A stretch of DNA of 64,000 nucleotides from Minisyncoccia bacterium. Its GTDB lineage: Bacteria; Patescibacteriota; Minisyncoccia; Phycocordibacterales; CAJBRS01. The stretch is from positions 142,205 through 206,204 of the forward strand of contig JBBQRF010000001.1 of assembly GCA_038215155.1 (NCBI GenBank). Reading direction: 5' to 3'. Each line of letters begins with the position of its first letter. Positions within the stretch are counted from its first letter, which is position 1. Shown here one piece after another: positions 1 through 64,000 of this stretch. The notes under the pieces were generated by a model. That model saw only the letters and a list, made by a program, of their open reading frames with translations. It made no database searches and had not been told where the DNA came from. A program made the position numbers and the translations under genes.

Positions 1-37
1 TACTTAGTCGGCGGTATTGAGGAAATAAATAAATAAT

Positions 38-388
38 ATGGAATCCCCGAGATCAGAATTTGAAAATGATGGCTGGGAAATTGCCGATTTTATAGAGATC
101 TCGGACCCTGAAGAACGAGGAGGCCTTATTGCGCAGATAGCAACCATTTTAAGTACCACAGATGACTCCTTTAATGCTCAAGTACATGAAGACGATATGT
201 TAGCCTACGGCAGCAAGGCCATGATAGAGAATATTAGAAAAGCCATTAAAATGGGTCAAATTAATTCTAAGGCTCGTTGGTTACCTACATTAAATAAACA
301 ACTTTTAAGATTTGAAATTTATATGTCCGATTCAACTAGAGATCTAGAAAAAGGCCGAAAAGAATTGGAGGGCGAGACCAGCATATAA
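38..388 (+). CDS. hypothetical acidic protein
   Basis: Complete 116-aa ORF; no recognisable motif. Confidence 0.35.
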   Translation: MESPRSEFENDGWEIADFIEISDPEERGGLIAQIATILSTTDDSFNAQVHEDDMLAYGSKAMIENIRKAIKMGQINSKARWLPTLNKQLLRFEIYMSDSTRDLEKGRKELEGETSI

Positions 389-389
389 T

Positions 390-623
390 ATGAAACTCTA
401 TATTTACTCATTGGAAAGTATAGTTTACGAAGGAGAGGCCGAGGTAATTACCTTGCCTACCCGTGAAGGTGAGATTAGTGTCTTAGAGAATCATGTTCCT
501 CTTATTTCTGAATTGAAAGCAGGTGAGATCGTGGTCAGAAACGGACAGAATATAGAAGAGTTCCCTATCACTGGTGGTTTTGCCGAAATCAAACCTAAAA
601 AGACCATCTTGTTAGTAGAATAG
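390..623 (+). CDS. atpC: ATP synthase F1 epsilon subunit, N-terminal beta-sandwich domain only (77 aa)
   Basis: Sequence pattern typical of the epsilon N-domain (ITLPTREGEISVLENHVPLISELKAGEIVV...GGFAEI). The C-terminal helical hairpin is missing, and no atp operon is adjacent. Confidence 0.55.
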   Translation: MKLYIYSLESIVYEGEAEVITLPTREGEISVLENHVPLISELKAGEIVVRNGQNIEEFPITGGFAEIKPKKTILLVE

Positions 624-664
624 CTTGCTTATAAAGGCTGGGAGAGTATGATAAAAAAAGACCA

Positions 665-1525
665 ATGAACTTTCTAAATAAAGACAAGATTAGACCATTT
701 ACCAAGGAGGAGGCAGAGAATTTCGTTTACGAGCAAATCTACGAACTTCCCACCTATATCCTAAAACCGGAATTCATTCCGACAGCCAAACATGTTCATT
801 GTATTGACGATAGACATGTGGAAGATGATACTTTTTTGGCCTTTCCAGGTGCTAAGGCAGGAGAATTAGTCACTCATTTAACGGCCTTAAATGAGGAGCA
901 GAAATGCCTGGGGAGATCTATTGGTTACCTTCCTCAGATGGTCACCACTGCTTTTGAGCAATATTTGGGGATGCCGAATTTCCATACCGATGATCATGCC
1001 GGTCCTGAAGATCTGCCTTGTCGTGGGCGCGGACATTGTTTTAATCCCCTAATCCATCCTGAAGATTACAATCTAAATCATGAAATGGTTATCTTCTTGG
1101 AAAATTATTTTCAGGACTTAGGTAAAAGGATTAAGAAAAATAACGATCCAGAACGTCCTGGCTTTAATCCTGATGAAGTAATTCGGATTCCGATTTATTC
1201 GGGTGAACACCAGGCGCGCGCTATCTTTTTTGTGGATGATCTAACCTTAGGTCTTCGGCATAATGATGGTGAGAGCCAGGCGTATGTCTACAGCAGGGCT
1301 TGGCATCAGCGTTCGCTTCGATTAACGGCTTCACAGATTTTCTTTCGAGTGCTACTAATTCTTGCTCCGGAGGTGGATCTTCTCTCATATCAGGAAAAAA
1401 TTGTACCAGAAATCGCTTCTCTTCGTCTTGGCAGCACAGTTAAGTATCTAAAAGCCGGTAACTTGCCGAAATTTAGTGTCAAACGAGATGCGCGAAAAGA
1501 AATAATAGTTGTCCCGTTAGGTTAA
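665..1525 (+). CDS. hypothetical protein
   Basis: 286-aa ORF; no recognised family. Confidence 0.35.
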   Translation: MNFLNKDKIRPFTKEEAENFVYEQIYELPTYILKPEFIPTAKHVHCIDDRHVEDDTFLAFPGAKAGELVTHLTALNEEQKCLGRSIGYLPQMVTTAFEQYLGMPNFHTDDHAGPEDLPCRGRGHCFNPLIHPEDYNLNHEMVIFLENYFQDLGKRIKKNNDPERPGFNPDEVIRIPIYSGEHQARAIFFVDDLTLGLRHNDGESQAYVYSRAWHQRSLRLTASQIFFRVLLILAPEVDLLSYQEKIVPEIASLRLGSTVKYLKAGNLPKFSVKRDARKEIIVVPLG

Positions 1526-1543
1526 CCGGCGAAAGTCGGTTTT

Positions 1544-2752
1544 TTATTTATATTGCCGAAGAAAATTTTCCTTGAATTCTGGAAAATTTTCTTCTAGGAT
1601 AGACCGGCGAATATCTTTCATCAGGTGAACAATAAAATAGAGATTATGAATGGAAGCAAGGGTGCCTCCAAGAATTTCCTTAGCTCTAAAGAGATGTGCG
1701 AGGTAGGCGGCGGTGAAATTTTGACAAGTATAGCAAGTACAGCCAGAATCAATTGGGCTAAAATCTGAACGAAAGCGAGCATTTAAAATATTTATCTTCC
1801 CTTGCTTTGTATACATTGAACCGTTTCGGCCAATTCGAGTAGGAGCGACGCAGTCAAAAAGGTCACATCCATTTTCCACCCCTCCAAACAGATCTTCCGG
1901 CTCGCCAATGCCGAGCAAGTGCCGAGGACGGTCTTCGGGCAAAACACTATTGACCCATTCTACCGCCGTATTCATGTCCTCCTTGGCAAAAGAGCCACCG
2001 ATGCCGAAACCATCAAAAGCCATGTCGCCTATAATTTTAGCGCTTTCTTTACGTAATTCTTCATGCCGCCCACCTTGGACAATGCCAAAAAGAGCTTGGG
2101 ATTCGGCTCTTTCGGAGTGCGATTGATGCTCTGCCAAGCTTCGCTTGGCCCATCGATGTGTCCTGTCCAACGCCTCTTGCTGATATTTAATAGGTTCCGT
2201 TGGTGAAGTGCATTCATCAAAAGCAAAAATGATGTCAGCGCCAATATTATGCTGAACCTCAATTGATTTTTCTGGCGTAAAATAGTGGGCGCTACCGTCA
2301 ATATTAGATTTAAACATCACTCCGTCATGATCAATGTTAACTAGCGATAGATCATCACGTTCTTTAATAATTTTCCCTTCTGGTAAATAGAGAGGTTCTT
2401 CCCCTTTCACTACCTTGCTAATATTTTTGCCGTAAGCTGCCCCAAGGGAAAATACCTGAAAACCACCCGAGTCAGTCATGGTGGGCTTCTGCCAATTCAT
2501 GAACTTAGCCAAGCCGCCGGCCTCTTTAATTAATTTTTCACCCGGTTCTAGATAGAGGTGATATGTATTGCCAATTAATAATTCCGCGCCAATCTCTGCA
2601 AGTTGAGCAGGAGTAATACCTTTTACAGAGGCCTTTGTGCCCACGGGCACAAAGGCCGGGGTTTCAATCCGGCCGTGTGGCGTCTCCAATACTCCCGCCC
2701 GCCCCAATTTCCCCTTCAGTTTTTTCTCAATCGTAAATTTAATAGGCGCCAT
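1544..2752 (-). CDS. tgt: queuine tRNA-ribosyltransferase
   Basis: N-terminus MAPIKF..GRAGVLETPHGRIETPAFVPVGT and Zn motif CTCYTCQNFTAAYLAHL. Confidence 0.9.
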   Translation of the reverse strand: MAPIKFTIEKKLKGKLGRAGVLETPHGRIETPAFVPVGTKASVKGITPAQLAEIGAELLIGNTYHLYLEPGEKLIKEAGGLAKFMNWQKPTMTDSGGFQVFSLGAAYGKNISKVVKGEEPLYLPEGKIIKERDDLSLVNIDHDGVMFKSNIDGSAHYFTPEKSIEVQHNIGADIIFAFDECTSPTEPIKYQQEALDRTHRWAKRSLAEHQSHSERAESQALFGIVQGGRHEELRKESAKIIGDMAFDGFGIGGSFAKEDMNTAVEWVNSVLPEDRPRHLLGIGEPEDLFGGVENGCDLFDCVAPTRIGRNGSMYTKQGKINILNARFRSDFSPIDSGCTCYTCQNFTAAYLAHLFRAKEILGGTLASIHNLYFIVHLMKDIRRSILEENFPEFKENFLRQYK

Positions 2753-2866
2753 AAAATTATAGTTTCAGTTCAGATCGAAATTCGAACGCAACCTACAACT
2801 TTTAGCGAGACTTTCCCGTTATGGCCTGTCTCGATAAAAGTTCGTAGGTGCGGAAGAATTTAGCGG

Positions 2867-3355
2867 TTATTTACTCTGCACCTTCAACAACTCCACTTCA
2901 AAATGCAAGGTAGAATTTCCAGGAATCGGTCCCACCGCATTAGCGCCATATCCTAGATCAGGTGGAATAATTAGATCTCTTTTACCTCCTTCTTTCATAC
3001 CTGCTACTCCCAGATCCCAACCCTTAATCACCTGCCCTGCCCCCAGAGTGAAGGAGAACGGCTGTCCGTGATCGTACGAGCTGTCAAATTTTGTACCATC
3101 TGGAAAAGTGCCTACGTAATTGACGGTCACAAGATCGCCTGCCTTGGCTTCGGCTCCCGCCCCAATAATTACATCTTTAACCGCTAAGCTATTAACAGGG
3201 GTAGAGCTAGCTTCTTCATTTGCATTTTCATTTGATAGAGTCATATTTGGTTTTGGATTAATAAATCCGTGTAAATATCCGTAAATAATAAAAATAATAA
3301 CTACGGCGATGGCCGCACTGACGGCTATCCATTGGTTTTGGCTTAATTTTTTCAT
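2867..3355 (-). CDS. FKBP-type peptidyl-prolyl cis-trans isomerase with N-terminal membrane anchor
   Basis: FKBP core VTVNYVGTFPDGTKFDSSYDHGQPFSFTLGAGQVIKGWDLGVAGMKEGGKR; N-terminal TM. Confidence 0.85.
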   Translation of the reverse strand: MKKLSQNQWIAVSAAIAVVIIFIIYGYLHGFINPKPNMTLSNENANEEASSTPVNSLAVKDVIIGAGAEAKAGDLVTVNYVGTFPDGTKFDSSYDHGQPFSFTLGAGQVIKGWDLGVAGMKEGGKRDLIIPPDLGYGANAVGPIPGNSTLHFEVELLKVQSK

Positions 3356-3370
3356 ATATGTATATTATAC

Positions 3371-3631
3371 CTAATTTAAAAAACCCTCCAATTTTAAGAT
3401 TTTTCGTTTGGCCTTTTCTCCCCCACGATTATAATTTCCAATTTTTCCATCCGAACGAATCACTCGATGACAAGGCACGTCCTTGCGAAAGTTTTTACTT
3501 AAAACCATGCCCACTGCTCGCGAAGAGTTGGGCTGGCCAATTTTAACTGCCACTTCTTTATAAGTTAAAATTCTTCCTTTCGGAATTTTCTGGACAACTT
3601 TATAGACTTTCTCGGCGAATTTACTCTGCAT
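3371..3631 (-). CDS. ogt: methylated-DNA-protein-cysteine methyltransferase, DNA-binding/active-site domain only
   Basis: PCHRV active-site motif and an HTH ahead of it. I chose start at the internal Met (MQSKFAEKVYK) rather than the ORF-track start at 3709, to avoid a long overlap with the upstream ORF. Confidence 0.7.
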   Translation of the reverse strand: MQSKFAEKVYKVVQKIPKGRILTYKEVAVKIGQPNSSRAVGMVLSKNFRKDVPCHRVIRSDGKIGNYNRGGEKAKRKILKLEGFLN

Positions 3632-3956
3632 GTTTAGTACGATGATGGTCCCGGTGAGCACGATTCGCGGGATGATGACGATGGACCTTATGGCGCCAAT
3701 GACGGCCATGCCACCAGGTAGGATATTGGCCTGTTCTAAAAGAAAAAAGATCGTAGACCAGAAGAATTACCACTGCTTCGAGTAGAAAGTGAAAAAAACC
3801 TCCTCCGGCAGGATATGCGATCTGAAGATCAACGACAAATAAATAAATCAGAAAAAATAAACACGAAAGTGCCACCACCCAGCCGGGAAAATTTACAGGA
3901 TAGTAGGCGGCAAAATCACCAATTCTTTTAGGTTTAAACCAGTAGCGATTACTCAT
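3621..3956 (-). CDS. small membrane protein with His/Arg-rich C-terminal tail
   Basis: Two predicted TM helices; tail WWHGRHWRHKVHRHHPANRAHRDHHRTKH. Confidence 0.3.
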   Translation of the reverse strand: MSNRYWFKPKRIGDFAAYYPVNFPGWVVALSCLFFLIYLFVVDLQIAYPAGGGFFHFLLEAVVILLVYDLFSFRTGQYPTWWHGRHWRHKVHRHHPANRAHRDHHRTKHAE

Positions 3957-4533
3957 AAAGAGATTTTAACACAAACCTAGAGACAATATTAATACCTACA
4001 AAAGAAATTAGCATGCATATGCCCCAGAAAGTAATAATGGCCCAGAGTATCCGACTTTCTCGCCACTCTACTTCTTTCAGGGATCGGCCAGCCAATACGA
4101 AGCCGCTAGTAGAAGCATTTTGATACGAAACTACGACTGTGGCGATGCGGGTATCTTTTCTCGGTTGCCACGTAAGACGCTCTTCACCCATCCTCCGAAC
4201 ATTTTCAAAGATTCCCGGTGGAGGCTTGGGAAGGGATCCCTCAAAAATAGCGTTAGATATTAAAGGATTACCTCCCTTGTCGTAGATCACTAAAAAGGGG
4301 CTAAGGCTCTTATCAATCTCCATATTTCCCTGTCCTACAAGGGAATTAGGAGAAACACCGCCCGAAAGCAAACGGGCGGCGTCCTCCGCAATGGCAATTT
4401 GAGGATCATTCGCCCCTAATCTCAAGTCTTGTTGAACACTAAAATAAATAGTCCCAAAAATAATGGATATGACGGTCGCGGGAAAAAGCCACAGTATAAT
4501 CGGTTGGATAATTATTCTCGGGTGAATAATCAT
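3949..4533 (-). CDS. membrane-anchored hypothetical protein
   Basis: N- and C-terminal hydrophobic segments; translationally coupled to neighbours. Confidence 0.4.
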   Translation of the reverse strand: MIIHPRIIIQPIILWLFPATVISIIFGTIYFSVQQDLRLGANDPQIAIAEDAARLLSGGVSPNSLVGQGNMEIDKSLSPFLVIYDKGGNPLISNAIFEGSLPKPPPGIFENVRRMGEERLTWQPRKDTRIATVVVSYQNASTSGFVLAGRSLKEVEWRESRILWAIITFWGICMLISFVGINIVSRFVLKSLYE

Positions 4534-5195
4534 TTATTTAATAGACTATCAATTTTAGCTTTCAAAGCGGAGACAGTTAAATTATTATCAACTTCTTCCC
4601 CATTAATGAAGACCGTAGGAGTGTGATTGAGCCCAAGACGATTAGCATCGGCTAAATCGGCGCTAATGTGATCTTGATAAGTATTATTTGTGACTTCTTG
4701 TTGAAATTTTTCTACGTTCAGGCCAAGATCTTTAGCAAAACCCTTGAAAATAGTAATTGGATCTTTTGTTACGTTAGGATCCCACTGCGCCTGATTCTGA
4801 TAAAGCATCTCGTACATTGGCCAAAATTTTCCTTGTGCGCCGGCCGCTTCTGCCGCTTCGGCGCTGACTTTTGCGTATTGATGCTGGCTTAAAGGAAAGT
4901 GACGGAAGACGAAATTAAAGTTTGGGTTATTTTGATATGAATCGGTAACTTGTTTAATGATTGGAAAGGCAGCTCCACAAGCTGGGCATTGAAAATCTCC
5001 AAATTCCACCATGGTTACTTTGGCCGTACTAGAACCGGTCATATGACTGTCACTTTTTACTAAAAGCGCAGCCTTCTCCCCACTGACGGCCGGTGGAGCG
5101 ACGAAAGAAGAACTCTTGGCAACTAAGACTCCGATAATAATTAAAAAAACTAGAGCAATACTACTGATGATGATGGCTTCGCGTGATATTTTCAT
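4530..5195 (-). CDS. DsbA/BdbD-family thiol:disulfide oxidoreductase, membrane anchored
   Basis: Thioredoxin-fold CPAC active site (FGDFQCPACGAAFP); N-terminal TM. Confidence 0.8.
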   Translation of the reverse strand: MKISREAIIISSIALVFLIIIGVLVAKSSSFVAPPAVSGEKAALLVKSDSHMTGSSTAKVTMVEFGDFQCPACGAAFPIIKQVTDSYQNNPNFNFVFRHFPLSQHQYAKVSAEAAEAAGAQGKFWPMYEMLYQNQAQWDPNVTKDPITIFKGFAKDLGLNVEKFQQEVTNNTYQDHISADLADANRLGLNHTPTVFINGEEVDNNLTVSALKAKIDSLLNK

Positions 5196-5196
5196 A

Positions 5197-5694
5197 TTAA
5201 ATATTAATTTTATTAAGATGGCGGTAAATTATCATTAGGATAGTAATTAAAGTGGAGGCGGTCAAGGCAAGGAGAGGAATGGTAATAAAGCCGCCCCATT
5301 CAATGTATTTAGTGGTGCAGGAAACTCCCTGAAGACACGGGGCGGCACTTTCTGGCAGAATATTGTAGTAGAGAAGATTGTGATAGAGGCCGAAAAGCAT
5401 GGCAGTCATAGAAAGTGGCAATACATATTGATAGACTTTATTATCTTTGCGCAAAATACCGACGGCCAGTATGAAGGCCAGAGGATAAAGAAAGATACGC
5501 TGATACCAGCAAAGCACGCAGGGAGGGAATTTCATCACTTCACTGAAAAATAGGCTCCCCCCAAGAGCTAAAAGGGAAATAAACCAGGTTAAATAGAGAA
5601 GATGTCTTTCAGCAAAAACTTTCACATTTAAATTATAACAAAGCAGGCCTCGCTTCGCGAGGCCTGCTTTTTCCCTTCTTTCTTCAGAAAACAA
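5197..5694 (-). CDS. disulfide bond formation protein B (DsbB/BdbC-like)
   Basis: 4-TM protein with CVLCWYQRIFLYP motif; adjacent to DsbA. Confidence 0.75.
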   Translation of the reverse strand: MFSEERREKAGLAKRGLLCYNLNVKVFAERHLLYLTWFISLLALGGSLFFSEVMKFPPCVLCWYQRIFLYPLAFILAVGILRKDNKVYQYVLPLSMTAMLFGLYHNLLYYNILPESAAPCLQGVSCTTKYIEWGGFITIPLLALTASTLITILMIIYRHLNKINI

Positions 5695-6555
5695 TTAATG
5701 ATGAGTGGAAGTAGCTGTGCTCGAAGCATTATGATGATTGGAAGTAGCTGTGCTCGAAGCATGCTTATGAGAATCTTTTTCCAATTCTTTTAGTGCTTTC
5801 CTAATAGTCTCAGCATCTTCTCTAGCCGCTTTAAGATCCTCCTTTGCTGTCTTAATCATGTCACGAGCATTTTTTAAGGCCTGCTGGTTAGCATCTTGTT
5901 TTGTCTTATCTCCATTGTCCGGTGTAAGGGCTAGCGTACTTGAAGCAGCAGCAGCGGCCTTTAATTTAGCGTCAGCTAGCTTTGCGTAGTAGTCACTAAG
6001 GGTGGCACTTAGACTGGAAGTGCTTCCAGTGGCCACGCCGGAGATTCTAGTCTGAAACTTAGCACCTATGCCATTCATCATATCAACTACCACATTAATT
6101 CGGTCAGCCGCCAACACAATCTCAATTTGAGGCATCACTAACTTATAGATTCGAAAAGACGAGGTAATTGAAGCGATATCATTTTTCAGAACTGTAGCAT
6201 CCGTATCAGCATCAATTTTTGCCTTTAAAGTATTAAGATCATTAATTGAAGCTTGAACTTTTGCCACTAAACTTACTTTCGAACTTGTGGCAATCTTCTT
6301 CATGTCATTAATCCGTGCTTGAAGATGAGTTAAGTCCGAGATTCTATCATCGATCATTTTATCAGCCCGGGCAATCTCATTACTTAACTTACGAGTGCTA
6401 GTGGCTGTTGATGAAGCAAGGTGTCTGTCCCCTTCGTGGTGATCTTGTGTGCTTGAAGCATCATCATGTCCCACTCTACCCCCTTCGGCCAAAGTAAAAC
6501 TAGCGGTTCCGAAAAGAAGTGCCAAACTTAAAATTCCGTATACGATTTTTTTCAT
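5695..6555 (-). CDS. secreted coiled-coil protein with His-rich ends
   Basis: Signal peptide; HHEGDRH.. / HKHASSTATSNHHNASSTATSTHH. The C-terminus is encoded by a 36-nt-period tandem DNA repeat at 5705-5764. Confidence 0.45.
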   Translation of the reverse strand: MKKIVYGILSLALLFGTASFTLAEGGRVGHDDASSTQDHHEGDRHLASSTATSTRKLSNEIARADKMIDDRISDLTHLQARINDMKKIATSSKVSLVAKVQASINDLNTLKAKIDADTDATVLKNDIASITSSFRIYKLVMPQIEIVLAADRINVVVDMMNGIGAKFQTRISGVATGSTSSLSATLSDYYAKLADAKLKAAAAASSTLALTPDNGDKTKQDANQQALKNARDMIKTAKEDLKAAREDAETIRKALKELEKDSHKHASSTATSNHHNASSTATSTHH

Positions 6556-6566
6556 ATTTGTATAAT

Positions 6567-6860
6567 TTAACGATTTCCTTGATAAAGTCCCTTCATTTGG
6601 GCATCCACCTTAGCTAGGTCTGACTGCAAGTCTGAATCAGAGTTTCCTGCCGAAAGACTGGTAGAATCCAGAGCTGAAGCTCCATTCGGATACTTATTAC
6701 TAAAGTGCTGGCTAGTAGCCATCCAGGCAATAACACCTACTATCACCAGAATTAGAACGACTCCTAGAACAGTTTGAGTATTTTTATTCATTTTTAAAAG
6801 CCTAATTAATAATTCCCTCCTGCCGCATATTATACCACAGCCTACTCGCCAGATTGTCAA
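6567..6860 (-). CDS. small membrane protein
   Basis: Single TM helix. It overlaps the next ORF by ~59 nt, so its real start may lie later. Confidence 0.3.
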   Translation of the reverse strand: MTIWRVGCGIICGRRELLIRLLKMNKNTQTVLGVVLILVIVGVIAWMATSQHFSNKYPNGASALDSTSLSAGNSDSDLQSDLAKVDAQMKGLYQGNR

Positions 6861-7839
6861 TACTAAAGGAGGAGGGAGTAACTAGTAAATAGAGGGATGC
6901 GCCAAAGAGAATAAGGTGGGGCCATACTGCCTCACCAAATAAGAATAGAGACAAAGTAAGATAGAAGAGGCTAATTGTGACGACTAAGCGGGTTTGAAAG
7001 CCGAAGATGATACATAAGCCAATGAGAGCTTCCACTATCCCCGCCCCGAGGACAATTAGCAAGGGATCGTGCGGAAAAAGAAAATGAAAACGAGGGAGAT
7101 CATAGCCATTAACTACCGCCAGAGTGATAGCGGGATGAAGAAACTTAACATAAACGGCTGCATAGAGGAGGGCCAGACCGTAACTAATTCTAATAATTGG
7201 TTGCTCCCACTCTAGTTTAGTCCAAAGCCCTCTTCTCTTAAAAAAGAGGTAGTCTAGAGAATAGATTCCGGAGCCAAAAAAGATTAAAGCAAGAAATTCT
7301 CCGACGTAGCTTAAATAATTAAATAAATAAGCGCCGAAGGCAATAGCCGAAAGCTTTAAGACTATTATAGAGATCAGCCCTGCTGCTTCAGAAAATAATC
7401 CTAAAGCGATTAGAGCGCTAAGAAGGTAGAGGACGATTCTTATATAAGGAATGAAGGTAAGCTGATTTAAAGAAAGTTCCGGTCCGAGAAAGTTTTGAGA
7501 ATAGGCAGAATAAAAAAGGGCGGCCGCAACAGCCAGTCGAATGAAGATGGCGCCAAAATTGCCCAAGCGCTCAATTTTGGCGCTCAACTTATTCCCCACT
7601 CCTGATTGTTGAAATATAAAATTAGCAATTACTAAAACAAATATTCCAATACCAATTAATACCACTAACTGAATATTGGCCGGATCTAAAAGGGCGCGAA
7701 AAGGGTGGACGGTCGAATCCCTAAAACTTTGAGCAATTTCTCCCTCTGATAAAACATAAACTTCGTGTGCACTAGAAGATATCGGGAGACTAAAAAGTAA
7801 GAGGGCTAAGAAGTAAAATAGATTTTTCCAGTTACTCAT
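6802..7839 (-). CDS. polytopic membrane protein
   Basis: About 9 predicted TM helices; stop abuts the start of the giant fibre gene. Confidence 0.45.
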   Translation of the reverse strand: MSNWKNLFYFLALLLFSLPISSSAHEVYVLSEGEIAQSFRDSTVHPFRALLDPANIQLVVLIGIGIFVLVIANFIFQQSGVGNKLSAKIERLGNFGAIFIRLAVAAALFYSAYSQNFLGPELSLNQLTFIPYIRIVLYLLSALIALGLFSEAAGLISIIVLKLSAIAFGAYLFNYLSYVGEFLALIFFGSGIYSLDYLFFKRRGLWTKLEWEQPIIRISYGLALLYAAVYVKFLHPAITLAVVNGYDLPRFHFLFPHDPLLIVLGAGIVEALIGLCIIFGFQTRLVVTISLFYLTLSLFLFGEAVWPHLILFGASLYLLVTPSSFSIDNLASRLWYNMRQEGIIN

Positions 7840-10800
7840 TAAGGTGTAGTGCTACTATCTGCAGGAGGAGGCGCGTCGGTGGCAGAAGGTGCGCTGACTG
7901 AAGAGGAATTTCCGGTTTCAGTTGGCGGAGTAGGAGTAGGAGTGGTATCTGGAGATGGATCAGCCGGTAGCTCAGAAGTTGGAGGTAAAACAGACGTTGA
8001 CGTTGCAGCAGGGGGCGTATTTATAATGACAGGAGGCGGAGGCGTTGATATGACGTTGGTAGTACTTGTAGCGTTTTCATCCAGACACTCTCCTGGATCC
8101 GTCTTCATTGCGCCATTTTGCATAGTGATGCAGTAGTACTTTCCGGTAATCTTATCTTTAATAGTAATACCCTCTTCCACTTTCACGTGCTTCACCGTCA
8201 ACCTCTCCACGAAGACATCTTTCAGATATGCAATGCCATCTACTACTTCGGCGCCAAAACTTTGAAGGGCGCCGAGAATCTCTCCCCCAATAGAGGTGTG
8301 GTTAGTAGAAAGATTAGTTAATGATTCAATAGAAGCCACTCTAATCTCAAGCTTTCCTAGTGCTTCAGTAGTCGAAGCACTGTGGGAGTCTAGTTTCTTA
8401 GAAAGAGCTTGAATACCAATAAGTGCTACGCCTGCTGGATCAATGGAGGAGATACTGGTGTCAGATCCTCCTAGGTGGAACTTTTCATAGAAATCTTGGG
8501 CTACGGGACCAATGTGAGTAATTCCAGAGTTTTCTGATTTGTAATTCCACTGTTGGATATTAAGGTTATTGATCTTGCCCAAGACTTCTTCCCCATTTAA
8601 ATCTGTGAAGTTCTCCTTGAGATTGCGGTCCGAGGCGTTGGTCCAGGTACCTCCGACTGATAGGCAGGCGCCGTTTGATGCCAAGACACTCTTGTCTCCA
8701 TTAATAGAGAGCCATCCGTTGCAGTATCCTATTTGAGAAGAAGAGGAGGTGGCGTTTGTGAGACAGGCGCCGAAGGCGGAGGCAAGACAGGCAGAGGCGG
8801 TGTTGAAGAAGCCGAATGCATTGGATGAGGTGCCGGAAGCACCATTAGTTAAACCTATTGCAGAGCTTTTGTATCCACTAGAACTATTACCTACACCGAA
8901 TGCGACCACACAAACTCCGGAAGAAGTGTTGAGGTACCCCGCAATCGAAGCTCCTAACCCACTAGCAGTATTAGCAATACCGAAGCTTGAACTTTTATAG
9001 CCGCTCGAGGTGTTAGTCATGCCAAAAGCAAAAGCACAATTATTAGAGACGGTGTTTTGATATCCAAAACCTCCCGACAAATTGCAACTGACATTATTGA
9101 GCCAACCGAAGGCATTCGAATTGGATCCTGAAGAAGTATTTTGAATACCGAAAGCCACACTAGCATTTCCACTTGAAATGTTAGATTTTCCATAAGCCAC
9201 AGCAAAGGTGGTGCTAGCAATGTTTGAGTATCCACCGACAGAACTGCCAGGACCGGAGGCGGTGTTGGAATAACCAAAACCTGAGCTGTAATCTCCTGAG
9301 GCGGTGTTGCCGTAGCCGAAGGCGGAAGATAAATTGCCCGAGGCAATATTTCTATAACCGAAAGCTGAAGCAAAACGGTTGCCACTAGCCGTGTTGCAAA
9401 GACCAAGGGCGGAGTTGTAACAACTACTAGCCGTGTTGCAAACGCCGAAGGCGGAGGAAAGGTTGCCGGAGACGGTGTTGAAGCGGCCGACGGCTGATGA
9501 GAAACCTCCAGTAGCACAATTTACAAATCCTACGGCAACGCTCCCATTCCCAGCAGTAAACCCGCTATTGTTCCCCAACCCAACCACCACGCTACCATTA
9601 AAAGCGGCATTGGCAGAATTATTTATACCGATAGCAATGTTGTTGTATCCTCCGATAGCGGCGTTGGCATTATTTCCTAAACCAAAAGCCATACTACAAA
9701 TGGCATTAGTTTGATTACACGCCCCGAATGCAGCTCCCAAACAACTACTAACGGTATTGCGGTAACCCGAGGCGGAGGAGCAGCTTCCCGAGACAGTATT
9801 GTATGCTCCGGAGGCAGAACTGCGATTATTTGAAGCAAGGTTACAAAAGCCAAATGCACTTGCGGCAGATCCGCTTGCTGTATTGCAAAAACCAAAACCC
9901 GAAGCCCCTCCACCAGAAGCCGTGTTTAAATAACCTGCAACGGAACTACTATCTCCAATTGCTCTATTACAAAACCCCACCGCCGATGCCCTGCAACCAG
10001 AAGCTGAATTATAAACTCCGCTTGCTGTGGAGTAATCTTGAGTAGCGCAATTTTGATAGCCAAATGTATTTGAAACGTACGAGGTAGAGCAATTACGCGT
10101 ACCTAGGGCTAATGATCCATAACCTGTTGCAAAACTACACCGACCAAATATGGCACTGTAATTACCTGAAGAAGTATTAGCTTCTCCGATCGCTATAGAA
10201 CTACAGGCGCTTGCAATGTTAGAGAAGCCAATAGCGTAGCTTCTATATCCACTTGCAGTATTGCAGGCTCCAACTGCAGAGGAGTACGATAGCAGTCCGC
10301 CATATCCTCCTATTCCCCCTGCTTTGTTGCAATAACCAAGAGCCGTTGATCCCGTACTTGTTGCTTGATTTCTAAATCCCACTGCACTAGCATTTACTCC
10401 AGTAGCTGAGTTCTGGAATCCCACCTCTATCGGATTCAAGTTATTAACATTGGCTGCAGTTGTGGATGAGAAATTAGAACAGAAGGTGTTAAAGTTCTGA
10501 TTAATATTATTGATCTGATTCTGTATATTCTGCACCTCGGCTTTACTGACTCCATCCATGTGACCGATGACTGATCCACCAGCGTAGGTAATGTAGTTGT
10601 TGGTGACTGGAATTGTACTTGGTTGATTGTTTGCGGTATAGATCTCTGCTTCAAGCTTGTCGTTGAGAGCTTTTAGTTTTTGATTGAGTAATGTCTCGGT
10701 GACTCCATTAACAATGGTGGTGTTGCGGATGACTGTCACAGGTCCCGAGCTTGGCGAGGGACCTGTTGGAGCAGAAGGTCCTCCACCTTGAGAGGTGTAA

Positions 10801-11258
10801 TTGTTAATGATGGTGGTAGTAGAGTAGGTAGAACGTGGCAGTGGTGGGGGTGGAGTAGTAGGTTGGATGACTTTAATGATTGGAGAAGGTGGAGTGGGTT
10901 TTTTGAATAGATCAAAGAAGGAAGAGATGATGTCTCCAATAGAACTAATGACGCTTCCAGTAAGGGATAGTGGTTTAATGAAAAGAGCGTTCGAGTTTAA
11001 AGCAAGCTGGCCATTTCGGAAGTGCGAAATGGCCAGGAATTTCTGGATATTCCCGGGTTTTAGATCAAGAGAGTTGTTGGCTATTCTCTTTAAAGGGGAG
11101 GGGGTGGTTTTTTCGCGTGGTGAAAGAGAGTTTTCGCTTCCCAGAGTGCGAAAAAGGAGGAAAATAGCTAGAGAAAGTAAGGTTAATTTAGAAAGAAGAC
11201 GTTTCATTGATCCCTCGTTAATGATGGGATTATTGTAGCATATTCTAGAGGGGTGCAA
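7839..11258 (-). CDS. giant surface fibre protein (1139 aa): ~50 Hep_Hag-like G(Y/F)xN(T/I)ASGxxSSAxG repeats plus C-terminal intramolecular chaperone (peptidase S74 / tail-fibre) domain and Pro/Thr-rich tail
   Basis: N-terminal signal. Motif WTNASDRNLKENF...GPVAQDF typical of endosialidase/tail-fibre chaperone domains. Coiled coil, a two-Cys domain (YYCITMQNGAMKTDPGEC), then a PT-rich tail. Confidence 0.7.
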   Translation of the reverse strand: MHPSRICYNNPIINEGSMKRLLSKLTLLSLAIFLLFRTLGSENSLSPREKTTPSPLKRIANNSLDLKPGNIQKFLAISHFRNGQLALNSNALFIKPLSLTGSVISSIGDIISSFFDLFKKPTPPSPIIKVIQPTTPPPPLPRSTYSTTTIINNYTSQGGGPSAPTGPSPSSGPVTVIRNTTIVNGVTETLLNQKLKALNDKLEAEIYTANNQPSTIPVTNNYITYAGGSVIGHMDGVSKAEVQNIQNQINNINQNFNTFCSNFSSTTAANVNNLNPIEVGFQNSATGVNASAVGFRNQATSTGSTALGYCNKAGGIGGYGGLLSYSSAVGACNTASGYRSYAIGFSNIASACSSIAIGEANTSSGNYSAIFGRCSFATGYGSLALGTRNCSTSYVSNTFGYQNCATQDYSTASGVYNSASGCRASAVGFCNRAIGDSSSVAGYLNTASGGGASGFGFCNTASGSAASAFGFCNLASNNRSSASGAYNTVSGSCSSASGYRNTVSSCLGAAFGACNQTNAICSMAFGLGNNANAAIGGYNNIAIGINNSANAAFNGSVVVGLGNNSGFTAGNGSVAVGFVNCATGGFSSAVGRFNTVSGNLSSAFGVCNTASSCYNSALGLCNTASGNRFASAFGYRNIASGNLSSAFGYGNTASGDYSSGFGYSNTASGPGSSVGGYSNIASTTFAVAYGKSNISSGNASVAFGIQNTSSGSNSNAFGWLNNVSCNLSGGFGYQNTVSNNCAFAFGMTNTSSGYKSSSFGIANTASGLGASIAGYLNTSSGVCVVAFGVGNSSSGYKSSAIGLTNGASGTSSNAFGFFNTASACLASAFGACLTNATSSSSQIGYCNGWLSINGDKSVLASNGACLSVGGTWTNASDRNLKENFTDLNGEEVLGKINNLNIQQWNYKSENSGITHIGPVAQDFYEKFHLGGSDTSISSIDPAGVALIGIQALSKKLDSHSASTTEALGKLEIRVASIESLTNLSTNHTSIGGEILGALQSFGAEVVDGIAYLKDVFVERLTVKHVKVEEGITIKDKITGKYYCITMQNGAMKTDPGECLDENATSTTNVISTPPPPVIINTPPAATSTSVLPPTSELPADPSPDTTPTPTPPTETGNSSSVSAPSATDAPPPADSSTTP

Positions 11259-11276
11259 GAAGATAAAAGAAGAAAA

Positions 11277-11930
11277 CTATCCTCCAAAGATGTCCATCTC
11301 GCTTAGAGGCTCAGCCTCTAAGCTCTTCCTTCGTTGAATATCCTTTATAGAATCCGAAGCAAATGATCTATAATCTTCCAGTGAGACAAACTGATCTAAA
11401 ATAACATTTTTTCCAATACAAATATCATTCGCCTCTATCTCCGACCTTTTATACTCTTCCCAGCTCGACACACTCAACTTAGAGGCTGAGCCTCTAAGGG
11501 TGTTATTTAAATTAATATAAGCGCTCAGATGAAGAAGATAGTGGTTAGAATCTATATGTTTGTTTTTATATCTTCCTTCAAAGAGACATCCGGTACGTTG
11601 ATATTTATCATTGAAATATCTGGTATAGCCGGTACTTACCCGATGCATGAATTTATTAACTCCTGAATCACTTATGGCCTTAACTAGAAAATGGTAGTGA
11701 TTGGAGTTAAGACAATATGATACAAATTCAACCAACTTAGAGGCTGAGCCTCTAAGTCCAGATCTGAAAGAGTTCACATGCAAACCTCCACCTGCGTATT
11801 CGGTATTAAAAATTATCATACTTTTAAAAAAACGCTTGAGATCGTTTGGGGCCATAAAAATATCCCGTTTATCAACACCTCGGTTATATATATGATAATA
11901 TTCCCCTTCTATAATTTTTATTTTCCTCAT
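11277..11930 (-). CDS. IS200/IS605-family Y1 (HUH) transposase, REP-associated tyrosine transposase (RAYT)-like
   Basis: YHIYNRGVDKRDIF, HUH motif NHYHFLV, catalytic Tyr region TGYTRYFNDKYQRTGCLFEGRYK, HYLLHLSAYINLN. The ORF contains three in-frame copies of a 21-nt palindrome, each translated as LRGSASK or SLEAEPLSE. Confidence 0.75.
   Translation of the reverse strand: MRKIKIIEGEYYHIYNRGVDKRDIFMAPNDLKRFFKSMIIFNTEYAGGGLHVNSFRSGLRGSASKLVEFVSYCLNSNHYHFLVKAISDSGVNKFMHRVSTGYTRYFNDKYQRTGCLFEGRYKNKHIDSNHYLLHLSAYINLNNTLRGSASKLSVSSWEEYKRSEIEANDICIGKNVILDQFVSLEDYRSFASDSIKDIQRRKSLEAEPLSEMDIFGG
11302..11322. repeat. 21-nt perfect palindrome cttagaggc(t/g)(c/a)gcctctaag, copy A (inside the 3' end of the transposase ORF)
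   Basis: Direct reading of the sequence. Confidence 0.9.
11478..11498. repeat. 21-nt palindrome copy B (inside the transposase ORF)
   Basis: Direct reading. Confidence 0.9.
11736..11756. repeat. 21-nt palindrome copy C (inside the transposase ORF)
   Basis: Direct reading. Confidence 0.9.
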
Positions 11931-11943
11931 ACTTAAGGGCCGA

Positions 11944-11964
11944 CTTAGAAGTTCAGCCTCTAAG
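11944..11964. repeat. degenerate palindrome copy D (cttagaagttcagcctctaag), 14 nt upstream of the transposase start
   Basis: Direct reading; 2 mismatches in the left arm. Confidence 0.7.
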
Positions 11965-12020
11965 TAAGATACAGAAACGTAATAAAGGAAAAATAAAAAT
12001 TAGATTAAATAGCTTCTTTA

Positions 12021-12065
12021 CTCAGTGCAGTACTTAGAGGCTCAGCCTCTAAGTACTGCACTGAG
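12021..12065. repeat. palindrome copy E embedded in a 45-nt perfect hairpin (ctcagtgcagta-[21-nt palindrome]-tactgcactgag)
   Basis: Direct reading. Confidence 0.9.
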
Positions 12066-12082
12066 TACCGTGTTAAGTAGAG

Positions 12083-12874
12083 CTATTTCCAAAAGTTGAG
12101 GTTCTCCAAGGGAGCAGCGAAGGCACCTAATACTTTTGGCCATTGAGGATCAATTGGTTCTACTTTGCTGCGAATGTCGTGAAGCCCTTTGAAACCATGG
12201 ACAGAGTCATCTTCCCAGGTCACTTGTTTTACATCCTCAAAATTATGTTTGAATGGCTTCTCATCTAAAAACTTGTAAATTTCTTCCATAGTCTTCTGCG
12301 GTTCTCGCGTCAGTTGTTCAAATTCTATAAAAAACATTCGATCTCGATATCCTCTATTAATAGCGTCGCGAATGCGAGAGTAAGCGAGACCTACTGGCTG
12401 ATCAACCTGCATCCAAACATCCACGCGCCCTTCCACTGTCTGAAATTTAAAATAATTGGCGGATTCTTGATTGATTTGTGTGGTACTGGAATTTGCTCGC
12501 CAAAGTTTTTCAAAGCTCGCAAGAATATCGCGGATGTCGCGCACTGGTACTAAAACTTTGGCTGGTCTTCCAATAACTGCTTCTGCCATTTCAATTAAGG
12601 AAAGCCAGCCCCGACATTTATCAAAGATTACTGGTTTTTCAATATCTTCGTAATAACTTTCTAGAATGCCGCGCATCACTCGCAGTAGCGCGGCGTCATT
12701 CGGCGCCGCTTGAAACTCCACTAGATTGTGCCATTGATTGCGCACACCAAACATTACATCCATGATGCCGCTCGTACCAGTAGTATGAAAGCGTGGATTT
12801 TGGGCCAGAATATTAGCAAGCAATGTTGACCCAGAACGAGGGAGGCCTGCAATAAAATGATAGGTCTTTTTCAT
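12083..12874 (-). CDS. sulfotransferase family protein
   Basis: N-terminal PAPS-binding P-loop-like GLPRSGSTLL (5'-PSB motif), size ~260 aa. Confidence 0.65.
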   Translation of the reverse strand: MKKTYHFIAGLPRSGSTLLANILAQNPRFHTTGTSGIMDVMFGVRNQWHNLVEFQAAPNDAALLRVMRGILESYYEDIEKPVIFDKCRGWLSLIEMAEAVIGRPAKVLVPVRDIRDILASFEKLWRANSSTTQINQESANYFKFQTVEGRVDVWMQVDQPVGLAYSRIRDAINRGYRDRMFFIEFEQLTREPQKTMEEIYKFLDEKPFKHNFEDVKQVTWEDDSVHGFKGLHDIRSKVEPIDPQWPKVLGAFAAPLENLNFWK

Positions 12875-12980
12875 CCTTCACATTATAACAGAGAGGAAAG
12901 AAAATATTTTAGCCGAAAAAACTAAGGATGACGCGGGCGTATAAAAATGTGTGGTATATGATTTCCATAATGATTAATTA

Positions 12981-15900
12981 TTAATTGGCAATTGAAACGG
13001 GGGCGTCTGGGGCGCTGATTGGTGCAGAGATAGTAGGAGCGGAGACGATGGGTGCTGCGATGGTTGGAACTGGAGTGACGACAGCTTCGACTGGGGCGGG
13101 ATTAGCAGGAGAGTTGCTTGGAGATGGAGCGACGCTCGCTGGTGCAACGTCTGGAGTAGGATCCGTTGGTGGAGTAACAGGAGGATGATCTATAGCACCA
13201 ATACCATCAACTGGTGAAGAGGTTGGGGCCGTTGCGACTGGAGGAGCGGATAAAGTTATAGTGTTGTTATTTGAATCGGTAGTAATAACTGAGTTAGTAG
13301 AAGTTGCGGTGGAATCAGGACACTCCCCTGCGTCACTTTTCATTTGACCATTCATAAAGTAGACACAAAGTGGTGCTCCAGTTCCCCGATCGTAGATAGT
13401 GAAGCCAGTTTTAGTAACGTCCTTGCCTTTAATGGTGAGATTCTGAGTAGTAAAGTGTTGAACAAAAACATTTTTCAGATATGAAATGCTGTCTACTATT
13501 TCAGATCCAAAGGATGTCAAAGTGCTGAAAAGTTCGGAGCCTAGACCCGCGCCTCCGGCGCCGCCCCCCATCCCCTCTTTCAATCCCTCTAAACTCTTCA
13601 CTCGAATATCAAGTGAAGCAAAAGCAGCGGTAGTAGAAGCATTTAAAACATCCTGTTTATTCATATAGTCAGTAGTGGATGCAGTGCTTGAAGCCAGGTT
13701 TTGATAAAGAGCCTTAACCGATGACATTAACAATCCATTAACGGAAACCTGATCAATTACATTTCCCCACATAAACTGTGGATCAACTTCGTCGGCAATA
13801 TATCCTAATCGTTTCTTAGCTAGCAGACTATCAGAACCATATCCTTCAACATCGTTCTTGTATCGGAAATAATGAAGAGGGGCGTCCAGGATTTTCTTCA
13901 AGCCATCATTATAGTCATCGTAATTTTCAATATCCTGCTTCGTCTCTCGTACAGAAGTTTGAGCTCCCACCACTACCCCAACGGTGTCCGTAGTCGTTGC
14001 CTGAAGAGGGTTAACTCTGACATTACCAGCGGAGTCTACCCACATAAATGTAGAGGTTCCGACTTTTCCAACAAATTGAAGAGCACCCGGACTAGCATTT
14101 GTCGCATTTGAGTTTCGCCCAAGGGTTAAGAATTGTCCTCCACTACCATTCCCTCGATCATAAGATGGTAAGACTAAGGAAGCGGTTCCTGAAGCGGCAG
14201 TGCTAAATTGCCCCGAATTTCCAATATCTAATAAGCGGGTAGGGGTAGAGGTGCCGATTCCAACCAAACCTCCGGCAGTGATATGTAAAACTGATGTTCC
14301 TGTGGATGAGGCAATGTCTAATATACCGTTTGCGCCCGCCAGACCCACCACCGAAAATCGGGAAGAACCAGTGCTTGTACCGATATTAATGACTCCATTC
14401 AAAGTATCTGCCACAAAAAGATGCGTGTTACCAGCCGACCCTTGAATTTGTAAAGCCGTCACAGAATCTGAGGTACTCTGAAAAGAAACAGGAGCACTTA
14501 CCACTCCTCTAAGTTGTACTCCGCCAATTTGGTATGACGTAAGAATTGCACCAGTTTGCAGTTGCACAGCATCAAGAAAGAAAGTTCGGCCTAAGGCATC
14601 TGTTTGTTCAATAAAAATATATGGGGTTCCGGAAATAGTACCGGAAGTAAATGTACAGGAAAATCTCTTCCATCCTCCCGTAACTACCGTAGTGTTGTTT
14701 AAAGTACAGGTTTGTTCATTTACTCCATCACTTGCTATCCCTGCTCTAATAGTAAAATTTGAGCTTGAGGCTTGGGCATAGAAAGATAAAGTGTATTGAG
14801 TAGCTGAAGACAAAGTATTTGTAAAAGCTGTGGTCTTAGCACCACTACTTGCTACAGCTGCATCAACAACTTGGAGCGAACTGATTCCGTGATACTTATT
14901 GGTAGTAACGCCAGTGATGGATCCAGATCCTAAGACTGGCGCCCATCCGTTTGTATTTGATTCAAACCCCGGATTATTCACTAAGTTAATAGTGCTTGTA
15001 TCTACCGTAAAGATAGGAGCACCCTGACTATTTTGGACCTGAAAAGCATTTGTGGTGTTTGTGGCAGTAAGAATACTTGCAGTTCCTACGACACTTAAAT
15101 TTTGCGAAGGAGTTGATGTTCCAATTCCAACATTTCCATTCTGTAGAACGGTTAAGAGAGAGATTCCTGTGGAGGAAGCAACGTTAAATGGATTTACTCC
15201 TGAGGATCCCTGAACGTTGAAGGTGAATGAAGAAGATGTGGCGTTAACTCCAGCTACAGTGGCGTTATCTAAAAATAATCCGGATGACAAAGTTGAAGCA
15301 CTGGTCCAGCGTGCTAGGAATCCATTTGTGCCTCCGGAAAGTGATCCTCCACCAATACCCAGAGTGGAGGTCGCTACCCACTGAGTGCCCGCCCCGTTTG
15401 TTTGCAAAACCATGCCATTAGTGCCGGCACTAGAATTTCTATCAAAAAATGTACCTGCAAGTGATAGCGCTCCACCAACCGAAAGGTTATTGGTGAAGGT
15501 GGAAGTGCCGGCACCGATTACAGTCGTCAGTCCGGTAAATAGGCCATTTCCGACAACGGAGAGAGCGGCCGTAGGAGACGATGTACCAATACCCACATTC
15601 GCCGTATTATTATTAAAAATATTGTTTCCGCTCTGAGTCCACACACTATTTAAAGTTGCTCCACTAAATGAAAGGCCGGTGCCCGGGGTGATCGCTGCTT
15701 GTTTACCATTAAAGGTACTCCAATCAGTTGCTGTTAGTAATCCCCTATTTGAGGCAGAGGCACTTGGCATATTAAAAGTGTGGATTGTCCCCGAAGAAAC
15801 AATGGAAAAATCTGTACCAGTAGTAGTGGTCGCAAAGGTTTGTGAAGATCCGCTAAGACCGTTAAGTGAAGTTATTCCCGATCCCCCACTAATTCCCAGA

Positions 15901-16784
15901 GTAGAGGTGGCAACCCAACGAGAAGATGTTCCTGTTGTTTGAAGCACCATACCCTGAGTTCCAATTGAGGAACTTCCATCGAAGAACCCTCCTGATAAAG
16001 AAAGTGCGCCACCAATGGATAGATTATTGTTGAAAGAAGATGTGCCAGCGCCGGAGACGGTGGTGATGCCGGTAAATAGTCCATTGCCAGCGACGGAAAA
16101 TTTTGTGCTGGGGGTGGTGGAACCAATCCCGACATTGCCGTTACTTAAAACACTGAAGACATTGGTGGCTCCACTGAAAAGATCGAAAACATTTCCCGTA
16201 CTATTTTGAGTGATGGAAAGTGCTGTTTGAGAAGATGAAGCGTTAATCGTTCCAGTTTGATCGGCTCGAACGTATTGCGTAGATGAAGCACCTCCAAGAT
16301 TATAAGATTCAATGGAGGCCGGTGTGGCGCCAAGGATTTTTCGTGGAGTCATTTCTGCATCGGATTCGATGGTGACACCAAGGTAAAGTGATTGGTTAAA
16401 ATTAACACCAGTAAATGGTGTGGTGGATCCGAGCATGATACTAAAGAGTCCACTTGTTACTTGAACCTTATTAGCTGCCGTATCACTCTCAGTCCAAATG
16501 GCCGCTCCCCCAGTGGAAACTGTGTAGAGTTTAAAAGTCATGTTATATAACCCGTCGGCCACTGCCACGTTAGAAGCGTTAGTTAATTTCCCTTGATAAT
16601 TGATCTGCTGGTTAATAGCAGCGTTTGCAATATTAAAATTAGCGCCAAAAATTGTAAAAAAAATACTCCCAGTAATAAGGAGTGTAAGTATGAGGGATCT
16701 TACGAGTGACTTATTAAGTTGTTTGTTAAATTTGCTTAACTGGACCATTTCAGAATCCCTCTGAAATCTATCCCCCTTGCTCAT
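12981..16784 (-). CDS. giant surface fibre protein (1267 aa) with internal ~190-aa repeats, CBM4/9-like domain and C-terminal intramolecular chaperone (S74-like) domain plus PT-rich tail
   Basis: Signal/TM LVRSLILTLLITGSIFFTIFGANFNIANA; repeated TTVSGAGTSSFNNNLSIGGALSLSGGFFD modules; NPGFE...GW carbohydrate-binding-like module; C-terminus paralogous to 7839..11258. The better start is probably the Met at 16748, which has GAGGGA 7 nt upstream. Confidence 0.7.
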   Translation of the reverse strand: MSKGDRFQRDSEMVQLSKFNKQLNKSLVRSLILTLLITGSIFFTIFGANFNIANAAINQQINYQGKLTNASNVAVADGLYNMTFKLYTVSTGGAAIWTESDTAANKVQVTSGLFSIMLGSTTPFTGVNFNQSLYLGVTIESDAEMTPRKILGATPASIESYNLGGASSTQYVRADQTGTINASSSQTALSITQNSTGNVFDLFSGATNVFSVLSNGNVGIGSTTPSTKFSVAGNGLFTGITTVSGAGTSSFNNNLSIGGALSLSGGFFDGSSSIGTQGMVLQTTGTSSRWVATSTLGISGGSGITSLNGLSGSSQTFATTTTGTDFSIVSSGTIHTFNMPSASASNRGLLTATDWSTFNGKQAAITPGTGLSFSGATLNSVWTQSGNNIFNNNTANVGIGTSSPTAALSVVGNGLFTGLTTVIGAGTSTFTNNLSVGGALSLAGTFFDRNSSAGTNGMVLQTNGAGTQWVATSTLGIGGGSLSGGTNGFLARWTSASTLSSGLFLDNATVAGVNATSSSFTFNVQGSSGVNPFNVASSTGISLLTVLQNGNVGIGTSTPSQNLSVVGTASILTATNTTNAFQVQNSQGAPIFTVDTSTINLVNNPGFESNTNGWAPVLGSGSITGVTTNKYHGISSLQVVDAAVASSGAKTTAFTNTLSSATQYTLSFYAQASSSNFTIRAGIASDGVNEQTCTLNNTTVVTGGWKRFSCTFTSGTISGTPYIFIEQTDALGRTFFLDAVQLQTGAILTSYQIGGVQLRGVVSAPVSFQSTSDSVTALQIQGSAGNTHLFVADTLNGVINIGTSTGSSRFSVVGLAGANGILDIASSTGTSVLHITAGGLVGIGTSTPTRLLDIGNSGQFSTAASGTASLVLPSYDRGNGSGGQFLTLGRNSNATNASPGALQFVGKVGTSTFMWVDSAGNVRVNPLQATTTDTVGVVVGAQTSVRETKQDIENYDDYNDGLKKILDAPLHYFRYKNDVEGYGSDSLLAKKRLGYIADEVDPQFMWGNVIDQVSVNGLLMSSVKALYQNLASSTASTTDYMNKQDVLNASTTAAFASLDIRVKSLEGLKEGMGGGAGGAGLGSELFSTLTSFGSEIVDSISYLKNVFVQHFTTQNLTIKGKDVTKTGFTIYDRGTGAPLCVYFMNGQMKSDAGECPDSTATSTNSVITTDSNNNTITLSAPPVATAPTSSPVDGIGAIDHPPVTPPTDPTPDVAPASVAPSPSNSPANPAPVEAVVTPVPTIAAPIVSAPTISAPISAPDAPVSIAN

Positions 16785-16937
16785 TTTGAAAGTCGGAGCA
16801 CGACTTAATCCCTCGTCTAAAATTATAGCTTAAGCAGATTTTTAAACAAGCACCTTGGGAGGACGGGCCGATAGAACTTTAAGGGAAAACGAGCTTGAAG
16901 AATAAGGCTGCTTTAGCAGGGTCGGAGTTATCCCCAC

Positions 16938-18311
16938 CTAGCGGCTAGACAGAGGGTCACAAGATTTTGCTTTTGCTCTGCGATAAAGACGAAATAGTAA
17001 ATATAGAATTAGGATGAGTAGGATCCACCATAGGTAGCACCAATTGTTTTTGGGAACGGAAGTACCTTCAGTTTGAATTTCATATTTGTCTTCTGAAATA
17101 GTTTTACCGTTGTTATCTTCCCCACCAATAAAGAATGAGTAGTGATTTATTTTTTTAAAGGACGGCAGAATACCTTGAAATGTGTTGGTGTCCCCTTCTC
17201 TCATTAAATTATAAGAATGGTAAAGTGTAGCATCATCTTCGTCCTGAACACTGACAATTAACTCTCTGAAGTTAAGTGGCAAATTTTCTATAGAAGCAAT
17301 TACTTTTAGTGGTATTCCGATTTTCACTCTGGCACGGCTATTGTAGAAATAAATCTGCTGGTTATCTTGTTCTAAATTTATTTTCACTTTTAAAGTGGAG
17401 GAATCGAGATTAATCTTGTTGGTCGAAGTAGAGGTGGGAGTGAACACTTTAACTTCGCCACTTTTAATTAACCTAACATAAAGAAGAGCGCCTGATGAAA
17501 AGTTTCCATCATTGTTCTCCACAAATGCCGCGTAGTAATAATCTTGATCAATTGATAAATTGGAATCAGTAACAGAGTTCCCCGCTCCCTTATAAATTAA
17601 TTTTCCGAATGTTGGGTCGGTGGGATAAAAATATTCAGAACGCAAGATCAAGACATCCCGAAAAGATTGATTGGAAGAATATTTCCAAGAAAGTTTAAGA
17701 TCGTTGCCTACTAATTTATAAGAAAAATTTATAACATTTATGGGAGATCGAAAACGACTTGTGGTGACGAAAGGTAATGCACCAACATAAGTGATATGTC
17801 CGTCTTTGTCAGTTGATTGGATTTTAAAATAATACTTAGTACCTGGCTCTAAATTATCCAATTCAATTTGATGATGTGTGCTGTAGTTAATTTCGGCCAC
17901 GGCGCCGTAATCCGCATCGGTATTTTTTCCCCACGATAAAGTGCCCAACGAATAACCGTAAGTTTGCCAGTGAATGATAACTGAGGTATCTGAAAGAATC
18001 TCTACTCGAATGCTTCCAGGATAAATGGCACTACCGTTAAAAGAGCCGCCTGGTGAAGTAGCAGGATTAGGATTGGAGATTGTACCGATAGTGCTTGGAG
18101 TGTTGCAATCAAGTGGGCAGCCTTGATAAGTTTCGCCGAATTGAGGCTCGCAAATATTATTGTTATTACAATTATGAACTTCGAGATTAACTACGCCGCC
18201 CGCTACGGCCGCCGCGGCGGCCGTAGCGGGCGATCCGTCGAAAAATAAAAACAGTGCGGGCAAGGTTGCCATTAATAAGAATGCCTTCCTCATTCCCATA
18301 TTATAGAGCAA
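16938..18311 (-). CDS. secreted protein with Cys-rich module, FN3-like domain and C-terminal TM anchor
   Basis: Signal peptide; CNNNNICEPQFGETYQGCPLDC; FN3-like GTKYYFKIQSTD; C-terminal WCYLWWILLILILYLLFRLYRRAK. Confidence 0.45.
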   Translation of the reverse strand: MLYNMGMRKAFLLMATLPALFLFFDGSPATAAAAAVAGGVVNLEVHNCNNNNICEPQFGETYQGCPLDCNTPSTIGTISNPNPATSPGGSFNGSAIYPGSIRVEILSDTSVIIHWQTYGYSLGTLSWGKNTDADYGAVAEINYSTHHQIELDNLEPGTKYYFKIQSTDKDGHITYVGALPFVTTSRFRSPINVINFSYKLVGNDLKLSWKYSSNQSFRDVLILRSEYFYPTDPTFGKLIYKGAGNSVTDSNLSIDQDYYYAAFVENNDGNFSSGALLYVRLIKSGEVKVFTPTSTSTNKINLDSSTLKVKINLEQDNQQIYFYNSRARVKIGIPLKVIASIENLPLNFRELIVSVQDEDDATLYHSYNLMREGDTNTFQGILPSFKKINHYSFFIGGEDNNGKTISEDKYEIQTEGTSVPKNNWCYLWWILLILILYLLFRLYRRAKAKSCDPLSSR

Positions 18312-19014
18312 TAGCCGTTACTGTAACGGAAGCTGTGTAGGTACCGGCGTCTTGAATCTTATTCGTCCCAATACCTACTTGGTATTTAATCGAGGTAGTA
18401 GCGCCCACCGGTTGATTGGCCGTACTTGTTAGAGAGATGGTCTTAGAACTAGTAGATAAGCCATCCCAACAACGGTCAGTAGTGTCAGTGGAGCCGGTGT
18501 TACAAAGGGTGCCATTATTTCTATATCGTGCAATAACATCATTGCCATGGGGAGAAAAGCCAAAAGTGGAGGAGGCAGCGCCATAAGTAAAAGTAAAATC
18601 GGGAGCGGCTCCAACAGGCAGATAGTCTGTGATGCTAGAGCTGGCTGATTTTAGCGCGGGGGAAGTAGTAGCGGTAACTGAAAGTTGATAACCAGCCGGA
18701 TCATCAGTTACTACTACCCAATCTGATTGAGCTTGACTGGTGCCTCCAGAAATACCCCCAATACTTGGTAGAGTAATGTTAACTGTATTAGAAAGTGCTA
18801 TGTAATTTGCAGATAAAGCTTGATATCCGGCACTCAATCTATAATTTGTACTGGTGCCAAATCCGGTCCCCACTTCACCCACCGTACTTTCTGTTTTGTA
18901 ATTAGTGCTAGTGCCTAATCCCCCTCCACTATTAAGACTATCGGACTGAATCCGATAGGATCCACTCTGCATCACATAAGCTAATAGAACTATTGGAATG
19001 AAAAGGCTTTTCAT
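18301..19014 (-). CDS. secreted Thr/Ser/Gly-rich beta-rich protein, pilin/SCPU-like subunit (paralog of 19995..20648)
   Basis: Signal peptide; shared block W.V.TDD.AGY.L..T and C-terminal AGTYTASVTVTAIAL. Confidence 0.45.
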   Translation of the reverse strand: MKSLFIPIVLLAYVMQSGSYRIQSDSLNSGGGLGTSTNYKTESTVGEVGTGFGTSTNYRLSAGYQALSANYIALSNTVNITLPSIGGISGGTSQAQSDWVVVTDDPAGYQLSVTATTSPALKSASSSITDYLPVGAAPDFTFTYGAASSTFGFSPHGNDVIARYRNNGTLCNTGSTDTTDRCWDGLSTSSKTISLTSTANQPVGATTSIKYQVGIGTNKIQDAGTYTASVTVTAIAL

Positions 19015-19989
19015 CTATCTCTTTCTCTTGAATTCAAAATTCTTTCGAAGGAAGTAACTAGCTGAGACGATAATTAATAGAATGAGGAGTACAATAGCAA
19101 TCCACTTCCAAGGAATAACCCAGATTGAAATTTTAAGAACATCGGTAGTGCTGCCGTATCCTCTATTGAGGGAAACTTCGGCAGTGTAACGGCCAAAGGC
19201 AGCGGTTCTTCCCCATGGAATTTCTCGATAGCGAAGGGAGTGCGGTAGAGCGAAATAGGCATCAACTGGTAACTGATCTACTGTTGCCCCCCACATATTT
19301 TTAACCGTGATATAGCCATAAGGAACTAAGTGAACATTTCCATCATTGTTAAAGTAGATCTGAAAAGTTAAATTAGCGTTTTGGTAAACCGGTCCTTTTT
19401 CTTTAACCCGAAAATCTGAAAGGTGTCCACTTTGTGTGACTGGTCCGTTTACTCTAACAAAGAATAGTGAAGCGATTCGCGAAATGATGGTAGCTCCGGG
19501 CGCTTCGGCTGCACCGGTAGTGGTAGCTCCGAGCTTCGAAGGAGCATTAGAAACTATCATAGCCGCGTAGAATCCGCCCGGTGCAGCGGTTTTTGGAAGT
19601 TCTATTGTAACGGGAATTTGAATTCGTTGGCCAAAATTTAGAGTAAACTGTTTAATCTCTGGATGAAGATAATCTTTTAAGGAATATGGACTCTTGTCCC
19701 CTCCCAATAAAATAACAGGCTGATCTATTTGATTAGAGCCGATGATATCTTCGGAGGTAAGTGCGAAAGTTATTGGACTCTTCACCCGGCTCGTAATGGA
19801 AATACTCCGAGTGGCAGACTCCCCCGGATTAATATTTACTTCTTGTTTGGCTGGCTCAACAATAAAATCGTTCCTGTCGGCAACAGTGCTTTGGAATAAA
19901 GTGTAAGCTCGAAGAGCTATAGCTCCAACTAATAAGAAGATGACGATACTACTGATAGAGAGAAGCAGTTTCTTCTTATTGTTGGGCAT
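19015..19989 (-). CDS. membrane protein anchored at both ends (N-terminal signal-anchor, C-terminal TM plus basic tail)
   Basis: MPNNKKKLLLSISSIVIFLLVGAIAL... ; C-terminal WKWIAIVLLILLIIVSASYFLRKNFEFKRKR. Confidence 0.45.
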   Translation of the reverse strand: MPNNKKKLLLSISSIVIFLLVGAIALRAYTLFQSTVADRNDFIVEPAKQEVNINPGESATRSISITSRVKSPITFALTSEDIIGSNQIDQPVILLGGDKSPYSLKDYLHPEIKQFTLNFGQRIQIPVTIELPKTAAPGGFYAAMIVSNAPSKLGATTTGAAEAPGATIISRIASLFFVRVNGPVTQSGHLSDFRVKEKGPVYQNANLTFQIYFNNDGNVHLVPYGYITVKNMWGATVDQLPVDAYFALPHSLRYREIPWGRTAAFGRYTAEVSLNRGYGSTTDVLKISIWVIPWKWIAIVLLILLIIVSASYFLRKNFEFKRKR

Positions 19990-19994
19990 AGATT

Positions 19995-20648
19995 CTATAA
20001 GGGTGTCGCTGTCCCAATAACAGTAGCGTTGTAAGTAGCTGCTGGAATGAAGAAGTTGTTTTGCTCAACTGCATAACAAGTTGTTGTTACTATTCCTGCA
20101 GGTGTGGTGGTGGCAGCGCGAGAGGCCACATTTTTTTGGACAGTATAGGCCGCTGAAGTTGTAGCTAGACCTTGATATTTAAGAGTGGTGGAAATGGCGT
20201 TTCCGACTCCACAGTTAGCTCCTGTTCCCCAGTCGGAGGTAAGAGTATCTGTTCCAAAGGCTGAATAACCAAAGTAGGCATTACTTGTGGTAGCTGACCA
20301 AAGGTTTGGGGCTCCTTTTTGATAGTCTGTGATTGAGAATCCTCCAGTGGTAGATTGCATGGCGGGAGTACTAGTGGAAGTGAGTGCCAGAGTGTATCCG
20401 GCACCGTCGTTCGTAATGACGGTCCACGTAGTAGTACCTACGGCAGTATTTTGAGCAATACCTAGTGACGTACTCATGGTTGAGTTTCCAGAATTAGTCA
20501 AACTAATTCCCTGAGTGACGTTTAAAGTAATTACAACTTGAGCGGTAACTGCTTTAGCAAATTGAGGTTCCAATGCTCCCCAAGAAAAGAAAGCCACTAA
20601 AGTAAGGACTAGTGTGGTTGGAATAATAGTACGAAGGTGCTTTAACAT
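19995..20648 (-). CDS. secreted Thr/Ser/Gly-rich pilin/SCPU-like subunit (paralog of 18301..19014)
   Basis: Signal peptide; TTTWTVITNDGAGYTLALTSTSTPAMQ...SITDY; C-terminal AATYNATVIGTATPL. Confidence 0.45.
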   Translation of the reverse strand: MLKHLRTIIPTTLVLTLVAFFSWGALEPQFAKAVTAQVVITLNVTQGISLTNSGNSTMSTSLGIAQNTAVGTTTWTVITNDGAGYTLALTSTSTPAMQSTTGGFSITDYQKGAPNLWSATTSNAYFGYSAFGTDTLTSDWGTGANCGVGNAISTTLKYQGLATTSAAYTVQKNVASRAATTTPAGIVTTTCYAVEQNNFFIPAATYNATVIGTATPL

Positions 20649-20789
20649 AATAGTTTTTATTAATAGAATTATACCCCGCGCTATTTACAAGCGCAAGGAA
20701 AATAACTATTGGTGGGGATAAGTTCCCCAGAGACCATCCCTCTTAATGATAGTAGACGGGGAAAGTAAAGTTATCTTACATTTAACTAA

Positions 20790-21422
20790 CTATAGAATCC
20801 TTTCTCCGATCGTTCCGCCGATCGAATCATCATTCATGTGAACGTAACGATGTCGCTCTTTGTCGAGTCTGGCCAACTCCATCACTCTTTGTACAAGTAC
20901 TTTAGGATCGTCGCTAAAGATCACTTTGTCATTAGATCTATGACTCTTATCCATAATATGTTTAATCACTTCGTCAGTGTCTTCCCAATCGCCAGTTAAA
21001 ACGCCAATTGGTTTTAAGTCTTCAAAAGCAATAGTGAATTCGTGAATGGTGCCGATTCGTCCTGGCCCAATAATAATGGCGTCGGCTGAACGAGTCATTA
21101 AAAGGTCCCGGCCCGAGTAACCAAAACCGGTATAAATAATTAGATCCATATTATCAAGTGGTAGACGATATGTTTCTACGTGTTCTATTTCGCCTGAGGC
21201 AGGAGAAAGTCCGATAGAGATGCCTTTTTCCTCCTTTGCTCCAATGGCAGACCACAGCGGAAAACCAGTAGTAGCGCCAGTAATCAAAATACCGTTCTGG
21301 CGAACTATTTCTTTGCCAACTTCCTTTGCTTTGTCGTAGGCAATCTGGCCGAGAAATCCCATCTCTGCCGCTCCGGAAACCGCTACTTTTATTTTTAAAT
21401 GACCGTGTTTATCAGAATCCAT
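20790..21422 (-). CDS. LOG/TIGR00725-family Rossmann-fold nucleotide-binding protein
   Basis: KIKVAVSGAA..GILITGATTGFPLWSAIGA...IIIGPGRIGTIHEF pattern. Confidence 0.5.
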   Translation of the reverse strand: MDSDKHGHLKIKVAVSGAAEMGFLGQIAYDKAKEVGKEIVRQNGILITGATTGFPLWSAIGAKEEKGISIGLSPASGEIEHVETYRLPLDNMDLIIYTGFGYSGRDLLMTRSADAIIIGPGRIGTIHEFTIAFEDLKPIGVLTGDWEDTDEVIKHIMDKSHRSNDKVIFSDDPKVLVQRVMELARLDKERHRYVHMNDDSIGGTIGERIL

Positions 21423-21444
21423 ATAGAAAAATTATAACACAGAA

Positions 21445-22410
21445 TTACTTACGCAATATTTTTAAAATTTCTTTTTTTAGCTCAGTGACAGAGGTGTCGT
21501 CATAAACAGATACGACATAAATCTTAGTGTTAGAAGAGGAAAGGACTTTTTTTGCTTGGTCTAATACATCTTCCGAAACTAAATCAGATTTTGTCAGAAT
21601 AATTATTTCAGATTTTTTCGCCATTATTGGATCGAATTTTTCAATTTCGGCCCGAATAGTTTTATAGTTTTCAAGTATGTCGCCCTCAGCAGAGATGCAG
21701 TGAAATAGATAAGTAGTTCGTTTAACATGACGGAGAAACTTATGACCCAATCCCTTCCCTGCTGATGCGCCGGAGATTAAGCCTGGAATATCAGCCAGGA
21801 TAAATTCAAAGAGTGCTCCGAGATTCGGTTCCAGTGTAGTGAATTGATATTGTCCCACTCTCGCTTCCGCTCCAGTTAAGGCGTTAAGTAAACTAGATTT
21901 GCCGGCATTGGGTAATCCGATTAACCCCGCCGCCGCCACTAATTCCACCTCAATAAAAAAATCCGCTTCTTCTCCGGTTTTACCGGGAGTGAATTCGGTC
22001 GGTCGAACGTTAGTAGATGCTTTAAAATGCTCGTTACCCAGACCCCCGCGTCCGCCTTCCAGGAGAAGGACGGCCTCCTCTTTATCTACTAGACTGATTT
22101 TCTTGCTAGTTTCTAAATTGGTGATGACAGAACCGATTGGTACGTTAATAGTGAGATCTTCTCCATCTTTTCCGTGCATGCTTCTTTTCATGCCGCTTTG
22201 ACCATTCTCCGCACTAAATTCCTTTTTGTGGCGATAGTGGGAGAGTATATTTAAATCACTAACTGCCTTGGCATAAACACTACCACCTCGACCCCCATTT
22301 CCTCCAGATGGTCCCATGAATTCCTTACCTTTTTCATGCAGCCAGCGCACCACTCCGTCGCCTCCGCGGCCAGCTTTTATGTGTACTCTTAATTCATCTA
22401 CGAAAGCCAT
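21445..22410 (-). CDS. obg: GTPase Obg
   Basis: Obg N-domain FVDELRVHIKAGRGGDGVV..GGNGGRGGSVY; G-domain GLIGLPNAGKSSLLNALT. Confidence 0.9.
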   Translation of the reverse strand: MAFVDELRVHIKAGRGGDGVVRWLHEKGKEFMGPSGGNGGRGGSVYAKAVSDLNILSHYRHKKEFSAENGQSGMKRSMHGKDGEDLTINVPIGSVITNLETSKKISLVDKEEAVLLLEGGRGGLGNEHFKASTNVRPTEFTPGKTGEEADFFIEVELVAAAGLIGLPNAGKSSLLNALTGAEARVGQYQFTTLEPNLGALFEFILADIPGLISGASAGKGLGHKFLRHVKRTTYLFHCISAEGDILENYKTIRAEIEKFDPIMAKKSEIIILTKSDLVSEDVLDQAKKVLSSSNTKIYVVSVYDDTSVTELKKEILKILRK

Positions 22411-23297
22411 TATGATTGAACTGCTATTTCTGCTAAGGCGTTCGCTGCTTCGCGTGTCTTAGCAATTACTAAATGCCGACCATTGTGACAAAAAACTGCT
22501 CCTTTTACGCCGCTTACCTTTTCAAAATCCTCGTCACGCTTGCCTGCCCAGCTTTCGGGAAAAAGTTTGCGACTTTTAAATGATACACCCTCATCTCGAA
22601 CACCAGCCACTGCCCATTCGGGACGACGACCATCATTTGCTACTACAAAAAGTGGTTCGGCGAAACTGCTTAAAATTTCTTTCCAATTATAAGTATCATT
22701 AATAACGATAATTCTTTTGTCTGGTGCTTCTTCATAGGCCTGGTAAACGAATTTCTTTCCTTCTAAATAATGTTCCGCTCGAGTCACCTCGCGGGTTAAA
22801 ATTTCTTTAAGTGCTGGCAGAATTTTAAGAAAGGATTCGTCTACGTTTTGATCTTTCTCTTTCCAGGTGGGAATGAAAGATGAAATAGCGGTCTCAATTT
22901 GATATGGGCGAACGTTTTTAGAAATTGGCTCGAAAACCGCCACTCCATTATCTTCTGCGTCTATTGATTGAATTAATTTCTGGTCAATTCGGAATGCCGC
23001 TTCCTCGCCGCTGCAAATTTTAGGTCCAAACTCTTTCCAAACCAATCCAAAAGAAGCGTACGGCACCCCATTTGCACGCACTCCCCCTCCTCCTTTTTGA
23101 TGATGGTCGAAGCGATTATTTTTAGGATCCAATTCTCCTCCAATATCCACCACGTAATCGCCGGTCTTAATTATTTCTGGATCACGAGTACGGATAATTT
23201 CACAATCTTTAGCTTCAATCTTTAAATACAAAAGTATGGTGGCAACGGCAAAAAGCTCGTCTGGATGAAAGTTGCCGCTGTGAGTAATAATTCGCAT
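22410..23297 (-). CDS. MYG1/UPF0160-family metal-dependent hydrolase
   Basis: ITHSGNFHPDELFAVATIL signature. Confidence 0.7.
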   Translation of the reverse strand: MRIITHSGNFHPDELFAVATILLYLKIEAKDCEIIRTRDPEIIKTGDYVVDIGGELDPKNNRFDHHQKGGGGVRANGVPYASFGLVWKEFGPKICSGEEAAFRIDQKLIQSIDAEDNGVAVFEPISKNVRPYQIETAISSFIPTWKEKDQNVDESFLKILPALKEILTREVTRAEHYLEGKKFVYQAYEEAPDKRIIVINDTYNWKEILSSFAEPLFVVANDGRRPEWAVAGVRDEGVSFKSRKLFPESWAGKRDEDFEKVSGVKGAVFCHNGRHLVIAKTREAANALAEIAVQS

Positions 23298-23323
23298 TCT
23301 ATTGAAGTTTTTTAATTAGAGTA

Positions 23324-24601
23324 TTAGAAGTATTTTACAATACCATGACTCACGGCAAAAGAAAGCGGTTTAGAAAGAATAATTTGAGCATTATTACTGA
23401 CTGGAAATTTTCGGGAAGGTCGAAAGTAGTGATCAAGATCGTTGCGATTATTTAAAATTTTATCCGCAAGGTATGCCCCCAACGCGGCAGCCCACGGTAA
23501 TCCTGTGGCCCCACCCATATAATAAACCTTTTTTAACGCTGGATCTTCTCCTGCAATAGGAAAGAGATCTTTAGTTACTCCAATCAGTCCTGGCCAGACA
23601 TATTCAAATTCCATCTTACTATTAAATTTCTTATTCAAATATTCTTTCATTTTTTCAATGATAGAACTAAAGTCCATTGCTCTTTCTTTCATATAAGTCT
23701 CTATTAGAGTAGACGCCCCCATGAGCAGGCGATTATTTTCTATAGTCCGAAAGTATTGGTAAATCAAATCCGTATCCCAGACCATTAAGTGCTTGTTCGG
23801 GAAAATGGTTTTAATAACCGCTTCTGAAAGTGGAGCACTTACCGCTAAGAAAGTTTGAGCGTGGTAAATATTAGGTTTTTGAATATCTAAACTCGGTAAG
23901 AATCTATCTGTGGCAATAATAAGATTTTCCGCCCTCACAACCAATCCCCCCTCAGTCACTATTGAGCCCTCTCTAATCTCTGATACTTTCGTATCTTCAA
24001 ATATCTTCAATCCTCTTTCTAATAGAACGTCCTTCATGCCCTGACAATATAGAAAAGAGTTTAGTCCGAAACATTCTCCATAACGGACGGCTCCAAAGTA
24101 TTGAGAGCTATTCAAGGCTTCCTTCATTTCAGACTTCCCATAAAGCTGGCTATCATAGCCTAAATCCTTGCGGGCATGATGTTCATCTTCTACTTCCTTA
24201 AAAGATTTTTTGGAGTTAGCCACAAAAAATGAATCCTGAATTTGGTAATCACATTCAATTTTATATTTCTCAATATTATTTTTAATTAACTCGAGACCAC
24301 CATTTACGAATTCTCGTAATTCTTTTGCACCTTTTTTCCCATATTTATTTAGTAGGTCAGCGAGCTGAAGTTCTGAGTCTGGAGTTAAAAACCCGGAACT
24401 TTTACCGCTTGCGCCGCCGCCACAAAACGAACTTTCAACAATGATTACTTTGCGGCCACTTTCTGACAAAATTTGGGCCGCGGATAATCCGGCCATGCCG
24501 CCGCCGACGACGCAGACGTCGGCGGCGGCATCTTCCTGAAGTGTTATTTTTTTAGGATCCTTCTTAGAGTACCAGTAAACTTCCTCTTTAATTTTCGCCA
24601 T
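23324..24601 (-). CDS. FAD-dependent oxidoreductase (DAO-like)
   Basis: FAD-binding DVCVVGGGMAGLSAAQILSESGRKVIIVE. Confidence 0.7.
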   Translation of the reverse strand: MAKIKEEVYWYSKKDPKKITLQEDAAADVCVVGGGMAGLSAAQILSESGRKVIIVESSFCGGGASGKSSGFLTPDSELQLADLLNKYGKKGAKELREFVNGGLELIKNNIEKYKIECDYQIQDSFFVANSKKSFKEVEDEHHARKDLGYDSQLYGKSEMKEALNSSQYFGAVRYGECFGLNSFLYCQGMKDVLLERGLKIFEDTKVSEIREGSIVTEGGLVVRAENLIIATDRFLPSLDIQKPNIYHAQTFLAVSAPLSEAVIKTIFPNKHLMVWDTDLIYQYFRTIENNRLLMGASTLIETYMKERAMDFSSIIEKMKEYLNKKFNSKMEFEYVWPGLIGVTKDLFPIAGEDPALKKVYYMGGATGLPWAAALGAYLADKILNNRNDLDHYFRPSRKFPVSNNAQIILSKPLSFAVSHGIVKYF

Positions 24602-24819
24602 TAAAAGGAGCTGATAGAATTAATCGGATCAACATAATTATGTAAGAAACTAGGAATTGCAAATAATAGGCCGATAAGCGGAAGAACAAAGAGCGCCACG
24701 GTAATAATCATAGTCCAGAAAAAATATTTTCTTAGTTTCTCCACCGATTTATACATCTCTGCAATCATCTGCTGCTGCTCTGTAATTTTCTCCTCTAATT
24801 TTTGAAAATCTGGATTCAT
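24601..24819 (-). CDS. small membrane protein
   Basis: One TM helix; translationally coupled to the downstream gene. Confidence 0.3.
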   Translation of the reverse strand: MNPDFQKLEEKITEQQQMIAEMYKSVEKLRKYFFWTMIITVALFVLPLIGLLFAIPSFLHNYVDPINSISSF

Positions 24820-24851
24820 GTTATCTATGCTAACAAGTTATTAATAAGAAG

Positions 24852-25589
24852 TCACTTGAAAAATTCTCTGCGAATTTTCATCACATCCTGGTGATAGGTA
24901 AGCCCCTGTTCTCGTCTAGGATATGGCAACTCTATCTTAAAAATATTGGCCACCTTCCTATCTTTAATTAAAATTACTCTTTCAGCCAACGATACTGCCT
25001 CTTCAATTAAATGAGAAACTATAACAATGGTCTTCTCAGTGGTTCGCCAGATTTTGATTAAATCATCGTGAAGCTCGGCGGTGGTTTTAGCATCTAAGGC
25101 CGAAAATGGTTCGTCCAGCAGTAAGACTTGCGGGTCAACTGCTAAAGCCCGGGCAATGCCTACTCTTTGGCGTTGCCCACCCGAAAGTTCGGCCGGATAT
25201 TTATTAATAAAATCTTCTAGACCCATCATTTTTACGTAATTTAAAGTTTCTGTTTTAATCTTATGCTCAGAATATTTTTCCTCCCCATTTAATAAACGAT
25301 TCCGAGCGTTAAGTCCGAAAGAGGCATTTTCATAAACGTTAAGCCAAGGAAAGAGGGCGCCACCCTGAAAGGTCATGGCAATAATGGCGGGTTTTTTTAC
25401 TTCACCAGTTGTAGCTTTCTCTAAACCGGCAATTATTTTCAAAATTGTAGTTTTTCCACCCCCCGAAGGGCCTATCAGACATGCGAATTCGCCCTGATCG
25501 ACTGTAAAATTAATATCACTTAAAGCCGCATCTTTTCCATCGGCATAGATCTTAGAGACATTTTTAAATTCAATAATTGGATTGCTCAT
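24852..25589 (-). CDS. ABC transporter ATP-binding protein (nitrate/sulfonate/taurine-type)
   Basis: Walker A GPSGGGKTT, signature LSGGQRQRVGIARAL, Walker B LLLDEP. Confidence 0.85.
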   Translation of the reverse strand: MSNPIIEFKNVSKIYADGKDAALSDINFTVDQGEFACLIGPSGGGKTTILKIIAGLEKATTGEVKKPAIIAMTFQGGALFPWLNVYENASFGLNARNRLLNGEEKYSEHKIKTETLNYVKMMGLEDFINKYPAELSGGQRQRVGIARALAVDPQVLLLDEPFSALDAKTTAELHDDLIKIWRTTEKTIVIVSHLIEEAVSLAERVILIKDRKVANIFKIELPYPRREQGLTYHQDVMKIRREFFK

Positions 25590-25591
25590 GA

Positions 25592-26389
25592 TTATTCAAA
25601 TCGATATCTCTCAGCTGATCTAAGGAGTTTTTGCCAAACGAAAAAATTCAGAAAAACTATAGCTAGAATCATCACAAAAAGAGTCAGTACGAATAGGTCA
25701 TTGTTACCGCTCGCAGCCGCTCTTACCAAAACCGATCCAATACCTAATAAGTCTTGTGCAGAGGTCCCGCCAGGAATATAGGTGTGCAGAACCTCAGCTA
25801 CAATAATGATGTTCCACCCTTGCGCTACCGCTAAGATAGAGCCAGTGACAAACTGCGGGAAAATAGCTGGCAAAATGACCTTTCTTAGATAATCTAATCG
25901 CTCTAGGCCAAAAACATGAGCCACTCCTTTAATATCGGGAGGAATAATCTTCAGTCCTCCTACTAAAGTAAAAACTAGATTCCAAAGCATAGAAAGAAAG
26001 ATGATGAGAATAGCCGCCCCATTTAAGAAGTTGGAGCGGACAAAGAAAATAATCAGAATGGGGAAAAAAGCCAGCGCTGGAACCGATTCTAAGATATCAA
26101 AAACCGGTAAAAAAATGGATTCCATTTTGTGACTCTTAGTAGAAAAAAGAGCCAGTGGTATTGCCACCATGACCGCTAAGCAGTAGGCGATAAAAAGACG
26201 ACCGAGAGTAAGAACTAAGGCATGAAGTAAAAAATAAAAATAGCCGGTATGACTTCCTGTCGGTAAAATATTTGAAAATATACTAACGTTGGATATTAAT
26301 CTAAGTCCAACAAAAAAAATAACTAAAAAAGTAATCGGACCCCAGATTAAAGTATAAAGTTGCTCTGATCGTCGATGATGGTGCCTCAT
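25592..26389 (-). CDS. ABC transporter permease (SsuC/TauC-like)
   Basis: 6-TM BPD-transporter-like permease adjacent to the ATPase. Confidence 0.75.
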   Translation of the reverse strand: MRHHHRRSEQLYTLIWGPITFLVIFFVGLRLISNVSIFSNILPTGSHTGYFYFLLHALVLTLGRLFIAYCLAVMVAIPLALFSTKSHKMESIFLPVFDILESVPALAFFPILIIFFVRSNFLNGAAILIIFLSMLWNLVFTLVGGLKIIPPDIKGVAHVFGLERLDYLRKVILPAIFPQFVTGSILAVAQGWNIIIVAEVLHTYIPGGTSAQDLLGIGSVLVRAAASGNNDLFVLTLFVMILAIVFLNFFVWQKLLRSAERYRFE

Positions 26390-26412
26390 AGAATATATTT
26401 TACTATGAAAAT

Positions 26413-26453
26413 CAAAACAGCGCTCCGCCCTTTCGGGCGGAGCGCTGTTTTAT
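26413..26453. terminator. bidirectional rho-independent terminator
   Basis: Hairpin acagcgctccgccc-tttc-gggcggagcgctgt flanked by A and T tracts. Confidence 0.55.
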
Positions 26454-26467
26454 ATCTTTAGCTTAAT

Positions 26468-26620
26468 TTAGGCAATAGGATTTCGTCCCCGAATAACTCG
26501 GATCAAAATAACAATGATGGCAATGACCAAGAGAATATGGATCAAAGCACCAATTGTTGGAAAGGCCAACCAACCGACTAACCAAAGCAGTATCAAGATG
26601 ATGGCGATTGTCTCAAGCAT
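26468..26620 (-). CDS. 50-aa lmo0937-family-like small membrane protein
   Basis: Unlisted small ORF MLETIAIILILLWLVGWLAFPTIGALIHILLVIAIIVILIRVIRGRNPIA. Confidence 0.4.
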   Translation of the reverse strand: MLETIAIILILLWLVGWLAFPTIGALIHILLVIAIIVILIRVIRGRNPIA

Positions 26621-26687
26621 GGTTTTTTCTGTTTAGCTAATAATAATTTATTCTACCACTTATATAGACGCCGGCTAGAGGCACTTA

Positions 26688-27479
26688 TTACCAGGCCAGC
26701 TTCATAATCCGTCCATGAACCTTTACCCAAACAAAGGCCCGATAGAAAAGAAATGAAATTAAACCGACATAAAAAAGATTTAAAGCGGTACCAACGAGAA
26801 AATAGTTCCAAGGGAAGACACCAGTATGAATAATGCTTCGCATACCCTCAAAAACATAAGACGATGGCAAAAGGTATGAGATGAATTGAATATAATGAGG
26901 TAGGGCAGAGATGGGATAAAAGACGGCGCTGAAAGGCTGGAGAATGAAAATGAGACTGAAGGCGATAATGTTTGCGCCGCTTCCGAATCGAAAAGTAATG
27001 GTGGTGGTAAAAATACCAAGAATCCAGCCGAACAAAAGAAGATTGAGTATAAATGGAATGGTGTAAAATCCGAACTGGAGAATATTAAAGTGGTAAAGTA
27101 GCAAAGAACCAATTCCTAAAACCACACCGCAAATAATAATTCGTACTAAACCAAGCAGGAAAGTGGAAGCAAGAAACTCGCTCACCCGCATCGGACTAAC
27201 AAATATATTCAAAAAGTTCTTCTCCCAAACTTCTTCCATAAAAGCAAAGGAGACCGCCTTCTGCGACTGGCCGAGAAGATCCCAAAATATAATAGCCCCC
27301 AATAGAAGACTGACAATATTAAGGCCGCCGAGGCCACTTTTTTCTAAATAGAGACTGAGAAATCCCCAAACCAAAATTTCTAAAATTGGCCAAAAGAAAA
27401 GATCCATCAGGCGCGGCAAGCTTCGCTTGTATAGATACAAGTGGCGCATTAATAGGGCATTTAAACGATAAATTTTCAT
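26688..27479 (-). CDS. ABC-2 type transporter permease
   Basis: 6-TM ABC-2 permease pattern; adjacent to an ABC ATPase. Confidence 0.7.
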   Translation of the reverse strand: MKIYRLNALLMRHLYLYKRSLPRLMDLFFWPILEILVWGFLSLYLEKSGLGGLNIVSLLLGAIIFWDLLGQSQKAVSFAFMEEVWEKNFLNIFVSPMRVSEFLASTFLLGLVRIIICGVVLGIGSLLLYHFNILQFGFYTIPFILNLLLFGWILGIFTTTITFRFGSGANIIAFSLIFILQPFSAVFYPISALPHYIQFISYLLPSSYVFEGMRSIIHTGVFPWNYFLVGTALNLFYVGLISFLFYRAFVWVKVHGRIMKLAW

Positions 27480-27481
27480 AA

Positions 27482-28222
27482 CTATGATTCTACCTTTTCT
27501 GTCTCCCCTCGAGCAATCATTAGAAAAACATCATTGAGATCATCTCGACCATATTTTTTAACTAATTCGGCCGGCACGCCGTCATCTTTTAATTTGCCCT
27601 GATGAATAAAGATGGCGCGGTCGCAAATCTCTTCTACTTCAGCCATATTGTGCGTGGTGTAGAGAATAGTTACTTTTTTATCTTTTTGAATTTTCTTTAA
27701 CAAAGAGCGAGTGCGGTCGGCAATATCTGGATCTAGAGAAGCTGTTGGTTCATCCAAAAAAAGTAGAGCCGGATCATTCAAAAGGGATTTAGCTAAATTC
27801 AATCGAGTCAATTGTCCTGTGGAGAGCGATGAAGTAAGTTTCGGCAAAAACTCTTTAATATTAAAATATTCAGTCAGCTCATCAATCTTACTCTGAATAT
27901 TTTTGATGCCGTAAAGCCGGCCAAAAGTATAAAGATTTTCCCAGACTTTTAAATTGCCTGGAAGGGCTACATATGGAGATGAAAAATTTACTTTATTGAG
28001 AATTTCTTCTCGGTTATTCTTCATATCCTTGCCAAAAAGTTTAATTGTCCCAGAGGTTGGAATAATTAGATCCAAAAGCATTTGAATAGTGGTAGTCTTC
28101 CCTGCCCCGTTTGGACCAAGAAGCCCAGTAATCGTACCCTCTTCTACGTCGAAAGAAAGATTATCAACGGCGGTAAAATCACCAAATTTCTTCACTAGGT
28201 TTTTCACTTCAAGAATTGCCAT
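27482..28222 (-). CDS. ABC transporter ATP-binding protein
   Basis: Walker A GPNGAGKTT, signature LSTGQLTRLNLAKSL, LFLDEPT. Confidence 0.85.
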   Translation of the reverse strand: MAILEVKNLVKKFGDFTAVDNLSFDVEEGTITGLLGPNGAGKTTTIQMLLDLIIPTSGTIKLFGKDMKNNREEILNKVNFSSPYVALPGNLKVWENLYTFGRLYGIKNIQSKIDELTEYFNIKEFLPKLTSSLSTGQLTRLNLAKSLLNDPALLFLDEPTASLDPDIADRTRSLLKKIQKDKKVTILYTTHNMAEVEEICDRAIFIHQGKLKDDGVPAELVKKYGRDDLNDVFLMIARGETEKVES

Positions 28223-28330
28223 GAATTTTAGATTATCATGACATTTACTTGGCGTCCATTAAAAGATCTGTAATTTAGTTTTTCTTGACTTTAGACTCCT
28301 ACAAATATAGTCTCAAGTTAGAAAGTAATC

Positions 28331-29134
28331 ATGAACAATCAAATACAGATGGAAGCGACAAAGGGTTTCAGTGCTTTAGGCATGAATCCCTATCCTGGAA
28401 GAATCATTATCGTCGGTCTCGATGAAACCGGTGAGAACCTCGTTCAAATTTATGCCATTATGGGCAGGAGTAAGAATAGCCGAAATCGGATCTTTTCCGT
28501 CGATGATGGTCGTCTTTTTACAGAGGCGGCTAATCCAAAAGAGGTTGCCGATCCCTCTTTTATTATTTACAACGCCATGATGGAAAAAGAAGATATTCAT
28601 ATCTCTCAGCGAATTCATGTAGTTAGTAATGGGGCCCAGACTGATCGAGTGGCGGATTCCATGGCTTCTGGAGACTCACTGGGTTTAGCCTTAAGCGAAT
28701 GGGAATATGAACCCGATTCCCCCAATTTTACCCCACGTATTACCGCTTTTAGTTGGTGGAAGAGGGACGGGAGCAATAAGTTAAATTGTCATATGGGAGT
28801 GGCTCTTCTTCGCAAGGCCATCGAGGGAGGGTCTTGTGATCAGTCTTTCTTTTTTTATGACAATTATCCGCCAAATTTGAAAGGCGAGTCTCAAGAGAGT
28901 ATTCCCGCTGGATACGGAGTGATGGTACATACCTATCTGGGGGAGGGAGATCCCTTACCAGCTTTTCGAGGAGAACCGCGTTACGTTCCTCTTGAGGGTA
29001 ATATTGACCAGCTGTTGGATAGATATTGGGAAGTTCTCAATAAAGAAAACCGCATATCACTTGCGGTGAAATTCATTCCGCCGGATCAACATTCCTCGAT
29101 CATTAGAATCAAGAATCAGTACGCAAAAATTTAA
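28331..29134 (+). CDS. purO: PurO-like (archaeal-type) IMP cyclohydrolase
   Basis: PurO-type motifs GRIIIVGLDETGENLVQIYAIMGRSKNSRNR, VSNGAQTD and NFTPRI. Confidence 0.5.
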   Translation: MNNQIQMEATKGFSALGMNPYPGRIIIVGLDETGENLVQIYAIMGRSKNSRNRIFSVDDGRLFTEAANPKEVADPSFIIYNAMMEKEDIHISQRIHVVSNGAQTDRVADSMASGDSLGLALSEWEYEPDSPNFTPRITAFSWWKRDGSNKLNCHMGVALLRKAIEGGSCDQSFFFYDNYPPNLKGESQESIPAGYGVMVHTYLGEGDPLPAFRGEPRYVPLEGNIDQLLDRYWEVLNKENRISLAVKFIPPDQHSSIIRIKNQYAKI

Positions 29135-29151
29135 TCCGTCTTAGTCTTCTC

Positions 29152-29177
29152 AGCATCCAAGGATGCTATTTTTATTT
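29152..29177. terminator. rho-independent terminator between convergent purO-like gene and secA
   Basis: agcatcc-aa-ggatgct followed by a T-tract. Confidence 0.55.
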
Positions 29178-29182
29178 AAAAA

Positions 29183-31666
29183 TTACTTTTTTCCAGCCAA
29201 ATTCTGCTGATGCTCATCTGTATTCTTCAGGCCGCAATTTTTGAATTTCTTGCCTGAGCCGCAGAAACATGGATCATTGCGGCCAATTTTATCTTGAGAG
29301 TTGTCCGGGATGGTATTTGCTTTCAATTCAATGATTGGTGCTGGATTCCCGACGGAAAACACGCCATTTCCCATATTAGGAATTGCTTCTAGGATGGATA
29401 GGTTAATAGAGCGCTGCATCTCTTTAAATAATTTAAGTCCTTCCCTTTTATATTCAACTAAAGGATCTCGTTGGCCATAAGCTCGTAAGTTTACTGAGCT
29501 CCTTGTGTAATCCATCACTTCTAAGTGATCGACCCAGAAGAGATCTATTGTCTGCATAAATATTCTTCGGATACCTGAGTAGAATTGTTCGGGCCCTAGC
29601 TCAAGTTTTTTCTTCTCAATTTTTTCTGCTTCCTCGGCAGTGGCTTCCTTTTCTATTTCTTGTAAAACTTCCTTTACAGCCATTTGATCCCCTAATAAAA
29701 TTTTACGCCGTCTTTCGTAAACCACTTGTCTTTGAGAATTCAACACGTCGTCATATTCCAAAACATGTTTTCGGGCGTCAAAATTAAAACCTTCAATTTT
29801 TGTTTGAGCATTTTCGAGCGCCCTTGTAATTAATCTATTTTCAATTGGTTGATCTTCCGGAATACCAAATCGTCCCATCATATTCTTAATAGTGTCTGTA
29901 GCAAAAATCCGCATTAAACTGTCTTCGAGTGACACAAAAAACTGGGTGGCGCCAGGATCACCCTGGCGACCTGATCGTCCTCGAAGTTGGTTATCGATTC
30001 GTCTAGCCTCGTGTCTTTCGGTACCTAAGACAAACAGACCACCAAGATCTTTAATCTCTTGGAATTCGGCGGCGCCCGGAGTGGCGCCGCCTAACTTAAT
30101 ATCCACTCCCCTTCCCGCCATGTTTGTAGAAATGGTCACCGCCCCTTTCTTGCCCGCTTCAGCAATAATCTCCCCTTCTCTTTCGGCGTACTCTGGTTTT
30201 GCATTAAGAATCTGGTGTTTAATTCCTTCTCTTTTCAAATAAGCAGATAGCAATTCATTCTTCTCAATAGAGACAGTGCCCACTAAAACTGGCTGACCAG
30301 TCTCATTTAATTCCTTAATTTTCTTAGCAATGGCAATGAATTTTCCTTTTTCCGTTTGAAATATCTGGTCATTTTCATCTAGTCTGACAACCGGCTTGTT
30401 AGTTGGTACTTCTATGACATCTAAACCATAAACCTTAAAAAACTCTTCGGCATTAGTTTTGGCCGTTCCCGTCATCCCAGAAAGTTTGGAATAGAGACGG
30501 AAATAATTTTGAAAAGTAATCGAGGCATAAGTGCGAGATTCTTTTTGGACCCGCACCCCTTCCTTCGCTTCAATAGCCTGATGAAGTCCTTCCGACCACC
30601 GGCGACCAAGCTGAAGGCGGCCAGTAAATTCGTCAACGATGATGATCTGATTGTCTTTAATAACGTAATCTTTGTCCCTTTCAAAAAGAGCCCGAGCCCG
30701 TACTGAAGTTTCCAAATGATGAACGTATTTAATTCCTTTTTCTGTATATATATTTTCTACTCCAAGTAACTTCTCGGCTAAATCAATCCCTTCTTCGGTT
30801 AAACTAATGGCTCGAAGTTTTTCATCCACTATAAAATGTTTCTCCTTTTCCAACTTGCGAGCAATAGTGGCAAAGGTGCCATAGAGATCTTCTGACTCAG
30901 TAGTAGGCATGGAAATAATAAGCGGAGTCCTAGCTTCATCAATTAAAATGGAATCCACTTCATCAACAATGGCGAAGTTATAGGGTCGCTGGCGGAGATT
31001 CTGAATATCATATTCGATATTGTCTCGCAAATAATCAAATCCGAATTCATTATTCGTTCCATAAGTAATGTCGGCATTATAGGCCTCACCTCGACTGACT
31101 GGTCGCAAAAATTCATAAACTATTTTAAAAGAAGCCACTTCATCCCGTTTTTCATCTAATTCTCGGTGAGCCATATCATATACATAAGAAGTGTCTTGAT
31201 TGATTACTCCCACGGTAAGACCTAGGAAGGAGTAGATTTCTCCCATCCATACTGCGTCTCGGCGGGATAGATAGTCATTTACAGTTACAACGTGCACACC
31301 CTTACCACTTAAGGCGTTGAGGTAGGAAGGTAGAGTAGCCACCAATGTCTTACCTTCTCCGGTTTTCATCTCGGCAATTTTTCCTTCGTGAATGATCATA
31401 CCTCCAATTAGCTGCACATCAAACGGTCGTTGCTTAACGGTTCTTTTGGCGGCTTCTCGGACTACGGCAAAAGCTTCCGGCAGCAAAGCTTCCAAGCTTT
31501 CGCCTTTTCCAATTCGTCCTTTAAATTCAGTGGTTTTCTCTTTTAAATCAGAGTCAGAAAGACTGCTTAGTTTTTCTTCAAAGGCATTAATTTCTTCCAC
31601 TCGAGGGGTGTAATTTTTCAGCACTTTCGAGGGGGAACCACTGAAGAGATTTTTAAGAGAAATCAT
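29183..31666 (-). CDS. secA: preprotein translocase ATPase SecA
   Basis: DEAD motor domains; C-terminal Zn finger CFCGSGKKFKNCG. Confidence 0.95.
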   Translation of the reverse strand: MISLKNLFSGSPSKVLKNYTPRVEEINAFEEKLSSLSDSDLKEKTTEFKGRIGKGESLEALLPEAFAVVREAAKRTVKQRPFDVQLIGGMIIHEGKIAEMKTGEGKTLVATLPSYLNALSGKGVHVVTVNDYLSRRDAVWMGEIYSFLGLTVGVINQDTSYVYDMAHRELDEKRDEVASFKIVYEFLRPVSRGEAYNADITYGTNNEFGFDYLRDNIEYDIQNLRQRPYNFAIVDEVDSILIDEARTPLIISMPTTESEDLYGTFATIARKLEKEKHFIVDEKLRAISLTEEGIDLAEKLLGVENIYTEKGIKYVHHLETSVRARALFERDKDYVIKDNQIIIVDEFTGRLQLGRRWSEGLHQAIEAKEGVRVQKESRTYASITFQNYFRLYSKLSGMTGTAKTNAEEFFKVYGLDVIEVPTNKPVVRLDENDQIFQTEKGKFIAIAKKIKELNETGQPVLVGTVSIEKNELLSAYLKREGIKHQILNAKPEYAEREGEIIAEAGKKGAVTISTNMAGRGVDIKLGGATPGAAEFQEIKDLGGLFVLGTERHEARRIDNQLRGRSGRQGDPGATQFFVSLEDSLMRIFATDTIKNMMGRFGIPEDQPIENRLITRALENAQTKIEGFNFDARKHVLEYDDVLNSQRQVVYERRRKILLGDQMAVKEVLQEIEKEATAEEAEKIEKKKLELGPEQFYSGIRRIFMQTIDLFWVDHLEVMDYTRSSVNLRAYGQRDPLVEYKREGLKLFKEMQRSINLSILEAIPNMGNGVFSVGNPAPIIELKANTIPDNSQDKIGRNDPCFCGSGKKFKNCGLKNTDEHQQNLAGKK

Positions 31667-31700
31667 AGAAAGATACTATAACATACAAAATTCCTTGAAA

Positions 31701-31781
31701 ACTCCGCAGAAAGCTCTGGGCGGAGAGTAAGACTTGGCCTAGCGGCCCGGAGCGCTCTCCGCCCAGAGCTTTCTGCGGAGT
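31701..31781. promoter_or_regulatory. 27-nt perfect inverted repeat (actccgcagaaagctctgggcggagag / complement) with 27-nt spacer, in the secA leader
   Basis: Direct reading; the arms are exact reverse complements. Confidence 0.5.
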
Positions 31782-31825
31782 TTGTGATGGGGTTTGTGAC
31801 ATTTTCATATCAATAAAAATAGAAA

Positions 31826-31854
31826 GCAAAAACCCCTCTTTCGAGGGGTTTTTG
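31826..31854. terminator. bidirectional terminator (cccctc-ttt-cgagggg flanked by A5 and T5)
   Basis: Direct reading. Confidence 0.55.
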
Positions 31855-31873
31855 CTTAGTGAGAAGAAGGCAA

Positions 31874-31966
31874 TTATCGTCGTCGTTTTGCTGCCTTCTT
31901 TGCCTTTCGCTTTGGAGCGGCCTTTTTCTTTGTCACTTTCTTAGCCTTTTTCTTTTTTGCTGCCAT
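31874..31966 (-). CDS. 30-aa Lys/Ala-rich basic peptide MAAKKKKAKKVTKKKAAPKRKAKKAAKRRR
   Basis: Tiny ORF below the ORF-track length cutoff, followed by the terminator at 31826-31854. Speculative. Confidence 0.25.
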   Translation of the reverse strand: MAAKKKKAKKVTKKKAAPKRKAKKAAKRRR

Positions 31967-32220
31967 AGTATTTTTTATCGTCTTTTCTACCTTCATTTCA
32001 ATTTGCTTTAAAGAACGCTGTGAGAATGAGATAAATCTGACGAGAGATTATTTTTTAATAGGTTTTCCGATTAAAAATTTTTCGACCCTATTCTTAATTC
32101 TGCCTAATCCCTTAAAGCAGGAATTAAAATAGAATTAAAAATTTTTATGAAAACTTAATATAATTATCTAATACCTGCGCTCAATTACAATGGTTTTATA
32201 AATTAAAGTGTGGATAAGTA

Positions 32221-32263
32221 ATTAGTGCGAAAATATTTTTCAGAAAAATATTTTCGCACTAAT
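32221..32263. promoter_or_regulatory. 43-nt perfect palindrome (20-nt arms around a cag centre): attagtgcgaaaatattttt cag aaaaatattttcgcactaat
   Basis: Direct reading; AT-rich, operator-like or a hairpin. Confidence 0.45.
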
Positions 32264-32444
32264 CCCGCCACTTCTAAAATTTCTTCGCTTTTTAATTTTA
32301 GAAACCTAAAAAAACATTTTAAAATATCAAATAAAAAATCCTGTCGATAAATGGTTAGCGGGTGCTAGCTCCAAAGTAAACATCTTATGTGAGTGCAGCC
32401 GCTAACCGTCCATTGACAGGATTTACTACCATTCTATCAGCAAA

Positions 32445-32474
32445 ACAAAAACCCCGTCAAAGACGGGGTTTTTG
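32445..32474. terminator. bidirectional terminator (ccccgtc-aaa-gacgggg flanked by A and T tracts)
   Basis: Direct reading. Confidence 0.55.
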
Positions 32475-32929
32475 CGATGTTTACTTTGTGGTGAGCTAAC
32501 CATTAATAATCAACTCTCACACGTAGGTCTACTATAGCATACTCTGCTCAAAAAAGCAACCACCCCCCCTAAACGACCTACTTGAGTTTGACTTTCTCTA
32601 TGACAAACCTTTATTATTCCTCCTAGATTATGAATCTTTCTCCTCCTAAATGCCGTAAGTGCCGGGACAAAGGCAAAATAGTGCGTGCTCGATCAACTTT
32701 TCCATGTGAATGCCCTTCAGTACTGACCGCAGAGTTCCCTTTTGCCGGTATCGCCGGGCCCATTACCGGAGCGGAAATTAAAAGACATTTCGCCCCTAAC
32801 TGCCCCCAACCTGTCTTTCTCGGTTTAAGAAGAATTCCAGTCGATTATTTTCGACGAAGGATTGAGGAAATTTACGGCTCACCTGCCACGGTGCCAGCTA
32901 GCAGCTAACCCCATCAAATTTGGTGGTTT

Positions 32930-33217
32930 TTATTTTGTTTTTAATTTTTTAATGCTAACCGAATTTGTCTTAGACGTATTCTTGATAAGCTTTAATTTCT
33001 CTTCTCTCCGCCAGCCTTTAATTTCATACTCTCTTCCTCTGGCTTCTTTTAGGGTATCGAATTTTTCAGAGTATAAAAGTTTGACCGGTCTTCTTATTTT
33101 TGTGTAATGTGCTCCTTGCTTTGAATTGTTATGTTGAATGAGTCTCCTTTCTAGGTCGTTGGTGCAACCTGCGTACAAACTTTTATCAGCACATTCGAGG
33201 ATATAGGTGTAGTACAT
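32930..33217 (-). CDS. GIY-YIG nuclease family protein (UPF0213-like)
   Basis: YYTYILECADKSLYAGCTNDLERRLIQHN GIY-YIG motif. Confidence 0.75.
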   Translation of the reverse strand: MYYTYILECADKSLYAGCTNDLERRLIQHNNSKQGAHYTKIRRPVKLLYSEKFDTLKEARGREYEIKGWRREEKLKLIKNTSKTNSVSIKKLKTK

Positions 33218-33330
33218 GAAAGCTTTCTTGATTAACTATAGTGTACCAGAATGAGCCATCTCGCTCGCTATATTTGTAAATTGCCAATATGTATTCTAGA
33301 ATAAAAAGAAATTAATAAAATAAAAAAAAT

Positions 33331-33807
33331 ATGACATCAAAAAATACTATTTGTCTTTGGTTTGATAAGGATGCGGAAAATGCAGCGAACTTTTATGCTG
33401 CTACTTTTCCCGATAGCAAAGTAACTGGTGTTTATCATGCGCCTGGCGATTATCCGAGCGGCAAGAAAGGCGACGTGCTTACGGTAGAGTTCACCGTTTG
33501 TGGAATTCCTTGTATGGGCCTGAATGGCGGTCCCGTATTCAAGCAAACCGAGGCATTTTCTTTTCAGATTGCAACGGACAATCAGGAAGAGACCGATCGT
33601 TATTGGAACGCCATCGTTGAAAATGGTGGAGAAGAAAGCGAATGTGGATGGTGTCGTGACCGCTGGGGAGTTTCATGGCAAATTACTCCCCGTACACTAA
33701 CTGAGGCACTTACCATTGGTGGTGCAGAAGCTGAACGCGCTTTTAAAGCGATGATGGAAATGAAAAAAATCGACGTTGCTACTATTGATGCGGCGCGGAA
33801 AGGCTGA
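33331..33807 (+). CDS. VOC-family protein (PhnB/3-demethylubiquinone-9 3-methyltransferase-like domain)
   Basis: ICLWFDKDAENAANFYAATFPDSKV...VEFTVCGIPCMGLNGGP pattern. Confidence 0.65.
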   Translation: MTSKNTICLWFDKDAENAANFYAATFPDSKVTGVYHAPGDYPSGKKGDVLTVEFTVCGIPCMGLNGGPVFKQTEAFSFQIATDNQEETDRYWNAIVENGGEESECGWCRDRWGVSWQITPRTLTEALTIGGAEAERAFKAMMEMKKIDVATIDAARKG

Positions 33808-34132
33808 GCGGAGAACTAGTTTTTATAGTCGCTACGCTCGTTAACTATTATTCACGCCAACTCAAAGATTCGTCGGCGCGCTGAAATTTTATAGTCAGTC
33901 GTGCCTCCTTATAATTATCTACGTCGAAATGTACTCATTTCGACGCGATTTTTACGCTTAAAAATCGGCTGCGGGACTAGGAAAAGTCTTAATAATAGAG
34001 TGCCACATACATTAGAGTATCGTTTCTTCTTTTCATAGAGTTACTCGAACCCTGTTAAGTATCTAGGTTCCCAACTTTAGGCCCCAAGCAACTGAAATTG
34101 ACATATAAAAAAAAATATGCCAATTTCAGTTG

Positions 34133-34203
34133 CTGCGGGACTAGGACTCGAACCTAGATACGCAGATCCAGAATCTGCAGTCCTACCATTAGACGATCCC
34201 GCA
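34133..34203 (-). tRNA. tRNA-Gln(CUG)
   Basis: Cloverleaf TGCGGGA-TC-GTCT..GGAC-GCAGA-TTCTGGA-TCTGC-..CTAGG-TTCGAGT-CCTAG-TCCCGCA-G; no CCA encoded. Confidence 0.85.
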
Positions 34204-34428
34204 ATATATTAAAATTATTACATTCTCTTAACCTATTAACATTATACTGACTCTGTTGCGGACTGCCGATGTATACGCCCATCGGCACTGCTGTTTACGG
34301 GAACACTCGCAAAGCTTCGTGTGTAAACAAGGAGCCTACCATTAGACGATCCCGCAATAGATGGGCTTTAGAATATCTTTTTTAGGATTGGAAATCAAAT
34401 AAATAAAAAGATCTGCGCCAGCTCAGAT

Positions 34429-34743
34429 CTACAGCTCTATGCTTTCTGGCACAGGCCCAGCTAATTCACTCATCGTCTGATGACGGATTTGTTCCGTCCA
34501 ACAATTCTTTTGGACGACAAGTCCGCAATTCTTGCAGACTTTTTCATTGGTACAATACAAAAAAGAACCCGAAAAAAATATCCCTCCCACGTTTTCTACC
34601 GGCTGTTGTGACCTTATCACTCTGTGTTCGGTATTATTTCTCCAGCATTTCCGACAAATCTTATCGTCGGCGTATTTGACGGCAAAAGCCATCAGAATAG
34701 CAGCGACTAATAAGCCAACTACAATTAGTATGGGAATTAACAT
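34429..34743 (-). CDS. small membrane protein with two CxxC pairs (zinc-ribbon-like)
   Basis: N-terminal TM; CRKC...CKNC. Confidence 0.35.
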   Translation of the reverse strand: MLIPILIVVGLLVAAILMAFAVKYADDKICRKCWRNNTEHRVIRSQQPVENVGGIFFSGSFLYCTNEKVCKNCGLVVQKNCWTEQIRHQTMSELAGPVPESIEL

Positions 34744-34787
34744 ATTATTCTAAAAATAGGTTATGCCACTTTCAATAAATAGTCAAT

Positions 34788-36446
34788 TTATTTTCGTCTG
34801 GAGGCCACTTTAATGAAGGCAGTGAAAAGTGGATGGGGGCGTAAAGGGCGAGCTAAAAATTCTGGATGAAATTGTGTGCCGATAAAAAACGGATGTGAAG
34901 TCCGAGGCAATTCAGCAATCTCCATTAACTTGCCGTCAGGTGATGTTCCGGAAAATATTAATCCTGCCTTTTCAATTTCTTCCACATACTTACTATTTAC
35001 TTCGTATCGGTGGCGGTGGCGTTCGGATATGGTGAGAGGGCGCGTCTTTCGCGCGCCCTCTTCGTAGGCCTCAGCAGCAATAGTCCCTTTCTTTAGTTTG
35101 CATGGATAAGCACCTAGTCTCATCGAAGCGCCATACCTTCCTTCTTCCATGTGGCGCTTCTGATGCTCCATAATATCAATGACGGGATTTTTAGTTCGCT
35201 GATCAATTTCCGTGGTGTTCGCATCTTTCAATTTCAAAACGTTACGAGCATATTCCACTACCATGAGCTGCATGCCATAACATAGGCCTAGGTACGGGAT
35301 GTTATTTTCTCGAGCAAATTGAATAACTTTTAATTTGCCGGCAATGCCCGTTTCTCCAAAACCGCCTGGCACTAGAACGCCGTCATATTTTTTTAGTTCT
35401 TTCACTTTTGCTAGATTATTTTCAAAATGTTTAGAATTTAGCCAAGTTAATTTGACCCTCACGCCGCTCGCATAGGCGGAAAATTTAATTGCCTCAATCA
35501 CTGAAACGTAGGCGTCCAACAGCACAAAATTCCCTGTATCAAAATATTTTCCCACTACAGCAATATTAATAATCTTCTTACCATTCTTCGAGCGGCGGAC
35601 AAAAGCCACCCAATCGCGCAGATTGGTCGGCTTTTTTTTCATTTTCAAGAGATCCGTCAGATGATCTCCTAACTTATCCTTTTCAAAATTAAGCGGTACG
35701 TCATAAATACTTTCAATATCAGGGGCAGAGATAACATTTCCAGCAGGAATATTGCAGGAAAGCGCTAGCTTTTCTTTACGCTTCTTATCCAAAGGCACTT
35801 CGCTCCGCGCAATGATTAAATCCGTCTGAACACCATAGGAATTAAGTTGACGAATGGCATTCTGAGTAGGCTTAGTCTTCATCTCGCCAATTTTATTCGG
35901 AATCGGCAAGAAGCTGACCATAATAAATAAGACGTTCTGTGGATGCTTCACCTTTAATACGCGAGCTGCCTCAATGAACATGATGTTCTGATAATCACCC
36001 ACTGTGCCACCAATCTCAATAATAGAAATATCAGATTTATTATTTCGCGCAGCGCTTTCGTAACGATGAATGATCTCATCGCGAATGGTGTCCGCGTCAA
36101 TGCAGCGACCACCATAGCCAAGTGCTCTTTCTTTATCAATGACGTGTTTATAGATCATGCCACTTGTCATATAATCCCCATTCGAAAGGTCTCTATTCAT
36201 AAAACGCTCATAATTGCCCATGTCCTGATCTGTCTCTAGACCGCTATTTAAAACAAAAACCTCACCGTGTTCGGTGGGGTTCATGGTGCCGGCATCAACA
36301 TTCAGATACGGATCTACTTTAATGATATTAACGTTGAATCCTTTTGCAGCGAGGATGGTGCCAATAGAGGAAGTGGTAATGCCTTTGCCGACGCCGCTCA
36401 TCACTCCTCCAATAACAAAGATATATTTGTGCTTTCCACTTTTCAT
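34788..36446 (-). CDS. pyrG: CTP synthase
   Basis: N-terminal KYIFVIGGVMSGVGKGITTSSIG; C-terminal glutamine amidotransferase domain with GLCYGMQ. Confidence 0.95.
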   Translation of the reverse strand: MKSGKHKYIFVIGGVMSGVGKGITTSSIGTILAAKGFNVNIIKVDPYLNVDAGTMNPTEHGEVFVLNSGLETDQDMGNYERFMNRDLSNGDYMTSGMIYKHVIDKERALGYGGRCIDADTIRDEIIHRYESAARNNKSDISIIEIGGTVGDYQNIMFIEAARVLKVKHPQNVLFIMVSFLPIPNKIGEMKTKPTQNAIRQLNSYGVQTDLIIARSEVPLDKKRKEKLALSCNIPAGNVISAPDIESIYDVPLNFEKDKLGDHLTDLLKMKKKPTNLRDWVAFVRRSKNGKKIINIAVVGKYFDTGNFVLLDAYVSVIEAIKFSAYASGVRVKLTWLNSKHFENNLAKVKELKKYDGVLVPGGFGETGIAGKLKVIQFARENNIPYLGLCYGMQLMVVEYARNVLKLKDANTTEIDQRTKNPVIDIMEHQKRHMEEGRYGASMRLGAYPCKLKKGTIAAEAYEEGARKTRPLTISERHRHRYEVNSKYVEEIEKAGLIFSGTSPDGKLMEIAELPRTSHPFFIGTQFHPEFLARPLRPHPLFTAFIKVASRRK

Positions 36447-36535
36447 TCATCTTATTTTAGCGCAAAAGAAGACGGTGGCAACTGGGGAAAGCTTAATTGA
36501 TTTATCAGAGAAGTGTTGTATCCTTGAAAATAGAA

Positions 36536-36753
36536 TGCCCTCTAGAAACCTTGCCCTCTGTATGGCCTTGTTTATCTTCATCTCCTGGTCAGTTTGTTAC
36601 TTTCTCGGCTTCCCTGTTTTTATCGCCCTGGTAATCGCAGCATGTCTGTTCTTTAAACAGTTTTGTGGCCTGCTCCTAAATATTGGAGTCTGTGCCCTTC
36701 TAATTTTTTTAGGTTCAGTAGCCTTTATAAGATCTTTGAAGCGACCGACTTAG
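36536..36753 (+). CDS. possible small membrane protein (C-terminal part of ORF-track 36274..36753)
   Basis: Two hydrophobic helices. The upstream part of this ORF overlaps pyrG on the antisense strand, so that part is probably spurious. Confidence 0.2.
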
Positions 36754-36764
36754 TCGGTTTTTAT

Positions 36765-37691
36765 TTAAACTTTAAGATATTTCTTCACAGCTAGGAAGCT
36801 CGAGACGGTGCCAAGAAATAACCCAGCTCCAATGATCACTAAGGAGATCTGCCAGAGGTGGCTAATATAATAACTAAATAAATTTAAGCCGGTGCCTAAA
36901 CGTTCTGTAAGAGGTCCGAAGCCGAAAGTGATTGGATAGAGCAGAATTAAAGTGACGAGGGCAGAAATAATGCCATACATTAAACCAGCCGTTACAAACG
37001 GCCCGCGAATAAACATGTTAGAAGCTCCCACCAATCTCATTACAGAAATTTCTTCTCGGGAAATATAAATAGCTAGTCTAATAGTGTTAAAAGTAATGAG
37101 AATGGAAATCAAAACAAAGAAAATCCCAAGAATGAGGCCAATCTTACTGGAAGAATCAATAATGCGATTAAGAGCATCGATAGCTGCCTTATTCTCAGAA
37201 TAATTAATCTTGTCAATAATTGACGAGCTAGGAGAAATGGCGGACGCTTTAGTTTCTACAAAATTAGCAATGCTTTCGTATTGCGAAGGGTCTTTGGCCT
37301 TAATATTTAAACTAGCGCCAAGCGGATTGTCATTCAATTCATCAAGGGCTTGTAGGGTAAGCTGGTCACTAGAATGTTTTCCTCGAAAGTTATTCAAGGC
37401 CTGCTCTCGGGAGATGTATGAAACACTGGCAACTTCTGGCTGAGATTTAATAGAATTTTCTAGACTGAAAATCTGATCTTCTGGTGCGGTAGTGACAAAA
37501 TAAACATTAACGTCAACCTTTTCTTTAATTCCAGATAGTGTCGATTGCAGCATCGCTCCGATAAAAATCAGAGCGGCAATTACCGACAAAGTAACTGTCA
37601 TCACTAAAACAGAAGCTAAAGAAACATAGCCATTTCGCCAAAAGCTGACAAATCCTGATTTAATTACCCGTTTTACTTTAGTCCAAAACAT
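36765..37691 (-). CDS. ftsX: cell division permease FtsX
   Basis: 4-TM FtsX-like permease immediately downstream of ftsE. Confidence 0.8.
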   Translation of the reverse strand: MFWTKVKRVIKSGFVSFWRNGYVSLASVLVMTVTLSVIAALIFIGAMLQSTLSGIKEKVDVNVYFVTTAPEDQIFSLENSIKSQPEVASVSYISREQALNNFRGKHSSDQLTLQALDELNDNPLGASLNIKAKDPSQYESIANFVETKASAISPSSSIIDKINYSENKAAIDALNRIIDSSSKIGLILGIFFVLISILITFNTIRLAIYISREEISVMRLVGASNMFIRGPFVTAGLMYGIISALVTLILLYPITFGFGPLTERLGTGLNLFSYYISHLWQISLVIIGAGLFLGTVSSFLAVKKYLKV

Positions 37692-37694
37692 AAA

Positions 37695-38375
37695 TTACAA
37701 AATATATTTACCACTTTTATCATCACGAATAATTTTACCATGCTCCAGAGTTATTACTCTTTTCTCCAAAGAATCAATCACTCCTTTATTGTGTGTGGTT
37801 AGAATTACAGTGGTGCCTAGATCATTTATCTTTTTCAGAATTTGGACAACATCGTAAGTGTTTACTGGATCAAGATTTCCGGTAGGCTCATCGGCAATGA
37901 TTAGATCGGGTTGATTTACTATGGCGCGAGCGATAGCTACTCGTTGCTTTTCTCCACCAGAAAGCTGATGCGGAAAATTCCAAATTTTACGGCCAAGATC
38001 TACCAGTTCTAGTACGTGCGGCACATCAGCAGCAATCTCCTCTTCGCTGCGACCGGCGGCTTCCATGGCAAAAGCAATATTTTCGTAAGCAGTTTTATCG
38101 GGAAGAAGGCGAAAGTCCTGAAAAACTGTGCCAATACGACGGCGGTATTTATTTATTTCACCCCGACGAAAATTATGGACGTTTGTTGATTCAAAAAAAA
38201 CTGAGCCGGAGGTTGGTAGTTCCTCGGCAAGAATCATCTTTATAAGAGTGGTTTTGCCGGCGCCAGATTGACCGACTACTGAAATGAATTCTTTTGGCTC
38301 TACGTTGAAGCTAACGTCCTCCAAAGCGACGGAATTATCAGCATAGATTTTTGAGACCTTATCAAAATAAATCAT
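37695..38375 (-). CDS. ftsE: cell division ATP-binding protein FtsE
   Basis: GQSGAGKTT, LSGGEKQRVAIARA, IIADEPTGNLD. Confidence 0.85.
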   Translation of the reverse strand: MIYFDKVSKIYADNSVALEDVSFNVEPKEFISVVGQSGAGKTTLIKMILAEELPTSGSVFFESTNVHNFRRGEINKYRRRIGTVFQDFRLLPDKTAYENIAFAMEAAGRSEEEIAADVPHVLELVDLGRKIWNFPHQLSGGEKQRVAIARAIVNQPDLIIADEPTGNLDPVNTYDVVQILKKINDLGTTVILTTHNKGVIDSLEKRVITLEHGKIIRDDKSGKYIL

Positions 38376-38420
38376 AGAGTTTTAGTATAACAAATTTAGA
38401 GACGAGGGAAAAAGCTTAGA

Positions 38421-39305
38421 TTACAGACCTTTTTCCGCTTGAATAAATTCGTCTAGCTCTCCGTCAAGGACTTTGTCAACTTGGCTGGTTTCGACGTTAG
38501 TGCGATGGTCTTTGACCATTTTGTACGGGTGCAGCACGTAAGAGCGAATTTGGTTGCCCCATTCTGCGTCCGTGGTTTTAGAAATATACATGCCTTTTTC
38601 CTTAGCCATTCTTTCCTGCTCTTTTAAAGAGTAGATCTTTCCGGCTAATAAGGCCAAGGCCCTATCCTTGTTTTGAGCTTGAGAGCGTTCGGTGTCAACA
38701 TGGACAGCGAGCTTAGTCGGTTTATGAACGATGCGTACTGAAGTCTCGCGTTTGTTGACGTTCTGACCTCCGGGGCCACTTGATCTTTGGAAGGTTATTT
38801 CTATATCATCTTCGGGAATTCTAAATTCTGTTAACTTTTCAAATTTGGGAATAACTTCTACCATGGAAAAAGAAGTGTGACGAAGTTTTTTTGAATTAAA
38901 TGGGGAAAGGCGCACCAACCGATGAACCCCTGATTCGTTTTTTATAGTTCCGTAAACATTTCGGCCGTTGACCTCGAAAGTTAAATTGCGATATCCGCCA
39001 TGATCGTTTTGATTTTGGTGGAGGATGACTGCTTGCCACCCTTTCCTCTCAATAAACTTGCGATACATTTCAAATAGGATGCGGGAAAAATCCTCAGAGT
39101 CGTCTCCGCCGGCGCCGCTAAAAATAGTAATTATCGCCGGGCCAGCGTCGTAGGGACCGCCGCCAGGGTTTGAGGCGGCGGCTTTCAATTCCTGCAATTC
39201 TTTAATGGTCGCTTGGGCCTTTTCTTTATCACTCCAAAAATTCGGCTCCCCTATTTTAGTTTCTAAATCCTCAATTTGTTTTTTAATATCTTTCATAAGT
39301 GCCAT
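38421..39305 (-). CDS. prfB: peptide chain release factor 2 (single ORF, no programmed +1 frameshift; short N-terminus)
   Basis: SPF tripeptide (RF2-specific) and GGQ motif; SD GAGGGA 6 nt upstream of the start; only 16 nt separate it from the upstream tRNA. Confidence 0.85.
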   Translation of the reverse strand: MALMKDIKKQIEDLETKIGEPNFWSDKEKAQATIKELQELKAAASNPGGGPYDAGPAIITIFSGAGGDDSEDFSRILFEMYRKFIERKGWQAVILHQNQNDHGGYRNLTFEVNGRNVYGTIKNESGVHRLVRLSPFNSKKLRHTSFSMVEVIPKFEKLTEFRIPEDDIEITFQRSSGPGGQNVNKRETSVRIVHKPTKLAVHVDTERSQAQNKDRALALLAGKIYSLKEQERMAKEKGMYISKTTDAEWGNQIRSYVLHPYKMVKDHRTNVETSQVDKVLDGELDEFIQAEKGL

Positions 39306-39321
39306 ATGCTTCCCTCGCCAG

Positions 39322-39394
39322 AGCCGGAGGCCAGAATTGAACTGGCGACCTCTGCTTTACGAAAGCATTGCTCTACCAACTGAGCTACTCCGGC
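39322..39394 (-). tRNA. tRNA-Thr(CGU)
   Basis: GCCGGAG-TA-GCTC-AGTTGGTA-GAGC-A-ATGCT-TTCGTAA-AGCAG-AGGTC-GCCAG-TTCAATT-CTGGC-CTCCGGC-T. Confidence 0.8.
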
Positions 39395-39442
39395 TCTGGC
39401 AAGACAATCGAGGTCGGGCCAACTAAAAAAGTTTAACACACA

Positions 39443-39708
39443 TGGAGCCGTTGTCCGGGATCGAACCGGAGACCTCTTCCTTCGTTTACACCTCTTTTTC
39501 AAATATATAAGAGGACTAGACTGTATCTTAATCCTTCTAAAGAAGGATTCCTTTGTCAGTCGTTCGAGCGTTTCAAAAAGATACGCTACGGTCTTAACCT
39601 AGGATTTAGGCCTTTAACCGTTATTGAGGATACACCCAAAGAATTACTTCTTTGAGGGGCAAATGTCGCTTTACCATGGAAGTGCTCTACCAGCTGAGCT
39701 ACAACGGC
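39443..39708 (-). tRNA. tRNA-Thr(GGU) interrupted by a 190-nt intron in the anticodon loop (CCA encoded)
   Basis: 5' exon GCCGTTG-TA-GCTC-AGCTGGTA-GAGC-A-CTTCC-ATGGT (39673-39708). 3' exon AA-GGAAG-AGGTC-TCCGG-TTCGATC-CCGGA-CAACGGC-T-CCA (39443-39482). Exon halves pair perfectly in the acceptor and anticodon stems. Confidence 0.7.
39483..39672 (-). ncRNA. group I-like self-splicing intron (190 nt) inserted after U36 of tRNA-Thr(GGU)
   Basis: 5' exon ends in U and the intron ends in G (omega G). Candidate P7 strands GACUGAC/CAGUC with an S-like UAAGAUACAGUCUAGUCC element. Hairpins consistent with P2, P5, P6, P8 (AAUCCUUCU-UUAG-AAGGAUU) and P9. Confidence 0.5.
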
Positions 39709-39735
39709 ATACTTTATATATGCTCGGTAATAATA

Positions 39736-40341
39736 TTATAAAGTTTGTAGATTTTCAATTGATTTATATAAAATATCGCGCAATTTTTTGTTATTGTAAT
39801 AGACAGTAACCACACCGTATTTCGATTTATTTTTATAGGTACCTGGATTTTTTGAAGGAGTAATTATTGTTTTATAAAACTTGTTTTTATCTACCTTTAG
39901 TTTCGGAAGCCAGTAATTAAATACTTCTTCCTCCGACAAATCATTAAAGATTTGCAATCCAAATCTTAATTTGTCTTGATCGATATTGTAAATAATTTTT
40001 AGAAAATCAATAAATTTTATAATCAGAGCAGGATCCGAATTTCCTAGTCGAATTGAATACTGGTTGCGTTTATTTCCTTCTCCCCAATAAAGTCCCACTC
40101 CTATTCCATACAGAAAGAACTCTGATATTTTAAAATTTTCTCTAATTTTAAAAGGGTGACCATTTGGGTTCCATTTTATATAACTGGCGTCAGAAATTGA
40201 TCTTTTTTTAATATTATATTTTTTTATCCAATAATTAACTTTGTTTTCCGAGCATCTCAATATTTGGCCGATTTCAGCACTAGATTTTCTCTTTTTATTA
40301 TAGAGATCTATTAAGGTCTCTTTGGATATTGTTTGCATCAT
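39736..40341 (-). CDS. HTH plus LAGLIDADG-like (homing-endonuclease-like) domain protein
   Basis: N-terminal HTH (SSAEIGQILRCSENKVNYWIKKYNI); motif FLYGIGVGLYWGEGNK followed by QYSIRLGNSDPALIIKFIDFLKIIY, resembling a LAGLIDGEG helix-strand core. Its stop lies 28 nt from the 5' end of the intron-containing tRNA. Confidence 0.35.
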   Translation of the reverse strand: MMQTISKETLIDLYNKKRKSSAEIGQILRCSENKVNYWIKKYNIKKRSISDASYIKWNPNGHPFKIRENFKISEFFLYGIGVGLYWGEGNKRNQYSIRLGNSDPALIIKFIDFLKIIYNIDQDKLRFGLQIFNDLSEEEVFNYWLPKLKVDKNKFYKTIITPSKNPGTYKNKSKYGVVTVYYNNKKLRDILYKSIENLQTL

Positions 40342-40452
40342 TTAAATTTTATACTTCTGACATAAAATTTATATAAAGAAACGATAAAGCCGATTTTATC
40401 TTTCATCCCCACCACCAAAGTATTTGGAGGATAAATAAAATATAATTAAATT

Positions 40453-41124
40453 ATGAGAATTTTAGTAATCGAAGATGATCCAGATATTGCCCTATTTTTG
40501 AAAAGCGCCCTAACGGAGGAAGGATTTTCTCTGGATGTAGCTATGGATGGTGAGCGCGGCTCCTACCTCGCCCGCACAAATGAATACGACCTGATTATTC
40601 TAGATTTTGTATTACCGAAAAAGGATGGCAAAACTATCTGTCAGGAAATTCGCAATACTGGAAATAGTGTTCCTATCATTATGCTCACCGTCCGCACTGA
40701 AATTCCCGACAAGATCAGCATGCTCCATTTAGGAGTTGACGATTATGTCACTAAGCCCTTTTCTTTTGACGAACTAGTGGCCCGTATTCGGACAATTCTT
40801 AAACGACCGCAGGTAATGATTAATAATCCTATTTCTTTCTCTACCCTTACTCTAGATTCCCAAAAACAAATGGCGTGGAAAGGTAAACAGGAAATCTACT
40901 TAACTCGAAAAGAATTCCAGCTATTAGAGCTCTTCATGAAAAATGCCGGCAAGGTCCTATCACGCGGCACTATCATGGAACATGTTTGGACTATTGATAG
41001 CGATCCATTTTCAAACACCATTGAGGCGCACGTTCTTAATTTAAGAAGAAAGATTGATACCGGACGCCAGAAGCTTATTCACACGGTTCCGGGCCGCGGC
41101 TATAAAATGGATATTAAGAAATGA
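40453..41124 (+). CDS. OmpR/PhoB-family response regulator (orphan, no kinase nearby)
   Basis: Receiver Asp pocket (LIILDFVLPKKDG) and winged-helix C-domain. Confidence 0.85.
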   Translation: MRILVIEDDPDIALFLKSALTEEGFSLDVAMDGERGSYLARTNEYDLIILDFVLPKKDGKTICQEIRNTGNSVPIIMLTVRTEIPDKISMLHLGVDDYVTKPFSFDELVARIRTILKRPQVMINNPISFSTLTLDSQKQMAWKGKQEIYLTRKEFQLLELFMKNAGKVLSRGTIMEHVWTIDSDPFSNTIEAHVLNLRRKIDTGRQKLIHTVPGRGYKMDIKK

Positions 41125-41159
41125 ATGGTGGCGGAGGCAAAGCTCCCGCCGCCATTCCC

Positions 41160-41522
41160 CTACTTCTTCTTATGGAGCGTAATTTTATTCTTATCCGGAT
41201 CTCGAATAACAATCATTTGGCAGCTGGGAAAATCATGAGGTCCCGTGACTATCGGCACGTTGTTTTTCTTAATCATCTCAAGCGCTTCCTCAAAGTTTTC
41301 TACTTCCAATGCTGCAGAGGCGCCGTCTTCAGAGGGTTTCCACATGTCAGGTGCGTAGCCAATAGCTAGCGACCCACTTCCAACGTTGTACTCTACATAA
41401 TCTGGATTTTTAGTGCCATCAAATTCATTATTAGGCTCAAGTCCTAAAACTCCTTCATAAAAAGCTCGAGCCTTAACCATATCGTTAACTGGATAAGCGA
41501 CAAAAGCAATATCTTTAATCAT
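41160..41522 (-). CDS. VOC/glyoxalase-family protein
   Basis: MIKDIAFVAYPVNDMVKARAFYEGVLGL pattern. Confidence 0.65.
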   Translation of the reverse strand: MIKDIAFVAYPVNDMVKARAFYEGVLGLEPNNEFDGTKNPDYVEYNVGSGSLAIGYAPDMWKPSEDGASAALEVENFEEALEMIKKNNVPIVTGPHDFPSCQMIVIRDPDKNKITLHKKK

Positions 41523-41554
41523 AAAATATAAGAATTACTAATAACAATTTTATC

Positions 41555-42373
41555 TTAACACACAAATTTACTAATTAATTTTGAAAATATCGAGAGAGGC
41601 AATATCTTTCTCATAAAAATAAGCAGTTTTGCAGTACCATCAGGGGTTCGTCTTAGTTTGTTTGATGAACCTGCCGCTTTATAAATTTCCTTAGCGACAA
41701 TTAAGGGGTCGGCTCCTCTTGCACCTATCTGATCAATTCTTTTTATAAACAATGAATATCTTTCATCGTATACTTTTAATTCTTCCGTCACGACAGATTG
41801 AATTTTATTTTCAAAAAATTTTGTTTTTATAGAACCGGGCTCAATAAGTCGTATTCGAATACCAAATTTAGAGACTTCCTGATACAGTCCCTCAGCAAAT
41901 CCCTCAAGTGCCCATTTTGAAGATGAATAGGCAGAAAAAAATGGCATAGACATACGACTGAACATCGAGGATACGAAAACGATCGTTCCCTCTCCTTTCG
42001 CTCGCATAAATGGAAGTACGGCACGAGTTAAACGCATGGCCCCAAAGAGGTTTACCTCAAATTGGTCTAACAATTGTTCATCAGTTAAAGATTCGAAAGG
42101 GCCAGCAAGCCCATAGCCGGCATTATTTACCAGCACGTCTATTGATCCCAAGTGTTCTATTGCTGCTTTGACGGATCTCTCAACCATCCCAGAATCTCGC
42201 ACGTCTAATTCAATTATTTTTAAATTTTCAGGTTTTATTTTTTTTAAATCATTGGCTTCTCCCGGAAGAACCGTCCCCACTACATTCCATCCTTTGGAAA
42301 CAAAATACTTTGCTGTCGCCTCTCCAATGCCTGAAGATATTCCTGTAATAAGGATATTTTTCATACAATTCAA
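41555..42373 (-). CDS. SDR-family oxidoreductase
   Basis: TGISSGIGEATA Rossmann motif; YSSSK catalytic motif. Confidence 0.85.
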   Translation of the reverse strand: MNCMKNILITGISSGIGEATAKYFVSKGWNVVGTVLPGEANDLKKIKPENLKIIELDVRDSGMVERSVKAAIEHLGSIDVLVNNAGYGLAGPFESLTDEQLLDQFEVNLFGAMRLTRAVLPFMRAKGEGTIVFVSSMFSRMSMPFFSAYSSSKWALEGFAEGLYQEVSKFGIRIRLIEPGSIKTKFFENKIQSVVTEELKVYDERYSLFIKRIDQIGARGADPLIVAKEIYKAAGSSNKLRRTPDGTAKLLIFMRKILPLSIFSKLISKFVC

Positions 42374-42390
42374 TAGCCCACACTATTATT

Positions 42391-42813
42391 TTAGCTCTGG
42401 AAATCAACCTCAAATGAATACATCCCCATTCCGCACGTCCCTTGCAAGGTAGCCAACTGCTTGTTCCCAACATCAACGTCAGTTGACCCAGTTTGCGGTA
42501 GTACCTTGCTTATATTCAAACTAGGAATTCGGATTGAGGAAGAACAATCAAATGTTCCGTTAGTATCAAATCGTATGATTGTAGGCAGTCCAGCTTTTGC
42601 GACACTCTTCTGTGGTTGGAAACCACCCTTAGCATTGATCGTAATGATCTGGTTGCCATCTATAACACTGACATTGTTTCCAGCCACCTGATTACCTGTT
42701 TGAGATTGAGAATTTCCTCTGGTAAATATGAATACTCCCCCGATGAGGACGACTGCTACGATGATTGATATGATGATTGTTTTCATGTGATTTTGCGAAA
42801 TCATGTCGCGCAA
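42391..42813 (-). CDS. membrane-anchored cupredoxin-like putative copper-binding protein
   Basis: N-terminal TM; C-terminal LQGTCGMGMYSFEVDF (Cys/Met-rich cupredoxin-like end); in the copper gene neighbourhood. Confidence 0.4.
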   Translation of the reverse strand: MRDMISQNHMKTIIISIIVAVVLIGGVFIFTRGNSQSQTGNQVAGNNVSVIDGNQIITINAKGGFQPQKSVAKAGLPTIIRFDTNGTFDCSSSIRIPSLNISKVLPQTGSTDVDVGNKQLATLQGTCGMGMYSFEVDFQS

Positions 42814-42855
42814 CCGTCCATTAAAGCGCGACTTGTTTATTATAATAAAATTAAT

Positions 42856-43887
42856 CTAAAAATTAAAGATTGGCGGAATAACTCCAATCACCACTAAACT
42901 ATTAATTAGGTTGAATAGGGCGAACATTATCACCACAAGTCCTGCACTTTTGAAAAAAATGCCAGCTTTTGAGCTATTTTGAATACTAAATGAACTGAAG
43001 CTGATTAATGCTAAGACAGGTAATGTACCGAGCGCGAATGCAAGCATGGTGAGTCCTCCTTTTAGAAAACTTCCCGTGCTGAGGGTGTAAAGCTGCATGG
43101 ACTGTGTAAATCCGCAGGGAAGAAAAAATGTGGCGATACCAACGAGCAGAGGCGTGAGGGTGTGATTGAATTTTGATACTCCATGAGCGTGTTTTGCAAT
43201 AAATTTAGGCATCGATGGTTGAAGTTTTTTCGCCCATGGAAAGACATCGAGAAGATTGATCCCGAGAATGAGCATGACAATACCTATAATTAAGCTGAGG
43301 GTAAATGTCGCAGAGGTATTGAGAGTAAATGCCGCACCTAACGCACCGATAACCCCGCCAAGTATAAAGAATGAGACGATACGACCCCCATGGAACATCA
43401 GTTGGGGTTTTATTTTATCCCCTTCTTTTGCAAAGGTGGCCGACATCGAGAGGAGAAGTCCTCCAACTACTGCCATACATGTGGAGAGTGAGGCAATGAT
43501 GCCAATGATAAATGCCGTGCCGTATGTAACTTTTCCTCCTCCGACTAAACTAATCAGTCCAATTTTTTGTAGAACAACAAACAAGACTGCGAAACCGAGT
43601 GCTATCGGAACTGCAATTTTGAAGTCAGTCCATTTTCTTTCTTTTACTTGTTTCTCAACTGAAACTGTATATCCATGTCGTTTGAGAGGAATGGTTAAGT
43701 CTTCTGCGATTTGTTCAGGTGTCTTATTGCCAAAATCTCCAACGACTTCGACAGAATGATTTTTAAGATTTGATTTAACTTGAGTGATATTCGAGAGATC
43801 ACCAAGCTCGCTTTCAGTCATAAGGATGCACGCCTTGCAGTGCATGCCGTGAACGTGGAAGGTGTATTTTTGTGTTTGTGTAGTCAT
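42856..43887 (-). CDS. heavy-metal-associated (HMA) domain fused to CcdA/DsbD-like transmembrane thiol-disulfide transporter
   Basis: N-terminal GMHCKAC metal-binding motif; TM Cys motifs SLSTCMAV and FFLPCGF resembling CcdA SPC/LPC. Confidence 0.55.
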   Translation of the reverse strand: MTTQTQKYTFHVHGMHCKACILMTESELGDLSNITQVKSNLKNHSVEVVGDFGNKTPEQIAEDLTIPLKRHGYTVSVEKQVKERKWTDFKIAVPIALGFAVLFVVLQKIGLISLVGGGKVTYGTAFIIGIIASLSTCMAVVGGLLLSMSATFAKEGDKIKPQLMFHGGRIVSFFILGGVIGALGAAFTLNTSATFTLSLIIGIVMLILGINLLDVFPWAKKLQPSMPKFIAKHAHGVSKFNHTLTPLLVGIATFFLPCGFTQSMQLYTLSTGSFLKGGLTMLAFALGTLPVLALISFSSFSIQNSSKAGIFFKSAGLVVIMFALFNLINSLVVIGVIPPIFNF

Positions 43888-43905
43888 AATGATTATGTTT
43901 TTTTA

Positions 43906-46308
43906 TTAAAGTTGCTTCGTCTTAATTCGCAGCGAGTTCGACACCACTGATACGCTCGAAAAGGCCATGGCCAAGCCTGCAAATACTGGATTGAGAAGCC
44001 AGCCAAAAATCGGATAAAACACTCCGGCGGCAAGAGGGATACCTACGATGTTATAGATAAATGCCCAAAATAGATTTTGTTTGATGCCCCGCATGGTCAT
44101 CTTTGAAAGTTTGATTGCCTTCACCAGTTTTGAGATGTCCCCACCGAGAAGAGTAATGCCGGCCGACTCTATCGCCACATCGGTTCCAGTCCCCATGGCA
44201 ATACCCACATCAGCTTGAGCAAGTGCTGGTGCATCATTTACTCCATCCCCTGCCATTGCCACAATTCGTCCCTGCGATTGCAGCTCTCTTATTTTTGCCA
44301 GTTTATCTTGTGGCAAAACATGAGCAATCACATCGTCAATGCCGACAAGAGACCCTATATACTTTGCTGCCTTTTCATCGTCTCCGGTAAGCATAACCAC
44401 TTTAATTCCGAGGGCGTGAAGATTCTTCACCGCCTCGACTGATTCTGTTTTTATCTCATCAGCCACCATGACAAAGCCGAGCACTTTTCCCTCGTCTGCT
44501 TCCGAACCAACGTGAGGGTGGGCAGGTTTCGTTGCGAGAATAACTGGAGTCTTGCCCTGCGAAGTGAATTCATCTAATTTTGTGGGATCAAAGGAAATCT
44601 TGAGGTCGGTAAGCATTTTTGTATTGCCGACAAAATATTCAATGCCATTAACCGATCCTTTAAGTCCCTTGCCTTGAATACTTTCGAAATTCAGAACATC
44701 ATACAAGGAAATATTTTTCTCTTCCTCCCTTACAGGATCTTGAATGTAGTTTATGATTGCGTTTGCAATTGGATGTTCAGACTTCTTTTCAAGAGATGCG
44801 ATTATCGAGATCAGTTCTTCATCCCTTTGATTGGAAAGGTTGACGATATCTACGAGCGTTGGTTTGCCGATAGTGATCGTCCCTGTCTTATCAACCACTA
44901 CCGTATTTACCTTATGAAGCTTCTCGAGAGTTGCAGCGTCTTTAATCAATATTCCTTCTTTTGCTCCCTTGCCAACACCGATGATGATAGCGGTTGGGGT
45001 TGCTAGTCCGAGAGCACAAGGACAAGCAATGACAAGTACTCCGACAAATGAAACAAGGCCGTATGAGAGTGCTTGTGAGAAGCCGAGTGCTTCGGTACCA
45101 AAGAAAAGCCATACTCCCAGTGCAAGGAAGGCGATGGCGAGGACGATAGGTACGAATACGGATGAAATCTTATCTGCCAGAGCTTGAATGGGCGCTTTAC
45201 TACCTTGGGCTTCTTCTACCATTTTTATGATTTGGGCGAGCAACGTTTCAGACCCGACTTTTGTGGCTTTAAAAGTAAATGACCCATTTGTGTTCATCGT
45301 ACCGGCCACAACAGAATCGCTAATTTTCTTTTGGACGGGCATTGGCTCGCCAGTGACCATTGATTCGTCCACGAACGATGATCCTTCGCTTATCACCCCG
45401 TCGACAGGAATCTTTGCCCCAGGTTTTACGATGATCAAATCCCCATGCTTCACCTCAACAATTTCAATCTCTACTTCTTTTCCATCACGAATGACGAGCG
45501 CAGTTTTTGCCTGAAGATTGAGAAGCTTTTCGATGGCGTCTCCTGTCTTTATTTTCGATCGAGCTTCCAGATATTTGCCGAGAGCGATAAAGGTGATGAC
45601 CACGATCGTAACGTCGTAGTAAGTGTGATTAACATTTATGTATGGGCGAAGTGCTTCTTCAAAAGCCATGACCACGAAGCTGTATGCATAGGCTGCAACA
45701 GTTCCGATACCGATGAGCGTGTCCATATTTGCTTTGCCATAACGCAGAAATCGATAGAAACCGAGAAGGTAGGGCTTTCCTACTACAAAGAGCGTATAGG
45801 TCGCCATCAAAGGTAGAAGGTGATGAAAGAATTCACTCACCGTATAGCTCATTGCGGGCACTGCTTTGTATTGAGCTAAAATATCCCAGCCCATGACAAA
45901 AATACTAATGATGGCAAGTGGAATAGCTGATATGACTTTAGTCCGCATATCTTTTACCTCTGCGAGCTTTCCATCTTTTGACTGATTGAGGCCGAGGTGG
46001 GCGGCATGTTCGTCGGGAGACATACCCATTTCTTTGGCTGATTGAGTGTGATTAGTATGAGGATTGCTTTCTGATAGAACGAGAGAATATCCTAATGGTT
46101 CTATTTTTTTTGAAAGCGCCTGAGCATTTGTCTTTGACTCATCGAAGCTTACCTTTGCTTTTTCTGTCCCATAGTTCACCTCTACAGACTGAACACCTTC
46201 CATTTTCTTGAAAGTCTTTTCAATAATCGAAGAACACGAGGCACAATGCATTCCTTTTACTTTGTATACTTTTGTATTCATATGATTTAGCAAAATCATG
46301 CTGGGCAT
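43906..46308 (-). CDS. copA: copper-translocating P1B-type ATPase
   Basis: N-terminal [12 protein letters not shown]; CPC motif [12 protein letters not shown]; DKTGTIT; HP and GDGVNDAP motifs. Confidence 0.95.
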
Positions 46309-46583
46309 TATTTTCTCTTAAGCTTATAGACTTTTAGGATCTCCTTTTTTGCTTTGTTTGATTGACCTGTTTTTAATTGATTAAGAATGCAGCCACTCAA
46401 ATGATTTTCGAGTAATAAATCTTCCACGTTGGATAGTCCCTGCTTGACTGCAGATGTTTGAGTAATCACATCAATGCAGTATGTGTCGCTTTCAATCATT
46501 TTCTGTAATCCCCTTATCTGACCTTCTATCAGTTTAAGTCGACGGATGATTCGACTCTTATTTTTGTCTCCTATATATTTCAT
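46308..46583 (-). CDS. csoR: CsoR/RcnR-family metal-sensing transcriptional repressor
   Basis: YCIDVITQ ... ENHLSGCI Cys/His ligand pattern; 91 aa; overlaps the copA start (operon). Confidence 0.8.
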
Positions 46584-46594
46584 TTGCTGCCATC

Positions 46595-46612
46595 ATACCC
46601 CCTAGGGGGTAT
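46595..46612. promoter_or_regulatory. putative CsoR operator: perfect GC-rich palindrome ATACCCCCTAGGGGGTAT overlapping a TATAAT box
   Basis: Direct reading, 12 nt upstream of the csoR start; matches the known CsoR operator type (TACCC..GGGTA). Confidence 0.6.
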
Positions 46613-46665
46613 AATGATCAATAGGAAAAAATAATAATAGATTGCGACATATTTTGGAGTCTCAT

Positions 46666-46700
46666 GGCTCCTTACCATAGAGTTAAAAAACTTCACATTG
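46666..46700. repeat. left inverted repeat (ggctccttaccatagagttaaaaaacttcacattg) bracketing the tRNA cluster
   Basis: The exact 24-nt reverse complement is found at 47319-47342, and a 17/19 match at 47281-47299. Confidence 0.6.
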
Positions 46701-46807
46701 TCATGATTTCGCGCCTAAAGGCTTGTTGCCATAGAGTTACTAAAGTCAAACGGTCGGAGCCGGCGTGGAGACTAAAAAAGAGCAGCAAAAGCTGCCCTAT
46801 TTTAGTC

Positions 46808-46884
46808 TGGCGCGGCCGACCGGACTTGAACCGGCAACCTCTCGCGTGACAGGCGAGTGCTCTAACCAGTTGAGCTACGGCCGC
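46808..46884 (-). tRNA. tRNA-Asp(GUC), CCA encoded
   Basis: GCGGCCG-TA-GCTC-AACTGGTT-AGAGC-..CTCGC-CTGTCAC-GCGAG..GCCGG-TTCAAGT-CCGGT-CGGCCGC-G-CCA. Confidence 0.85.
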
Positions 46885-46908
46885 AATTTCGCATTCTTAA
46901 AATACGAG

Positions 46909-46981
46909 TGTCGGAGGTGGGGATCGAACCCACGACCCCGGGCTTATGAGTCCCGTGCTCTACCGACTGAGCTACCCCGAC
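46909..46981 (-). tRNA. elongator-type tRNA-Met or tRNA-Ile2 (anticodon CAU)
   Basis: GTCGGGG-TA-GCTC-AGTCGGTA-GAGC-A-CGGGA-CTCATAA-GCCCG-..GTGGG-TTCGATC-CCCAC-CTCCGAC-A; the 1-72 pair is intact. Confidence 0.8.
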
Positions 46982-47068
46982 ATTTGGTTGGTTAAATATA
47001 TAGGAAATTGCTAATAAAATAAAGATACGTTATATTGGGTAATCTAATCAAAGAGTCACTATTTAAAT

Positions 47069-47130
47069 CGGGGGTGGAGTAACAGTAGCTCGCAAGAGAT
47101 CTATAGACTCATAACCTCTGATGGAGTAAG
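47069..47130 (+). repeat. partial or diverged duplicate of the tRNA-like element (shares GGGGTGGAGTAACAGTAGCTCG and CTCATAACCTC)
   Basis: Direct comparison with 47157-47227. Confidence 0.4.
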
Positions 47131-47156
47131 GTAAATATACATACAATTTTAAATAT

Positions 47157-47227
47157 AGCGGGGTGGAGTAACAGTAGCTCGGGAGGCTCATAACCTCCAG
47201 GCCTCGGTGCAAATCCGAGCCCCGCAA
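47157..47227 (+). tRNA. noncanonical tRNA-like element, anticodon CAU (possible divergent initiator tRNA or pseudo-tRNA)
   Basis: AGCGGGG-TG-GAGT-AACAGTA-GCTC-G-GGAGG-CTCATAA-CCTCC-AGGC-CTCGG-TGCAAAT-CCGAG-CCCCGCA-A. A1/A72 mismatch and A11:U24 are initiator-like; it lacks the D-loop GG and has TGC instead of TTC in the T-loop. Confidence 0.35.
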
Positions 47228-47280
47228 CAAGTTAACGCACATTAGAGTACTAGTGATTTGCACCGAATAATTGGGCAAAT

Positions 47281-47342
47281 AATTCTATTGTAAGGAGCCC
47301 TAAGACTCGAAGGTCGGTCAATGTGAAGTTTTTTAACTCTAT
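47281..47342. repeat. right inverted repeats (aattctattgtaaggagcc ... caatgtgaagttttttaactctat) bracketing the tRNA cluster
   Basis: Reverse complements of 46666-46684 and 46677-46700. Confidence 0.6.
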
Positions 47343-47516
47343 AAATAAAAACGCCCCTACCAATAAGAGGCGTCGATCCAGGCGCTGCGAATGGTTTTTT
47401 TGGTTAAGAGGCGGCGCGAAGCGCCGCCTCTATCTCCTTTCCAACAAACTTTGATCCAGGTAAAAATCTTCATCTGCCACTATTAAACCGCCAACCGCTT
47501 AAAATTCCCCTAAAAA

Positions 47517-48200
47517 TTAAATAAAACGAAATTCCTGGAATACGCTTTCGTAGAGACCAATTATCCGCTTAGCTTCTCGCTGGGAAAGCAGAAAATCAGC
47601 TCCCTCATGAGCAATGGCATTCCGAATTTTATGCGCTTCCCACGCGCTATCTATAGTACTAAAGTCGCTCTGTTCCACACTTTTTAACATATCTCCGATA
47701 CCCTCCCCTCGATATCCCATTGATTCGAGTAAATCACTAAGTAAAATATCGCCCTCTAAAATAGCTAAGCGCCAATCCGATGGATTATCGCTGTTTACGT
47801 GATTGAGCACTCGCTGCCATTTAATATTGCCAGCGGGTAAATCTTCAGCTGTTTTACTTAAATACTGGGCTTTTTCTTTTTTTGCATGACGGGCTTTCTC
47901 TACATATTTCAATCTGAAAAGAGCGTAGATTATGCCCATAAAAAACAAGACTGAACAGAAAATGGCTAGTAATTCTATAGTTGGAAATACACCCCCGAAC
48001 CAATTTGCTAATGTATGCCCAATAATTGAGAAGAATAAACCAATACCCCCTACTCCAGCAGCTCTATCTCCTCCAAAGTGAGCAGAGAAAAAATTTCCTA
48101 AACGATTGAGGATGAAGAAAAAGATGATCACTCCAGCAATTATTTCAAAGGCCGTAATAGCTTTGTCGGAACCGGCATCTTTTTTCTTATCTTCAGCCAT
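47517..48200 (-). CDS. membrane protein with C-terminal HEPN-like (Rx4H) domain
   Basis: Three N-terminal TM segments; C-terminal AWEAHKIRNAIAHEG fits the HEPN Rx4-6H motif. Speculative. Confidence 0.3.
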   Translation of the reverse strand: MAEDKKKDAGSDKAITAFEIIAGVIIFFFILNRLGNFFSAHFGGDRAAGVGGIGLFFSIIGHTLANWFGGVFPTIELLAIFCSVLFFMGIIYALFRLKYVEKARHAKKEKAQYLSKTAEDLPAGNIKWQRVLNHVNSDNPSDWRLAILEGDILLSDLLESMGYRGEGIGDMLKSVEQSDFSTIDSAWEAHKIRNAIAHEGADFLLSQREAKRIIGLYESVFQEFRFI

Positions 48201-49605
48201 GATAATTTTCGAGTTGTTTACCTATCTCAAAAAGCCTCTCGTCGGCGAGAAAGGGCGCGGTGAATTGAATACCAAGTGGTAATCTCTTACCACTCACTTC
48301 AGTGAAGCCTGATGGAACGGAGATGGAAGGCATGCCCGTAATGTTGGCGGGGACTGTAAAAATATCTGATAAATACATTGATACAGGATCTGTAGTTTTT
48401 TCCCCTATTTTAAAGGCGGGTGAAGCAGTGGTTGGAGTTAAGATTAAATCAATATTTTGAAAAGCTTTTTCAAAATCATTGCGAATTAAATTTCGAACAC
48501 CGTTAGCTTTTCCATAGTATGCATCATAATACCCACTTGAGAGTACGTAGGTGCCAAGCATAATGCGACGACGTGATTCTTTTCCAAAACCGTTACCTCT
48601 TGAAAGAAGGTAGTCTTCCAACAAATTACTTCCCTCCTGATGGTAGCCGAACTTAACTCCATCATAGCGAGCTAGGTTTGAAGAAGCTTCGGCAGGCATG
48701 ATGATGTAATAGACGGCAAGAGAATATTTAACATTTGGTAATTCAATTTCTACTATTTCATGGCCTAAACTTTCTAACTTTTTAATTGATTGTTGAAAAT
48801 TACTCATTACCGCTTCGTCTACTCCTTCGGCCAAAAAATGGTATGGTATTCCGATTTTGAATTTTTTCTTTTTGTTTTCTTCTTCTTTTACTTCATCGCT
48901 TAGAGAAGTGCTGTCCTGTGGATCCTTACCTTTAATAAGGTTATAGAAAATTTCCGCATCCTCAACTGTTTTAGTAAAAGGGCCAATTTGATCAAGTGAT
49001 GAGGCTAGAGCCATTAGTCCTGAGCGCGAGACACGACCGTAACTTGGTTTAAAACCTACCACTCCACAAAAGGCCGCCGGTTGACGAATGGAACCGCCAG
49101 TATCAGAACCAAGCGACGCTAAGGCAAGATCCGCGGCGATTGCGGCGGCGGAGCCGCCGCTTGATCCGCCGGGCACTCTTTCGAAATCATGTGGATTTTT
49201 TGTCACACCATAGGCTGAATTTTCTGTTGAAGAACCCATAGCAAATTCATCCATATTAGTACGTCCGAGAATAATTGCTCCAGCCTCTTTTAATTTTTTA
49301 GTAATAAAAGAATCATAAGTAGCAACGTAGTTTTCCAAAATCCTAGAACCTGACGAAGCTTTTTTTCCTTTAATAAGCATATTGTCCTTCAGAGCGACGG
49401 GAATGCCTGACATTGGATGGCTAAACTCTTTAATTAATTCAGCACTCTTAAGAGCGTCGCTAAAAACTTCTAAATATACATTTAGTGCTGAATTTTTCTC
49501 TTCAATATTTTTCAAATAAGCGGCCGTCAATTCTTTAGCAGAAAAATCCCCATTCTTCAGGTGGTCGCTGGCTTTTTTAATTGTTAAGGTCTCTAAATTA
49601 ATCAC
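48193..49605 (-). CDS. gatA: Glu-tRNA(Gln)/Asp-tRNA(Asn) amidotransferase subunit A
   Basis: Amidase signature GGSSGGSAAAIAA; Ser-cisSer-Lys triad context. Confidence 0.9.
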   Translation of the reverse strand: MINLETLTIKKASDHLKNGDFSAKELTAAYLKNIEEKNSALNVYLEVFSDALKSAELIKEFSHPMSGIPVALKDNMLIKGKKASSGSRILENYVATYDSFITKKLKEAGAIILGRTNMDEFAMGSSTENSAYGVTKNPHDFERVPGGSSGGSAAAIAADLALASLGSDTGGSIRQPAAFCGVVGFKPSYGRVSRSGLMALASSLDQIGPFTKTVEDAEIFYNLIKGKDPQDSTSLSDEVKEEENKKKKFKIGIPYHFLAEGVDEAVMSNFQQSIKKLESLGHEIVEIELPNVKYSLAVYYIIMPAEASSNLARYDGVKFGYHQEGSNLLEDYLLSRGNGFGKESRRRIMLGTYVLSSGYYDAYYGKANGVRNLIRNDFEKAFQNIDLILTPTTASPAFKIGEKTTDPVSMYLSDIFTVPANITGMPSISVPSGFTEVSGKRLPLGIQFTAPFLADERLFEIGKQLENYHG

Positions 49606-49613
49606 TTTATAAA

Positions 49614-49907
49614 TTAAAGAATTTTCTTAACTTTAATATATTGGCCCATCCGACCCGGCGAGCTTTCGAGAAGTGAGTCGGTAAAAATTCCAGACGGATG
49701 AGGTTCAGCGTCCCGGCGAAAGATGTTTCGATTTTGGTGTCTTTCTGATTTTTCGGAAGCCGCCGCCCCTGCTGCGGCGGCGGCTTCTCTGACCTGATCA
49801 ACATAGGCGAGAATTGAATCCATATCTTTGAGGAGGGCGGTTTTCTCCCCTTCCGCAAGATTAATCCGAGAAAGAGAGGCTAGTTTTTCAATATCTTTAA
49901 TTTCCAT
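49614..49907 (-). CDS. gatC: Glu-tRNA(Gln) amidotransferase subunit C
   Basis: 97 aa, MEIKDIEKLASLSRINLAEGEK; immediately upstream of gatA. Confidence 0.8.
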   Translation of the reverse strand: MEIKDIEKLASLSRINLAEGEKTALLKDMDSILAYVDQVREAAAAAGAAASEKSERHQNRNIFRRDAEPHPSGIFTDSLLESSPGRMGQYIKVKKIL

Positions 49908-49922
49908 CCTATTAAGTATATC

Positions 49923-52004
<2,082 letters not shown>

Positions 52005-52553
52005 TTAGTACTGAACCTCAAGCCCTCTTTCTACTCGACGAGGGTTAGCAGCATCGCAGGTATTGTAGCCGCGAGATAAAACATCGGTAAATACATCACT
52101 ACCGGAAATGCTCTTATTAACAATGACGTTGACAATTGGGGTGTTGGGATTATTTGCCGCTACACACTCGGGGGAATCGTAGACTAGATCAAAGATGGTG
52201 TCGTAGGAACCGGGAGCAGCGTTGGTCCGTGTACTTAGTTGAGTAATGTAACTTACCGGGTGCACAAGATTACAAGTTAGGCTACTTTGATTAAGATTCG
52301 TCGCATAGGTAGAGGAAGTGGCAAATCCCTGGCTGTTCTTGTCCCAATACAAGGCACACTCAATTCCCGTATCAGAATTATAGAAAGCAAATTGCGATTC
52401 CTTAGCGGCCGAGGAAAGTAGTACTTGTTGGAGGGTAATGTTTAAAATGGCGATACCCACGGAAAGCAATAGACTAACGATTAATGACGCGAACAAAAGA
52501 GTAAAGCCGGTATTCTTTTTTGAGTATTTTATTGACATGGTAAGCCACCGCAA
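52005..52553 (-). CDS. type IV pilin-like/pseudopilin protein
   Basis: N-terminal KKNTGFTLLFASLIVSLL class III signal-like sequence (no Glu at +5). Confidence 0.55.
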   Translation of the reverse strand: MRWLTMSIKYSKKNTGFTLLFASLIVSLLLSVGIAILNITLQQVLLSSAAKESQFAFYNSDTGIECALYWDKNSQGFATSSTYATNLNQSSLTCNLVHPVSYITQLSTRTNAAPGSYDTIFDLVYDSPECVAANNPNTPIVNVIVNKSISGSDVFTDVLSRGYNTCDAANPRRVERGLEVQY

Positions 52554-53464
52554 GTTGGATCTGGAGGTGGAGCTGCTGTTACAGTGACAATGACCGTGCT
52601 AGTTGCAGTAGTGCTTGTAGCATTTTGGGCGGCGAACTTATATGTATAGGCACAACCGTAAGCCGCTCCCGTACCAGGCACGGCCAAAGTAGCGTTTCCG
52701 TTCAAACTATTTATAGGGTCAATTGAAGGCGTAGGCCACGCACAAGTAGAAGCCGAGCGGCTAGAATTATGAGTAAATGCGCTTCCTCCAGTTGAAGACC
52801 AGGTCAAAGTAAAACTGCCTCCTTTATCGGGAACGTCACTTGAAGTGGTAAGACTAGCAGTTAAAGGAATACCGCCTGATACACCAGTGGCTAAATTATC
52901 CCAATTAAATAAGTTTTCGGTGATTTGAAACTTTGCAGGTGCTTTTAGGTTGCCTACTGACCAGTAAACAGTCACTGTCACCTTATCTTCATTGCTACTA
53001 ATAGGAGTGACTTCAATCTTTCGATAAAAAGGTGATGCAGGATATGTCCCAATCGGCCCTTGGTGATAAACACTGGTAGAGGGGTCGTATTGAACGGGAA
53101 AGCTATTAATATTGTTAGTAGAATTAAGACTAGTCGTTAGAGCTTTTCCATTAACGAATAAATTCGAGGTATCGATTCCACAAGGGGACGCCGTGGTGCA
53201 CCCCGTTAGTCCTGCATCCCAGGCAACACCACTGGAATTATTCTGATTAATAAAATTAGTGTCGCGCAGATAGCGCATGTATTCAATCCCCTCCTGCGCT
53301 AGGTAAAAGGCCGTTACTTGATTATTGGCATAATAGGCCGAGTTTAAGCTATTAGAGGCAATGACAAGCGGGCCCATAATGGCCAAGATTAAAATAGCAA
53401 TGGCTACTAATGTTTCAATTAGAGTAAAGCCTGATTTCGAATTTGAAATTTTAAATTTAAGCAT
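52529..53464 (-). CDS. minor type IV pilin
   Basis: Prepilin motif KSGFTLIETLVAIAILILAI. Confidence 0.7.
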   Translation of the reverse strand: MLKFKISNSKSGFTLIETLVAIAILILAIMGPLVIASNSLNSAYYANNQVTAFYLAQEGIEYMRYLRDTNFINQNNSSGVAWDAGLTGCTTASPCGIDTSNLFVNGKALTTSLNSTNNINSFPVQYDPSTSVYHQGPIGTYPASPFYRKIEVTPISSNEDKVTVTVYWSVGNLKAPAKFQITENLFNWDNLATGVSGGIPLTASLTTSSDVPDKGGSFTLTWSSTGGSAFTHNSSRSASTCAWPTPSIDPINSLNGNATLAVPGTGAAYGCAYTYKFAAQNATSTTATSTVIVTVTAAPPPDPTCGGLPCQ

Positions 53465-53467
53465 ATT

Positions 53468-54013
53468 TTAGCTGTCTAAAAGACGCTGAGTGATTAATGT
53501 TTCTACTTGAAAAGTTGATTGAGTCTTTAGTGAAGCACCAGTCTTCCCTTGCAAGACCAGGAAGACCGTCGGCTGTTGGCTGTCGGGCTGACCATTACCT
53601 TTTATAGAGAAGGACATATTAGTAATCTGAACTTCTGGCGCTGTAATTGATGAAGCCGGGCCGCCATTAACGCTTTTCATAATAGAGCCGTTCAAGTAAC
53701 TGTACGTAACTGTTTGATCCAAACTATTCCGAAAACTAATTGATTGGCTGTTAACAGTGGGAGGACAGCCGTAGGTTCCTGTGGCGCAATAATTGCTTCC
53801 TTCGCGAATATCTCGAATCATACTTTCCAAAGCAAAGCTGATGTTAGTCATCACTGAGTTTATGGATTGCGCCTTACGATTAACATCAACGATGCTCAAA
53901 ACTGAAGCAATGGAAATAACCATAACAATGATAAATATGCTAGAGGCAACCATTAATTCAATGAGAGTAAAACCGGCCTGTTTACCTTTTTTATTTTGTC
54001 GGTTTTTTAACAT
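53468..54013 (-). CDS. minor type IV pilin
   Basis: KQAGFTLIELMVASSIFIIV. Confidence 0.7.
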   Translation of the reverse strand: MLKNRQNKKGKQAGFTLIELMVASSIFIIVMVISIASVLSIVDVNRKAQSINSVMTNISFALESMIRDIREGSNYCATGTYGCPPTVNSQSISFRNSLDQTVTYSYLNGSIMKSVNGGPASSITAPEVQITNMSFSIKGNGQPDSQQPTVFLVLQGKTGASLKTQSTFQVETLITQRLLDS

Positions 54014-54654
54014 GGCGTAGAAGTTGCTGTAGTTGAAGACGCTGAAACCGCCACTTGGCCCGTTTGATAAACGTTAATGCATTTGTATCTGTCTCCGAGA
54101 GCAGAGATAATTGTAATGCTTGCCTGAGTGTAAGAAGGACTGGTAACGGAGCCTCCGGGATCAAAATGATGGTCAATACTTATATTAGCAGCGGGGTTGG
54201 GGCGGAGAAATAGAATATCGAGAGTGCTGAAAGCTCCAGTTTTTGAACAAGTTTTAACATTGGCATAATCAGTAACACAAAGATTTGATATTGAAGCGCC
54301 GAGCTGAAGATTGAAATTGTTTACCACATTATCAGCTGGTGTCGGCGCGCCATCGTAAAGCTGATCAACGTTATTGTCAGCAACCAAAGCATACGAACTT
54401 GAACTCGCCTTATCAAAATCAATTCCGTAACCAATTTGGTAATTGCTACTCGCTCCTTTAACGCCAAGCCCGTAGACTTGGGCTTGGCGAATAGAGAGGG
54501 CAATTTGATAGGCGAGATTAGTAAGCTGAATGTCGCTAGAAAACTTGTTTTGTCGCGCCAAGACAACAGTAGTAATGATGACAAAAATAGCTAGGACGAC
54601 GAGAAGTTCCACTAAAGTAAACCCTCTCTTATATTTTCGTTTAAAAGAATTCAT
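54007..54654 (-). CDS. minor type IV pilin
   Basis: KRGFTLVELLVVLAIFVIIT. Confidence 0.7.
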   Translation of the reverse strand: MNSFKRKYKRGFTLVELLVVLAIFVIITTVVLARQNKFSSDIQLTNLAYQIALSIRQAQVYGLGVKGASSNYQIGYGIDFDKASSSSYALVADNNVDQLYDGAPTPADNVVNNFNLQLGASISNLCVTDYANVKTCSKTGAFSTLDILFLRPNPAANISIDHHFDPGGSVTSPSYTQASITIISALGDRYKCINVYQTGQVAVSASSTTATSTPC

Positions 54655-55475
54655 TGAAGAAAGTAGGCTAGCCCCGTCACATCAATTCTGAAAAAATAAA
54701 CTAACAAGATTCCAAGAATTAGGAATGGAGCAAATGGTATTTCAGTCTTCATTGTAACCTTTCTAGATTGAACAATCAAAAGAATGATGCCAATGATGGC
54801 GCCGCTCCAGAAGCCCAATACTATGGCTGAAAGACCACTGATAAAGCCGAGAAACCAACCAATGCCTATAGCCAGTTTTGCATCACCGAAACCCATCCAA
54901 CGACCACCGGAAAAATACCAGAGGAGAAAAAATGGCAGAAAAAAAAGCGGTCCGGCAAAGAGGTCCCATTTTAGATCTGTAGTACCTAGTGAAAGTGGCA
55001 GAAAAAAAGAAAATAATAGTCGTAAGAGACTGAAAATTATAAAAGTGTAGACAATACCATCGGGAATAATTTTGTGTTTCAGATCATAGACAAGAATGAC
55101 AACCAGGAGACTGAAAATAATTAAATCAAAAATAAAAAATATGGAAGGGGAAAATTGGAACAACGGGAAGTTAGCAGAACCAAAATAATGGATAAAGGTG
55201 GCGGCAAATAGAGTACCGGTAAAAAATTCAACGCTCGGATATTGCCAGGAGATTTTTGAACGACATTTTAGACAGCGCCCGCGCAGAAAAAGAAAGCTGA
55301 AAAGAGGCACGAGCTCGGCGAAGCCGAGCTCGTGCGCGCAATGAGGACAAGAAGACCGGCCGAGCGCTACGCCTCGGCCGGTGTTAAATCGCAGGATCAC
55401 TACGTTTAAAAAACTACCAATGATAGTGCCGAGGAAAAAGAAGGTGAGAATTGAGAATAGGGAATAAATAACCAT
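54651..55475 (-). CDS. pilD: prepilin peptidase (A24 family)
   Basis: Zn-binding CPHC...CLKC tetracysteine; polytopic; GFGDAKL catalytic Asp context. Confidence 0.85.
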   Translation of the reverse strand: MVIYSLFSILTFFFLGTIIGSFLNVVILRFNTGRGVALGRSSCPHCAHELGFAELVPLFSFLFLRGRCLKCRSKISWQYPSVEFFTGTLFAATFIHYFGSANFPLFQFSPSIFFIFDLIIFSLLVVILVYDLKHKIIPDGIVYTFIIFSLLRLLFSFFLPLSLGTTDLKWDLFAGPLFFLPFFLLWYFSGGRWMGFGDAKLAIGIGWFLGFISGLSAIVLGFWSGAIIGIILLIVQSRKVTMKTEIPFAPFLILGILLVYFFRIDVTGLAYFLQ

Positions 55476-55888
55476 TACTGATTGGAGACCTTAAAACTGT
55501 TTGCGGGCACATTTGTAGTACATGAGGCACTGCTCCCAAGAGTAGCGCCATTAATTACTTCCAGGGTGACTCCGAGACAATAGGTGTTAGCCGTCGCAGC
55601 GGTATAACCATAGGGATGGCTGGGGCCTAAGGGATCTGCGGGTACAGAGGGTAAATATGTGGGCGCCAACACAGACAAGCAACTTGTATCTGCACAAACT
55701 GGATAAGCAAGATTATTAGTAAAATAATTTTCTAGGGCAAGCTGCAACTGCTTAATATCCCCCGCTCGTTTAGAGTCACGCCCTTTGGCTCGGGCGGTGT
55801 TCAAATTAGCAATAACAATAGAAGTGAGGACGCCGATAATTCCGATGACTACAATAAGTTCGATTAGAGTAAAGCCCTTTTTCTTCAT
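55475..55888 (-). CDS. type IV pilin (PilA-like)
   Basis: KKKGFTLIELIVVIGIIGVL. Confidence 0.8.
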   Translation of the reverse strand: MKKKGFTLIELIVVIGIIGVLTSIVIANLNTARAKGRDSKRAGDIKQLQLALENYFTNNLAYPVCADTSCLSVLAPTYLPSVPADPLGPSHPYGYTAATANTYCLGVTLEVINGATLGSSASCTTNVPANSFKVSNQ

Positions 55889-55902
55889 ACATTAAGTATA
55901 TC

Positions 55903-55936
55903 AAAACAAAAATCTCGCGCGAGGCGAGATTTTTGT
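55903..55936. terminator. rho-independent terminator after the major pilin gene
   Basis: atctcgc-gcgag-gcgagat followed by a T-tract (read on the minus strand). Confidence 0.5.
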
Positions 55937-55959
55937 TAACTTCAAACTGAACGAAGGAA

Positions 55960-56397
55960 TTAGGAACAGACTACGTTTGTAGCGAGGGTGGTTGTTGCCA
56001 CTGCTGTTGCCAATACTTGCGTTGGATCAGCACACCAAGTTGTACCTCCCTTTAGAGGAACAGTTATAACAAAACTTGCGCCATTGGCGGTGCAGTAAGC
56101 ACCTCCGTTAGCGTTGGTGTTCAACGTGGTAATGATAGAGGTGGAACTAGCAAAAACGTTGTTCGTTCCTGGTGAAGTACAGACGGCTGTAGCCAGAGTA
56201 CCGTATGACTGGTTATTGGTGTCGTAAAAAATAGCCCCATTAGATCGCAATTGTGCCAATTCCGATTTTACAGCTGCATCAGATCCTTTGTTTCTTGCTG
56301 TGTTCAAAGATGCGAGCACAACAGAAGCAAGGATACCAATGATGGCGATAACCACCAAGAGTTCGATCAAAGTGAATCCTTTATTTAATTTCTTCAT
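55960..56397 (-). CDS. pilA: major type IV pilin
   Basis: KLNKGFTLIELLVVIAIIGILASVVLASLNTARNKG; monocistronic with its own terminator. Confidence 0.8.
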   Translation of the reverse strand: MKKLNKGFTLIELLVVIAIIGILASVVLASLNTARNKGSDAAVKSELAQLRSNGAIFYDTNNQSYGTLATAVCTSPGTNNVFASSTSIITTLNTNANGGAYCTANGASFVITVPLKGGTTWCADPTQVLATAVATTTLATNVVCS

Positions 56398-56404
56398 TAA
56401 TTTT

Positions 56405-56439
56405 TAATAATTCTAATAATTCTAATAATTCAATAATTC
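56405..56439. repeat. 9-nt tandem repeat (taataattc) x4 in the pilA promoter region
   Basis: Direct reading. Confidence 0.6.
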
Positions 56440-56506
56440 GACTTATGCTTATATTATATAGGTAAACCCCCTCTATTAATACAAGGCCTGTGGACAATTA
56501 AAGGGA

Positions 56507-57715
56507 CTAGATGGCAGAGCTAATGTTGTAAATTGGAACGAGGACAGAAGCCAAAAGGAATCCGACACCAAGACCAAGAAGAACGATCATCACTGGCTCA
56601 ATCAAATCTACCAGTGTGTCTACCGCATTTATTACTTCTCGTTGGTAGAACTTAGCTAAAGTATCAAGAATGTGGCCGAGCTCTCCTGTCTCTTCACCGA
56701 TTTTCATCATCTGCACCATGATGCTTGGAATATCGGGGTAACGTGCCATTGCGTCAGAGAGGGCACTTCCCCCTTTTACTAATTCCAGCACTTCACTGAG
56801 GATTTTCTGATAGATGATATTATCCACCACGCTAGCTGTTAACTCAATAACTTTAATCATAGGAATACCGCTAATAAGCAATGTATTCATGTTGTCAGCA
56901 ATGCGCGAAAGGTATAGCTTGCGGTAGAGATTACCGATGTAAGGGATATTTAATTGAAAACGGCCAAAAGCCTCTTTACCGGTAGGCTTCTTCAAGAATG
57001 AATATACGAAAAATCCCAGAATAATAAGAGCGATAATGAAAAAGAGTCCATAATTTACAATGAAATTGCTCATGCCGATAACGATTCTGGTATAAATTGG
57101 AATTTGTTGGCCCGCGCTAGTGAGGATGTTGCCAATTTTTGGAATGACCAGGGTAAGCATCAAGACCATCACAGATATAAAGGTAAAGACAACGAAAGCC
57201 GGGTAAATTAAGGCATTTTTAGCTTTAGAAGTAACTGCATAATTTCGATCAAGATAGTCAGCTAAATAGACAAAAGTCTCATCAAGCTTGCCGGATTCCT
57301 CTCCAGCTTTGACCATGTTGACATAAAAGACTGAAAAAACTTTTGAATGTTTAGATAAGGCTTTGGAAATAGTACTTCCGCCCTGAAGGTCATCCGCTAC
57401 TTCAGTAAGGATAGATCGTAAGGCCTCACTTTCCACTTCAGTGGAAAGCAATCGAAAGATACGAAGAGCAGATACTTGAGCACTAAAGAGAGTGGACATT
57501 TGTCGCGAGAGTATGACGACGTCCTTGTTGGAAACATGTTGAAAGATGGTTAAGTTGCGGCTGAAGAGACTGCCGGCCTCTTCAGCCGACTTAATCTCCG
57601 AAATTATCAACCCACGCCGCTGCAAGCTATTGATAGCAATATCAACATTCACTGCATCTATTGAACCAGTTTTCTCACTTCCTGTTGAATCTATGGCTTT
57701 GTAATTAAAAAGCAT
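56507..57715 (-). CDS. pilC: type IV pilus assembly platform protein PilC (GspF family)
   Basis: Two GspF repeats; polytopic. Confidence 0.9.
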   Translation of the reverse strand: MLFNYKAIDSTGSEKTGSIDAVNVDIAINSLQRRGLIISEIKSAEEAGSLFSRNLTIFQHVSNKDVVILSRQMSTLFSAQVSALRIFRLLSTEVESEALRSILTEVADDLQGGSTISKALSKHSKVFSVFYVNMVKAGEESGKLDETFVYLADYLDRNYAVTSKAKNALIYPAFVVFTFISVMVLMLTLVIPKIGNILTSAGQQIPIYTRIVIGMSNFIVNYGLFFIIALIILGFFVYSFLKKPTGKEAFGRFQLNIPYIGNLYRKLYLSRIADNMNTLLISGIPMIKVIELTASVVDNIIYQKILSEVLELVKGGSALSDAMARYPDIPSIMVQMMKIGEETGELGHILDTLAKFYQREVINAVDTLVDLIEPVMIVLLGLGVGFLLASVLVPIYNISSAI

Positions 57716-57717
57716 GG

Positions 57718-58779
57718 TTATAACATTTTCTCAAGCACCTTCGGATCAAAAGCGTGCTTGTATCCATTTTCCAAAGTTATTTCTCCGGCTCGAATTAAAT
57801 CTACTATCGATCGATTCATATCAATCATCCCCTCTCCTGAGCTAGTCTGAATAACTGTATTAATTTCATGAGTGCGCTTTTCTCGGATTAAGTTGGATAC
57901 AGCATTGTTGGCAATCAGCAGTTCGTAAATTGGAATAAGGCCGCCAGAGATGCGAGGTACTAAACGTTGGGAGAAAACTCCACTTAAGGCGCCCGCTAAT
58001 TGAACCCGGATTTGGTTTTGTTGTTCAGCGGGGAAAGAGTCAATGATACGGTCAATAGTTTGGGCAGCATTATTTGTGTGAAGAGTAGAAAAGACGAGGT
58101 GACCTGTTTCGGCGGCCGTGACGGCGGCCGCCATTGTCTCTGGATCGCGCATTTCTCCAAGCAAGATCACATTCACATCTTCGCGCAAGACACTTATTAA
58201 GGCAGTTTTAAAGTCGGCAGTATCTACTCGGACTTCTCGTTGATCAATGATGGATTTTTTCTGCTCGTAGATATATTCAATAGGATCCTCAATAGTAATA
58301 ATGTGTTCAGCCCTCTCCTGATTAATCATTTCAATGAGAGCAGCGAGAGTAGTAGTTTTTCCTTGACCGACTGGCCCTACTACCAGAAAGAATCCTTGTT
58401 TCTTACGGGCAAAATTCTCCAAGATATCGGGTAATTTCAATTCAGCCAGACTTGCAATTAATTTGGGAATAAGCCGTAGAGCAATACTAACCTTTGCCTG
58501 CTGATAATATCCGTTACCTCGGAATCGTGCTTGATCATTATAATTATAAGAGAAATCAATCTCCTTATTTATTTGAAAATGGGCCTTATTACTCGGGCTT
58601 AAAAATATGTCTAAAAAGGCAGTGGTGTCCTTGGCAGTCAAAATTTCTTTCTTTAGTAAAGGAATTAATTCACTAGCCACTCGAATGGTAGGATGACGCC
58701 CTTCAGAAAGGTGAAGATCAGATCCTCCTTGAGTAATGACTGTCTTAATTAAATCGTCTAGTTCTTTTTTGTAATCCAT
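57718..58779 (-). CDS. pilT: twitching motility retraction ATPase PilT
   Basis: Walker A GPVGQGKTTTL; Asp box, His box; 353 aa. Confidence 0.9.
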   Translation of the reverse strand: MDYKKELDDLIKTVITQGGSDLHLSEGRHPTIRVASELIPLLKKEILTAKDTTAFLDIFLSPSNKAHFQINKEIDFSYNYNDQARFRGNGYYQQAKVSIALRLIPKLIASLAELKLPDILENFARKKQGFFLVVGPVGQGKTTTLAALIEMINQERAEHIITIEDPIEYIYEQKKSIIDQREVRVDTADFKTALISVLREDVNVILLGEMRDPETMAAAVTAAETGHLVFSTLHTNNAAQTIDRIIDSFPAEQQNQIRVQLAGALSGVFSQRLVPRISGGLIPIYELLIANNAVSNLIREKRTHEINTVIQTSSGEGMIDMNRSIVDLIRAGEITLENGYKHAFDPKVLEKML

Positions 58780-58785
58780 TACGAA

Positions 58786-59169
58786 TTATCTATGGGCTTT
58801 TAATATTCTGGTTACTTCTTTCAAAACTTCCGAAGGAATAGTAGTAGCTTTAACAATATAGCCATCAATGCCAAGTTGTTTAGCTTTTTCAATATCAGCC
58901 GATTCTGTTTGGTTGGTCAATATAATGACAATAGATTTAGGAATTAATTTCTTCTCACGTAATGTCTCTAAAAATTTCAAGCCGTCCATGGTAGGCATAA
59001 TAATATCCAACAGAACTGCATCCGGAACCAGACCATCTTCTACTTTTTTCAAAGCCGCGGCGCCATCATTGGAAGTAAAAACTTCAAAGTTATCCTTTTG
59101 AAATTTCATAGCGTACATGTTGAGGAGGAAATTATCGTCGTCAATGATGAGAATCTTCGATTTATTCAT
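58786..59169 (-). CDS. CheY-like single-domain response regulator (PilH-like)
   Basis: KILIIDDD...LLDIIMP receiver motifs; lies between pilT and pilB. Confidence 0.8.
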   Translation of the reverse strand: MNKSKILIIDDDNFLLNMYAMKFQKDNFEVFTSNDGAAALKKVEDGLVPDAVLLDIIMPTMDGLKFLETLREKKLIPKSIVIILTNQTESADIEKAKQLGIDGYIVKATTIPSEVLKEVTRILKAHR

Positions 59170-59187
59170 AAATTAATTCTATCACAA

Positions 59188-60912
59188 TTACAACGTATTC
59201 ACTTCTTCAAATGGAATAATTTTATTGAAGGCTTTAATCATGGCGTCTTCTCGCATACTGAGCATACCTTTTGAGCGAAGGATTTTAGAAAGATTAAGCT
59301 CCGTAGGATCTTTAAGTATGGCGCTTTCTAACTCCTTGTCCATTTTAAAAGCTTCGAAGACGGCAATTCGGCCACGCGTTCCTTTTGGAGAATCTTCAGT
59401 AGGCACGGCTTCCAGAACGGTTTTGCTAATAGGCACCTCCTTCCTATATTCTTCCGGTAAATCTTCAAATTGCTTGTCGATCATGATTTTTGTACTGCCC
59501 TCTACTGGAATTTCCTTACCTCCTCCCGGAGAAATTTTGGCTACTAATCGCTGAGCCATAGTTAAAATCAAAGTCGGAGCAATTAGATAAGGATCAATTC
59601 CCATGTCTATTAAACGTGGAACTGCACCGACGGCGGTATTGGTGTGAAGGGTAGAAAGCACTAAGTGACCGGTGAGGGCGGCCTGAATAGCCAAGGCCGC
59701 CGTTTCCTTATCTCTAATCTCTCCTACCATAATAATGTCGGGGTCTTGTCGAAGTGTAGTACGTAACCCCGTAGCAAAGGTGTAGCCAATTTCGGGTCGC
59801 ACCTGTGACTGGCTAACTCCTTCAATGTTATATTCCACCGGATCTTCCAGTGAAAGAACGTTTGATCCTTCTTTATCTAACTCATTAAGCATCGAGTAGA
59901 GAGTGGTACTTTTTCCAGAACCAGTAGGACCCGTGATAAGAATTAAGCCGTAGGGACGAGTGATGGCCTCACGAATAAGAGCTAAATTTTTTGCGGAAAG
60001 TCCCATGTCAGCACTATCGAGCTTCTTTACTCCTTTCTCCTGATCAAGAATTCTCATTACAATTTTCTCACCATAATAAGCCGGGAAAGTAGATACACGG
60101 AAATCAATCTTTCGCCCTTCTATACGGGCGCTAAAGCGCCCGTCTTGCGGTTTGCGTTTTTCATCCAATTTCATGTCGGAAAGAATTTTAATACGTGCAA
60201 CCACCGCTGAATGAACGTTCATTGGTAAGAGTAATGAAGTATTTAAAACACCATCCACTCGAAAGCGCACCCGGACCTTTTCGCGCATCGCTTCAATGTG
60301 CACGTCGGAGGCCGCCCCATCAAGGGCGTAACGCAAAATAGTAGCGACAATTTTTGTTACGGGAGCATCTTCTATAATGTTGGCTTGCTTTGAGCCTTTT
60401 CCTTTGTCCTTCTCCTGCTTCTCAATTTCAATTTCTTCATCCGAGAGTTCCCCTTCGAGCTCGGTTAGAGCTCTGGTCACTTCCCCAGAAAGGCCTTTGT
60501 AGGAATTGAGCACCCGTTCAAAATCTTCTTCGCTTACAACGAAGATTTTGAACGGCAAATTATTCTTGGAGGAAATAAAGTTCAGGGCGTCGCGGGCTTC
60601 AATATTATCCGGCTCTACTACTCCTACCTCCAGTACTCCATCCTTAACTGCTAGCGGAATAATTTTATAGTGAAGAGCGGATTCCTCGGGAATGTATTTT
60701 AAAATTTCAAATGGAATTTCGCGACCATTTAAATTCTGAACAGGAATCTGCATGTATTCGCTTTTGGCTTTCAAAATTTCTTCCGGACTTACTCCCCTTT
60801 CACGCAAGACCTCATCAATACTTTTGTCTTGCTGCTGAGCTTCATCACGAATAGCGAAAACATCATCAGGAGAAATGATATTTTTATCGGCTAGTGTGTC
60901 TAAGAAACTCAT
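59188..60912 (-). CDS. pilB: type IV pilus assembly ATPase PilB (GspE family)
   Basis: N-terminal GspII_E domain; Walker A GPTGSGKSTTL; tetracysteine-less variant. Confidence 0.9.
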   Translation of the reverse strand: MSFLDTLADKNIISPDDVFAIRDEAQQQDKSIDEVLRERGVSPEEILKAKSEYMQIPVQNLNGREIPFEILKYIPEESALHYKIIPLAVKDGVLEVGVVEPDNIEARDALNFISSKNNLPFKIFVVSEEDFERVLNSYKGLSGEVTRALTELEGELSDEEIEIEKQEKDKGKGSKQANIIEDAPVTKIVATILRYALDGAASDVHIEAMREKVRVRFRVDGVLNTSLLLPMNVHSAVVARIKILSDMKLDEKRKPQDGRFSARIEGRKIDFRVSTFPAYYGEKIVMRILDQEKGVKKLDSADMGLSAKNLALIREAITRPYGLILITGPTGSGKSTTLYSMLNELDKEGSNVLSLEDPVEYNIEGVSQSQVRPEIGYTFATGLRTTLRQDPDIIMVGEIRDKETAALAIQAALTGHLVLSTLHTNTAVGAVPRLIDMGIDPYLIAPTLILTMAQRLVAKISPGGGKEIPVEGSTKIMIDKQFEDLPEEYRKEVPISKTVLEAVPTEDSPKGTRGRIAVFEAFKMDKELESAILKDPTELNLSKILRSKGMLSMREDAMIKAFNKIIPFEEVNTL

Positions 60913-60929
60913 TTAAATGGCCACTTTAG

Positions 60930-61349
60930 CTAGCGCGTTCGGTTAGTCTTGAGAGTACTAGTCGCTGTGGGCGTAGTGGAAAAATTAAGATTATTGGAAT
61001 TATTAGTAGCGTCAGAAGTTATAGTCGGTTGATTGATGCCGTCGTTACCTATTGGAGCAAATGGGTTGGGTCTGCCCTGAGGTTGGGTAGGAACAGGCTG
61101 GCTAAAATCCTGTAGAGCATTAAAGCTCGGATTGGAAAAAATTTCACTATTTAGTTGAATACTCTGAAGAGTCAGGAGTTGATTAAGGAATGATTGACCT
61201 ACGGTATTATCCGCTACCGCGATGGTATTAGAAGTTAGGACGGCGCCGGTATTACTGCTGCTGCCATGAAAATAGCTATACAAAATGAAGGCCAAAACAA
61301 GAGCGGCTATGATACTAAGAGGTGTTTTATATTTTCGAATAATATCCAT
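60930..61349 (-). CDS. membrane-anchored hypothetical protein in the pil operon (PilP-like position)
   Basis: N-terminal TM; low-complexity Asn/Thr-rich C-terminus. Confidence 0.3.
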   Translation of the reverse strand: MDIIRKYKTPLSIIAALVLAFILYSYFHGSSSNTGAVLTSNTIAVADNTVGQSFLNQLLTLQSIQLNSEIFSNPSFNALQDFSQPVPTQPQGRPNPFAPIGNDGINQPTITSDATNNSNNLNFSTTPTATSTLKTNRTR

Positions 61350-61353
61350 AATT

Positions 61354-61896
61354 TTATTTTAACCAATATGTCTCTAGAGTGAGGTTATAAATGAAGGAGC
61401 CACTATTATCGTTGGCGTTAGCATTGAAAGAAAGACTGGTAATATTCACTAATCTCAGACTATTCTCCAGGTCCTTTAAAAAAGGTTGTAAGTTTTCATA
61501 GGGACTTACTACTGAAAACGAAAGTTGAATCGAACCGAGGGGGCTTTGTCCCGTTCCAGGAGCGCTGGCTGCAGTTTGAATTTGCGATATCTTTATATTC
61601 TTAATACTCATGCCGTATTTAGCGGCAATACCATTAATATCTAAGATAAGCCGAATATTATCCACGGAATCAGGTAACATCTTCTGTAATCGGTCGACGG
61701 ACGTTTTATCAAAAGAATTATAGCGGGCAACTAAATCATTCCTAATCTGACGCAAGTGAGCTGAATTATCCAGAGCCTTATTGTATTCAGCGGCTTGAAG
61801 TTTCAGAGTCTTAGTATCTTTGTAAAGCGGATTAGCGCCAAAGTAAAAAACGGCGATGGCGGCGAGAATTAAAATGGTGGAAATAATAGAGCGCAT
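61354..61896 (-). CDS. PilO-like pilus assembly protein
   Basis: N-terminal TM plus coiled coil; operon position. Confidence 0.5.
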   Translation of the reverse strand: MRSIISTILILAAIAVFYFGANPLYKDTKTLKLQAAEYNKALDNSAHLRQIRNDLVARYNSFDKTSVDRLQKMLPDSVDNIRLILDINGIAAKYGMSIKNIKISQIQTAASAPGTGQSPLGSIQLSFSVVSPYENLQPFLKDLENSLRLVNITSLSFNANANDNSGSFIYNLTLETYWLK

Positions 61897-61898
61897 GT

Positions 61899-62543
61899 TT
61901 ATTGTTTATTGAAAGGACTATTGGTGGGCGGCGTGACGGGAGGGGCCTCATTATTCACTGCCACGCCATTGGTAAATAGAAAATCTTTTTTATCTAAAGT
62001 AGTAACTACTGAAAACGAAACCTTACCTGTGGAATCTAAGTCTAAATTTGAAAAAATGGGATTCTTAAAAATAGGGTTAGCGTCGAGGGCGTCGGACTGC
62101 GCGGCAACGTCGGCATAACTCAATGCCTGTCCCTTTAGTGAAAGAGTAAGAGTGTTGTTGACCCCATAGGCTAGACCGAAATCAGTAAAGCGAACAGTTT
62201 TCAAAGTGCTTGTCTGAAGCTGATCAAATATTTTTGAGGAGGCCAAGTGACTTCCTAAAAGTCCCCCCGCAGAATTTAGCCGATCATTTAATCGACTTAA
62301 AACAGTAACGGTCTTTGGATCAAACTCCTTCTCTCCTGCCTTTAAACTGGAAGTAGCGTTACTAATTCGACTCTGAAGATAGCTCTTGTAAAGAAAAACC
62401 CCTCCCCAAAGTATCAGGCTTATAATAAAGATCAGAATGGAAATTAATCTTAAAAGACTGGGCGACTGACGAGAACTCCTATCGCTTGTTGTATCAAGAG
62501 GTTTCTTCGGTATAAAAGATGTTTGAAATTTACTTTCGACCAT
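61899..62543 (-). CDS. PilN-like pilus assembly protein
   Basis: Basic N-terminus, single TM, periplasmic domain; follows pilM. Confidence 0.55.
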   Translation of the reverse strand: MVESKFQTSFIPKKPLDTTSDRSSRQSPSLLRLISILIFIISLILWGGVFLYKSYLQSRISNATSSLKAGEKEFDPKTVTVLSRLNDRLNSAGGLLGSHLASSKIFDQLQTSTLKTVRFTDFGLAYGVNNTLTLSLKGQALSYADVAAQSDALDANPIFKNPIFSNLDLDSTGKVSFSVVTTLDKKDFLFTNGVAVNNEAPPVTPPTNSPFNKQ

Positions 62544-62599
62544 AAAATAGTGGGGCGTTCATGATAATTATAGCACTAAAAACTTAAATGGATACAAGG

Positions 62600-63712
62600 T
62601 TATTCTATCTCTTGAAGTTTTCTGAGGGCAATTCCTACAGCTACAGCAAATTCCAAACCCGTTGCTTTTAAAACTTCCTCTAAAAAGGCAGGGGCCTCTA
62701 CCTTTGCAAAAGGTTCCCCTATCACTACTTCCGTCTGGAAATTAGTCTTAGCTAATTGAGGAAGTCCTTGCAGTGCCACGCCACCTCCAGTCAAGATAAC
62801 CTTGCTAACCGTTTTTTGAAATTTCTTTTGGAAACCCAAAAGAACACTATTTGCTTCCGAGAAAATATAATCTAGAGCCAGAGAAATCATTTCCGTAATA
62901 TTTTTTTGATCTTCTGGTTGAAGAGAATTGTCACTGAGATTTCTTTTAATGTGTTCAGCTCTAGCTACTGGCAAATTCATTCCTTTAGCAATACTTTGGG
63001 TAATATCTTGTGAACCCTTATTAATTATATGCGAGGTTTTAATCACCCCATGATCTACTAAATAAATTTTAGTAGAAGAAGCTCCCATGTCAAAAATCAT
63101 TACCGGCGAAGGTTCTTGATCCAAAATAGCTCGGGCAGTGCTGAACATTTCAATCTCAAAAAAACTGGCAGCAAGATTTGCTCCTTTAATAATACTGTTG
63201 TAGGAATTCAGTACTTCATTATGAATAGAAACAACCAATACGTCAGTCTTGTCGCGGGCGGCCGGGGGTTTTTCTTCATCGTCTAAAAGAGCGGAGTTTT
63301 CTTGTGGAATAACCCACCAGTCTAAAGTAACTTCTGATATCGGCACCGGAATATATTTTCTCGCTTCCAGTGGAATCATCTCGTCCAGTTTTTTCTCCGA
63401 AACTTTTGGTAATTCAATTAAAGTAACGAGGCTTGAACGAAAAGGAATAGAGATGCCAGCATTAAGAGTGGAGGTATTGGCTTCCTTCAAAACGTCGGTA
63501 ATGGCCTCGCTAATTTTCTCTGGAGATAAATTGGTCACCTGCCCTACCGCTAAGCCGGTGTAGGGTCCGAGAGCTAATTCCCCATATGTCTCAAGAACGG
63601 CCCGACCCTTCTTTTTTCGCAGCTGTACTACCTTAATAGCAGAGGTGCCGATATCAATACCAAGGACGCTTTCTTCGGTTTTTTTTAGTAGATTCTTAAA
63701 AGGGTTTTCCAC
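62600..63712 (-). CDS. pilM: type IV pilus assembly protein PilM (actin-like ATPase fold)
   Basis: LGIDIGTSAIKVVQL ... actin/Hsp70-like fold motifs. Confidence 0.85.
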   Translation of the reverse strand: MENPFKNLLKKTEESVLGIDIGTSAIKVVQLRKKKGRAVLETYGELALGPYTGLAVGQVTNLSPEKISEAITDVLKEANTSTLNAGISIPFRSSLVTLIELPKVSEKKLDEMIPLEARKYIPVPISEVTLDWWVIPQENSALLDDEEKPPAARDKTDVLVVSIHNEVLNSYNSIIKGANLAASFFEIEMFSTARAILDQEPSPVMIFDMGASSTKIYLVDHGVIKTSHIINKGSQDITQSIAKGMNLPVARAEHIKRNLSDNSLQPEDQKNITEMISLALDYIFSEANSVLLGFQKKFQKTVSKVILTGGGVALQGLPQLAKTNFQTEVVIGEPFAKVEAPAFLEEVLKATGLEFAVAVGIALRKLQEIE

Positions 63713-63818
63713 CTTGAAATTATAACACTTTATCTATTTTTCAGCATAATTTCATGGCTCTATTGATAGGGTTTTTAGATGCTATGGTTTGAGCAGGGCG
63801 GTAATTGGGGGAAAAGAA

Positions 63819-64000
63819 TGCTTGATTTAGTTTTGCCTCGCTCATCTTTGCTGAAAAATCTGGAGGAGATGAGCGCGGCAGATTTGTCGAGCCGGATAGT
63901 GCCTAAATATTTAAAGGGCGATAGCTCCATTGCTTTCTTCTTTTCCTATCGAGACACTTTAATCAGAGCGGCTATCTGGCAAATTAAATACAGAAATGAT
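63819..64000 (+). CDS. ComF-family/phosphoribosyltransferase-like protein, N-terminal fragment (runs off the window end)
   Basis: AFFFSYRDTLIRAAIWQIKYRND resembles the ComF N-terminal region; partial. Confidence 0.3.

Follow-up and report, generated by a model that had tools for sequence, protein, structure and literature searches.

Two predicted surface fibres of a Paceibacterota bacterium carry an undescribed two-cysteine cassette behind an S74 chaperone domain

The new part of the two giant fibre proteins described here is a C-terminal cassette that follows their S74 chaperone domain and contains an undescribed module, known so far from Patescibacteria. Cellular fibres ending in S74 were known already from the MAT (mosaic adhesive trimer) proteins of Bdellovibrio; the C-terminal module after the chaperone in fibres of CPR bacteria is what is added. 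We lean towards the reading that both genes encode Sec-exported, homotrimeric cell-surface fibres of the same kind as the S74 MAT fibres and phage tail fibres. An earlier note on this DNA had considered such a phage-spike architecture unusual in a cell. This view has to be abandoned, because at least 588 S74 stretches are present in species-representative genomes of many phyla and the Bdellovibrio MAT fibres provide a precedent (PMC10769870): cellular S74-ended fibres are common.

Two putative fibre genes in a cellular locus

The window, that is the whole 64-kb stretch of DNA analysed, is cellular throughout. Pfam scans of nearly all of its larger ORFs returned housekeeping and envelope genes (TGT, FKBP, DsbA/B, Obg, SecA, ABC transporters, CTP synthase, FtsEX, RF, LigA, GatA and type IV pilus genes); they detected none that encode a capsid, terminase, portal or tail protein, an integrase or a lysis function. 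Additionally, a PHROGs scan of the ten genes in and adjoining the fibre block gave weak or unnamed matches only, none of them to such phage genes, in agreement with the earlier observation that the block has no phage genes nearby. The source organism can be assigned to the CPR bacteria (Paceibacterota) because the nearest named relative of its SecA, at 85% identity, is a Candidatus Paceibacterota; a tiny CPR cell had indeed been suggested as the owner of these genes. CPR bacteria are generally held to be without an outer membrane.

Since S74 was originally described in phage tailspikes, relatives of the two proteins are labelled 'tail fiber domain-containing protein' in the NCBI annotation and protein 2 is weakly matched by a PHROG (0.00098), the genes could be regarded as tail-fibre genes of a prophage, a prophage remnant or a tailocin. 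We regard this as extremely improbable. Besides the scans described above, both proteins have Sec-type N-termini, the S74 core is nearer to that of cellular Bacteroidota and Patescibacteria (55-68% identity) than to any viral contig (≤47%), and the cassette was found in none of 61 viral S74 loci.

Both giant ORFs reported earlier exist, with start codons that shorten the proteins slightly (Table 1). The mechanical ORF of protein 1 (7839..11258, minus strand, 1139 aa) opens with a TTG at 11258, but the likely start is the ATG at 11207, which has a ribosome-binding site (GAGGGA) 4 nt upstream and yields 1122 aa. For protein 2 (mechanical ORF 12981..16784, minus strand, 1267 aa) the likely start is the ATG at 16748, with the ribosome-binding site AGAGGGA, giving 1255 aa as in the public gene call. 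Each protein has one hydrophobic segment, at the N-terminus, where a signal or anchor sequence had been anticipated; in protein 1 a Pro-rich linker directly follows it.

Table 1. Positions of the features within the window, counted from its first letter.
Feature	Position	Strand	Basis
Protein 1, predicted exported fibre: YadA-head-like repeats, S74 chaperone, post-chaperone cassette	7839..11207	-	ORF, domain matches
Protein 1, N-terminal signal peptide or signal anchor (MKRLLSKLTLLSLAIFLLFRTLG)	11139..11207	-	hydrophobic segment aa 4-23, sole one in protein
Protein 1, ~40 tandem 14-residue YadA-head/Hep_Hag-like repeats, G[FY]xNxASGxxSSAxG	8754..10421	-	autocorrelation, PDB matches
Protein 1, S74/ICA chaperone core; predicted nucleophile Ser859 (codon 8631-8633) and Lys864, motif TNAS|DRNLK	8391..8660	-	
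Protein 1, post-chaperone helix (SFGAEVVDGIAYLKDVFVERLTV), then small beta module with invariant Cys pair (YYCITMQNGAMKTDPGEC)	8076..8279	-	module HMM 2.3e-33
Protein 1, low-complexity Pro/Thr/Ser-rich C-terminal tail	7842..8075	-	read from sequence; no hydrophobic anchor
RAYT-like Y1 (HUH)/IS200-type transposase gene	11277..11930	-	Pfam Y1_Tnp 4.2e-8
REP-like cluster, five copies of 21-nt perfect palindrome CTTAGAGGCT(C/G)AGCCTCTAAG	11302..12053	.	
PAPS-type sulfotransferase, cytoplasmic	12083..12874	-	Pfam Sulfotransfer_3 8.6e-17, Sulfotransfer_1 4.5e-14
Protein 2, predicted exported fibre: capping-loop repeats, CBM4_9, divergent S74, cassette as in protein 1	12981..16748	-	
Protein 2, 179-aa repeat, two copies, each opening with MyRF/MAT-type capping loop VGIGxxxPxxx[LF]	15114..16187	-	autocorrelation lag 179
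Protein 2, CBM4_9 carbohydrate-binding module inside fibre body	14634..14987	-	Pfam PF02018 2.4e-13, 51 bits vs cut-off 25.9
Protein 2, divergent S74/ICA core; predicted nucleophile Ser932 (codon 13953-13955) and Lys937, motif AQTS|VRETK	13707..13985	-	
Protein 2, post-chaperone helix and two-Cys module (LCVYFMNGQMKSDAGEC)	13311..13532	-	module HMM 1.5e-29; aligns with protein 1 module
Protein 2, Pro/Thr/Ala/Ser-rich C-terminal tail, no anchor	12984..13310	-	

The surroundings of both genes offer some side observations. Protein 1 is the head of a tightly packed same-strand gene run that includes DsbB and DsbA; this linkage with a fibre gene is not kept in the related loci examined. Protein 2 lies on the downstream side of a Pam-like pilus cluster (16938-20648), separated from it by a gap of 190 bp. 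The cluster encodes a PamT-like protein and its paralogue, both small and secreted, as well as a 324-aa protein and an FnIII protein that each have a C-terminal transmembrane helix; PamT is its single Pam match, and a weak one (NCBIfam 2e-7, 30.7 bits vs a cut-off of 240), though in gene content the cluster resembles the pam operon as described. Both neighbourhoods had been overlooked earlier, as had the cassette as the distinctive part of the fibres. A 'tail fibre-like protein' co-localises with pam (CPR-type pilus) operons in a recent preprint, in which its gene is an uncharacterised neighbourhood node (Troman et al., bioRxiv 2026, 10.64898/2026.03.03.709456). Most Pam homologues are reported from Saccharimonadia and Microgenomatia, and not from Paceibacteria. 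Given its place directly downstream of the Pam-like cluster, protein 2 is a candidate counterpart only. In a related Saccharibacteria S74 fibre locus, tRNA ligase genes stand on the flanks and housekeeping genes, not pam genes, upstream.

Fibre bodies and the S74 chaperone domain

The two proteins had been called paralogous, which applies to their C-terminal ~260 aa (BLASTP, 30% identity, 2e-30) and not to the fibre bodies, which are unrelated. In protein 1 the body consists of Hep_Hag/YadA-head-like units, the type proposed in the earlier note, although their number is nearer 40 than the 50 given there. Autocorrelation maxima fall at 14, 28, 42 and 56 residues. Searched against the PDB with phmmer, the repeats match heads of trimeric autotransporters, with E values down to 1.4e-13 (CbpF), followed by a cell-surface protein (1e-8), BpaC and Hep_Hag; NCBIfam adds Ata (1.2e-13), and Pfam YadA_head scores slightly under its cut-off (22.1 bits vs 25). 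Ser, Thr, Asn and Gly abound in the repeats (in protein 1, Ser accounts for 15% and Asn for 10%), which are also unusually rich in Cys, with 27 of the 29 cysteines of protein 1 within or beside the repeat region. While the 14-residue head repeats are thus shared with YadA, Hep_Hag, Ata, BpaC and CbpF, the rest of the design differs: Pfam and NCBIfam found no YadA beta-barrel anchor (PF03895) in protein 1, there would be no outer membrane to hold one, trimerisation would come from S74, and the orientation would be reversed, with the anchor at the N-terminus. Protein 1 was accordingly rejected as a trimeric autotransporter (type Vc), its C-terminus being made of S74 and the cassette.

The body of protein 2 is of another kind. 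The long repeat reported earlier is present, with a period of 179 aa instead of ~190 and in two copies, of which a core of ~78 aa alone is well conserved (BLASTP, 69% identity over 78 aa, E 4e-32). Four capping loops occur along the protein (aa 218, 397, 552 and 841 in the 1267-aa numbering), compared with none in protein 1. Such loops have been described for MAT fibres and MyRF (PMC10769870). Read from MyRF and protein 2, the motif is VGI(G/N)xxxPxxxL, one residue longer than the consensus of that paper, and through it a profile search touched Bd2133 (8ond) at a non-significant E of 0.83. The CBM4/9-like module that had been suspected in protein 2 was recovered by Pfam, and the same region matches the NCBIfam model GTA_spike_fiber under its cut-off (1.8e-7).

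An S74 chaperone had been claimed for both proteins, and the claim stands, with the catalytic dyad intact in each. Protein 1 matches Peptidase_S74 (PF13884) with 47.2 bits against a cut-off of 22 (Pfam, E 2.7e-12). Protein 2 has no Pfam S74 match, its domain being too divergent for the model; that it carries a divergent S74 domain is supported by profile-profile comparison of its subfamily core with the canonical S74 core (hhalign, 94% probability, E 1.2e-7, with S-x4-K in register), by PF13884 precomputed in five of its closest relatives, by the Ser-x4-Lys dyad and by fold matches. Indeed, its AF2 model retrieved the MyRF ICA domain first (7dc3; Foldseek against the PDB, probability 1.0, TM 0.55) and 3gw6 next. 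MyRF ICA is the best fold match for both proteins, at modest E values (3e-3 and 8e-3) obtained with monomer models (pLDDT 76 and 67) of what is an obligate trimer. The dyad stands at the start of the domain, as S859-DRNL-K864 in protein 1 and as S932-VRET-K937 in protein 2, where the residue behind the nucleophile is Val in place of the canonical Asp. Ser and Lys are kept across both subfamily alignments, and S-x4-K is present in all of the closest relatives of protein 2. What had been taken for a coiled coil after S74 is helical, but it is the helical part of the chaperone itself plus a linker helix.

The fold, the Ser-Lys dyad and the position C-terminal to a repetitive fibre are shared with the phage chaperone domains (K1F endosialidase, 3GW6; T5 L-shaped fibre pb1, 4UW8; PF13884). 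Phage tailspikes and tail fibres differ in that here export signals are found at the N-termini, there is no phage context, and the domain stops short of the C-terminal end. MAT fibres, which behind a signal peptide carry a beta-rich N-terminal domain that is conserved and spans ~130 aa (Caulton et al., 2024, PMC10769870), include an S74 subgroup; Bd3182 of Bdellovibrio bacteriovorus, which belongs to it, has a signal peptide, forms surface fibres of ~1000 aa and self-cleaves at SDxxxK (PMC10769870). Our proteins resemble these fibres in being encoded in a cellular genome and not by a phage, in the C-terminal S74 chaperone/protease with S(D)xxxK, in the signal peptide and the ~1000-aa trimeric fibre (both predicted here), in the mosaic bodies on a common terminus, in the capping loop of protein 2, and in belonging to an organism living on other bacteria. 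They differ in their owner, a CPR bacterium instead of a Gram-negative predator, in the YadA-head-like repeats without capping loops that form the body of protein 1, and in the 150-210 aa that extend beyond the chaperone (helix, two-Cys module and low-complexity tail).

The cassette behind the chaperone

After the catalytic Ser, 263 residues follow in protein 1 and 323 in protein 2. In neither protein is S74 the last domain, as it is in phage and most cellular members (~100-135 aa after Ser); loci outside the Patescibacteria mostly keep to this length and reach ~225 aa in a few cases. Patescibacteria proteins are distinguished by a post-S74 extension of 200-440 aa. In our two proteins it is occupied by the cassette, composed of a linker helix, a beta module with an invariant Cys-x14-Cys, and a tail rich in Thr, Ser, Glu and Pro; the two-Cys module and the Pro/Thr-rich tails had been noticed before and are present in both. 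The strands of the beta module of protein 1 were modelled by AF2 at a pLDDT of ~90, yet neither Pfam nor NCBIfam has a family covering the module, and the PDB gave no fold match.

The cassette is present in 1809 cluster representatives with a limit of E≤1e-3, or in 421 with E≤1e-10, and it always lies near the C-terminus. The Cys pair was present in 140 of 140 cases, spaced by 14 residues in all but one (139). Among 80 cellular loci the cassette is limited to Patescibacteria and one unclassified MAG, and among named cellular genomes it occurs in Patescibacteria alone. Long proteins bearing the module (n=64) have a hydrophobic segment at the N-terminus in 41 cases and at the C-terminus in 4. 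At least three module-bearing proteins (P0158, P0204 and P0273) have no detectable S74, and therefore the module is not strictly an accessory of the chaperone. The Cys pair probably forms a disulfide made by the DsbA/DsbB of the gene run behind protein 1. More speculatively, the cassette might help in trimer registration and quality control in an envelope without an outer membrane.

Predicted assembly, function and neighbouring genes

If the two proteins are exported trimeric fibres, as we favour, the N-terminal hydrophobic segment would take the unfolded chain through SecA/SecYEG. The C-terminal S74/ICA domain would emerge last, trimerise and nucleate folding of the body from the C- to the N-terminus, by analogy with the endoNF, T5 and MyRF structures and with Bd3182. 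Protein 1 would fold into a YadA-head-like beta-roll of ~40 repeats, and protein 2 into a beta-helical stalk that bears capping loops and, at its side, the CBM4_9 module. With the dyad and the fold in place, the chain would then be cut after Ser859 or Ser932, releasing a fragment of 263 or 323 aa that exceeds its counterparts in phages and other phyla in length and carries the cassette. The mature fibre would be held by its N-terminal end and expose a new C-terminal tip. If the signal peptides were cleaved, the mature fibres would be released unless they were attached in some other way.

In a different reading, the cassette holds the precursor at the membrane or wall and S74 cleavage frees the trimeric fibre into the medium or onto a structure such as the Pam-like pilus, so that it is shed or transferred instead of N-terminally anchored. 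MyRF, a eukaryotic transcription factor of the ER membrane, offers the model: it has the capping-loop motif upstream of its ICA domain (7DC3) and further polypeptide after it, and cleavage frees its N-terminal trimer. The part behind its ICA domain consists of a transmembrane helix and a luminal domain, in contrast to the soluble two-Cys module and low-complexity tail of our proteins. The fold match of both proteins to MyRF ICA, the long extension of the Patescibacteria proteins, plausible signal-peptide cleavage sites read from the sequences (TLG|SE and ANA|A) and the closeness of protein 2 to the Pam-like cluster, together with the reported link of a tail fibre-like protein to pam operons, point the same way. 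Nonetheless, we find this unlikely. No hydrophobic segment, sortase motif or known wall-binding domain is present in either tail. Moreover, the Pro-rich linker after the signal sequence of protein 1 suits an N-terminal tether, and MAT fibres of the same overall layout are surface-attached.

As surface-attached fibres, the two proteins may attach to surfaces rich in carbohydrate, with the host cell as the most plausible target, given the CBM4_9 module, the adhesin-type repeats and the analogy with MAT fibres; host adhesion is a plausible function. Alternatively, they could have a structural role as a glycosylated fibril coat, sheath or matrix round the cell, like the environmental ICA-terminated glycofibril TLP-12. 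The composition of the repeats would suit such a coat, S74-ended proteins are found in many free-living, hostless phyla, and in a 2025 preprint, short repeats make up a trimeric, heavily glycosylated fibril for which the candidate proteins have a terminal ICA domain. However, the adhesin-type head repeats and CBM4_9 point to ligand binding, no glycosyltransferase adjoins the fibre genes, and the TLP-12 candidates are eukaryotic, all of which makes a structural role improbable.

The sulfotransferase and the RAYT that the earlier note had placed between the fibre genes were both found by Pfam. In that note the enzyme had been paired with the fibres, and one could imagine a functional unit in which the fibres or their glycans are sulfated: the genes are adjacent on the same strand, and the sulfotransferase match is full-length with an intact PRSGST PAPS loop. 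This pairing did not hold up, and sulfated fibres are in our opinion very unlikely. The enzyme has no signal peptide at its N-terminus (MKKTYHFIAGLPRSGST) and a fibre that is already exported and folded is therefore beyond its reach; searches with phmmer and a P-loop motif detected neither a homologue nor a P-loop candidate at any of 80 related loci, of which 12 are from Patescibacteria; and its nearest annotated relatives, at ~30% identity, are cyanophage sulfotransferases (it also matches phrog_27463 at 1.6e-53). Furthermore, the RAYT and the five REP palindromes that stand between it and protein 1 mark a rearrangement-prone junction. The sulfotransferase and the RAYT are unrelated neighbours, outside the fibre system.

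The transposase gene can be classed as a RAYT by its Y1/HUH domain and the REP palindromes associated with it; NCBIfam REP_Tyr_transpos matches it under cut-off (0.0014). Three of the five palindromes lie within its ORF. A 21-nt palindrome of this kind is expected zero times by chance and occurs nowhere else in the window, but the same palindrome is dispersed over 12 metagenome contigs, one of which carries a RAYT homologue.

Two fibre proteins with a common C-terminus

On the grounds of sequence profiles and structure models, we accept that both large ORFs of the surface-gene block (protein 1 and protein 2, see the table) carry Peptidase_S74 (S74; PF13884), the self-cleaving intramolecular chaperone (ICA) with a Ser-x4-Lys dyad that the earlier note had read in their C-termini. 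In protein 1 it is found directly by Pfam (2.7e-12, 47 bits against a cut-off of 22), and its AF2 model has a pLDDT of 76, rising above 90 across S74. Protein 2 has no Pfam match to S74, a narrow HMM built from protein-1-type matches gave only 3.4 bits on it, and its subfamily profile found nothing in the PDB. Nonetheless, four other results agree and S74 is therefore accepted here too: its closest relatives carry PF13884, the S-x4-K motif is kept in its subfamily, hhalign places the subfamily on the canonical S74 core with the dyad in register (94% probability, E 1.2e-7), and the AF2 models of both proteins match the MyRF ICA (7dc3) first, followed in protein 2 by the K1F endosialidase domain (3gw6). 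Cleavage is predicted after Ser859 in protein 1 and after Ser932 in protein 2.

Positions of the features discussed in the text
Feature	Position	Strand	Remarks
Run behind protein 1	3949-7839	-	
Protein 1	7839..11258	-	ORF, 1139 aa from TTG
RAYT-like gene	11277..11930	-	ORF
Palindromes, five copies	11302-12053		
Sulfotransferase	12083..12874	-	ORF
Protein 2	12981..16784	-	ORF, 1267 aa
FnIII protein	within 16938-20648	-	457 aa, C-terminal transmembrane helix
237-aa protein	within 16938-20648	-	NCBIfam CPR_pilus_PamT 2e-7, below cut-off
324-aa protein	within 16938-20648	-	signal sequence and C-terminal transmembrane helix
217-aa protein	within 16938-20648	-	paralogue of the 237-aa PamT-like protein (32% identity, 8e-17)
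Type IV pilus cluster	54651-63712		prepilin peptidase, PilC-like T2SSF, two T2SSE ATPases, PilM

The two proteins had been described as paralogues, which holds for their C-terminal ~260 aa (BLASTP 2e-30, 30% identity) and for no more than that. Between about aa 280 and 835, autocorrelation shows that the body of protein 1 repeats every 14 residues, which makes ~40 units rather than the ~50 proposed earlier. Their Hep_Hag/YadA-head-like character is borne out by alignment to solved trimeric-autotransporter heads (CbpF, 1.4e-13; a cell-surface protein, 1e-8; BpaC; Hep_Hag) and by a match to the NCBIfam Ata model, with Pfam YadA_head falling slightly under threshold. No YadA membrane anchor was found in protein 1, which is therefore not an autotransporter, and its membership of the trimeric autotransporters was rejected. 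Of its 29 cysteines, 27 lie within or beside the repeats. In protein 2 the sole Pfam match is CBM_4_9 (2.4e-13), in agreement with the CBM4/9 module seen earlier. A 179-aa repeat occurs twice (conserved core of 78 aa, 69% identity), and there are four VGIGxxxPxxx[LF] loops, a type of capping-loop motif described for MyRF and for the mosaic adhesive trimer (MAT) fibres of Bdellovibrio (PMC10769870).

Each protein has exactly one hydrophobic segment, at the N-terminus, and none at the C-terminus. Protein 1 likely starts at ATG 11207, 4 nt downstream of GAGGGA (1122 aa), and protein 2 at ATG 16748, 8 nt downstream of AGAGGGA (1255 aa); the public gene call for protein 2 begins at Met13 of the ORF and has this same length. 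In a promoter and terminator scan, shuffled sequence had as many promoter-like sites as the real one or more, and about half as many terminator-like sites; the scan also brought out the palindromes described below.

Cellular S74 fibres are a known kind, since the Bdellovibrio MAT family has been characterised: it comprises 13 surface fibres of ~1000 aa that end in S74, have signal peptides and play a role in prey handling, and self-cleavage at SDxxxK has been proven for Bd3182 (PMC10769870). Protein 1 and protein 2 are probably MAT-like fibres of this kind. An ICA-ended glycofibril from pond water (2025 preprint) is a further non-phage parallel. Scanning one genome per GTDB species gave at least 588 S74 stretches, which among the matches listed fall in Bacteroidota, Zixibacteria, Ignavibacteria, Verrucomicrobia, Patescibacteria and others, often within ORFs of 500-3800 aa and sometimes in tandem. 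The protein 1 body has relatives beside S74 in Bacteroidota, and sequences related to the first 600 aa of protein 2 occur in Anaerolineales, Ignavibacteriales and Zixibacteria; the family is therefore mosaic. In the literature searched, we found nothing that links Patescibacteria to S74 fibres, save one neighbourhood remark in the preprint on Pam pili (bioRxiv 10.64898/2026.03.03.709456).

The cassette behind the chaperone

C-terminal to S74 lies a cassette made of a linker helix (SFGAEIIDGIxYLKxVF..KLTV), a small beta module with two cysteines (GITLYDxxTGxPYCxxxxNGxxKxxxGEC) and a T/S/E/P/D-rich tail (mean 116 aa). Most non-Patescibacteria loci have ~100-135 residues after the cleavage Ser, with a few up to ~225, and Patescibacteria have 200-440. 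A 69-position profile of helix and beta module, searched against 1.84 billion representatives of clusters at 50% identity, matched 1809 of them at E<=1e-3 and 421 at E<=1e-10. The proteins that hold the module are up to 3910 aa long, and in almost all of them it sits 60-250 aa before the C-terminus. As to the cysteines of this module, which was noted earlier in both C-termini, the two are present in all 140 top matches, and in 139 of these they are 14 residues apart.

No Pfam or NCBIfam family and no PDB fold matched the module. Among 80 cellular loci related to the window's fibres, its only holders are MAGs of Patescibacteria and a single unclassified MAG. It was found in none of 61 viral S74 loci, which were collected with alignment A1 and then searched with the module HMM, the module alignment (A3) being too variable for a locus scan. 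This Patescibacteria-specific cassette appears to be undescribed. Most proteins with the module also have S74, of at least three subtypes. At least three long proteins (P0158, P0204 and P0273) have the two-Cys module and no S74 detectable by Pfam or by our own HMMs; therefore, the module can follow other C-terminal domain types. P0158 and P0273, as well as some S74-positive proteins, share an upstream motif, G(D)xITSSxxxGxxMKAT...G.V(I/V)G.AL, to which no family is assigned. We hypothesize that the cassette might serve in trimer registration, or as a tether as in MyRF.

Two side observations concern the database matches. The best score of the module profile (3.2e-35) belongs to P0139, a giant protein of 3125 aa (cluster members up to 7775 aa) with a cassette-type helix repeated many times: it matches in 10 separate stretches, all confined to positions 6-44 of the profile, its helical first half. 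Moreover, many database "proteins" of 250-370 aa that start just before S74 are artefacts and not stand-alone chaperone genes. Of two examples (loci L082 and L083), one comes from a long-read contig full of frameshifts, on which tRNA ligase genes are fragmented, and the other is truncated by the contig end. Assemblies seem to break at fibre genes rich in repeats.

Gene neighbourhood and candidate role

The nearest named relatives of the window's SecA are in Candidatus Paceibacterota (85% identity), Pacebacteria and Parcubacteria; therefore, the window is from a CPR bacterium. Pfam on nearly all larger ORFs of the 64-kb window and PHROGs on ten genes in or beside the block found no phage genes; the window holds TGT, FKBP, DsbA, DsbB, Obg, SecA, ABC transporters, CTP synthase, FtsEX, a release factor, LigA, GatA and a type IV pilus cluster. 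With cellular genes only in both scans, a prophage origin was rejected, and the earlier statement that the block has no phage genes around it stands.

Protein 1 is the first gene of a tightly packed run on the same strand. Its stop overlaps the next start (TAATG), and behind it follow, with almost no intergenic gaps, genes for a DoxX-like membrane protein (345 aa), a protein of 97 aa, a helical protein of 286 aa whose ends are His-rich, DsbB, DsbA and a protein of 194 aa. Together they probably form one operon, which would link a Cys-rich fibre to disulfide-forming machinery, and the Dsb genes fit a Cys-rich exported protein. The related loci examined do not share the Dsb linkage. Directly upstream of protein 2, across 190 bp, is a four-gene cluster (see the table) whose gene content resembles that of the Pam chaperone-usher-like CPR pilus operon, which has been reported to co-localise with a 'tail fibre-like protein' (bioRxiv 10.64898/2026.03.03.709456). 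At two other S74 fibre loci of Patescibacteria we found no Pam genes: upstream of the L007 fibre are housekeeping genes, and the two L003 ORFs had no match. L007 and L004 are loci of relatives among the cultivable Saccharibacteria. The window may thus hold three separate surface-appendage systems, namely a type IV pilus, the Pam-like cluster and the S74 fibres.

In two non-CPR loci, L046 (930-1508) and L074 (11740-12201), a small ORF directly downstream of the S74 fibre ORF resembles the 237-aa PamT-like protein of the window (phmmer 5e-7 and 8e-5). This hints that the pairing of a fibre with a small secreted protein recurs outside CPR bacteria.

Little has been established about how CPR/Patescibacteria recognise and hold their hosts; to our knowledge, the sole structures implicated to date are type IV pili and, since very recently, Pam pili. 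The fibres are concrete candidates for this task: a large family of exported proteins similar to phage receptor-binding proteins, with swappable bodies on a common self-cleaving C-terminus. Their domain composition, catalytic dyad, fold, export-type N-terminus, cellular context and cassette distribution come from the present analysis, and their mechanism can be sketched from better-known proteins. As in endoNF, T5, MyRF and Bd3182, the C-terminal chaperone would nucleate trimerisation, S74 would cleave itself, and a new fibre tip would be exposed after cleavage. Composition and analogy further suggest that the Pro-rich linker of protein 1 may provide N-terminal tethering, that DsbA/DsbB could form the module disulfide, and that the fibres might bind carbohydrate or a host surface.

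A wider reading, which we put forward tentatively and regard as less likely than not, is that the cassette (linker helix, two-Cys beta module stapled by a disulfide, tail acidic or rich in Pro/Thr) is an undescribed assembly or quality-control device, so far seen in Patescibacteria only. It would mark a repertoire of exported trimeric fibres that is mosaic and very large (1800 clusters or more at 50% identity, proteins to ~3900 aa). In CPR bacteria, these fibres would correspond to the MAT fibres of Bdellovibrio and to the receptor-binding proteins of phages, i.e. they would be host-range determinants of episymbiotic CPR bacteria, possibly together with Pam-type pili.

The fibre family has a simple sequence signature, S74 followed by a C-x14-C module. 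It is a search handle for genome-wide censuses, and predicts a cut after a defined Ser and a disulfide within the released fragment. Should the fibres not be adhesins, the cassette would remain a widespread protein domain that is not catalogued and deserves a family entry.

The sulfotransferase and the palindromes

The earlier note had suggested that the fibres are possibly sulfated, and that other CPR genomes be checked for the pairing of fibre and sulfotransferase. The enzyme is a full-length, cytoplasmic PAPS-type sulfotransferase that matches phrog_27463 over its full length (1.6e-53) and is ~30% identical to those of Synechococcus phages S-SKS1, S-SRM01 and S-SCSM1 and of marine single-cell viruses. 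Neither a homologue nor a P-loop candidate was found in any of the 80 related loci, 12 of them from Patescibacteria, and the idea of a functional unit was rejected. The RAYT-like gene and five palindromes separate the enzyme from protein 1. We treat its adjacency to the fibres as incidental, and the Dsb and Pam-like neighbourhood links seem to mean more. Overall, what the earlier note observed was mostly right, and its interpretation was right in part.

The palindrome, CTTAGAGGCT(C/G)AGCCTCTAAG, is perfect, 21 nt long and occurs nowhere else in the 64 kb. Three of the five copies lie inside the RAYT-like ORF, which is still open, and two in the spacer before the sulfotransferase; two of the intragenic copies read LRGSASKL in frame and flank the Y1_Tnp core. 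It has the look of a REP element whose own transposase gene holds conserved copies of it. The same palindrome is present in 12 metagenome contigs, 11 of them without a RAYT homologue; the remaining one (L147) has a homologue (E 4e-65), again with palindromes within the gene and at its edges.

Follow-up and report, generated by a model that had tools for sequence, protein, structure and literature searches.

A RAYT-like Y1 HUH gene of Patescibacteria with copies of its putative recognition hairpin in and around its own coding sequence

We analysed a stretch of DNA of 64,000 bases (hereafter the window) in which a short ORF for a predicted Y1 HUH protein is accompanied by five copies of one palindrome. 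We consider it rather probable that this locus is a RAYT-like, Patescibacteria-wide Y1 HUH gene with a cognate perfect-palindrome hairpin, a stem-loop that the enzyme would recognise and turn over by copy-and-replace, and that would serve self-repression at a site (U) upstream of the gene. We read it best as a REP/RAYT variant whose few hairpins are compatible with coding and are built into the gene and the promoter of the enzyme itself. A wider proposition we regard as possible rather than probable: that Patescibacteria have a previously undescribed class of frame-compatible palindromes of 21–25 nt, spread and kept homogeneous by a RAYT-like Y1 enzyme, with their main home in the gene of this enzyme (a promoter copy, two in-frame copies and a stop copy). 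The features of the locus are as follows.

11277..11930, minus strand: ORF for a predicted Y1 HUH (IS200/RAYT-superfamily) single-strand DNA nuclease/transferase, 217 aa, PF01797
11691..11699, minus strand: HUH motif H78-Y79-H80 (HYH), from the translation
11517..11519, minus strand: predicted catalytic tyrosine Y138, motif Y-I-N-L-N, in helix 129–140, from the translation and the model
11736..11756, no strand: hairpin copy C, site S1, in frame, codons 59–65 (LRGSASK)
11478..11498, no strand: hairpin copy B, site S2, in frame, codons 145–151 (LRGSASK)
11302..11322, no strand: hairpin copy A, site S3, read through as SLEAEPLS, codons 203–210
11944..11964, no strand: degenerate hairpin copy E, upstream site U, 2 mismatches, ending 13 nt before the ATG
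12019..12067, no strand: perfect hairpin of 49 nt with 24-bp arms and a 1-nt centre, whose core is the 21-mer of copy D (12033–12053)

The protein product matches the Pfam family PF01797 (Y1_Tnp) over residues 65–140 with 33.8 bits against a cut-off of 23 (E=4e-8). It has 2312 homologs, mostly from Patescibacteria/Parcubacteria and annotated as 'transposase'; among the matches listed, nearly all of 120 homologs have a precomputed PF01797 match. Judged by sequence similarity, the window ORF belongs to a large Patescibacteria-specific family. In 117 homologs H78, Y138 and N142 are invariant and H80 is kept in at least 90%. A PDB sequence search with the family profile returned chance-level matches to RNase A only (best E 0.002, the rest 0.005 to about 1), thus a fold search was needed. 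The AlphaFold2 (AF2) model (pLDDT 86.9) was found by Foldseek to be most similar to Escherichia coli TnpA-REP/RAYT bound to a REP hairpin (PDB 4ER8, E 3.5e-6), followed by TnpA of IS608 and ISDra2 (2A6M, 2VJV, 2XO6). The profile match, the HYH motif, the YINLN tyrosine and the best fold all uphold the Y1 transposase identity proposed in a preliminary description of this locus.

To find copies of the palindrome we searched the window with the pattern CTTAGAGGC-NNN-GCCTCTAAG (3-nt centre), allowing up to 3 mismatches. There were four perfect copies (11302–11322, 11478–11498, 11736–11756 and 12033–12053) and a fifth with 2 mismatches (11944–11964), all within 766 bp; no further copy with at most 3 mismatches was found in the 64,000 bases. 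By chance 0.03 copies would be expected in the window, and 0 shuffles reached five. All five copies were given correctly in the preliminary description; its written pattern was one base short and matches nothing, the corrected unit being CTTAGAGGCT(C/G)AGCCTCTAAG, with 10-bp arms and one central base. Exact 9-nt half-arms occur nine times in the window, always inside the five copies, while half-arms with one mismatch away from the copies are at the chance level (15 found versus 13.9 expected).

Folded as single-stranded DNA, the four perfect copies reach −8 to −26.6 kcal/mol (z −4.1 to −12.1); the degenerate copy at 11944 folds weakly (−4.5 kcal/mol, z −1.8). The most stable hairpin (−26.6 kcal/mol, z −12), situated between the stop codon of a sulfotransferase gene (12083) and the Y1 gene, was described earlier as having 45 nt; it has 49. 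The outer arms of this hairpin are locus-specific sequence, and copy D is a fresh, extended copy, 88 nt upstream of the start codon. A search against Rfam gave nothing above threshold, just sub-threshold microRNA-like hairpin matches. Several other ideas were set aside: a CRISPR-like array for the irregular spacing, a DNA uptake sequence for far too few copies, and a restriction site or assembly artefact for the presence of the pattern, with compensatory variation, in about 90 independent assemblies.

The three internal palindromes are translated without any stop codon, so that the earlier statement that copies A to C lie in frame in the HUH ORF without breaking it is correct. In the model the S1 hairpin falls in a surface loop just N-terminal to the HUH-bearing strands and the S2 hairpin in a loop directly after the helix with the catalytic tyrosine. 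One could suppose that a transposase gene is being destroyed here by insertions of its own REP-like elements, i.e. a self-targeted pseudogene in the making, given the extreme density of hairpins in and around the ORF and the loss, in the window copy, of the promoter and stop position typical of the family. However, the ORF is intact with every family-invariant residue kept, the copies fall in loops of a confident model, and they occupy positions that are kept in homologs of 42–57% identity, with no indels relative to these homologs. By the latter comparison the palindrome-encoded heptapeptides are no insertions relative to close homologs, and together with the intact ORF it leaves the pseudogene explanation hardly credible.

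To see how far the arrangement is conserved we used 89 homologous genes from Patescibacteria. At least two perfect hairpins with the same core were present in 80 of the 89. The hairpins occur at four fixed sites: U before the start codon, S1 around codon 62, S2 around codon 148 and S3 after the stop codon. Perfect copies occupy U in 71/83, S1 in 48/89, S2 in 44/89 and S3 in 65/87; with up to 2 mismatches per arm allowed the figures are 72/73, 45/79, 45/79 and 65/78, respectively. The centre of the S1 hairpin has its median at window residue 62 (44 homologs) and that of the S2 hairpin at window residue 148 (41 homologs). The homologs with 42–57% identity (tblastn or BLASTP) have their hairpins at the same alignment positions as the window gene. 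The U hairpin ends 14.5 nt upstream of the ATG in homologs, and S3 begins about 2 nt past the stop codon in most of them, unlike the read-through S3 of the window. The window gene is thus a slightly atypical member, with a degenerate U lacking a −10 box and an ORF that reads through S3. Still, the earlier observation that hairpins lie on either side of the gene and in frame within it is supported, and of the two readings offered with it the second, a compact unit with recognition hairpins inside its own gene, comes close to the family pattern (S1, S2, U and S3).

The foot of the stem is conserved, ACTT(A/G)G...C(T/C)AAGT, with variable flanks, and the upstream and downstream hairpins of each gene are the same perfect palindrome. 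In the aligned hairpin contexts GTAG was seen near the hairpin in a single outlier (L102). Distant paralogs (25–33% identical) residing in the same loci have their own, unrelated hairpins at U, S1 and S3.

The U site coincides with promoter-like sequence. The motif TAnnnT follows 57 of 76 U hairpins, against a background of 14%; the TG of an extended −10 element follows the hairpin in 43 of 76, and the commonest distance from the −10 box to the ATG in homologs is 6 nt. TTGGNN is situated 17 nt upstream, within the left arm of the U hairpin. Judged from these motifs, the −35 box and the spacer of a predicted leaderless promoter are part of the U copy in most homologs. At the window locus a scan with the consensus promoter detected no minus-strand promoter directly upstream of the Y1 gene, and no −10 box follows the degenerate U copy. 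As the window gene lacks this arrangement, the promoter-in-hairpin result comes from the homologs, and autoregulation is not arguable from this locus alone. An ordinary double-stranded operator, too, would appear as a perfect palindrome at a promoter.

We observed that the inner stem and the loop vary between genes and are identical among the copies of one gene, hence the copies evolve in concert. Across genes there are 45 different inner arms, one per gene (an example from another family member is ACTTGGACAC...). Arms are shared in 12 of 13 gene pairs with at least 80% identity and in at most 8% of the pairs with <60% identity. Between L063 and L113, two genes with 77.7% identity, all three copies have changed the same way. 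Concerted change of this kind could stem from gene conversion without the enzyme. Nested remnants of half-arms adjoin 9–11 of 213 hairpins, and the orientation of the loop is flipped between copies of single genes; judged from sequence, these are the marks of hairpin turnover.

The same variation bears on the level at which the hairpin is maintained. Mismatches on the sense strand are of the G.T type in 20 cases and of the A.C type in 24 cases over all sites, and at the in-gene sites alone they lean to A.C (18 versus 6, small numbers). The balance over all sites points to a DNA-level feature rather than a sense-RNA feature. Three of the copies are transcribed within the ORF and their stems are stable, and REPs are known to act as RNA elements in other systems (PMC3733652), thus the hairpins could be thought of as mRNA elements for stability, processing or translation attenuation, repeated by happenstance. 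Yet the sense strand has no excess of G.U-compatible pairs, U, the copy with the strongest conservation, precedes a predicted leaderless start and would be absent from the mRNA, the loop flips freely and Rfam has no match above threshold; we find such a role as an mRNA element highly improbable.

Outside the Y1 gene the palindrome is rare. Genomes of related Patescibacteria have 3–7 perfect copies of the exact 21-mer each, most of them within long ORFs, and the flanks of the homologs contain 0.2 hairpin copies per 10 kb. With copy numbers this low active dispersal must be rare. In 532 kb we found 14 family-type hairpins outside Y1 genes; 10 of the 14 have the 7-nt arm core of the local gene, two of these 10 solo hairpins matching it in the 7-nt core alone and differing further in. 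In related genomes the 21-mer is in frame in genes for PheT, UvrB, UvrC, UvrD, ArgRS, GMP synthase, MnmA, YchF and PurH (all but PheT identified by Pfam), with several aminoacyl-tRNA synthetases among the hosts. In PheT an insertion of 7–20 aa coincides with the hairpin; it is confined to the closest clade and absent from more distant orthologs. In-frame insertion, as known for intragenic palindromic elements, is thus found in related genomes, outside this window. The idea of a dispersed REP-like family therefore stands in part: the window has neither another copy nor indels, the very outcome that the preliminary description had named as speaking against it, while the related genomes favour it weakly, with low-copy and mostly intragenic 21-mers.

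The copies could also be four double-stranded operators for a dimeric regulator, the Y1 protein itself or another factor, having a role in regulation only and not being mobile. The palindromes show perfect symmetry around a variable centre, U overlaps the −35 box and the spacer in most homologs, and each gene and each paralog has a sequence of its own. However, the same sequence found in frame in unrelated housekeeping genes makes little sense for an operator; neither do the insertion in PheT, the nested half-arm remnants and the arms extended outward in a locus-specific way fit it. Furthermore, the closest structural relatives of the protein bind single-stranded hairpins, and profile searches detected neither a helix-turn-helix nor another duplex-binding domain in it. 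We leave this explanation a small but real chance.

Another candidate is an autonomous IS200-like insertion sequence, with the upstream and stop-codon hairpins as the ends of a ~0.75-kb unit moving by peel-and-paste and with incidental internal copies. The enzyme is a Y1 HUH protein, hairpins flank the gene in nearly all homologs, the size resembles IS200, and the GC content of the Y1 gene, 0.34, is below the 0.41–0.48 of its neighbours. But the gene is present in a single copy in the 64-kb window, and a set of 80 loci showed no element in several identical copies. Diverged loci with different hairpin variants have neighbouring genes in common (partial synteny), which points to vertical inheritance, and viral contigs searched for relatives of the Y1 protein had none. 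Both ends are one and the same perfect palindrome, not a left-end and a right-end hairpin that are imperfect and differ from each other, and the solo hairpins inside housekeeping genes are left unexplained. The single copy, the partial synteny and the absence from viral contigs weaken the original suggestion of an IS200-like mobile unit, and we hold it to be improbable.

Returning to the RAYT-like reading, the hairpin is probably the enzyme's own recognition hairpin; the link between the two is drawn from their co-location, their co-variation and the analogy with 4ER8. From co-variation and fold we infer that the enzyme would bind and cleave the hairpin as single-stranded DNA. Several features speak against the RAYT-like reading: the lack of the GTAG tag and of a bulged stem, the low score with the RAYT model, the very low copy number and the lean to A.C mismatches at the in-gene sites. 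Most likely, then, the hairpin is a DNA stem-loop recognised by the encoded enzyme, as REP hairpins are by TnpA-REP, and is built of a conserved foot and a lineage-specific inner stem and loop. The gene is bracketed as in a REPtron, by the promoter copy (U) and the stop-codon copy (S3), with up to two in-frame copies (S1 and S2) in surface loops either side of the HUH-Tyr catalytic core. While the protein diverges, the copies that belong to a gene stay identical, as do most of the small number of same-type copies close by; we ascribe this to a continuing copy-and-replace turnover of hairpins by the enzyme. Binding of the enzyme at U, or extrusion of the hairpin there, would stop its own transcription.

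If this is true, the hairpins that bracket the core, the promoter and the stop make the enzyme's substrates a conserved part of its coding sequence, giving a built-in feedback, by binding or cleaving its own gene, and a route to rewrite all copies in concert. A literature search on RAYTs, REPs, IS200 and palindromes in Patescibacteria/CPR gave no pertinent paper, and neither Quentin 2018 nor Corneloup 2021 speaks of repeats within the gene or in its promoter. In the literature searched, a hairpin repeated within its own Y1 gene had not been described.

How REP repeats spread, how enzyme and repeat are matched and how the enzyme is restrained are unsettled in REP/RAYT systems. Here the repeat population is tiny, with a large share in and around the enzyme gene, and there are dozens of natural variants of matched enzyme–hairpin pairs, including orthogonal pairs within one genome. 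With these, specificity, turnover and feedback are testable using short oligonucleotides and one protein of 217 aa. In the Candidate Phyla Radiation, essential genes (those for aminoacyl-tRNA synthetases and Uvr repair proteins) have in-frame hairpin insertions, which bear on the annotation and alignment of proteins from these reduced genomes. HUH enzymes with programmable hairpin specificity are also of practical interest as DNA–protein conjugation tags.

Among known systems, IS200/IS605 elements (TnpA of IS608 and ISDra2) have in common with this locus the Y1 HUH fold and a small tnpA gene flanked by subterminal hairpins, in a unit of about 0.7 kb. They differ in that nothing here suggests transposition to several copies (the window has just one), synteny is partly conserved at the loci, the two ends are identical perfect palindromes instead of distinct imperfect left and right ends, there is no tnpB partner, and solo hairpins are found in host genes as well.

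Intragenic REPs and Rickettsia palindromic elements (RPE), as treated in Di Nocera et al. 2013 (PMC3733652) and in the RPE studies it cites, are similar in being in-frame palindromes in functional genes, notably uvr, to which they add short peptides. Compared with these, the units here are much shorter (21–25 nt, about 7 aa) and are tied to a resident Y1 gene with the same unit in its own ORF; that paper reports no repeats inside the transposase gene itself.

The REP/RAYT or REPtron arrangement (E. coli yafM; 4ER8; Quentin et al. 2018, PMC6006769; Messing et al. 2012, PMC3479197) is similar in several respects: a single-copy chromosomal Y1 HUH gene is flanked by a short palindromic repeat, the repeat is present elsewhere in the genome and is of a type specific to the lineage of the gene, and 4ER8 is the best structural match of the window protein. 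As in a REPtron, repeats flank the gene: in the window copies D and E precede it and copy A lies at its 3′ end, and in the family U is occupied in 72/73 and S3 in 65/78 genes. Both a 5′ GTAG tag and an imperfect stem with a bulge are required by E. coli TnpA-REP (PMC3479197), whereas the hairpins here are perfect, with an ACTT(A/G)G foot and without the 5′ GTAG tag or the bulge. There are few copies per genome here as against tens to thousands; dispersed copies are mostly intragenic and in frame, while REPs are mainly extragenic; at most two copies are in the enzyme ORF, at conserved codons, and one forms what appears to be a promoter. The protein also scores below the cut-off of the NCBIfam equivalog model for RAYTs (REP_Tyr_transpos, NF047646; 18.6 versus 80 bits). 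Finally, as in the co-evolution of REPINs and RAYTs (Bertels and Rainey; PMC3116915, PMC8049555), repeats and a Y1 gene passed on vertically are maintained and change jointly within a lineage; the difference is that here they are single hairpins, not REP doublets, in a tiny population with a large share in or immediately around the enzyme gene.

Perfect copies of the 21-nt unit CTTAGAGGCT(C/G)AGCCTCTAAG lie in the 64-kb window at 11302, 11478, 11736 and 12033; a fifth copy, at 11944, carries two mismatches. No further copy was found in the 64-kb window at up to three mismatches (0.03 expected by chance), and isolated 9-nt half-arms beyond the five copies were there at chance level only. The preliminary description had placed the copies correctly; its pattern as typed is one base short and matches nothing. 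The hairpin around 12033, given there as 45 nt, measures 49 nt (12019-12067); it is perfect, with 24-bp arms and the copy at 12033 as its core. Folding of perfect copies as single-stranded DNA gave −8 to −26.6 kcal/mol, far under shuffled controls. Three copies had been placed in frame inside the ORF, and the Y1 gene (11277..11930, minus strand, 217 aa) indeed reads through all three without a stop:

In-frame hairpin copies of the Y1 gene (ORF translation)
Codons 59-65, minus strand, in-frame copy read as LRGSASK
Codons 145-151, minus strand, in-frame copy read as LRGSASK
Codons 203-210, minus strand, in-frame copy read as SLEAEPLS

The assignment of the protein to Y1 transposases held: it matches the Pfam Y1_Tnp profile (PF01797) over residues 65-140 with 33.8 bits against a curated cut-off of 23. 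The NCBIfam RAYT equivalog gave 18.6 bits, below its cut-off of 80. The HYH motif (H78, H80) and the tyrosine Y138 of YINLN are present; among 117 family members H78 and Y138 never vary, and at least 90% keep H80. An AlphaFold2 model from the alignment of these members is confident (pLDDT 86.9, pTM 0.84), with the HUH motif on strands 67-74 and 78-85 and Y138 on helix 129-140. The solved structure closest to it is E. coli TnpA-REP (RAYT) with a REP hairpin (4ER8; E-value 3.5e-6, target TM 0.60), followed by the IS608 and ISDra2 transposases. Searching PDB by sequence alone with the protein family returned RNase A matches at chance level and nothing else. We observed 2312 homologs of ∼205-250 aa, the closest non-self one having 57% identity; those bearing a name come from Patescibacteria (Parcubacteria/Paceibacterota groups).

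Whether the palindrome-encoded peptides are insertions relative to homologs had been raised earlier; the protein alignment of homologs has no indel at the three sites, and similar peptides, e.g. QLGGEASKL and QLGGFASKL, stand in the same columns. One homolog (P0096) has QLGALGAKL and KLGALGPKL, plus LGALGAKS at the C-terminus. Because back-translation of such peptides yields palindromes that carry compensatory changes, we scanned for perfect hairpins the DNA of 80 metagenome homologs together with genes from a pattern scan of reference genomes. At least two perfect hairpins with the same core were present in 80/89 genes. Four sites are used: U upstream of the start codon, S1 and S2 in frame, and S3 at the stop codon (11944, 11736, 11478 and 11302 in the window). 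Perfect copies occupy U in 71/83 genes, S1 in 48/89, S2 in 44/89 and S3 in 65/87; when each arm may hold as many as two mismatches, the counts are 72/73, 45/79, 45/79 and 65/78. For S1 the centre has its median at residue 62 of the window's protein (interquartile range, 60-62) and for S2 at residue 148 (148-151), both being the window's own positions; the two sites are coil in the model and flank the catalytic core on either side. U ends a median of 14.5 nt before the start codon, and S3 begins a median of 2 nt downstream of the stop codon. This anatomy of a hairpin-bearing gene is conserved family-wide and, as follows from the matching site positions, the window has the standard layout with three peculiarities: the U copy at 11944 is degenerate, the ORF reads through S3, and an additional extended copy lies farther upstream.

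A TAnnnT motif was observed within 12 nt after the U hairpin in 57/76 cases, against a background of 14%, with the TG of an extended −10 box in 43 of those. The most frequent distance from −10 box to ATG is 6 nt, thus the mRNA should be leaderless. A TTGGNN hexamer lies 17 nt upstream of the −10 box, within the left arm. With these elements beside and inside it, U, the most conserved copy, is built into the core promoter of the gene in homologs; that the gene may regulate itself is a reasonable reading of such an arrangement. The Y1 gene of the window has no such −10 box, and a consensus scan gave no minus-strand promoter at 11931-12100.

The stem foot ACTT(A/G)G...C(T/C)AAGT is common to the family, while the inner 3-4 bp and the loop vary. 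The copies evolve in concert: there are 45 kinds of inner arm among genes and a single kind within each gene. The arm is identical in 12/13 gene pairs with at least 80% protein identity, in 3/9 pairs at 70-80%, and in at most 8% of pairs below 60%. Between loci L063 and L113 of relatives (77.7% identical) all three copies changed alike, AAGC versus GGTG; between L078 and L098 (94.7% identical) both copies differ by the same central base. Distant paralogs located in the same loci, L048.1 and L116.1, show 25-33% identity and the classical YIHxNP motif; the hairpins they carry at U, S1 and S3 are their own and unrelated. Outside Y1 genes, 10 of the 14 family-type hairpins in 532 kb of unbiased loci carry the 7-nt arm core of the local gene's hairpin; in two of the ten (L099, L101) the match is the core alone and the inner part differs. 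Hairpin and gene are matched; from this matching and the fold we infer that the Y1 protein would recognize the hairpin.

Two loci, L048 (277-912 and a second gene on the opposite strand) and L116 (2680-3306 and 6515-7183), each contain two diverged Y1 paralogs a few kb apart, 31-33% identical, each with its own unrelated hairpin at equivalent gene positions; such pairs of enzyme and hairpin appear to be orthogonal within one genome. A relative of L048.1 is also encoded in L073 (tblastn), and a similar second ORF in L089, L111 and L112 (blastp clustering). An outlier hairpin in L102 (963-997, 1191-1225), CTACAGTAGC-CTT-GCTACTGTAG, has the classical REP tag GTAG in place of the ACTTGG foot.

Mismatches in imperfect copies, read on the sense strand, show no excess of G.T (20) over A.C (24), which speaks against a structure formed in the sense RNA. 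When only the in-gene sites S1, S2 and S3 are counted, the small sample from 79 homologs has 6 G.T versus 18 A.C; this lean is the same as G.T pairing on the template strand, and constraints on coding or use of that strand could account for it. Loops are inverted between copies within one gene. Of 213 perfect hairpins, 9-11 have an extra half-arm next to them, all at extragenic sites; those on the 5′ side are always left arms and those on the 3′ side always right arms, the pattern expected if a new copy had nested within an old one. Several copies, including the 49-nt hairpin of the window, have locus-specific outward arm extensions. Extragenic palindromes are often lengthened outward by 5-14 bp, with stems of up to 24 bp (L087 5627-5677, L089, L084, L061, window 12019-12067), and it looks as though flanking DNA was copied in inverted orientation, by snap-back or template switching.

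An IS-like life style of the Y1 gene is argued against by its single copy in the window, by neighbouring genes common to diverged loci with different hairpins, and by the lack of relatives on viral contigs.

In the window the gene lies between those of two very large, repeat-rich and probably surface-located proteins (7839-11258 and 12981-16784, both minus strand; 1139 and 1267 aa), one with a Peptidase_S74 chaperone domain and YadA-head-like repeats, the other with a CBM_4_9 domain; proteins of the same kind adjoin the Y1 gene in four further loci (L079, L090, L097, L114). The GC content of the gene is 0.34 (positions 11500-11999) versus 0.41-0.48 in flanking genes, a difference that could point to a foreign source or may just be usual for this family.

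The exact arms were found in 38 reference-genome stretches, nearly all from Patescibacteria. The notion of a dispersed 21-mer family fared differently in the two settings: the window has no other copy, while related Patescibacteria have ∼3-7 perfect copies per genome, with a genome-specific centre. Since the density of cognate copies in homolog flanks is only 0.2 per 10 kb, absence elsewhere in the window is unremarkable. In the related genomes many outside copies are in frame within long ORFs, housekeeping genes among them; hosts named by Pfam are UvrD, UvrC, UvrB, ArgRS, class II aminoacyl-tRNA synthetase, GMP synthase, MnmA, YchF, PurH and a PMT-family glycosyltransferase. PheT is a further in-frame host, where an insertion of 7-20 aa, confined to the closest clade, holds the peptide (N/H)LEA(R/K)PLS. 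In one clade of Patescibacteria the PheT loop after GRIYGY(D/E)KI (L019 28-1977, minus strand; homologous proteins P0121-P0161) forms a hot spot for insertions, with peptides varying by genome (LEARPLS, LEAKPLS, PLGAVQGLASGS, EDGPLKASQGPSLMT); some of them may stem from hairpins of another type or from decayed ones. Di Nocera et al. (PMC3733652) described REPs within genes, many of these being genes for repair; REPs inside the transposase gene are absent from that report. In a limited collection of papers we found no description of the present arrangement.

The reading that the evidence favours most is that of a RAYT-like Y1 enzyme, inherited vertically, whose cognate hairpin is present at low copy number and is able to sit in reading frame. 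The enzyme would recognize and cleave the copies situated in the promoter, the coding sequence and the 3′ end of its own gene; enzyme-driven turnover may keep them homogeneous, and the gene may regulate itself. Classical RAYT/REP systems differ by the GTAG tag, a bulged stem, high extragenic copy number and a match to the NCBIfam model, none of which the locus has; several defining tests of IS200/IS605 were negative as well. Because several such tests failed for each, we file the locus under neither RAYT/REP nor IS200/IS605, as a variant of the REP/RAYT kind.

Follow-up and report, generated by a model that had tools for sequence, protein, structure and literature searches.

A conserved gene module in a Paceibacteria genome resembles WxLIP clusters and the CPR Pam pilus

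A stretch of 64,000 nucleotides from a Minisyncoccia bacterium (contig JBBQRF010000001.1, positions 142,205 to 206,204; hereafter the window) carries a tight minus-strand row of four genes, A to D, in which two small secreted proteins alternate with membrane-anchored partners. A first, sequence-only reading took this row for a candidate uncharacterised surface-fibre assembly system, which raises the question of whether A to D form a dedicated module, and whether their parts resemble any system whose mechanism has been described.

Gene order and conservation

The four open reading frames (Table 1) were confirmed at the expected positions and are tightly spaced, with 5 nt between A and B, 0 nt between B and C, and an 11-nt overlap of C and D. 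D starts with TTG and has in-frame ATG codons at positions 5 and 7; if it begins at codon 5, the overlap becomes a 1-nt gap. Across species-representative genomes, the order A-B-C-D was kept in 73/73 testable loci, where the median gaps within A-D were 7-17 nt, and a giant tail-fibre-like gene (E) lay downstream of D in 59 loci at a median distance of 486 nt. Since the gene order was identical in all testable loci, the arrangement is far beyond chance. A to D are kept as a unit in relatives, as expected of the dedicated surface module originally proposed, and the supposed link to the adjacent giant fibre also held: the conserved unit exceeds A-D and includes E.

The small-B-small triad is also kept in distant lineages, beside different giant proteins. 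At a distant locus an FG-GAP giant protein lies beside the A-B-C triad, and at a distant locus a Wzy_C/TPR protein takes the place of D. The window itself contains a complete type IV pilus cluster, while neither a sortase motif nor an ATP-synthase motif was found in it. The promoter-like element upstream of A, which ends 19 nt ahead of the ATG, matches the -35 at 3/6 positions and was not flagged by a scan, is given low weight. A second such element, in the D-E spacer, suggests that E may have its own promoter, again at low weight.

Table 1. Coordinates of genes and sequence features within the window
Feature	Position	Strand	Description
Gene A	19995-20648	minus	secreted, 217 aa; ORF list
Gene B	19015-19989	minus	324 aa, chaperone-like; ORF list
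Gene C	18301-19014	minus	secreted, 237 aa; ORF list
Gene D	16938-18311	minus	457 aa, membrane-anchored; ORF list
Gene E	12981-16784	minus	1267 aa, giant tail-fibre-like surface protein
A residues 34-47 (VTAQVVITLNVTQG)	20508-20549	minus	conserved segment with alternating hydrophobic residues
B residues 149-182	19444-19545	minus	at the close of domain 1: variable low-confidence loop, then IISRxGxLFFVRVNG, a highly conserved strand
B C-terminal transmembrane helix, residues 296-314	19048-19104	minus	hydropathy; AF2 helix 294-317
C N-terminal extension, residues 17-70	18805-18966	minus	three S-x-N-Y-x-[ILx] repeats
D residues 37-69	18105-18203	minus	strand I.V.L.V.G, then CNNN.ICE...GE...SCP.DC
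Promoter-like element upstream of A	20668-20696	minus	TTGCGC, 17 nt, TATAAT; read from sequence
Promoter-like element in the D-E spacer (153 nt)	16822-16850	minus	TTGTTT, 16 nt, TATAAT; read from sequence

Paralogous subunits and their chaperone-like partner

A and C had been called paralogs, and sequence comparison agrees that they are true ones: BLASTP aligned them at 32% identity over 174 aa (E 8e-17), and hhalign of the two family profiles gave 99.9% (E 1.7e-33). The motifs picked out in the two proteins recur family-wide (W.V.T[DN]..AGY.L and C-terminal GTY.A..T.TA..L), and their common core spans residues 72-237 of C and begins in hhalign at residue 48 of A. Unlike that of WxL proteins, the C-terminus is strictly fixed, with a Tyr at -12 in 82/96 A and C members, which counts for a pilin-like reading. 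The families initially suggested for these subunits fell away: the SCPU (PF05229), TasA/camelysin and WxL (PF13731) Pfam models matched none of the 96 A and C members, and DUF4402 matched one C-family member at an insignificant E of 0.032.

A is secreted, as supposed, judging by an N-terminal signal-like segment in the hydropathy profile and an AKA site in the signal peptide. It consists of 20% Thr. Its mature N-terminus carries a conserved strand (VVxTLxVTxG), C146 and C191 make up the one conserved Cys pair, and the C-terminal strand (GTY.A.I..TA..L) is of fixed length, the Tyr being placed exactly 12 residues before the end in 41/46 members of the family alignment (A3). No Pfam or NCBIfam family was assigned to A, which is duplicated in 8/80 loci. 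Residues 34-47 precede the core common with C, and their I/V-x-V-x-L-x-V pattern recurs at the N-terminus of mature D-family proteins; these residues are a candidate donor strand, or alternatively may just be the first strand of A's own fold.

C, in which C171 and C182 are invariant across the family, appears to be a distant relative of the Pam protein PamT, with weak, sub-threshold similarity. It matched the NCBIfam model NF058579 (CPR_pilus_PamT) at E 2e-7; 49/50 C-family members matched it (best 1.4e-13), all far under the 240-bit cut-off, and in C the match is limited to the N-terminal half (residues 7-117). The AF2 model of C reached pLDDT > 90 over most of residues 70-237 and weakly resembles donor-strand pilins: the best PDB match in Foldseek was the PapGII pilin domain (probability 0.99), and others were CS20, CsuA/B, PapA, FimA, TasA (fibre 8aur_A, E 0.027) and CanA, all of them weak (best E 5.6e-3, none < 1e-3, TM ~0.5 on target). 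The model thus points, if weakly, to a pilin-like beta-sandwich in A and C, in line with the pilin likeness first noticed in their sequences. Ahead of this core, the extension at residues 17-70 lies within the PamT-matching stretch and has many nearly invariant positions, yet a pLDDT of 49-62; an HMM of it matched only C-family ORFs among 82 fetched loci and the window. In 2/76 species a lectin-like (LamG/pentraxin-like) domain is added at the N-terminus of C, a lectin-plus-pilin layout known from tip adhesins that counts for the pilin-like reading.

B comprises two Ig-like beta-sandwich domains (residues 30-148 and 171-291; AF2 pLDDT 90.5) and is a remote homolog of WxLIP with a PapD-fold, chaperone-like architecture, as three independent methods agree. 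The top Foldseek matches in the PDB were the Enterococcus faecium WxLIP structures 9i25_C/9i1y (E about 1e-12), followed by the chaperones CfaA, CsuC, Caf1M, FimC, DraB and YadV (E 1e-7 to 1e-10). Pfam WxLIP_PGBD (PF06030) matched 12/48 B-family members (best 1.4e-8), the B profile matched PDB EfmWxLIP1 at E 1.6e-4, and hhalign against 7 plasmid WxLIPs gave 96.5% (E 8e-10) over 240 columns and both domains. Matches to chaperone-usher models were weak (PF00635 in one family member at E 0.045; a fimbrial-chaperone model at E 0.052). The contention that the cluster lacks chaperone-usher genes is therefore half right: an usher is missing, but a chaperone-like gene is present. The hydropathy profile fits the idea that B is anchored at both ends, with hydrophobic segments at 8-26 and 296-314 and a basic tail (RKNFEFKRKR) after the latter. 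The N-terminal helix may either be cleaved off as a signal peptide or stay as an anchor; signal peptides are described for WxLIP and Pam relatives (for Pam, bioRxiv 10.64898/2026.03.03.709456).

Residues 149-182 of B, with a pLDDT < 50 at residues 153-162 and sparsely occupied loop columns in the family alignment, align with the corresponding segment of EfmWxLIP1 and are a candidate complementing (G1-like) strand. WxLIP has a disordered hairpin loop that is predicted to become ordered and complete the WxL sandwich (PMC10599100), and the structure of a WxLIP-WxL complex has been solved (PDB 9i25). By analogy, the B loop is probably equivalent to this hairpin.

The anchored FN3 protein and the giant fibre

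D (family alignment A4) follows C directly in every testable locus. It comprises a signal peptide, an N-terminal conserved strand with a 4-Cys motif, FN3 domain(s), beta-rich sequence beyond these, and a TM helix at residues 424-442 with a basic tail (hydropathy). The FN3 assignment already made for D is supported at residues 98-171 (PF00041, E 1.2e-5; PF16656, Pur_ac_phosph_N, E 3.7e-8), and its C-terminal anchor stands; to call the protein Cys-rich was an overstatement, since its Cys residues number 6, and the N-terminal C-x5-C...C-x3-C motif accounts for four. E combines a hydrophobic N-terminal segment with a conserved ~110-aa domain and a Pro-rich tail, and matched CBM_4_9 (E 2.4e-13) and GTA_spike_fiber (E 1.8e-7). 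It is co-conserved with A-D and hypervariable in length, with ORFs from 254 aa to > 2600 aa, the short ones being cut off by the ends of fetched loci.

Candidate mechanisms

The reading I favour, tentatively and at slightly less than an even chance, is an usher-less, Sec-dependent surface-assembly module that works by beta-strand complementation, with a Pam-like donor-strand exchange outcome. For the donated strand, polymerisation, subunit order, D's role and the physical link to E, I infer the following steps. B would be exported and held by its C-terminal helix on the outside of the cytoplasmic membrane, where it would catch exported A and C as the loop strand of domain 1 (residues about 150-180) enters their incomplete beta-sandwich. 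Donor-strand exchange would then build A and C into a short fibre or stalk, with C (PamT-like, and lectin-fused in some species) as the distal subunit and A (sometimes duplicated) as the repeating one. D would close and anchor the structure with its N-terminal I.V.L.V strand and C-terminal TM helix, and E, conserved in its N-terminal domain and hypervariable elsewhere, would be a co-inherited adhesin for attaching to host or prey, working together with this base or upon it.

The loop and invariant strand of B, resembling the WxLIP loop that completes the WxL sandwich, count for strand complementation. The Pam pilus is described from CPR bacteria, Candidatus Mycosynbacter amalyticus among them, and its pilins mainly from Saccharimonadia and Microgenomatia (bioRxiv 10.64898/2026.03.03.709456). 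Its operon has chaperones anchored in the membrane, an anchor of the FnIII+TM type and a neighbour that resembles tail fibres (bioRxiv 10.64898/2026.03.03.709456). This layout counts for the Pam-like outcome, as do the highly conserved, low-confidence extension of C and the alternating-hydrophobic N-terminal strand of A and D. Both systems are found in CPR bacteria, have Sec-exported components, lack an usher and have a tail-fibre-like neighbour. By description, B compares with PamC/D as a PapD-fold chaperone-like protein held by a C-terminal TM helix, D compares with PamR in combining FnIII with an N-terminal strand and a C-terminal TM, and C would be the single-domain, PamT-like subunit. In contrast to Pam, the module has only one chaperone-like gene, no ATP-synthase motif in the window and a Paceibacteria host; neither WxL/DUF916 nor Paceibacteria comes up in the preprint (bioRxiv 10.64898/2026.03.03.709456). 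The A, B and D families matched no Pam model in NCBIfam, where PamT is perhaps the sole one. Counting against the Pam-like reading are the weak pilin matches of C, a PamT similarity under the cut-off and confined to the N-terminal half, the lack of two-domain PamA/PamB/PamE-like pilins in the module, and the fact that WxLIPs, the nearest characterised relatives of B, are not known to build filaments. The complete type IV pilus cluster, which could explain any pili that the organism has, also counts against it.

Chaperone-usher pili (Pap/Fim, Caf1, CFA/I, archaic Csu) share with the module the two-domain chaperone fold of B, the resemblance of the C model to PapGII, CS20, CsuA/B, PapA and FimA, a C-terminal strand in C with Gly at -14 and alternating residues, and, in the lectin-fused C variants, a layout that recalls FimH and PapG. 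They differ in that the usher and outer membrane are absent here, B is membrane-tethered and its sequence similarity is insignificant. TasA/camelysin, SCPU and DUF4402 proteins are likewise secreted beta-sandwich subunits; no SipW-like signal peptidase was seen adjacent to A-D.

A real but lesser possibility is a static WxL-type surface complex, in which B would bind and stabilise A and C by strand insertion and keep them at the envelope in a non-polymeric scaffold presenting or retaining large adhesins (E), possibly touching the cell wall as proposed for the WxL/Csc clusters of Bacillota. These clusters occur, for example, in Enterococcus, Lactiplantibacillus and Listeria, and their WxLIP consists of DUF916 (PF06030), DUF3324 and a TM helix (PMC10599100; PDB 9i1y, 9i25). 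Homology between B and WxLIP is demonstrable and runs through both Ig-like domains, and signal peptide and C-terminal TM are laid out alike in the two; for WxLIP, a strand that completes the partner is predicted. The commonest WxL cluster type has a single WxLIP with a pair of WxL proteins, and the small-WxLIP-small triad of pEfm12493 (WxL 232, WxLIP 340, WxL 237) is near-identical in size to the 217-324-237 found here. Variable giant adhesins (BspA of 1492 aa, a pectate-lyase-like protein of 1424 aa, MucBP) and a small anchored protein lie alongside, the motifs V.VTD...G[W/Y].L[ST] and C-terminal Y.T..T[W/V].[L/A] are alike, and the module has no PamA/B-like major pilin. However, A and C have no detectable WxL domain: hhalign against WxL domains was insignificant (probability 1% and 12%), PF13731 failed throughout both families, both Trp of the defining WxL motifs are replaced in A/C by Tyr/Val, and the top 50 structural matches of the C model, which were pilins and fibre subunits, did not include the solved WxL chain 9i25_A. 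The fixed C-terminus and lectin-fused C variants look pilin-like. Further differences are that the anchor protein uses a TM helix here and LPXTG in WxL clusters, that the conserved domain of the giant protein is N-terminal here, in place of a C-terminal WxL domain there, and that the host is a CPR bacterium instead of a member of the Bacillota.

A non-structural role is unlikely: A to D would form a glycan-binding/utilisation complex, as once proposed for Csc clusters too, or an assembly/quality-control factor specific for E, with A and C as accessory lectins or capping proteins and not fibre subunits. The CBM_4_9 module of E, the resemblance of the D FN3 to domains on glycoside hydrolases and phosphatases, the lectin-like fusions of C in two species and the Wzy_C/TPR protein in place of D would fit such a role. 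Against it, Pfam and NCBIfam profile searches detected no catalytic domain in A-D and the subunits are not members of an unrelated enzyme family; the B fold matches chaperones and WxLIP, not enzymes or transporters, and the triad also sits beside unrelated giants, an FG-GAP protein among them, so it is not specific for one fibre type. That unrelated neighbours only happen to resemble pilus or WxL systems, as the mostly weak individual scores of A and C might suggest, is very improbable and effectively refuted by the synteny data, and is further contradicted by the A/C paralogy and B-WxLIP homology.

The mechanism need not be regarded as uncharacterised, as it had been, because WxL-WxLIP clusters (PMC10599100; 9i25) and the CPR Pam pilus (bioRxiv 10.64898/2026.03.03.709456) share its logic. 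A to E are not wholly unknown: they are a conserved, unstudied Paceibacteria form of recently described surface-assembly systems.

Gene order and its conservation

Four minus-strand open reading frames, A to D, were found at exactly the positions where a sequence-only reading had placed a tight operon of pilin-like secreted paralogs and membrane-anchored partners, and they are followed by the giant tail-fibre-like gene E. A and B are separated by 5 nt, B and C by 0 nt, and C and D overlap by 11 nt. The proposed paralogy of A and C was borne out by BLASTP (32% identity over 174 aa, E 8e-17) and by the two family profiles, which align with 99.9% probability (E 1.7e-33) over a common C-terminal core of ~165 residues; both are single-core proteins of ~200 aa with one domain in common. 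Membrane segments of A, B, and D were assessed by hydropathy, which gave A a signal-type N-terminus, B a hydrophobic N-terminal segment and then a C-terminal transmembrane (TM) helix with a basic tail, and D a C-terminal TM helix with a basic tail. These segments agree with the earlier description, except that the anchoring of B at both ends was overstated: its N-terminal helix may be a cleaved signal peptide instead of a second anchor. Similarly, the FN3-type domain of D was retained while the label 'Cys-rich' was dropped, as D has six cysteines, four of them within a conserved N-terminal motif.

Features of the window discussed in the text
Feature	Position	Strand	Remark
FKBP-type PPIase	2867-3355	-	extracytoplasmic folding set 2867-5694
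DsbA-like thioredoxin	4530-5195	-	extracytoplasmic folding set 2867-5694
DsbB	5197-5694	-	extracytoplasmic folding set 2867-5694
Second giant fibre protein	7839-11258	-	1139 aa; Peptidase_S74 intramolecular-chaperone domain (E 2.7e-12); YadA-head-like repeats
IS200-like Y1 transposase	11277-11930	-	between the giant fibre genes
Sulfotransferase	12083-12874	-	between the giant fibre genes
E	12981-16784	-	giant gene next after D
D	16938-18311	-	457-aa ORF
C	18301-19014	-	237-aa ORF
B	19015-19989	-	324-aa ORF
A	19995-20648	-	217-aa ORF
SLOG/LOG-like protein (PF18306, E 5e-30), Obg GTPase homolog, MYG1/UPF0160 protein	20790-23297	-	upstream of A
Type IV pilus gene cluster	52005-63712	-	complete
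Five ORFs with prepilin motif	52529-56397	-	motif GFTL[IV]E
PilC-like gene	56507-57715	-	
PilT-like gene	57718-58779	-	
PilB-like ATPase	59188-60912	-	GPTGSGKS
PilM-like gene	62600-63712	-	

Homologs of B and of C number hundreds each, all without annotation, in Paceibacteria/Parcubacteria-type genomes. Scanning a single genome for each species yielded 80 related loci, whose ORFs were called and then searched with the window proteins. The cluster is kept as a unit: the order A-B-C-D was present in 73 of the 80 loci, and the remaining seven are all truncated at contig ends. Median gaps within A-D are 7-17 nt in these loci, a giant E homolog lies downstream in 59, and A occurs in tandem copies upstream of B in eight (L008, L013, L014, L018, L026, L033, L040, and L057). 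One locus (L060) has an additional A-like gene 3' of D. More distant relatives retain the triad of a small protein, B, and a second small protein while the downstream genes are exchanged. On a Jacksonbacteria-type contig (L090, 7014-19095), for example, a triad of 226, 364, and 239 aa is followed, where D and the tail-fibre-like E would be, by a Wzy_C/TPR membrane protein (772 aa), a 434-aa protein, and a giant FG-GAP repeat protein (>2500 aa), and another distant locus has a short FN3 protein downstream of the triad. Since the triad persists while its downstream genes change, it is the conserved core, and the anchored protein and the giant, variable adhesin are added to it. The genes upstream of A, among which Obg was identified by similarity in related loci, were placed outside the module because Obg lies close to it in just 7 of the 80 loci.

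Protein B, a remote WxLIP homolog with a chaperone fold

B scored 16 bits against the Pfam model WxLIP_PGBD (DUF916, PF06030), which is below the 27.3-bit cut-off, and 12 of 48 B-family members matched this model with a best E of 1.4e-8. The AlphaFold2 model of B (pLDDT 90.5) shows an N-terminal helix, two beta-sandwiches (residues 30-148 and 171-291) with a disordered loop between them, and a C-terminal TM helix. In a Foldseek search of the PDB, the WxLIP of Enterococcus faecium ranked first (9i25_C, 'bound to long WxL', and 9i1y, E ~1e-12), followed by the chaperone-usher chaperones CfaA, CsuC, Caf1M, FimC, DraB, and YadV (E 1e-7 to 1e-10); RbmA was matched too. The B-family profile found EfmWxLIP1 among PDB sequences (E 1.6e-4) and aligned in hhalign with seven plasmid-borne WxLIPs (96.5%, E 8e-10) along 240 columns across both domains. 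Because the Foldseek, PDB profile, and profile-profile results agree, B is a remote WxLIP homolog with a chaperone fold, which corrects, as far as the chaperone is concerned, the earlier statement that no chaperone-usher genes are present.

The model and the family conservation further revealed a variable, low-confidence loop in B, followed by the invariant strand IISRxGxLFFVRVNG. In AlphaFold predictions for WxLIP, a hairpin loop that is otherwise disordered forms a strand completing the WxL sandwich (PMC10599100), and the modelled loop and strand of B appear comparable to it. With clustering at 50% identity, the B-family profile retrieved 8,801 clusters at E <=1e-3 and 1,052 at E <=1e-30, and some members in Patescibacteria are auto-named 'DUF916 domain-containing protein'. 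None of the NCBIfam models of the CPR pilus Pam matched the B family or its more distant relatives.

The small paralogs A and C and the giant fibre genes

No Pfam model, SCPU, TasA/camelysin, and WxL included, was matched by any of the 96 A- and C-family members, DUF4402 was matched by one of them at an insignificant E of 0.032, and searches of PDB sequences with both profiles returned noise only. The identities considered in the sequence-only reading (SCPU (PF05229), TasA/camelysin, DUF4402, or WxL) consequently found no significant profile match. A and C could not be classed as WxL domains: PF13731 matched 0 of 50 C-family and 0 of 46 A-family members, the A and C profiles reached insignificant probabilities of 1% and 12% in hhalign with ten small WxL proteins, and the solved WxL chain 9i25_A was not among the best 50 Foldseek matches of C. 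The WxL motif positions hold Y.L and V.A in the A and C families, instead of W.L. Motif resemblances, namely of the WxL consensus V.VTD.RG...GW.L to W.V.TD..AGY.L and of the WxL C-terminal Y.TT.TW.L to Y.AT.TVTA, may serve as a lead only. As a side observation, 9jdi_C ('BtpiA'), for which a literature search found no paper, aligned with the C-family profile at an insignificant E of 0.46 over WTINADRNLGYSLQLE, which is like the former A/C motif.

Against the PamT model (NCBIfam NF058579), C scored 30.7 bits (E 2e-7) over residues 7-117 only, with an equivalog cut-off of 240 bits, and 49 of 50 C-family members matched it, with a best value of 1.4e-13 and all far under the cut-off. At the profile level, this indicates that C is a distant relative of PamT and no equivalog; no other NCBIfam Pam model matched A, B, or D. 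The AlphaFold model of C is confident over residues 70-237, and its best PDB matches in Foldseek were the PapGII pilin domain, CS20, CsuA/B, PapA, FimA, TasA, and archaeal CanA: all are donor-strand fibre subunits, yet the matches are weak (best E 5.6e-3). In this respect, the sequence-only reading was right: the genes form a dedicated module for a surface appendage, and its subunits are pilin-like. A conserved Tyr stands exactly 12 residues before a fixed C-terminus in 82 of the 96 A and C members, unlike the tails of WxL proteins, which are variable, while an alternating-hydrophobic strand at the mature N-terminus is conserved in both A (VVxTLxV) and D (I.V.L.V).

C carries a strongly conserved N-terminal extension of ~55 residues with three S-x-N-Y repeats and low model confidence; an HMM search of all ORFs of the window and of 82 fetched loci found it in C orthologs only. 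In two species (L070:10893-12296 and L058:1521-3044), C is about twice its normal length and has an added LamG/pentraxin-like domain preceding the S-x-N-Y extension and the pilin-like core (PAPP-A2 LamG module, E 2e-5; 4qvs, E 1.6e-4; pentraxin, E 0.008). This lectin-plus-pilin layout is that of the tip adhesins FimH and PapG. A and C have one conserved Cys pair each and D has its four-Cys motif, which makes the extracytoplasmic folding set encoded in the window relevant to the module. Besides the module, the window contains an entire type IV pilus gene cluster, which gives the organism a second filament system of the classical kind.

The N-terminal domain of E (~110 residues) is strongly conserved, while the remainder is hypervariable and reaches >2600 aa. 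E as a 'large WxL-like' carrier of the A/C domain was excluded by hhalign, in which the C profile had no common domain with E; there was likewise none between C and the D family. The second giant fibre protein is probably separate from the A-D module, as its N-terminus is unlike the conserved domain of E. The transposase and the sulfotransferase between the two fibre genes may be a sign of fibre mobility or modification.

Comparison with usher-less systems and possible assembly

Two known kinds of system set a precedent, the Pam pilus and the WxL/WxLIP clusters of Bacillota, so that the earlier suggestion of a mechanism without precedent does not hold; the Paceibacteria module adds a variant joining both. 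By cryo-EM, filaments of PamA and of PamB from Ca. Mycosynbacter amalyticus were shown to assemble by donor-strand exchange, and the other proposed parts are the PapD-like chaperones PamC/D, which a C-terminal helix keeps in the membrane, PamT as a tip subunit of one domain, the RbmA-like FnIII protein PamR, which would serve as terminator or anchor through its C-terminal helix and N-terminal strand, and a tail-fibre-like gene at the same locus (bioRxiv 10.64898/2026.03.03.709456). The module mirrors this parts list, with B corresponding to PamC/D by its chaperone-like fold and C-terminal TM helix (by fold and layout), C as a distant relative to PamT, D tentatively to PamR by its FN3 domain, C-terminal TM helix, and conserved N-terminal strand (compared by description), and the adjacent, co-conserved E to the tail-fibre-like gene. 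Unlike Pam, it has one chaperone-like gene only and is without two-domain major pilins (N-terminal beta-sandwich, linker donor strand, and C-terminal truncated Ig domain, as in PamA/PamB), none of which were found in the window or in the module's relatives. A motif search found no F1 alpha/beta Walker motifs across the window, whereas ATP synthase genes belong to the neighbourhood of Pam, and the host is a member of the Paceibacteria, while Pam pili are reported mainly in Saccharimonadia and Microgenomatia (bioRxiv 10.64898/2026.03.03.709456). Unlike chaperone-usher pili, the module has no outer-membrane usher: no large beta-barrel usher-like gene was found in it or in the fixed five-gene order of the 80 related loci. 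Subunits of such pili have an incomplete Ig fold that is filled first by the G1 strand of the chaperone and then by the N-terminal extension of a neighbour, of which the model of C, its structural matches, the strand conservation, and the fixed C-terminus of A and C give indirect hints at most.

Taken generally, A to D quite probably form a strand-complementation surface module around a WxLIP/PapD-fold protein. How it would work is less certain, and a minimal Pam-like system has a chance approaching, but not reaching, even. Here, A and C, exported through Sec, would be captured by membrane-tethered B through strand complementation. Donor-strand exchange would then join copies of A into a short fibre or stalk, C would be the distal, sometimes lectin-bearing subunit, and D would act as terminator and anchor. 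E would be an associated hypervariable adhesin in putative contact with the module, probably expressed from its own promoter, although this carries low weight: TATAAT boxes were read by hand, and a promoter/terminator scan found sites no more frequently than in shuffled sequence.

A somewhat less probable, but still credible, alternative is a WxL-like complex that stays static, with B doing no more than keeping A and C at the cell surface. The layout resembles that of WxL clusters, with a WxLIP-type protein that has both Ig-like domains and a C-terminal TM helix, flanked by two partners, and with an anchored small protein or a large adhesin nearby (A-B-C-D-E). E. faecium pEfm12493 encodes LPXTG 117 - WxL 232 - WxLIP 340 - WxL 237, and other plasmid clusters have a giant adhesin beside the WxLIP, e.g. 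BspA (1492 aa), a pectate-lyase-like protein (1424 aa), or MucBP. Unlike in WxL clusters, whose WxL partners bind peptidoglycan non-covalently, no WxL domain was detected in the partners A and C. Finally, it is rather unlikely that the module is a distinct usher-less pilus class, as a third and minimal branch of an ancient family of such assembly systems in single-membrane bacteria that would connect the WxL/WxLIP clusters of Firmicutes, the Pam pili, and, at a greater distance, Gram-negative chaperone-usher pili. On this reading, A would polymerise on the membrane-tethered chaperone by donor-strand exchange into a novel thin fibre with C, sometimes lectin-fused, at its tip and D as anchor. 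The fibre would bear or work together with the adhesin E and would be a main organelle of host attachment in the CPR class richest in species.

The Paceibacteria rank with the most diverse bacteria and with those least understood, and their attachment to hosts is largely obscure. With its large and widespread B family, a gene order that does not vary among the related genomes examined, and the adjoining hypervariable giant adhesins, the module is a prime candidate for an organelle of host contact. Homology thus connects the 'chaperone' of a pilus-like system in CPR bacteria with the WxL-interacting protein known from Gram-positive pathogens and probiotics, an evolutionary bridge absent from the Pam preprint, which nowhere mentions WxL, DUF916, or Paceibacteria (bioRxiv 10.64898/2026.03.03.709456). 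If this bridge holds, WxL clusters may act by chaperone-type strand complementation as well, donor-strand assembly without an usher would be widespread among bacteria with a single membrane, and A, C, and E would be testable targets for enrichment, labelling, and cryo-EM of Paceibacteria surface structures. The value of the finding is that it links WxL/WxLIP and Pam and flags a widespread candidate host-attachment module of the Paceibacteria.
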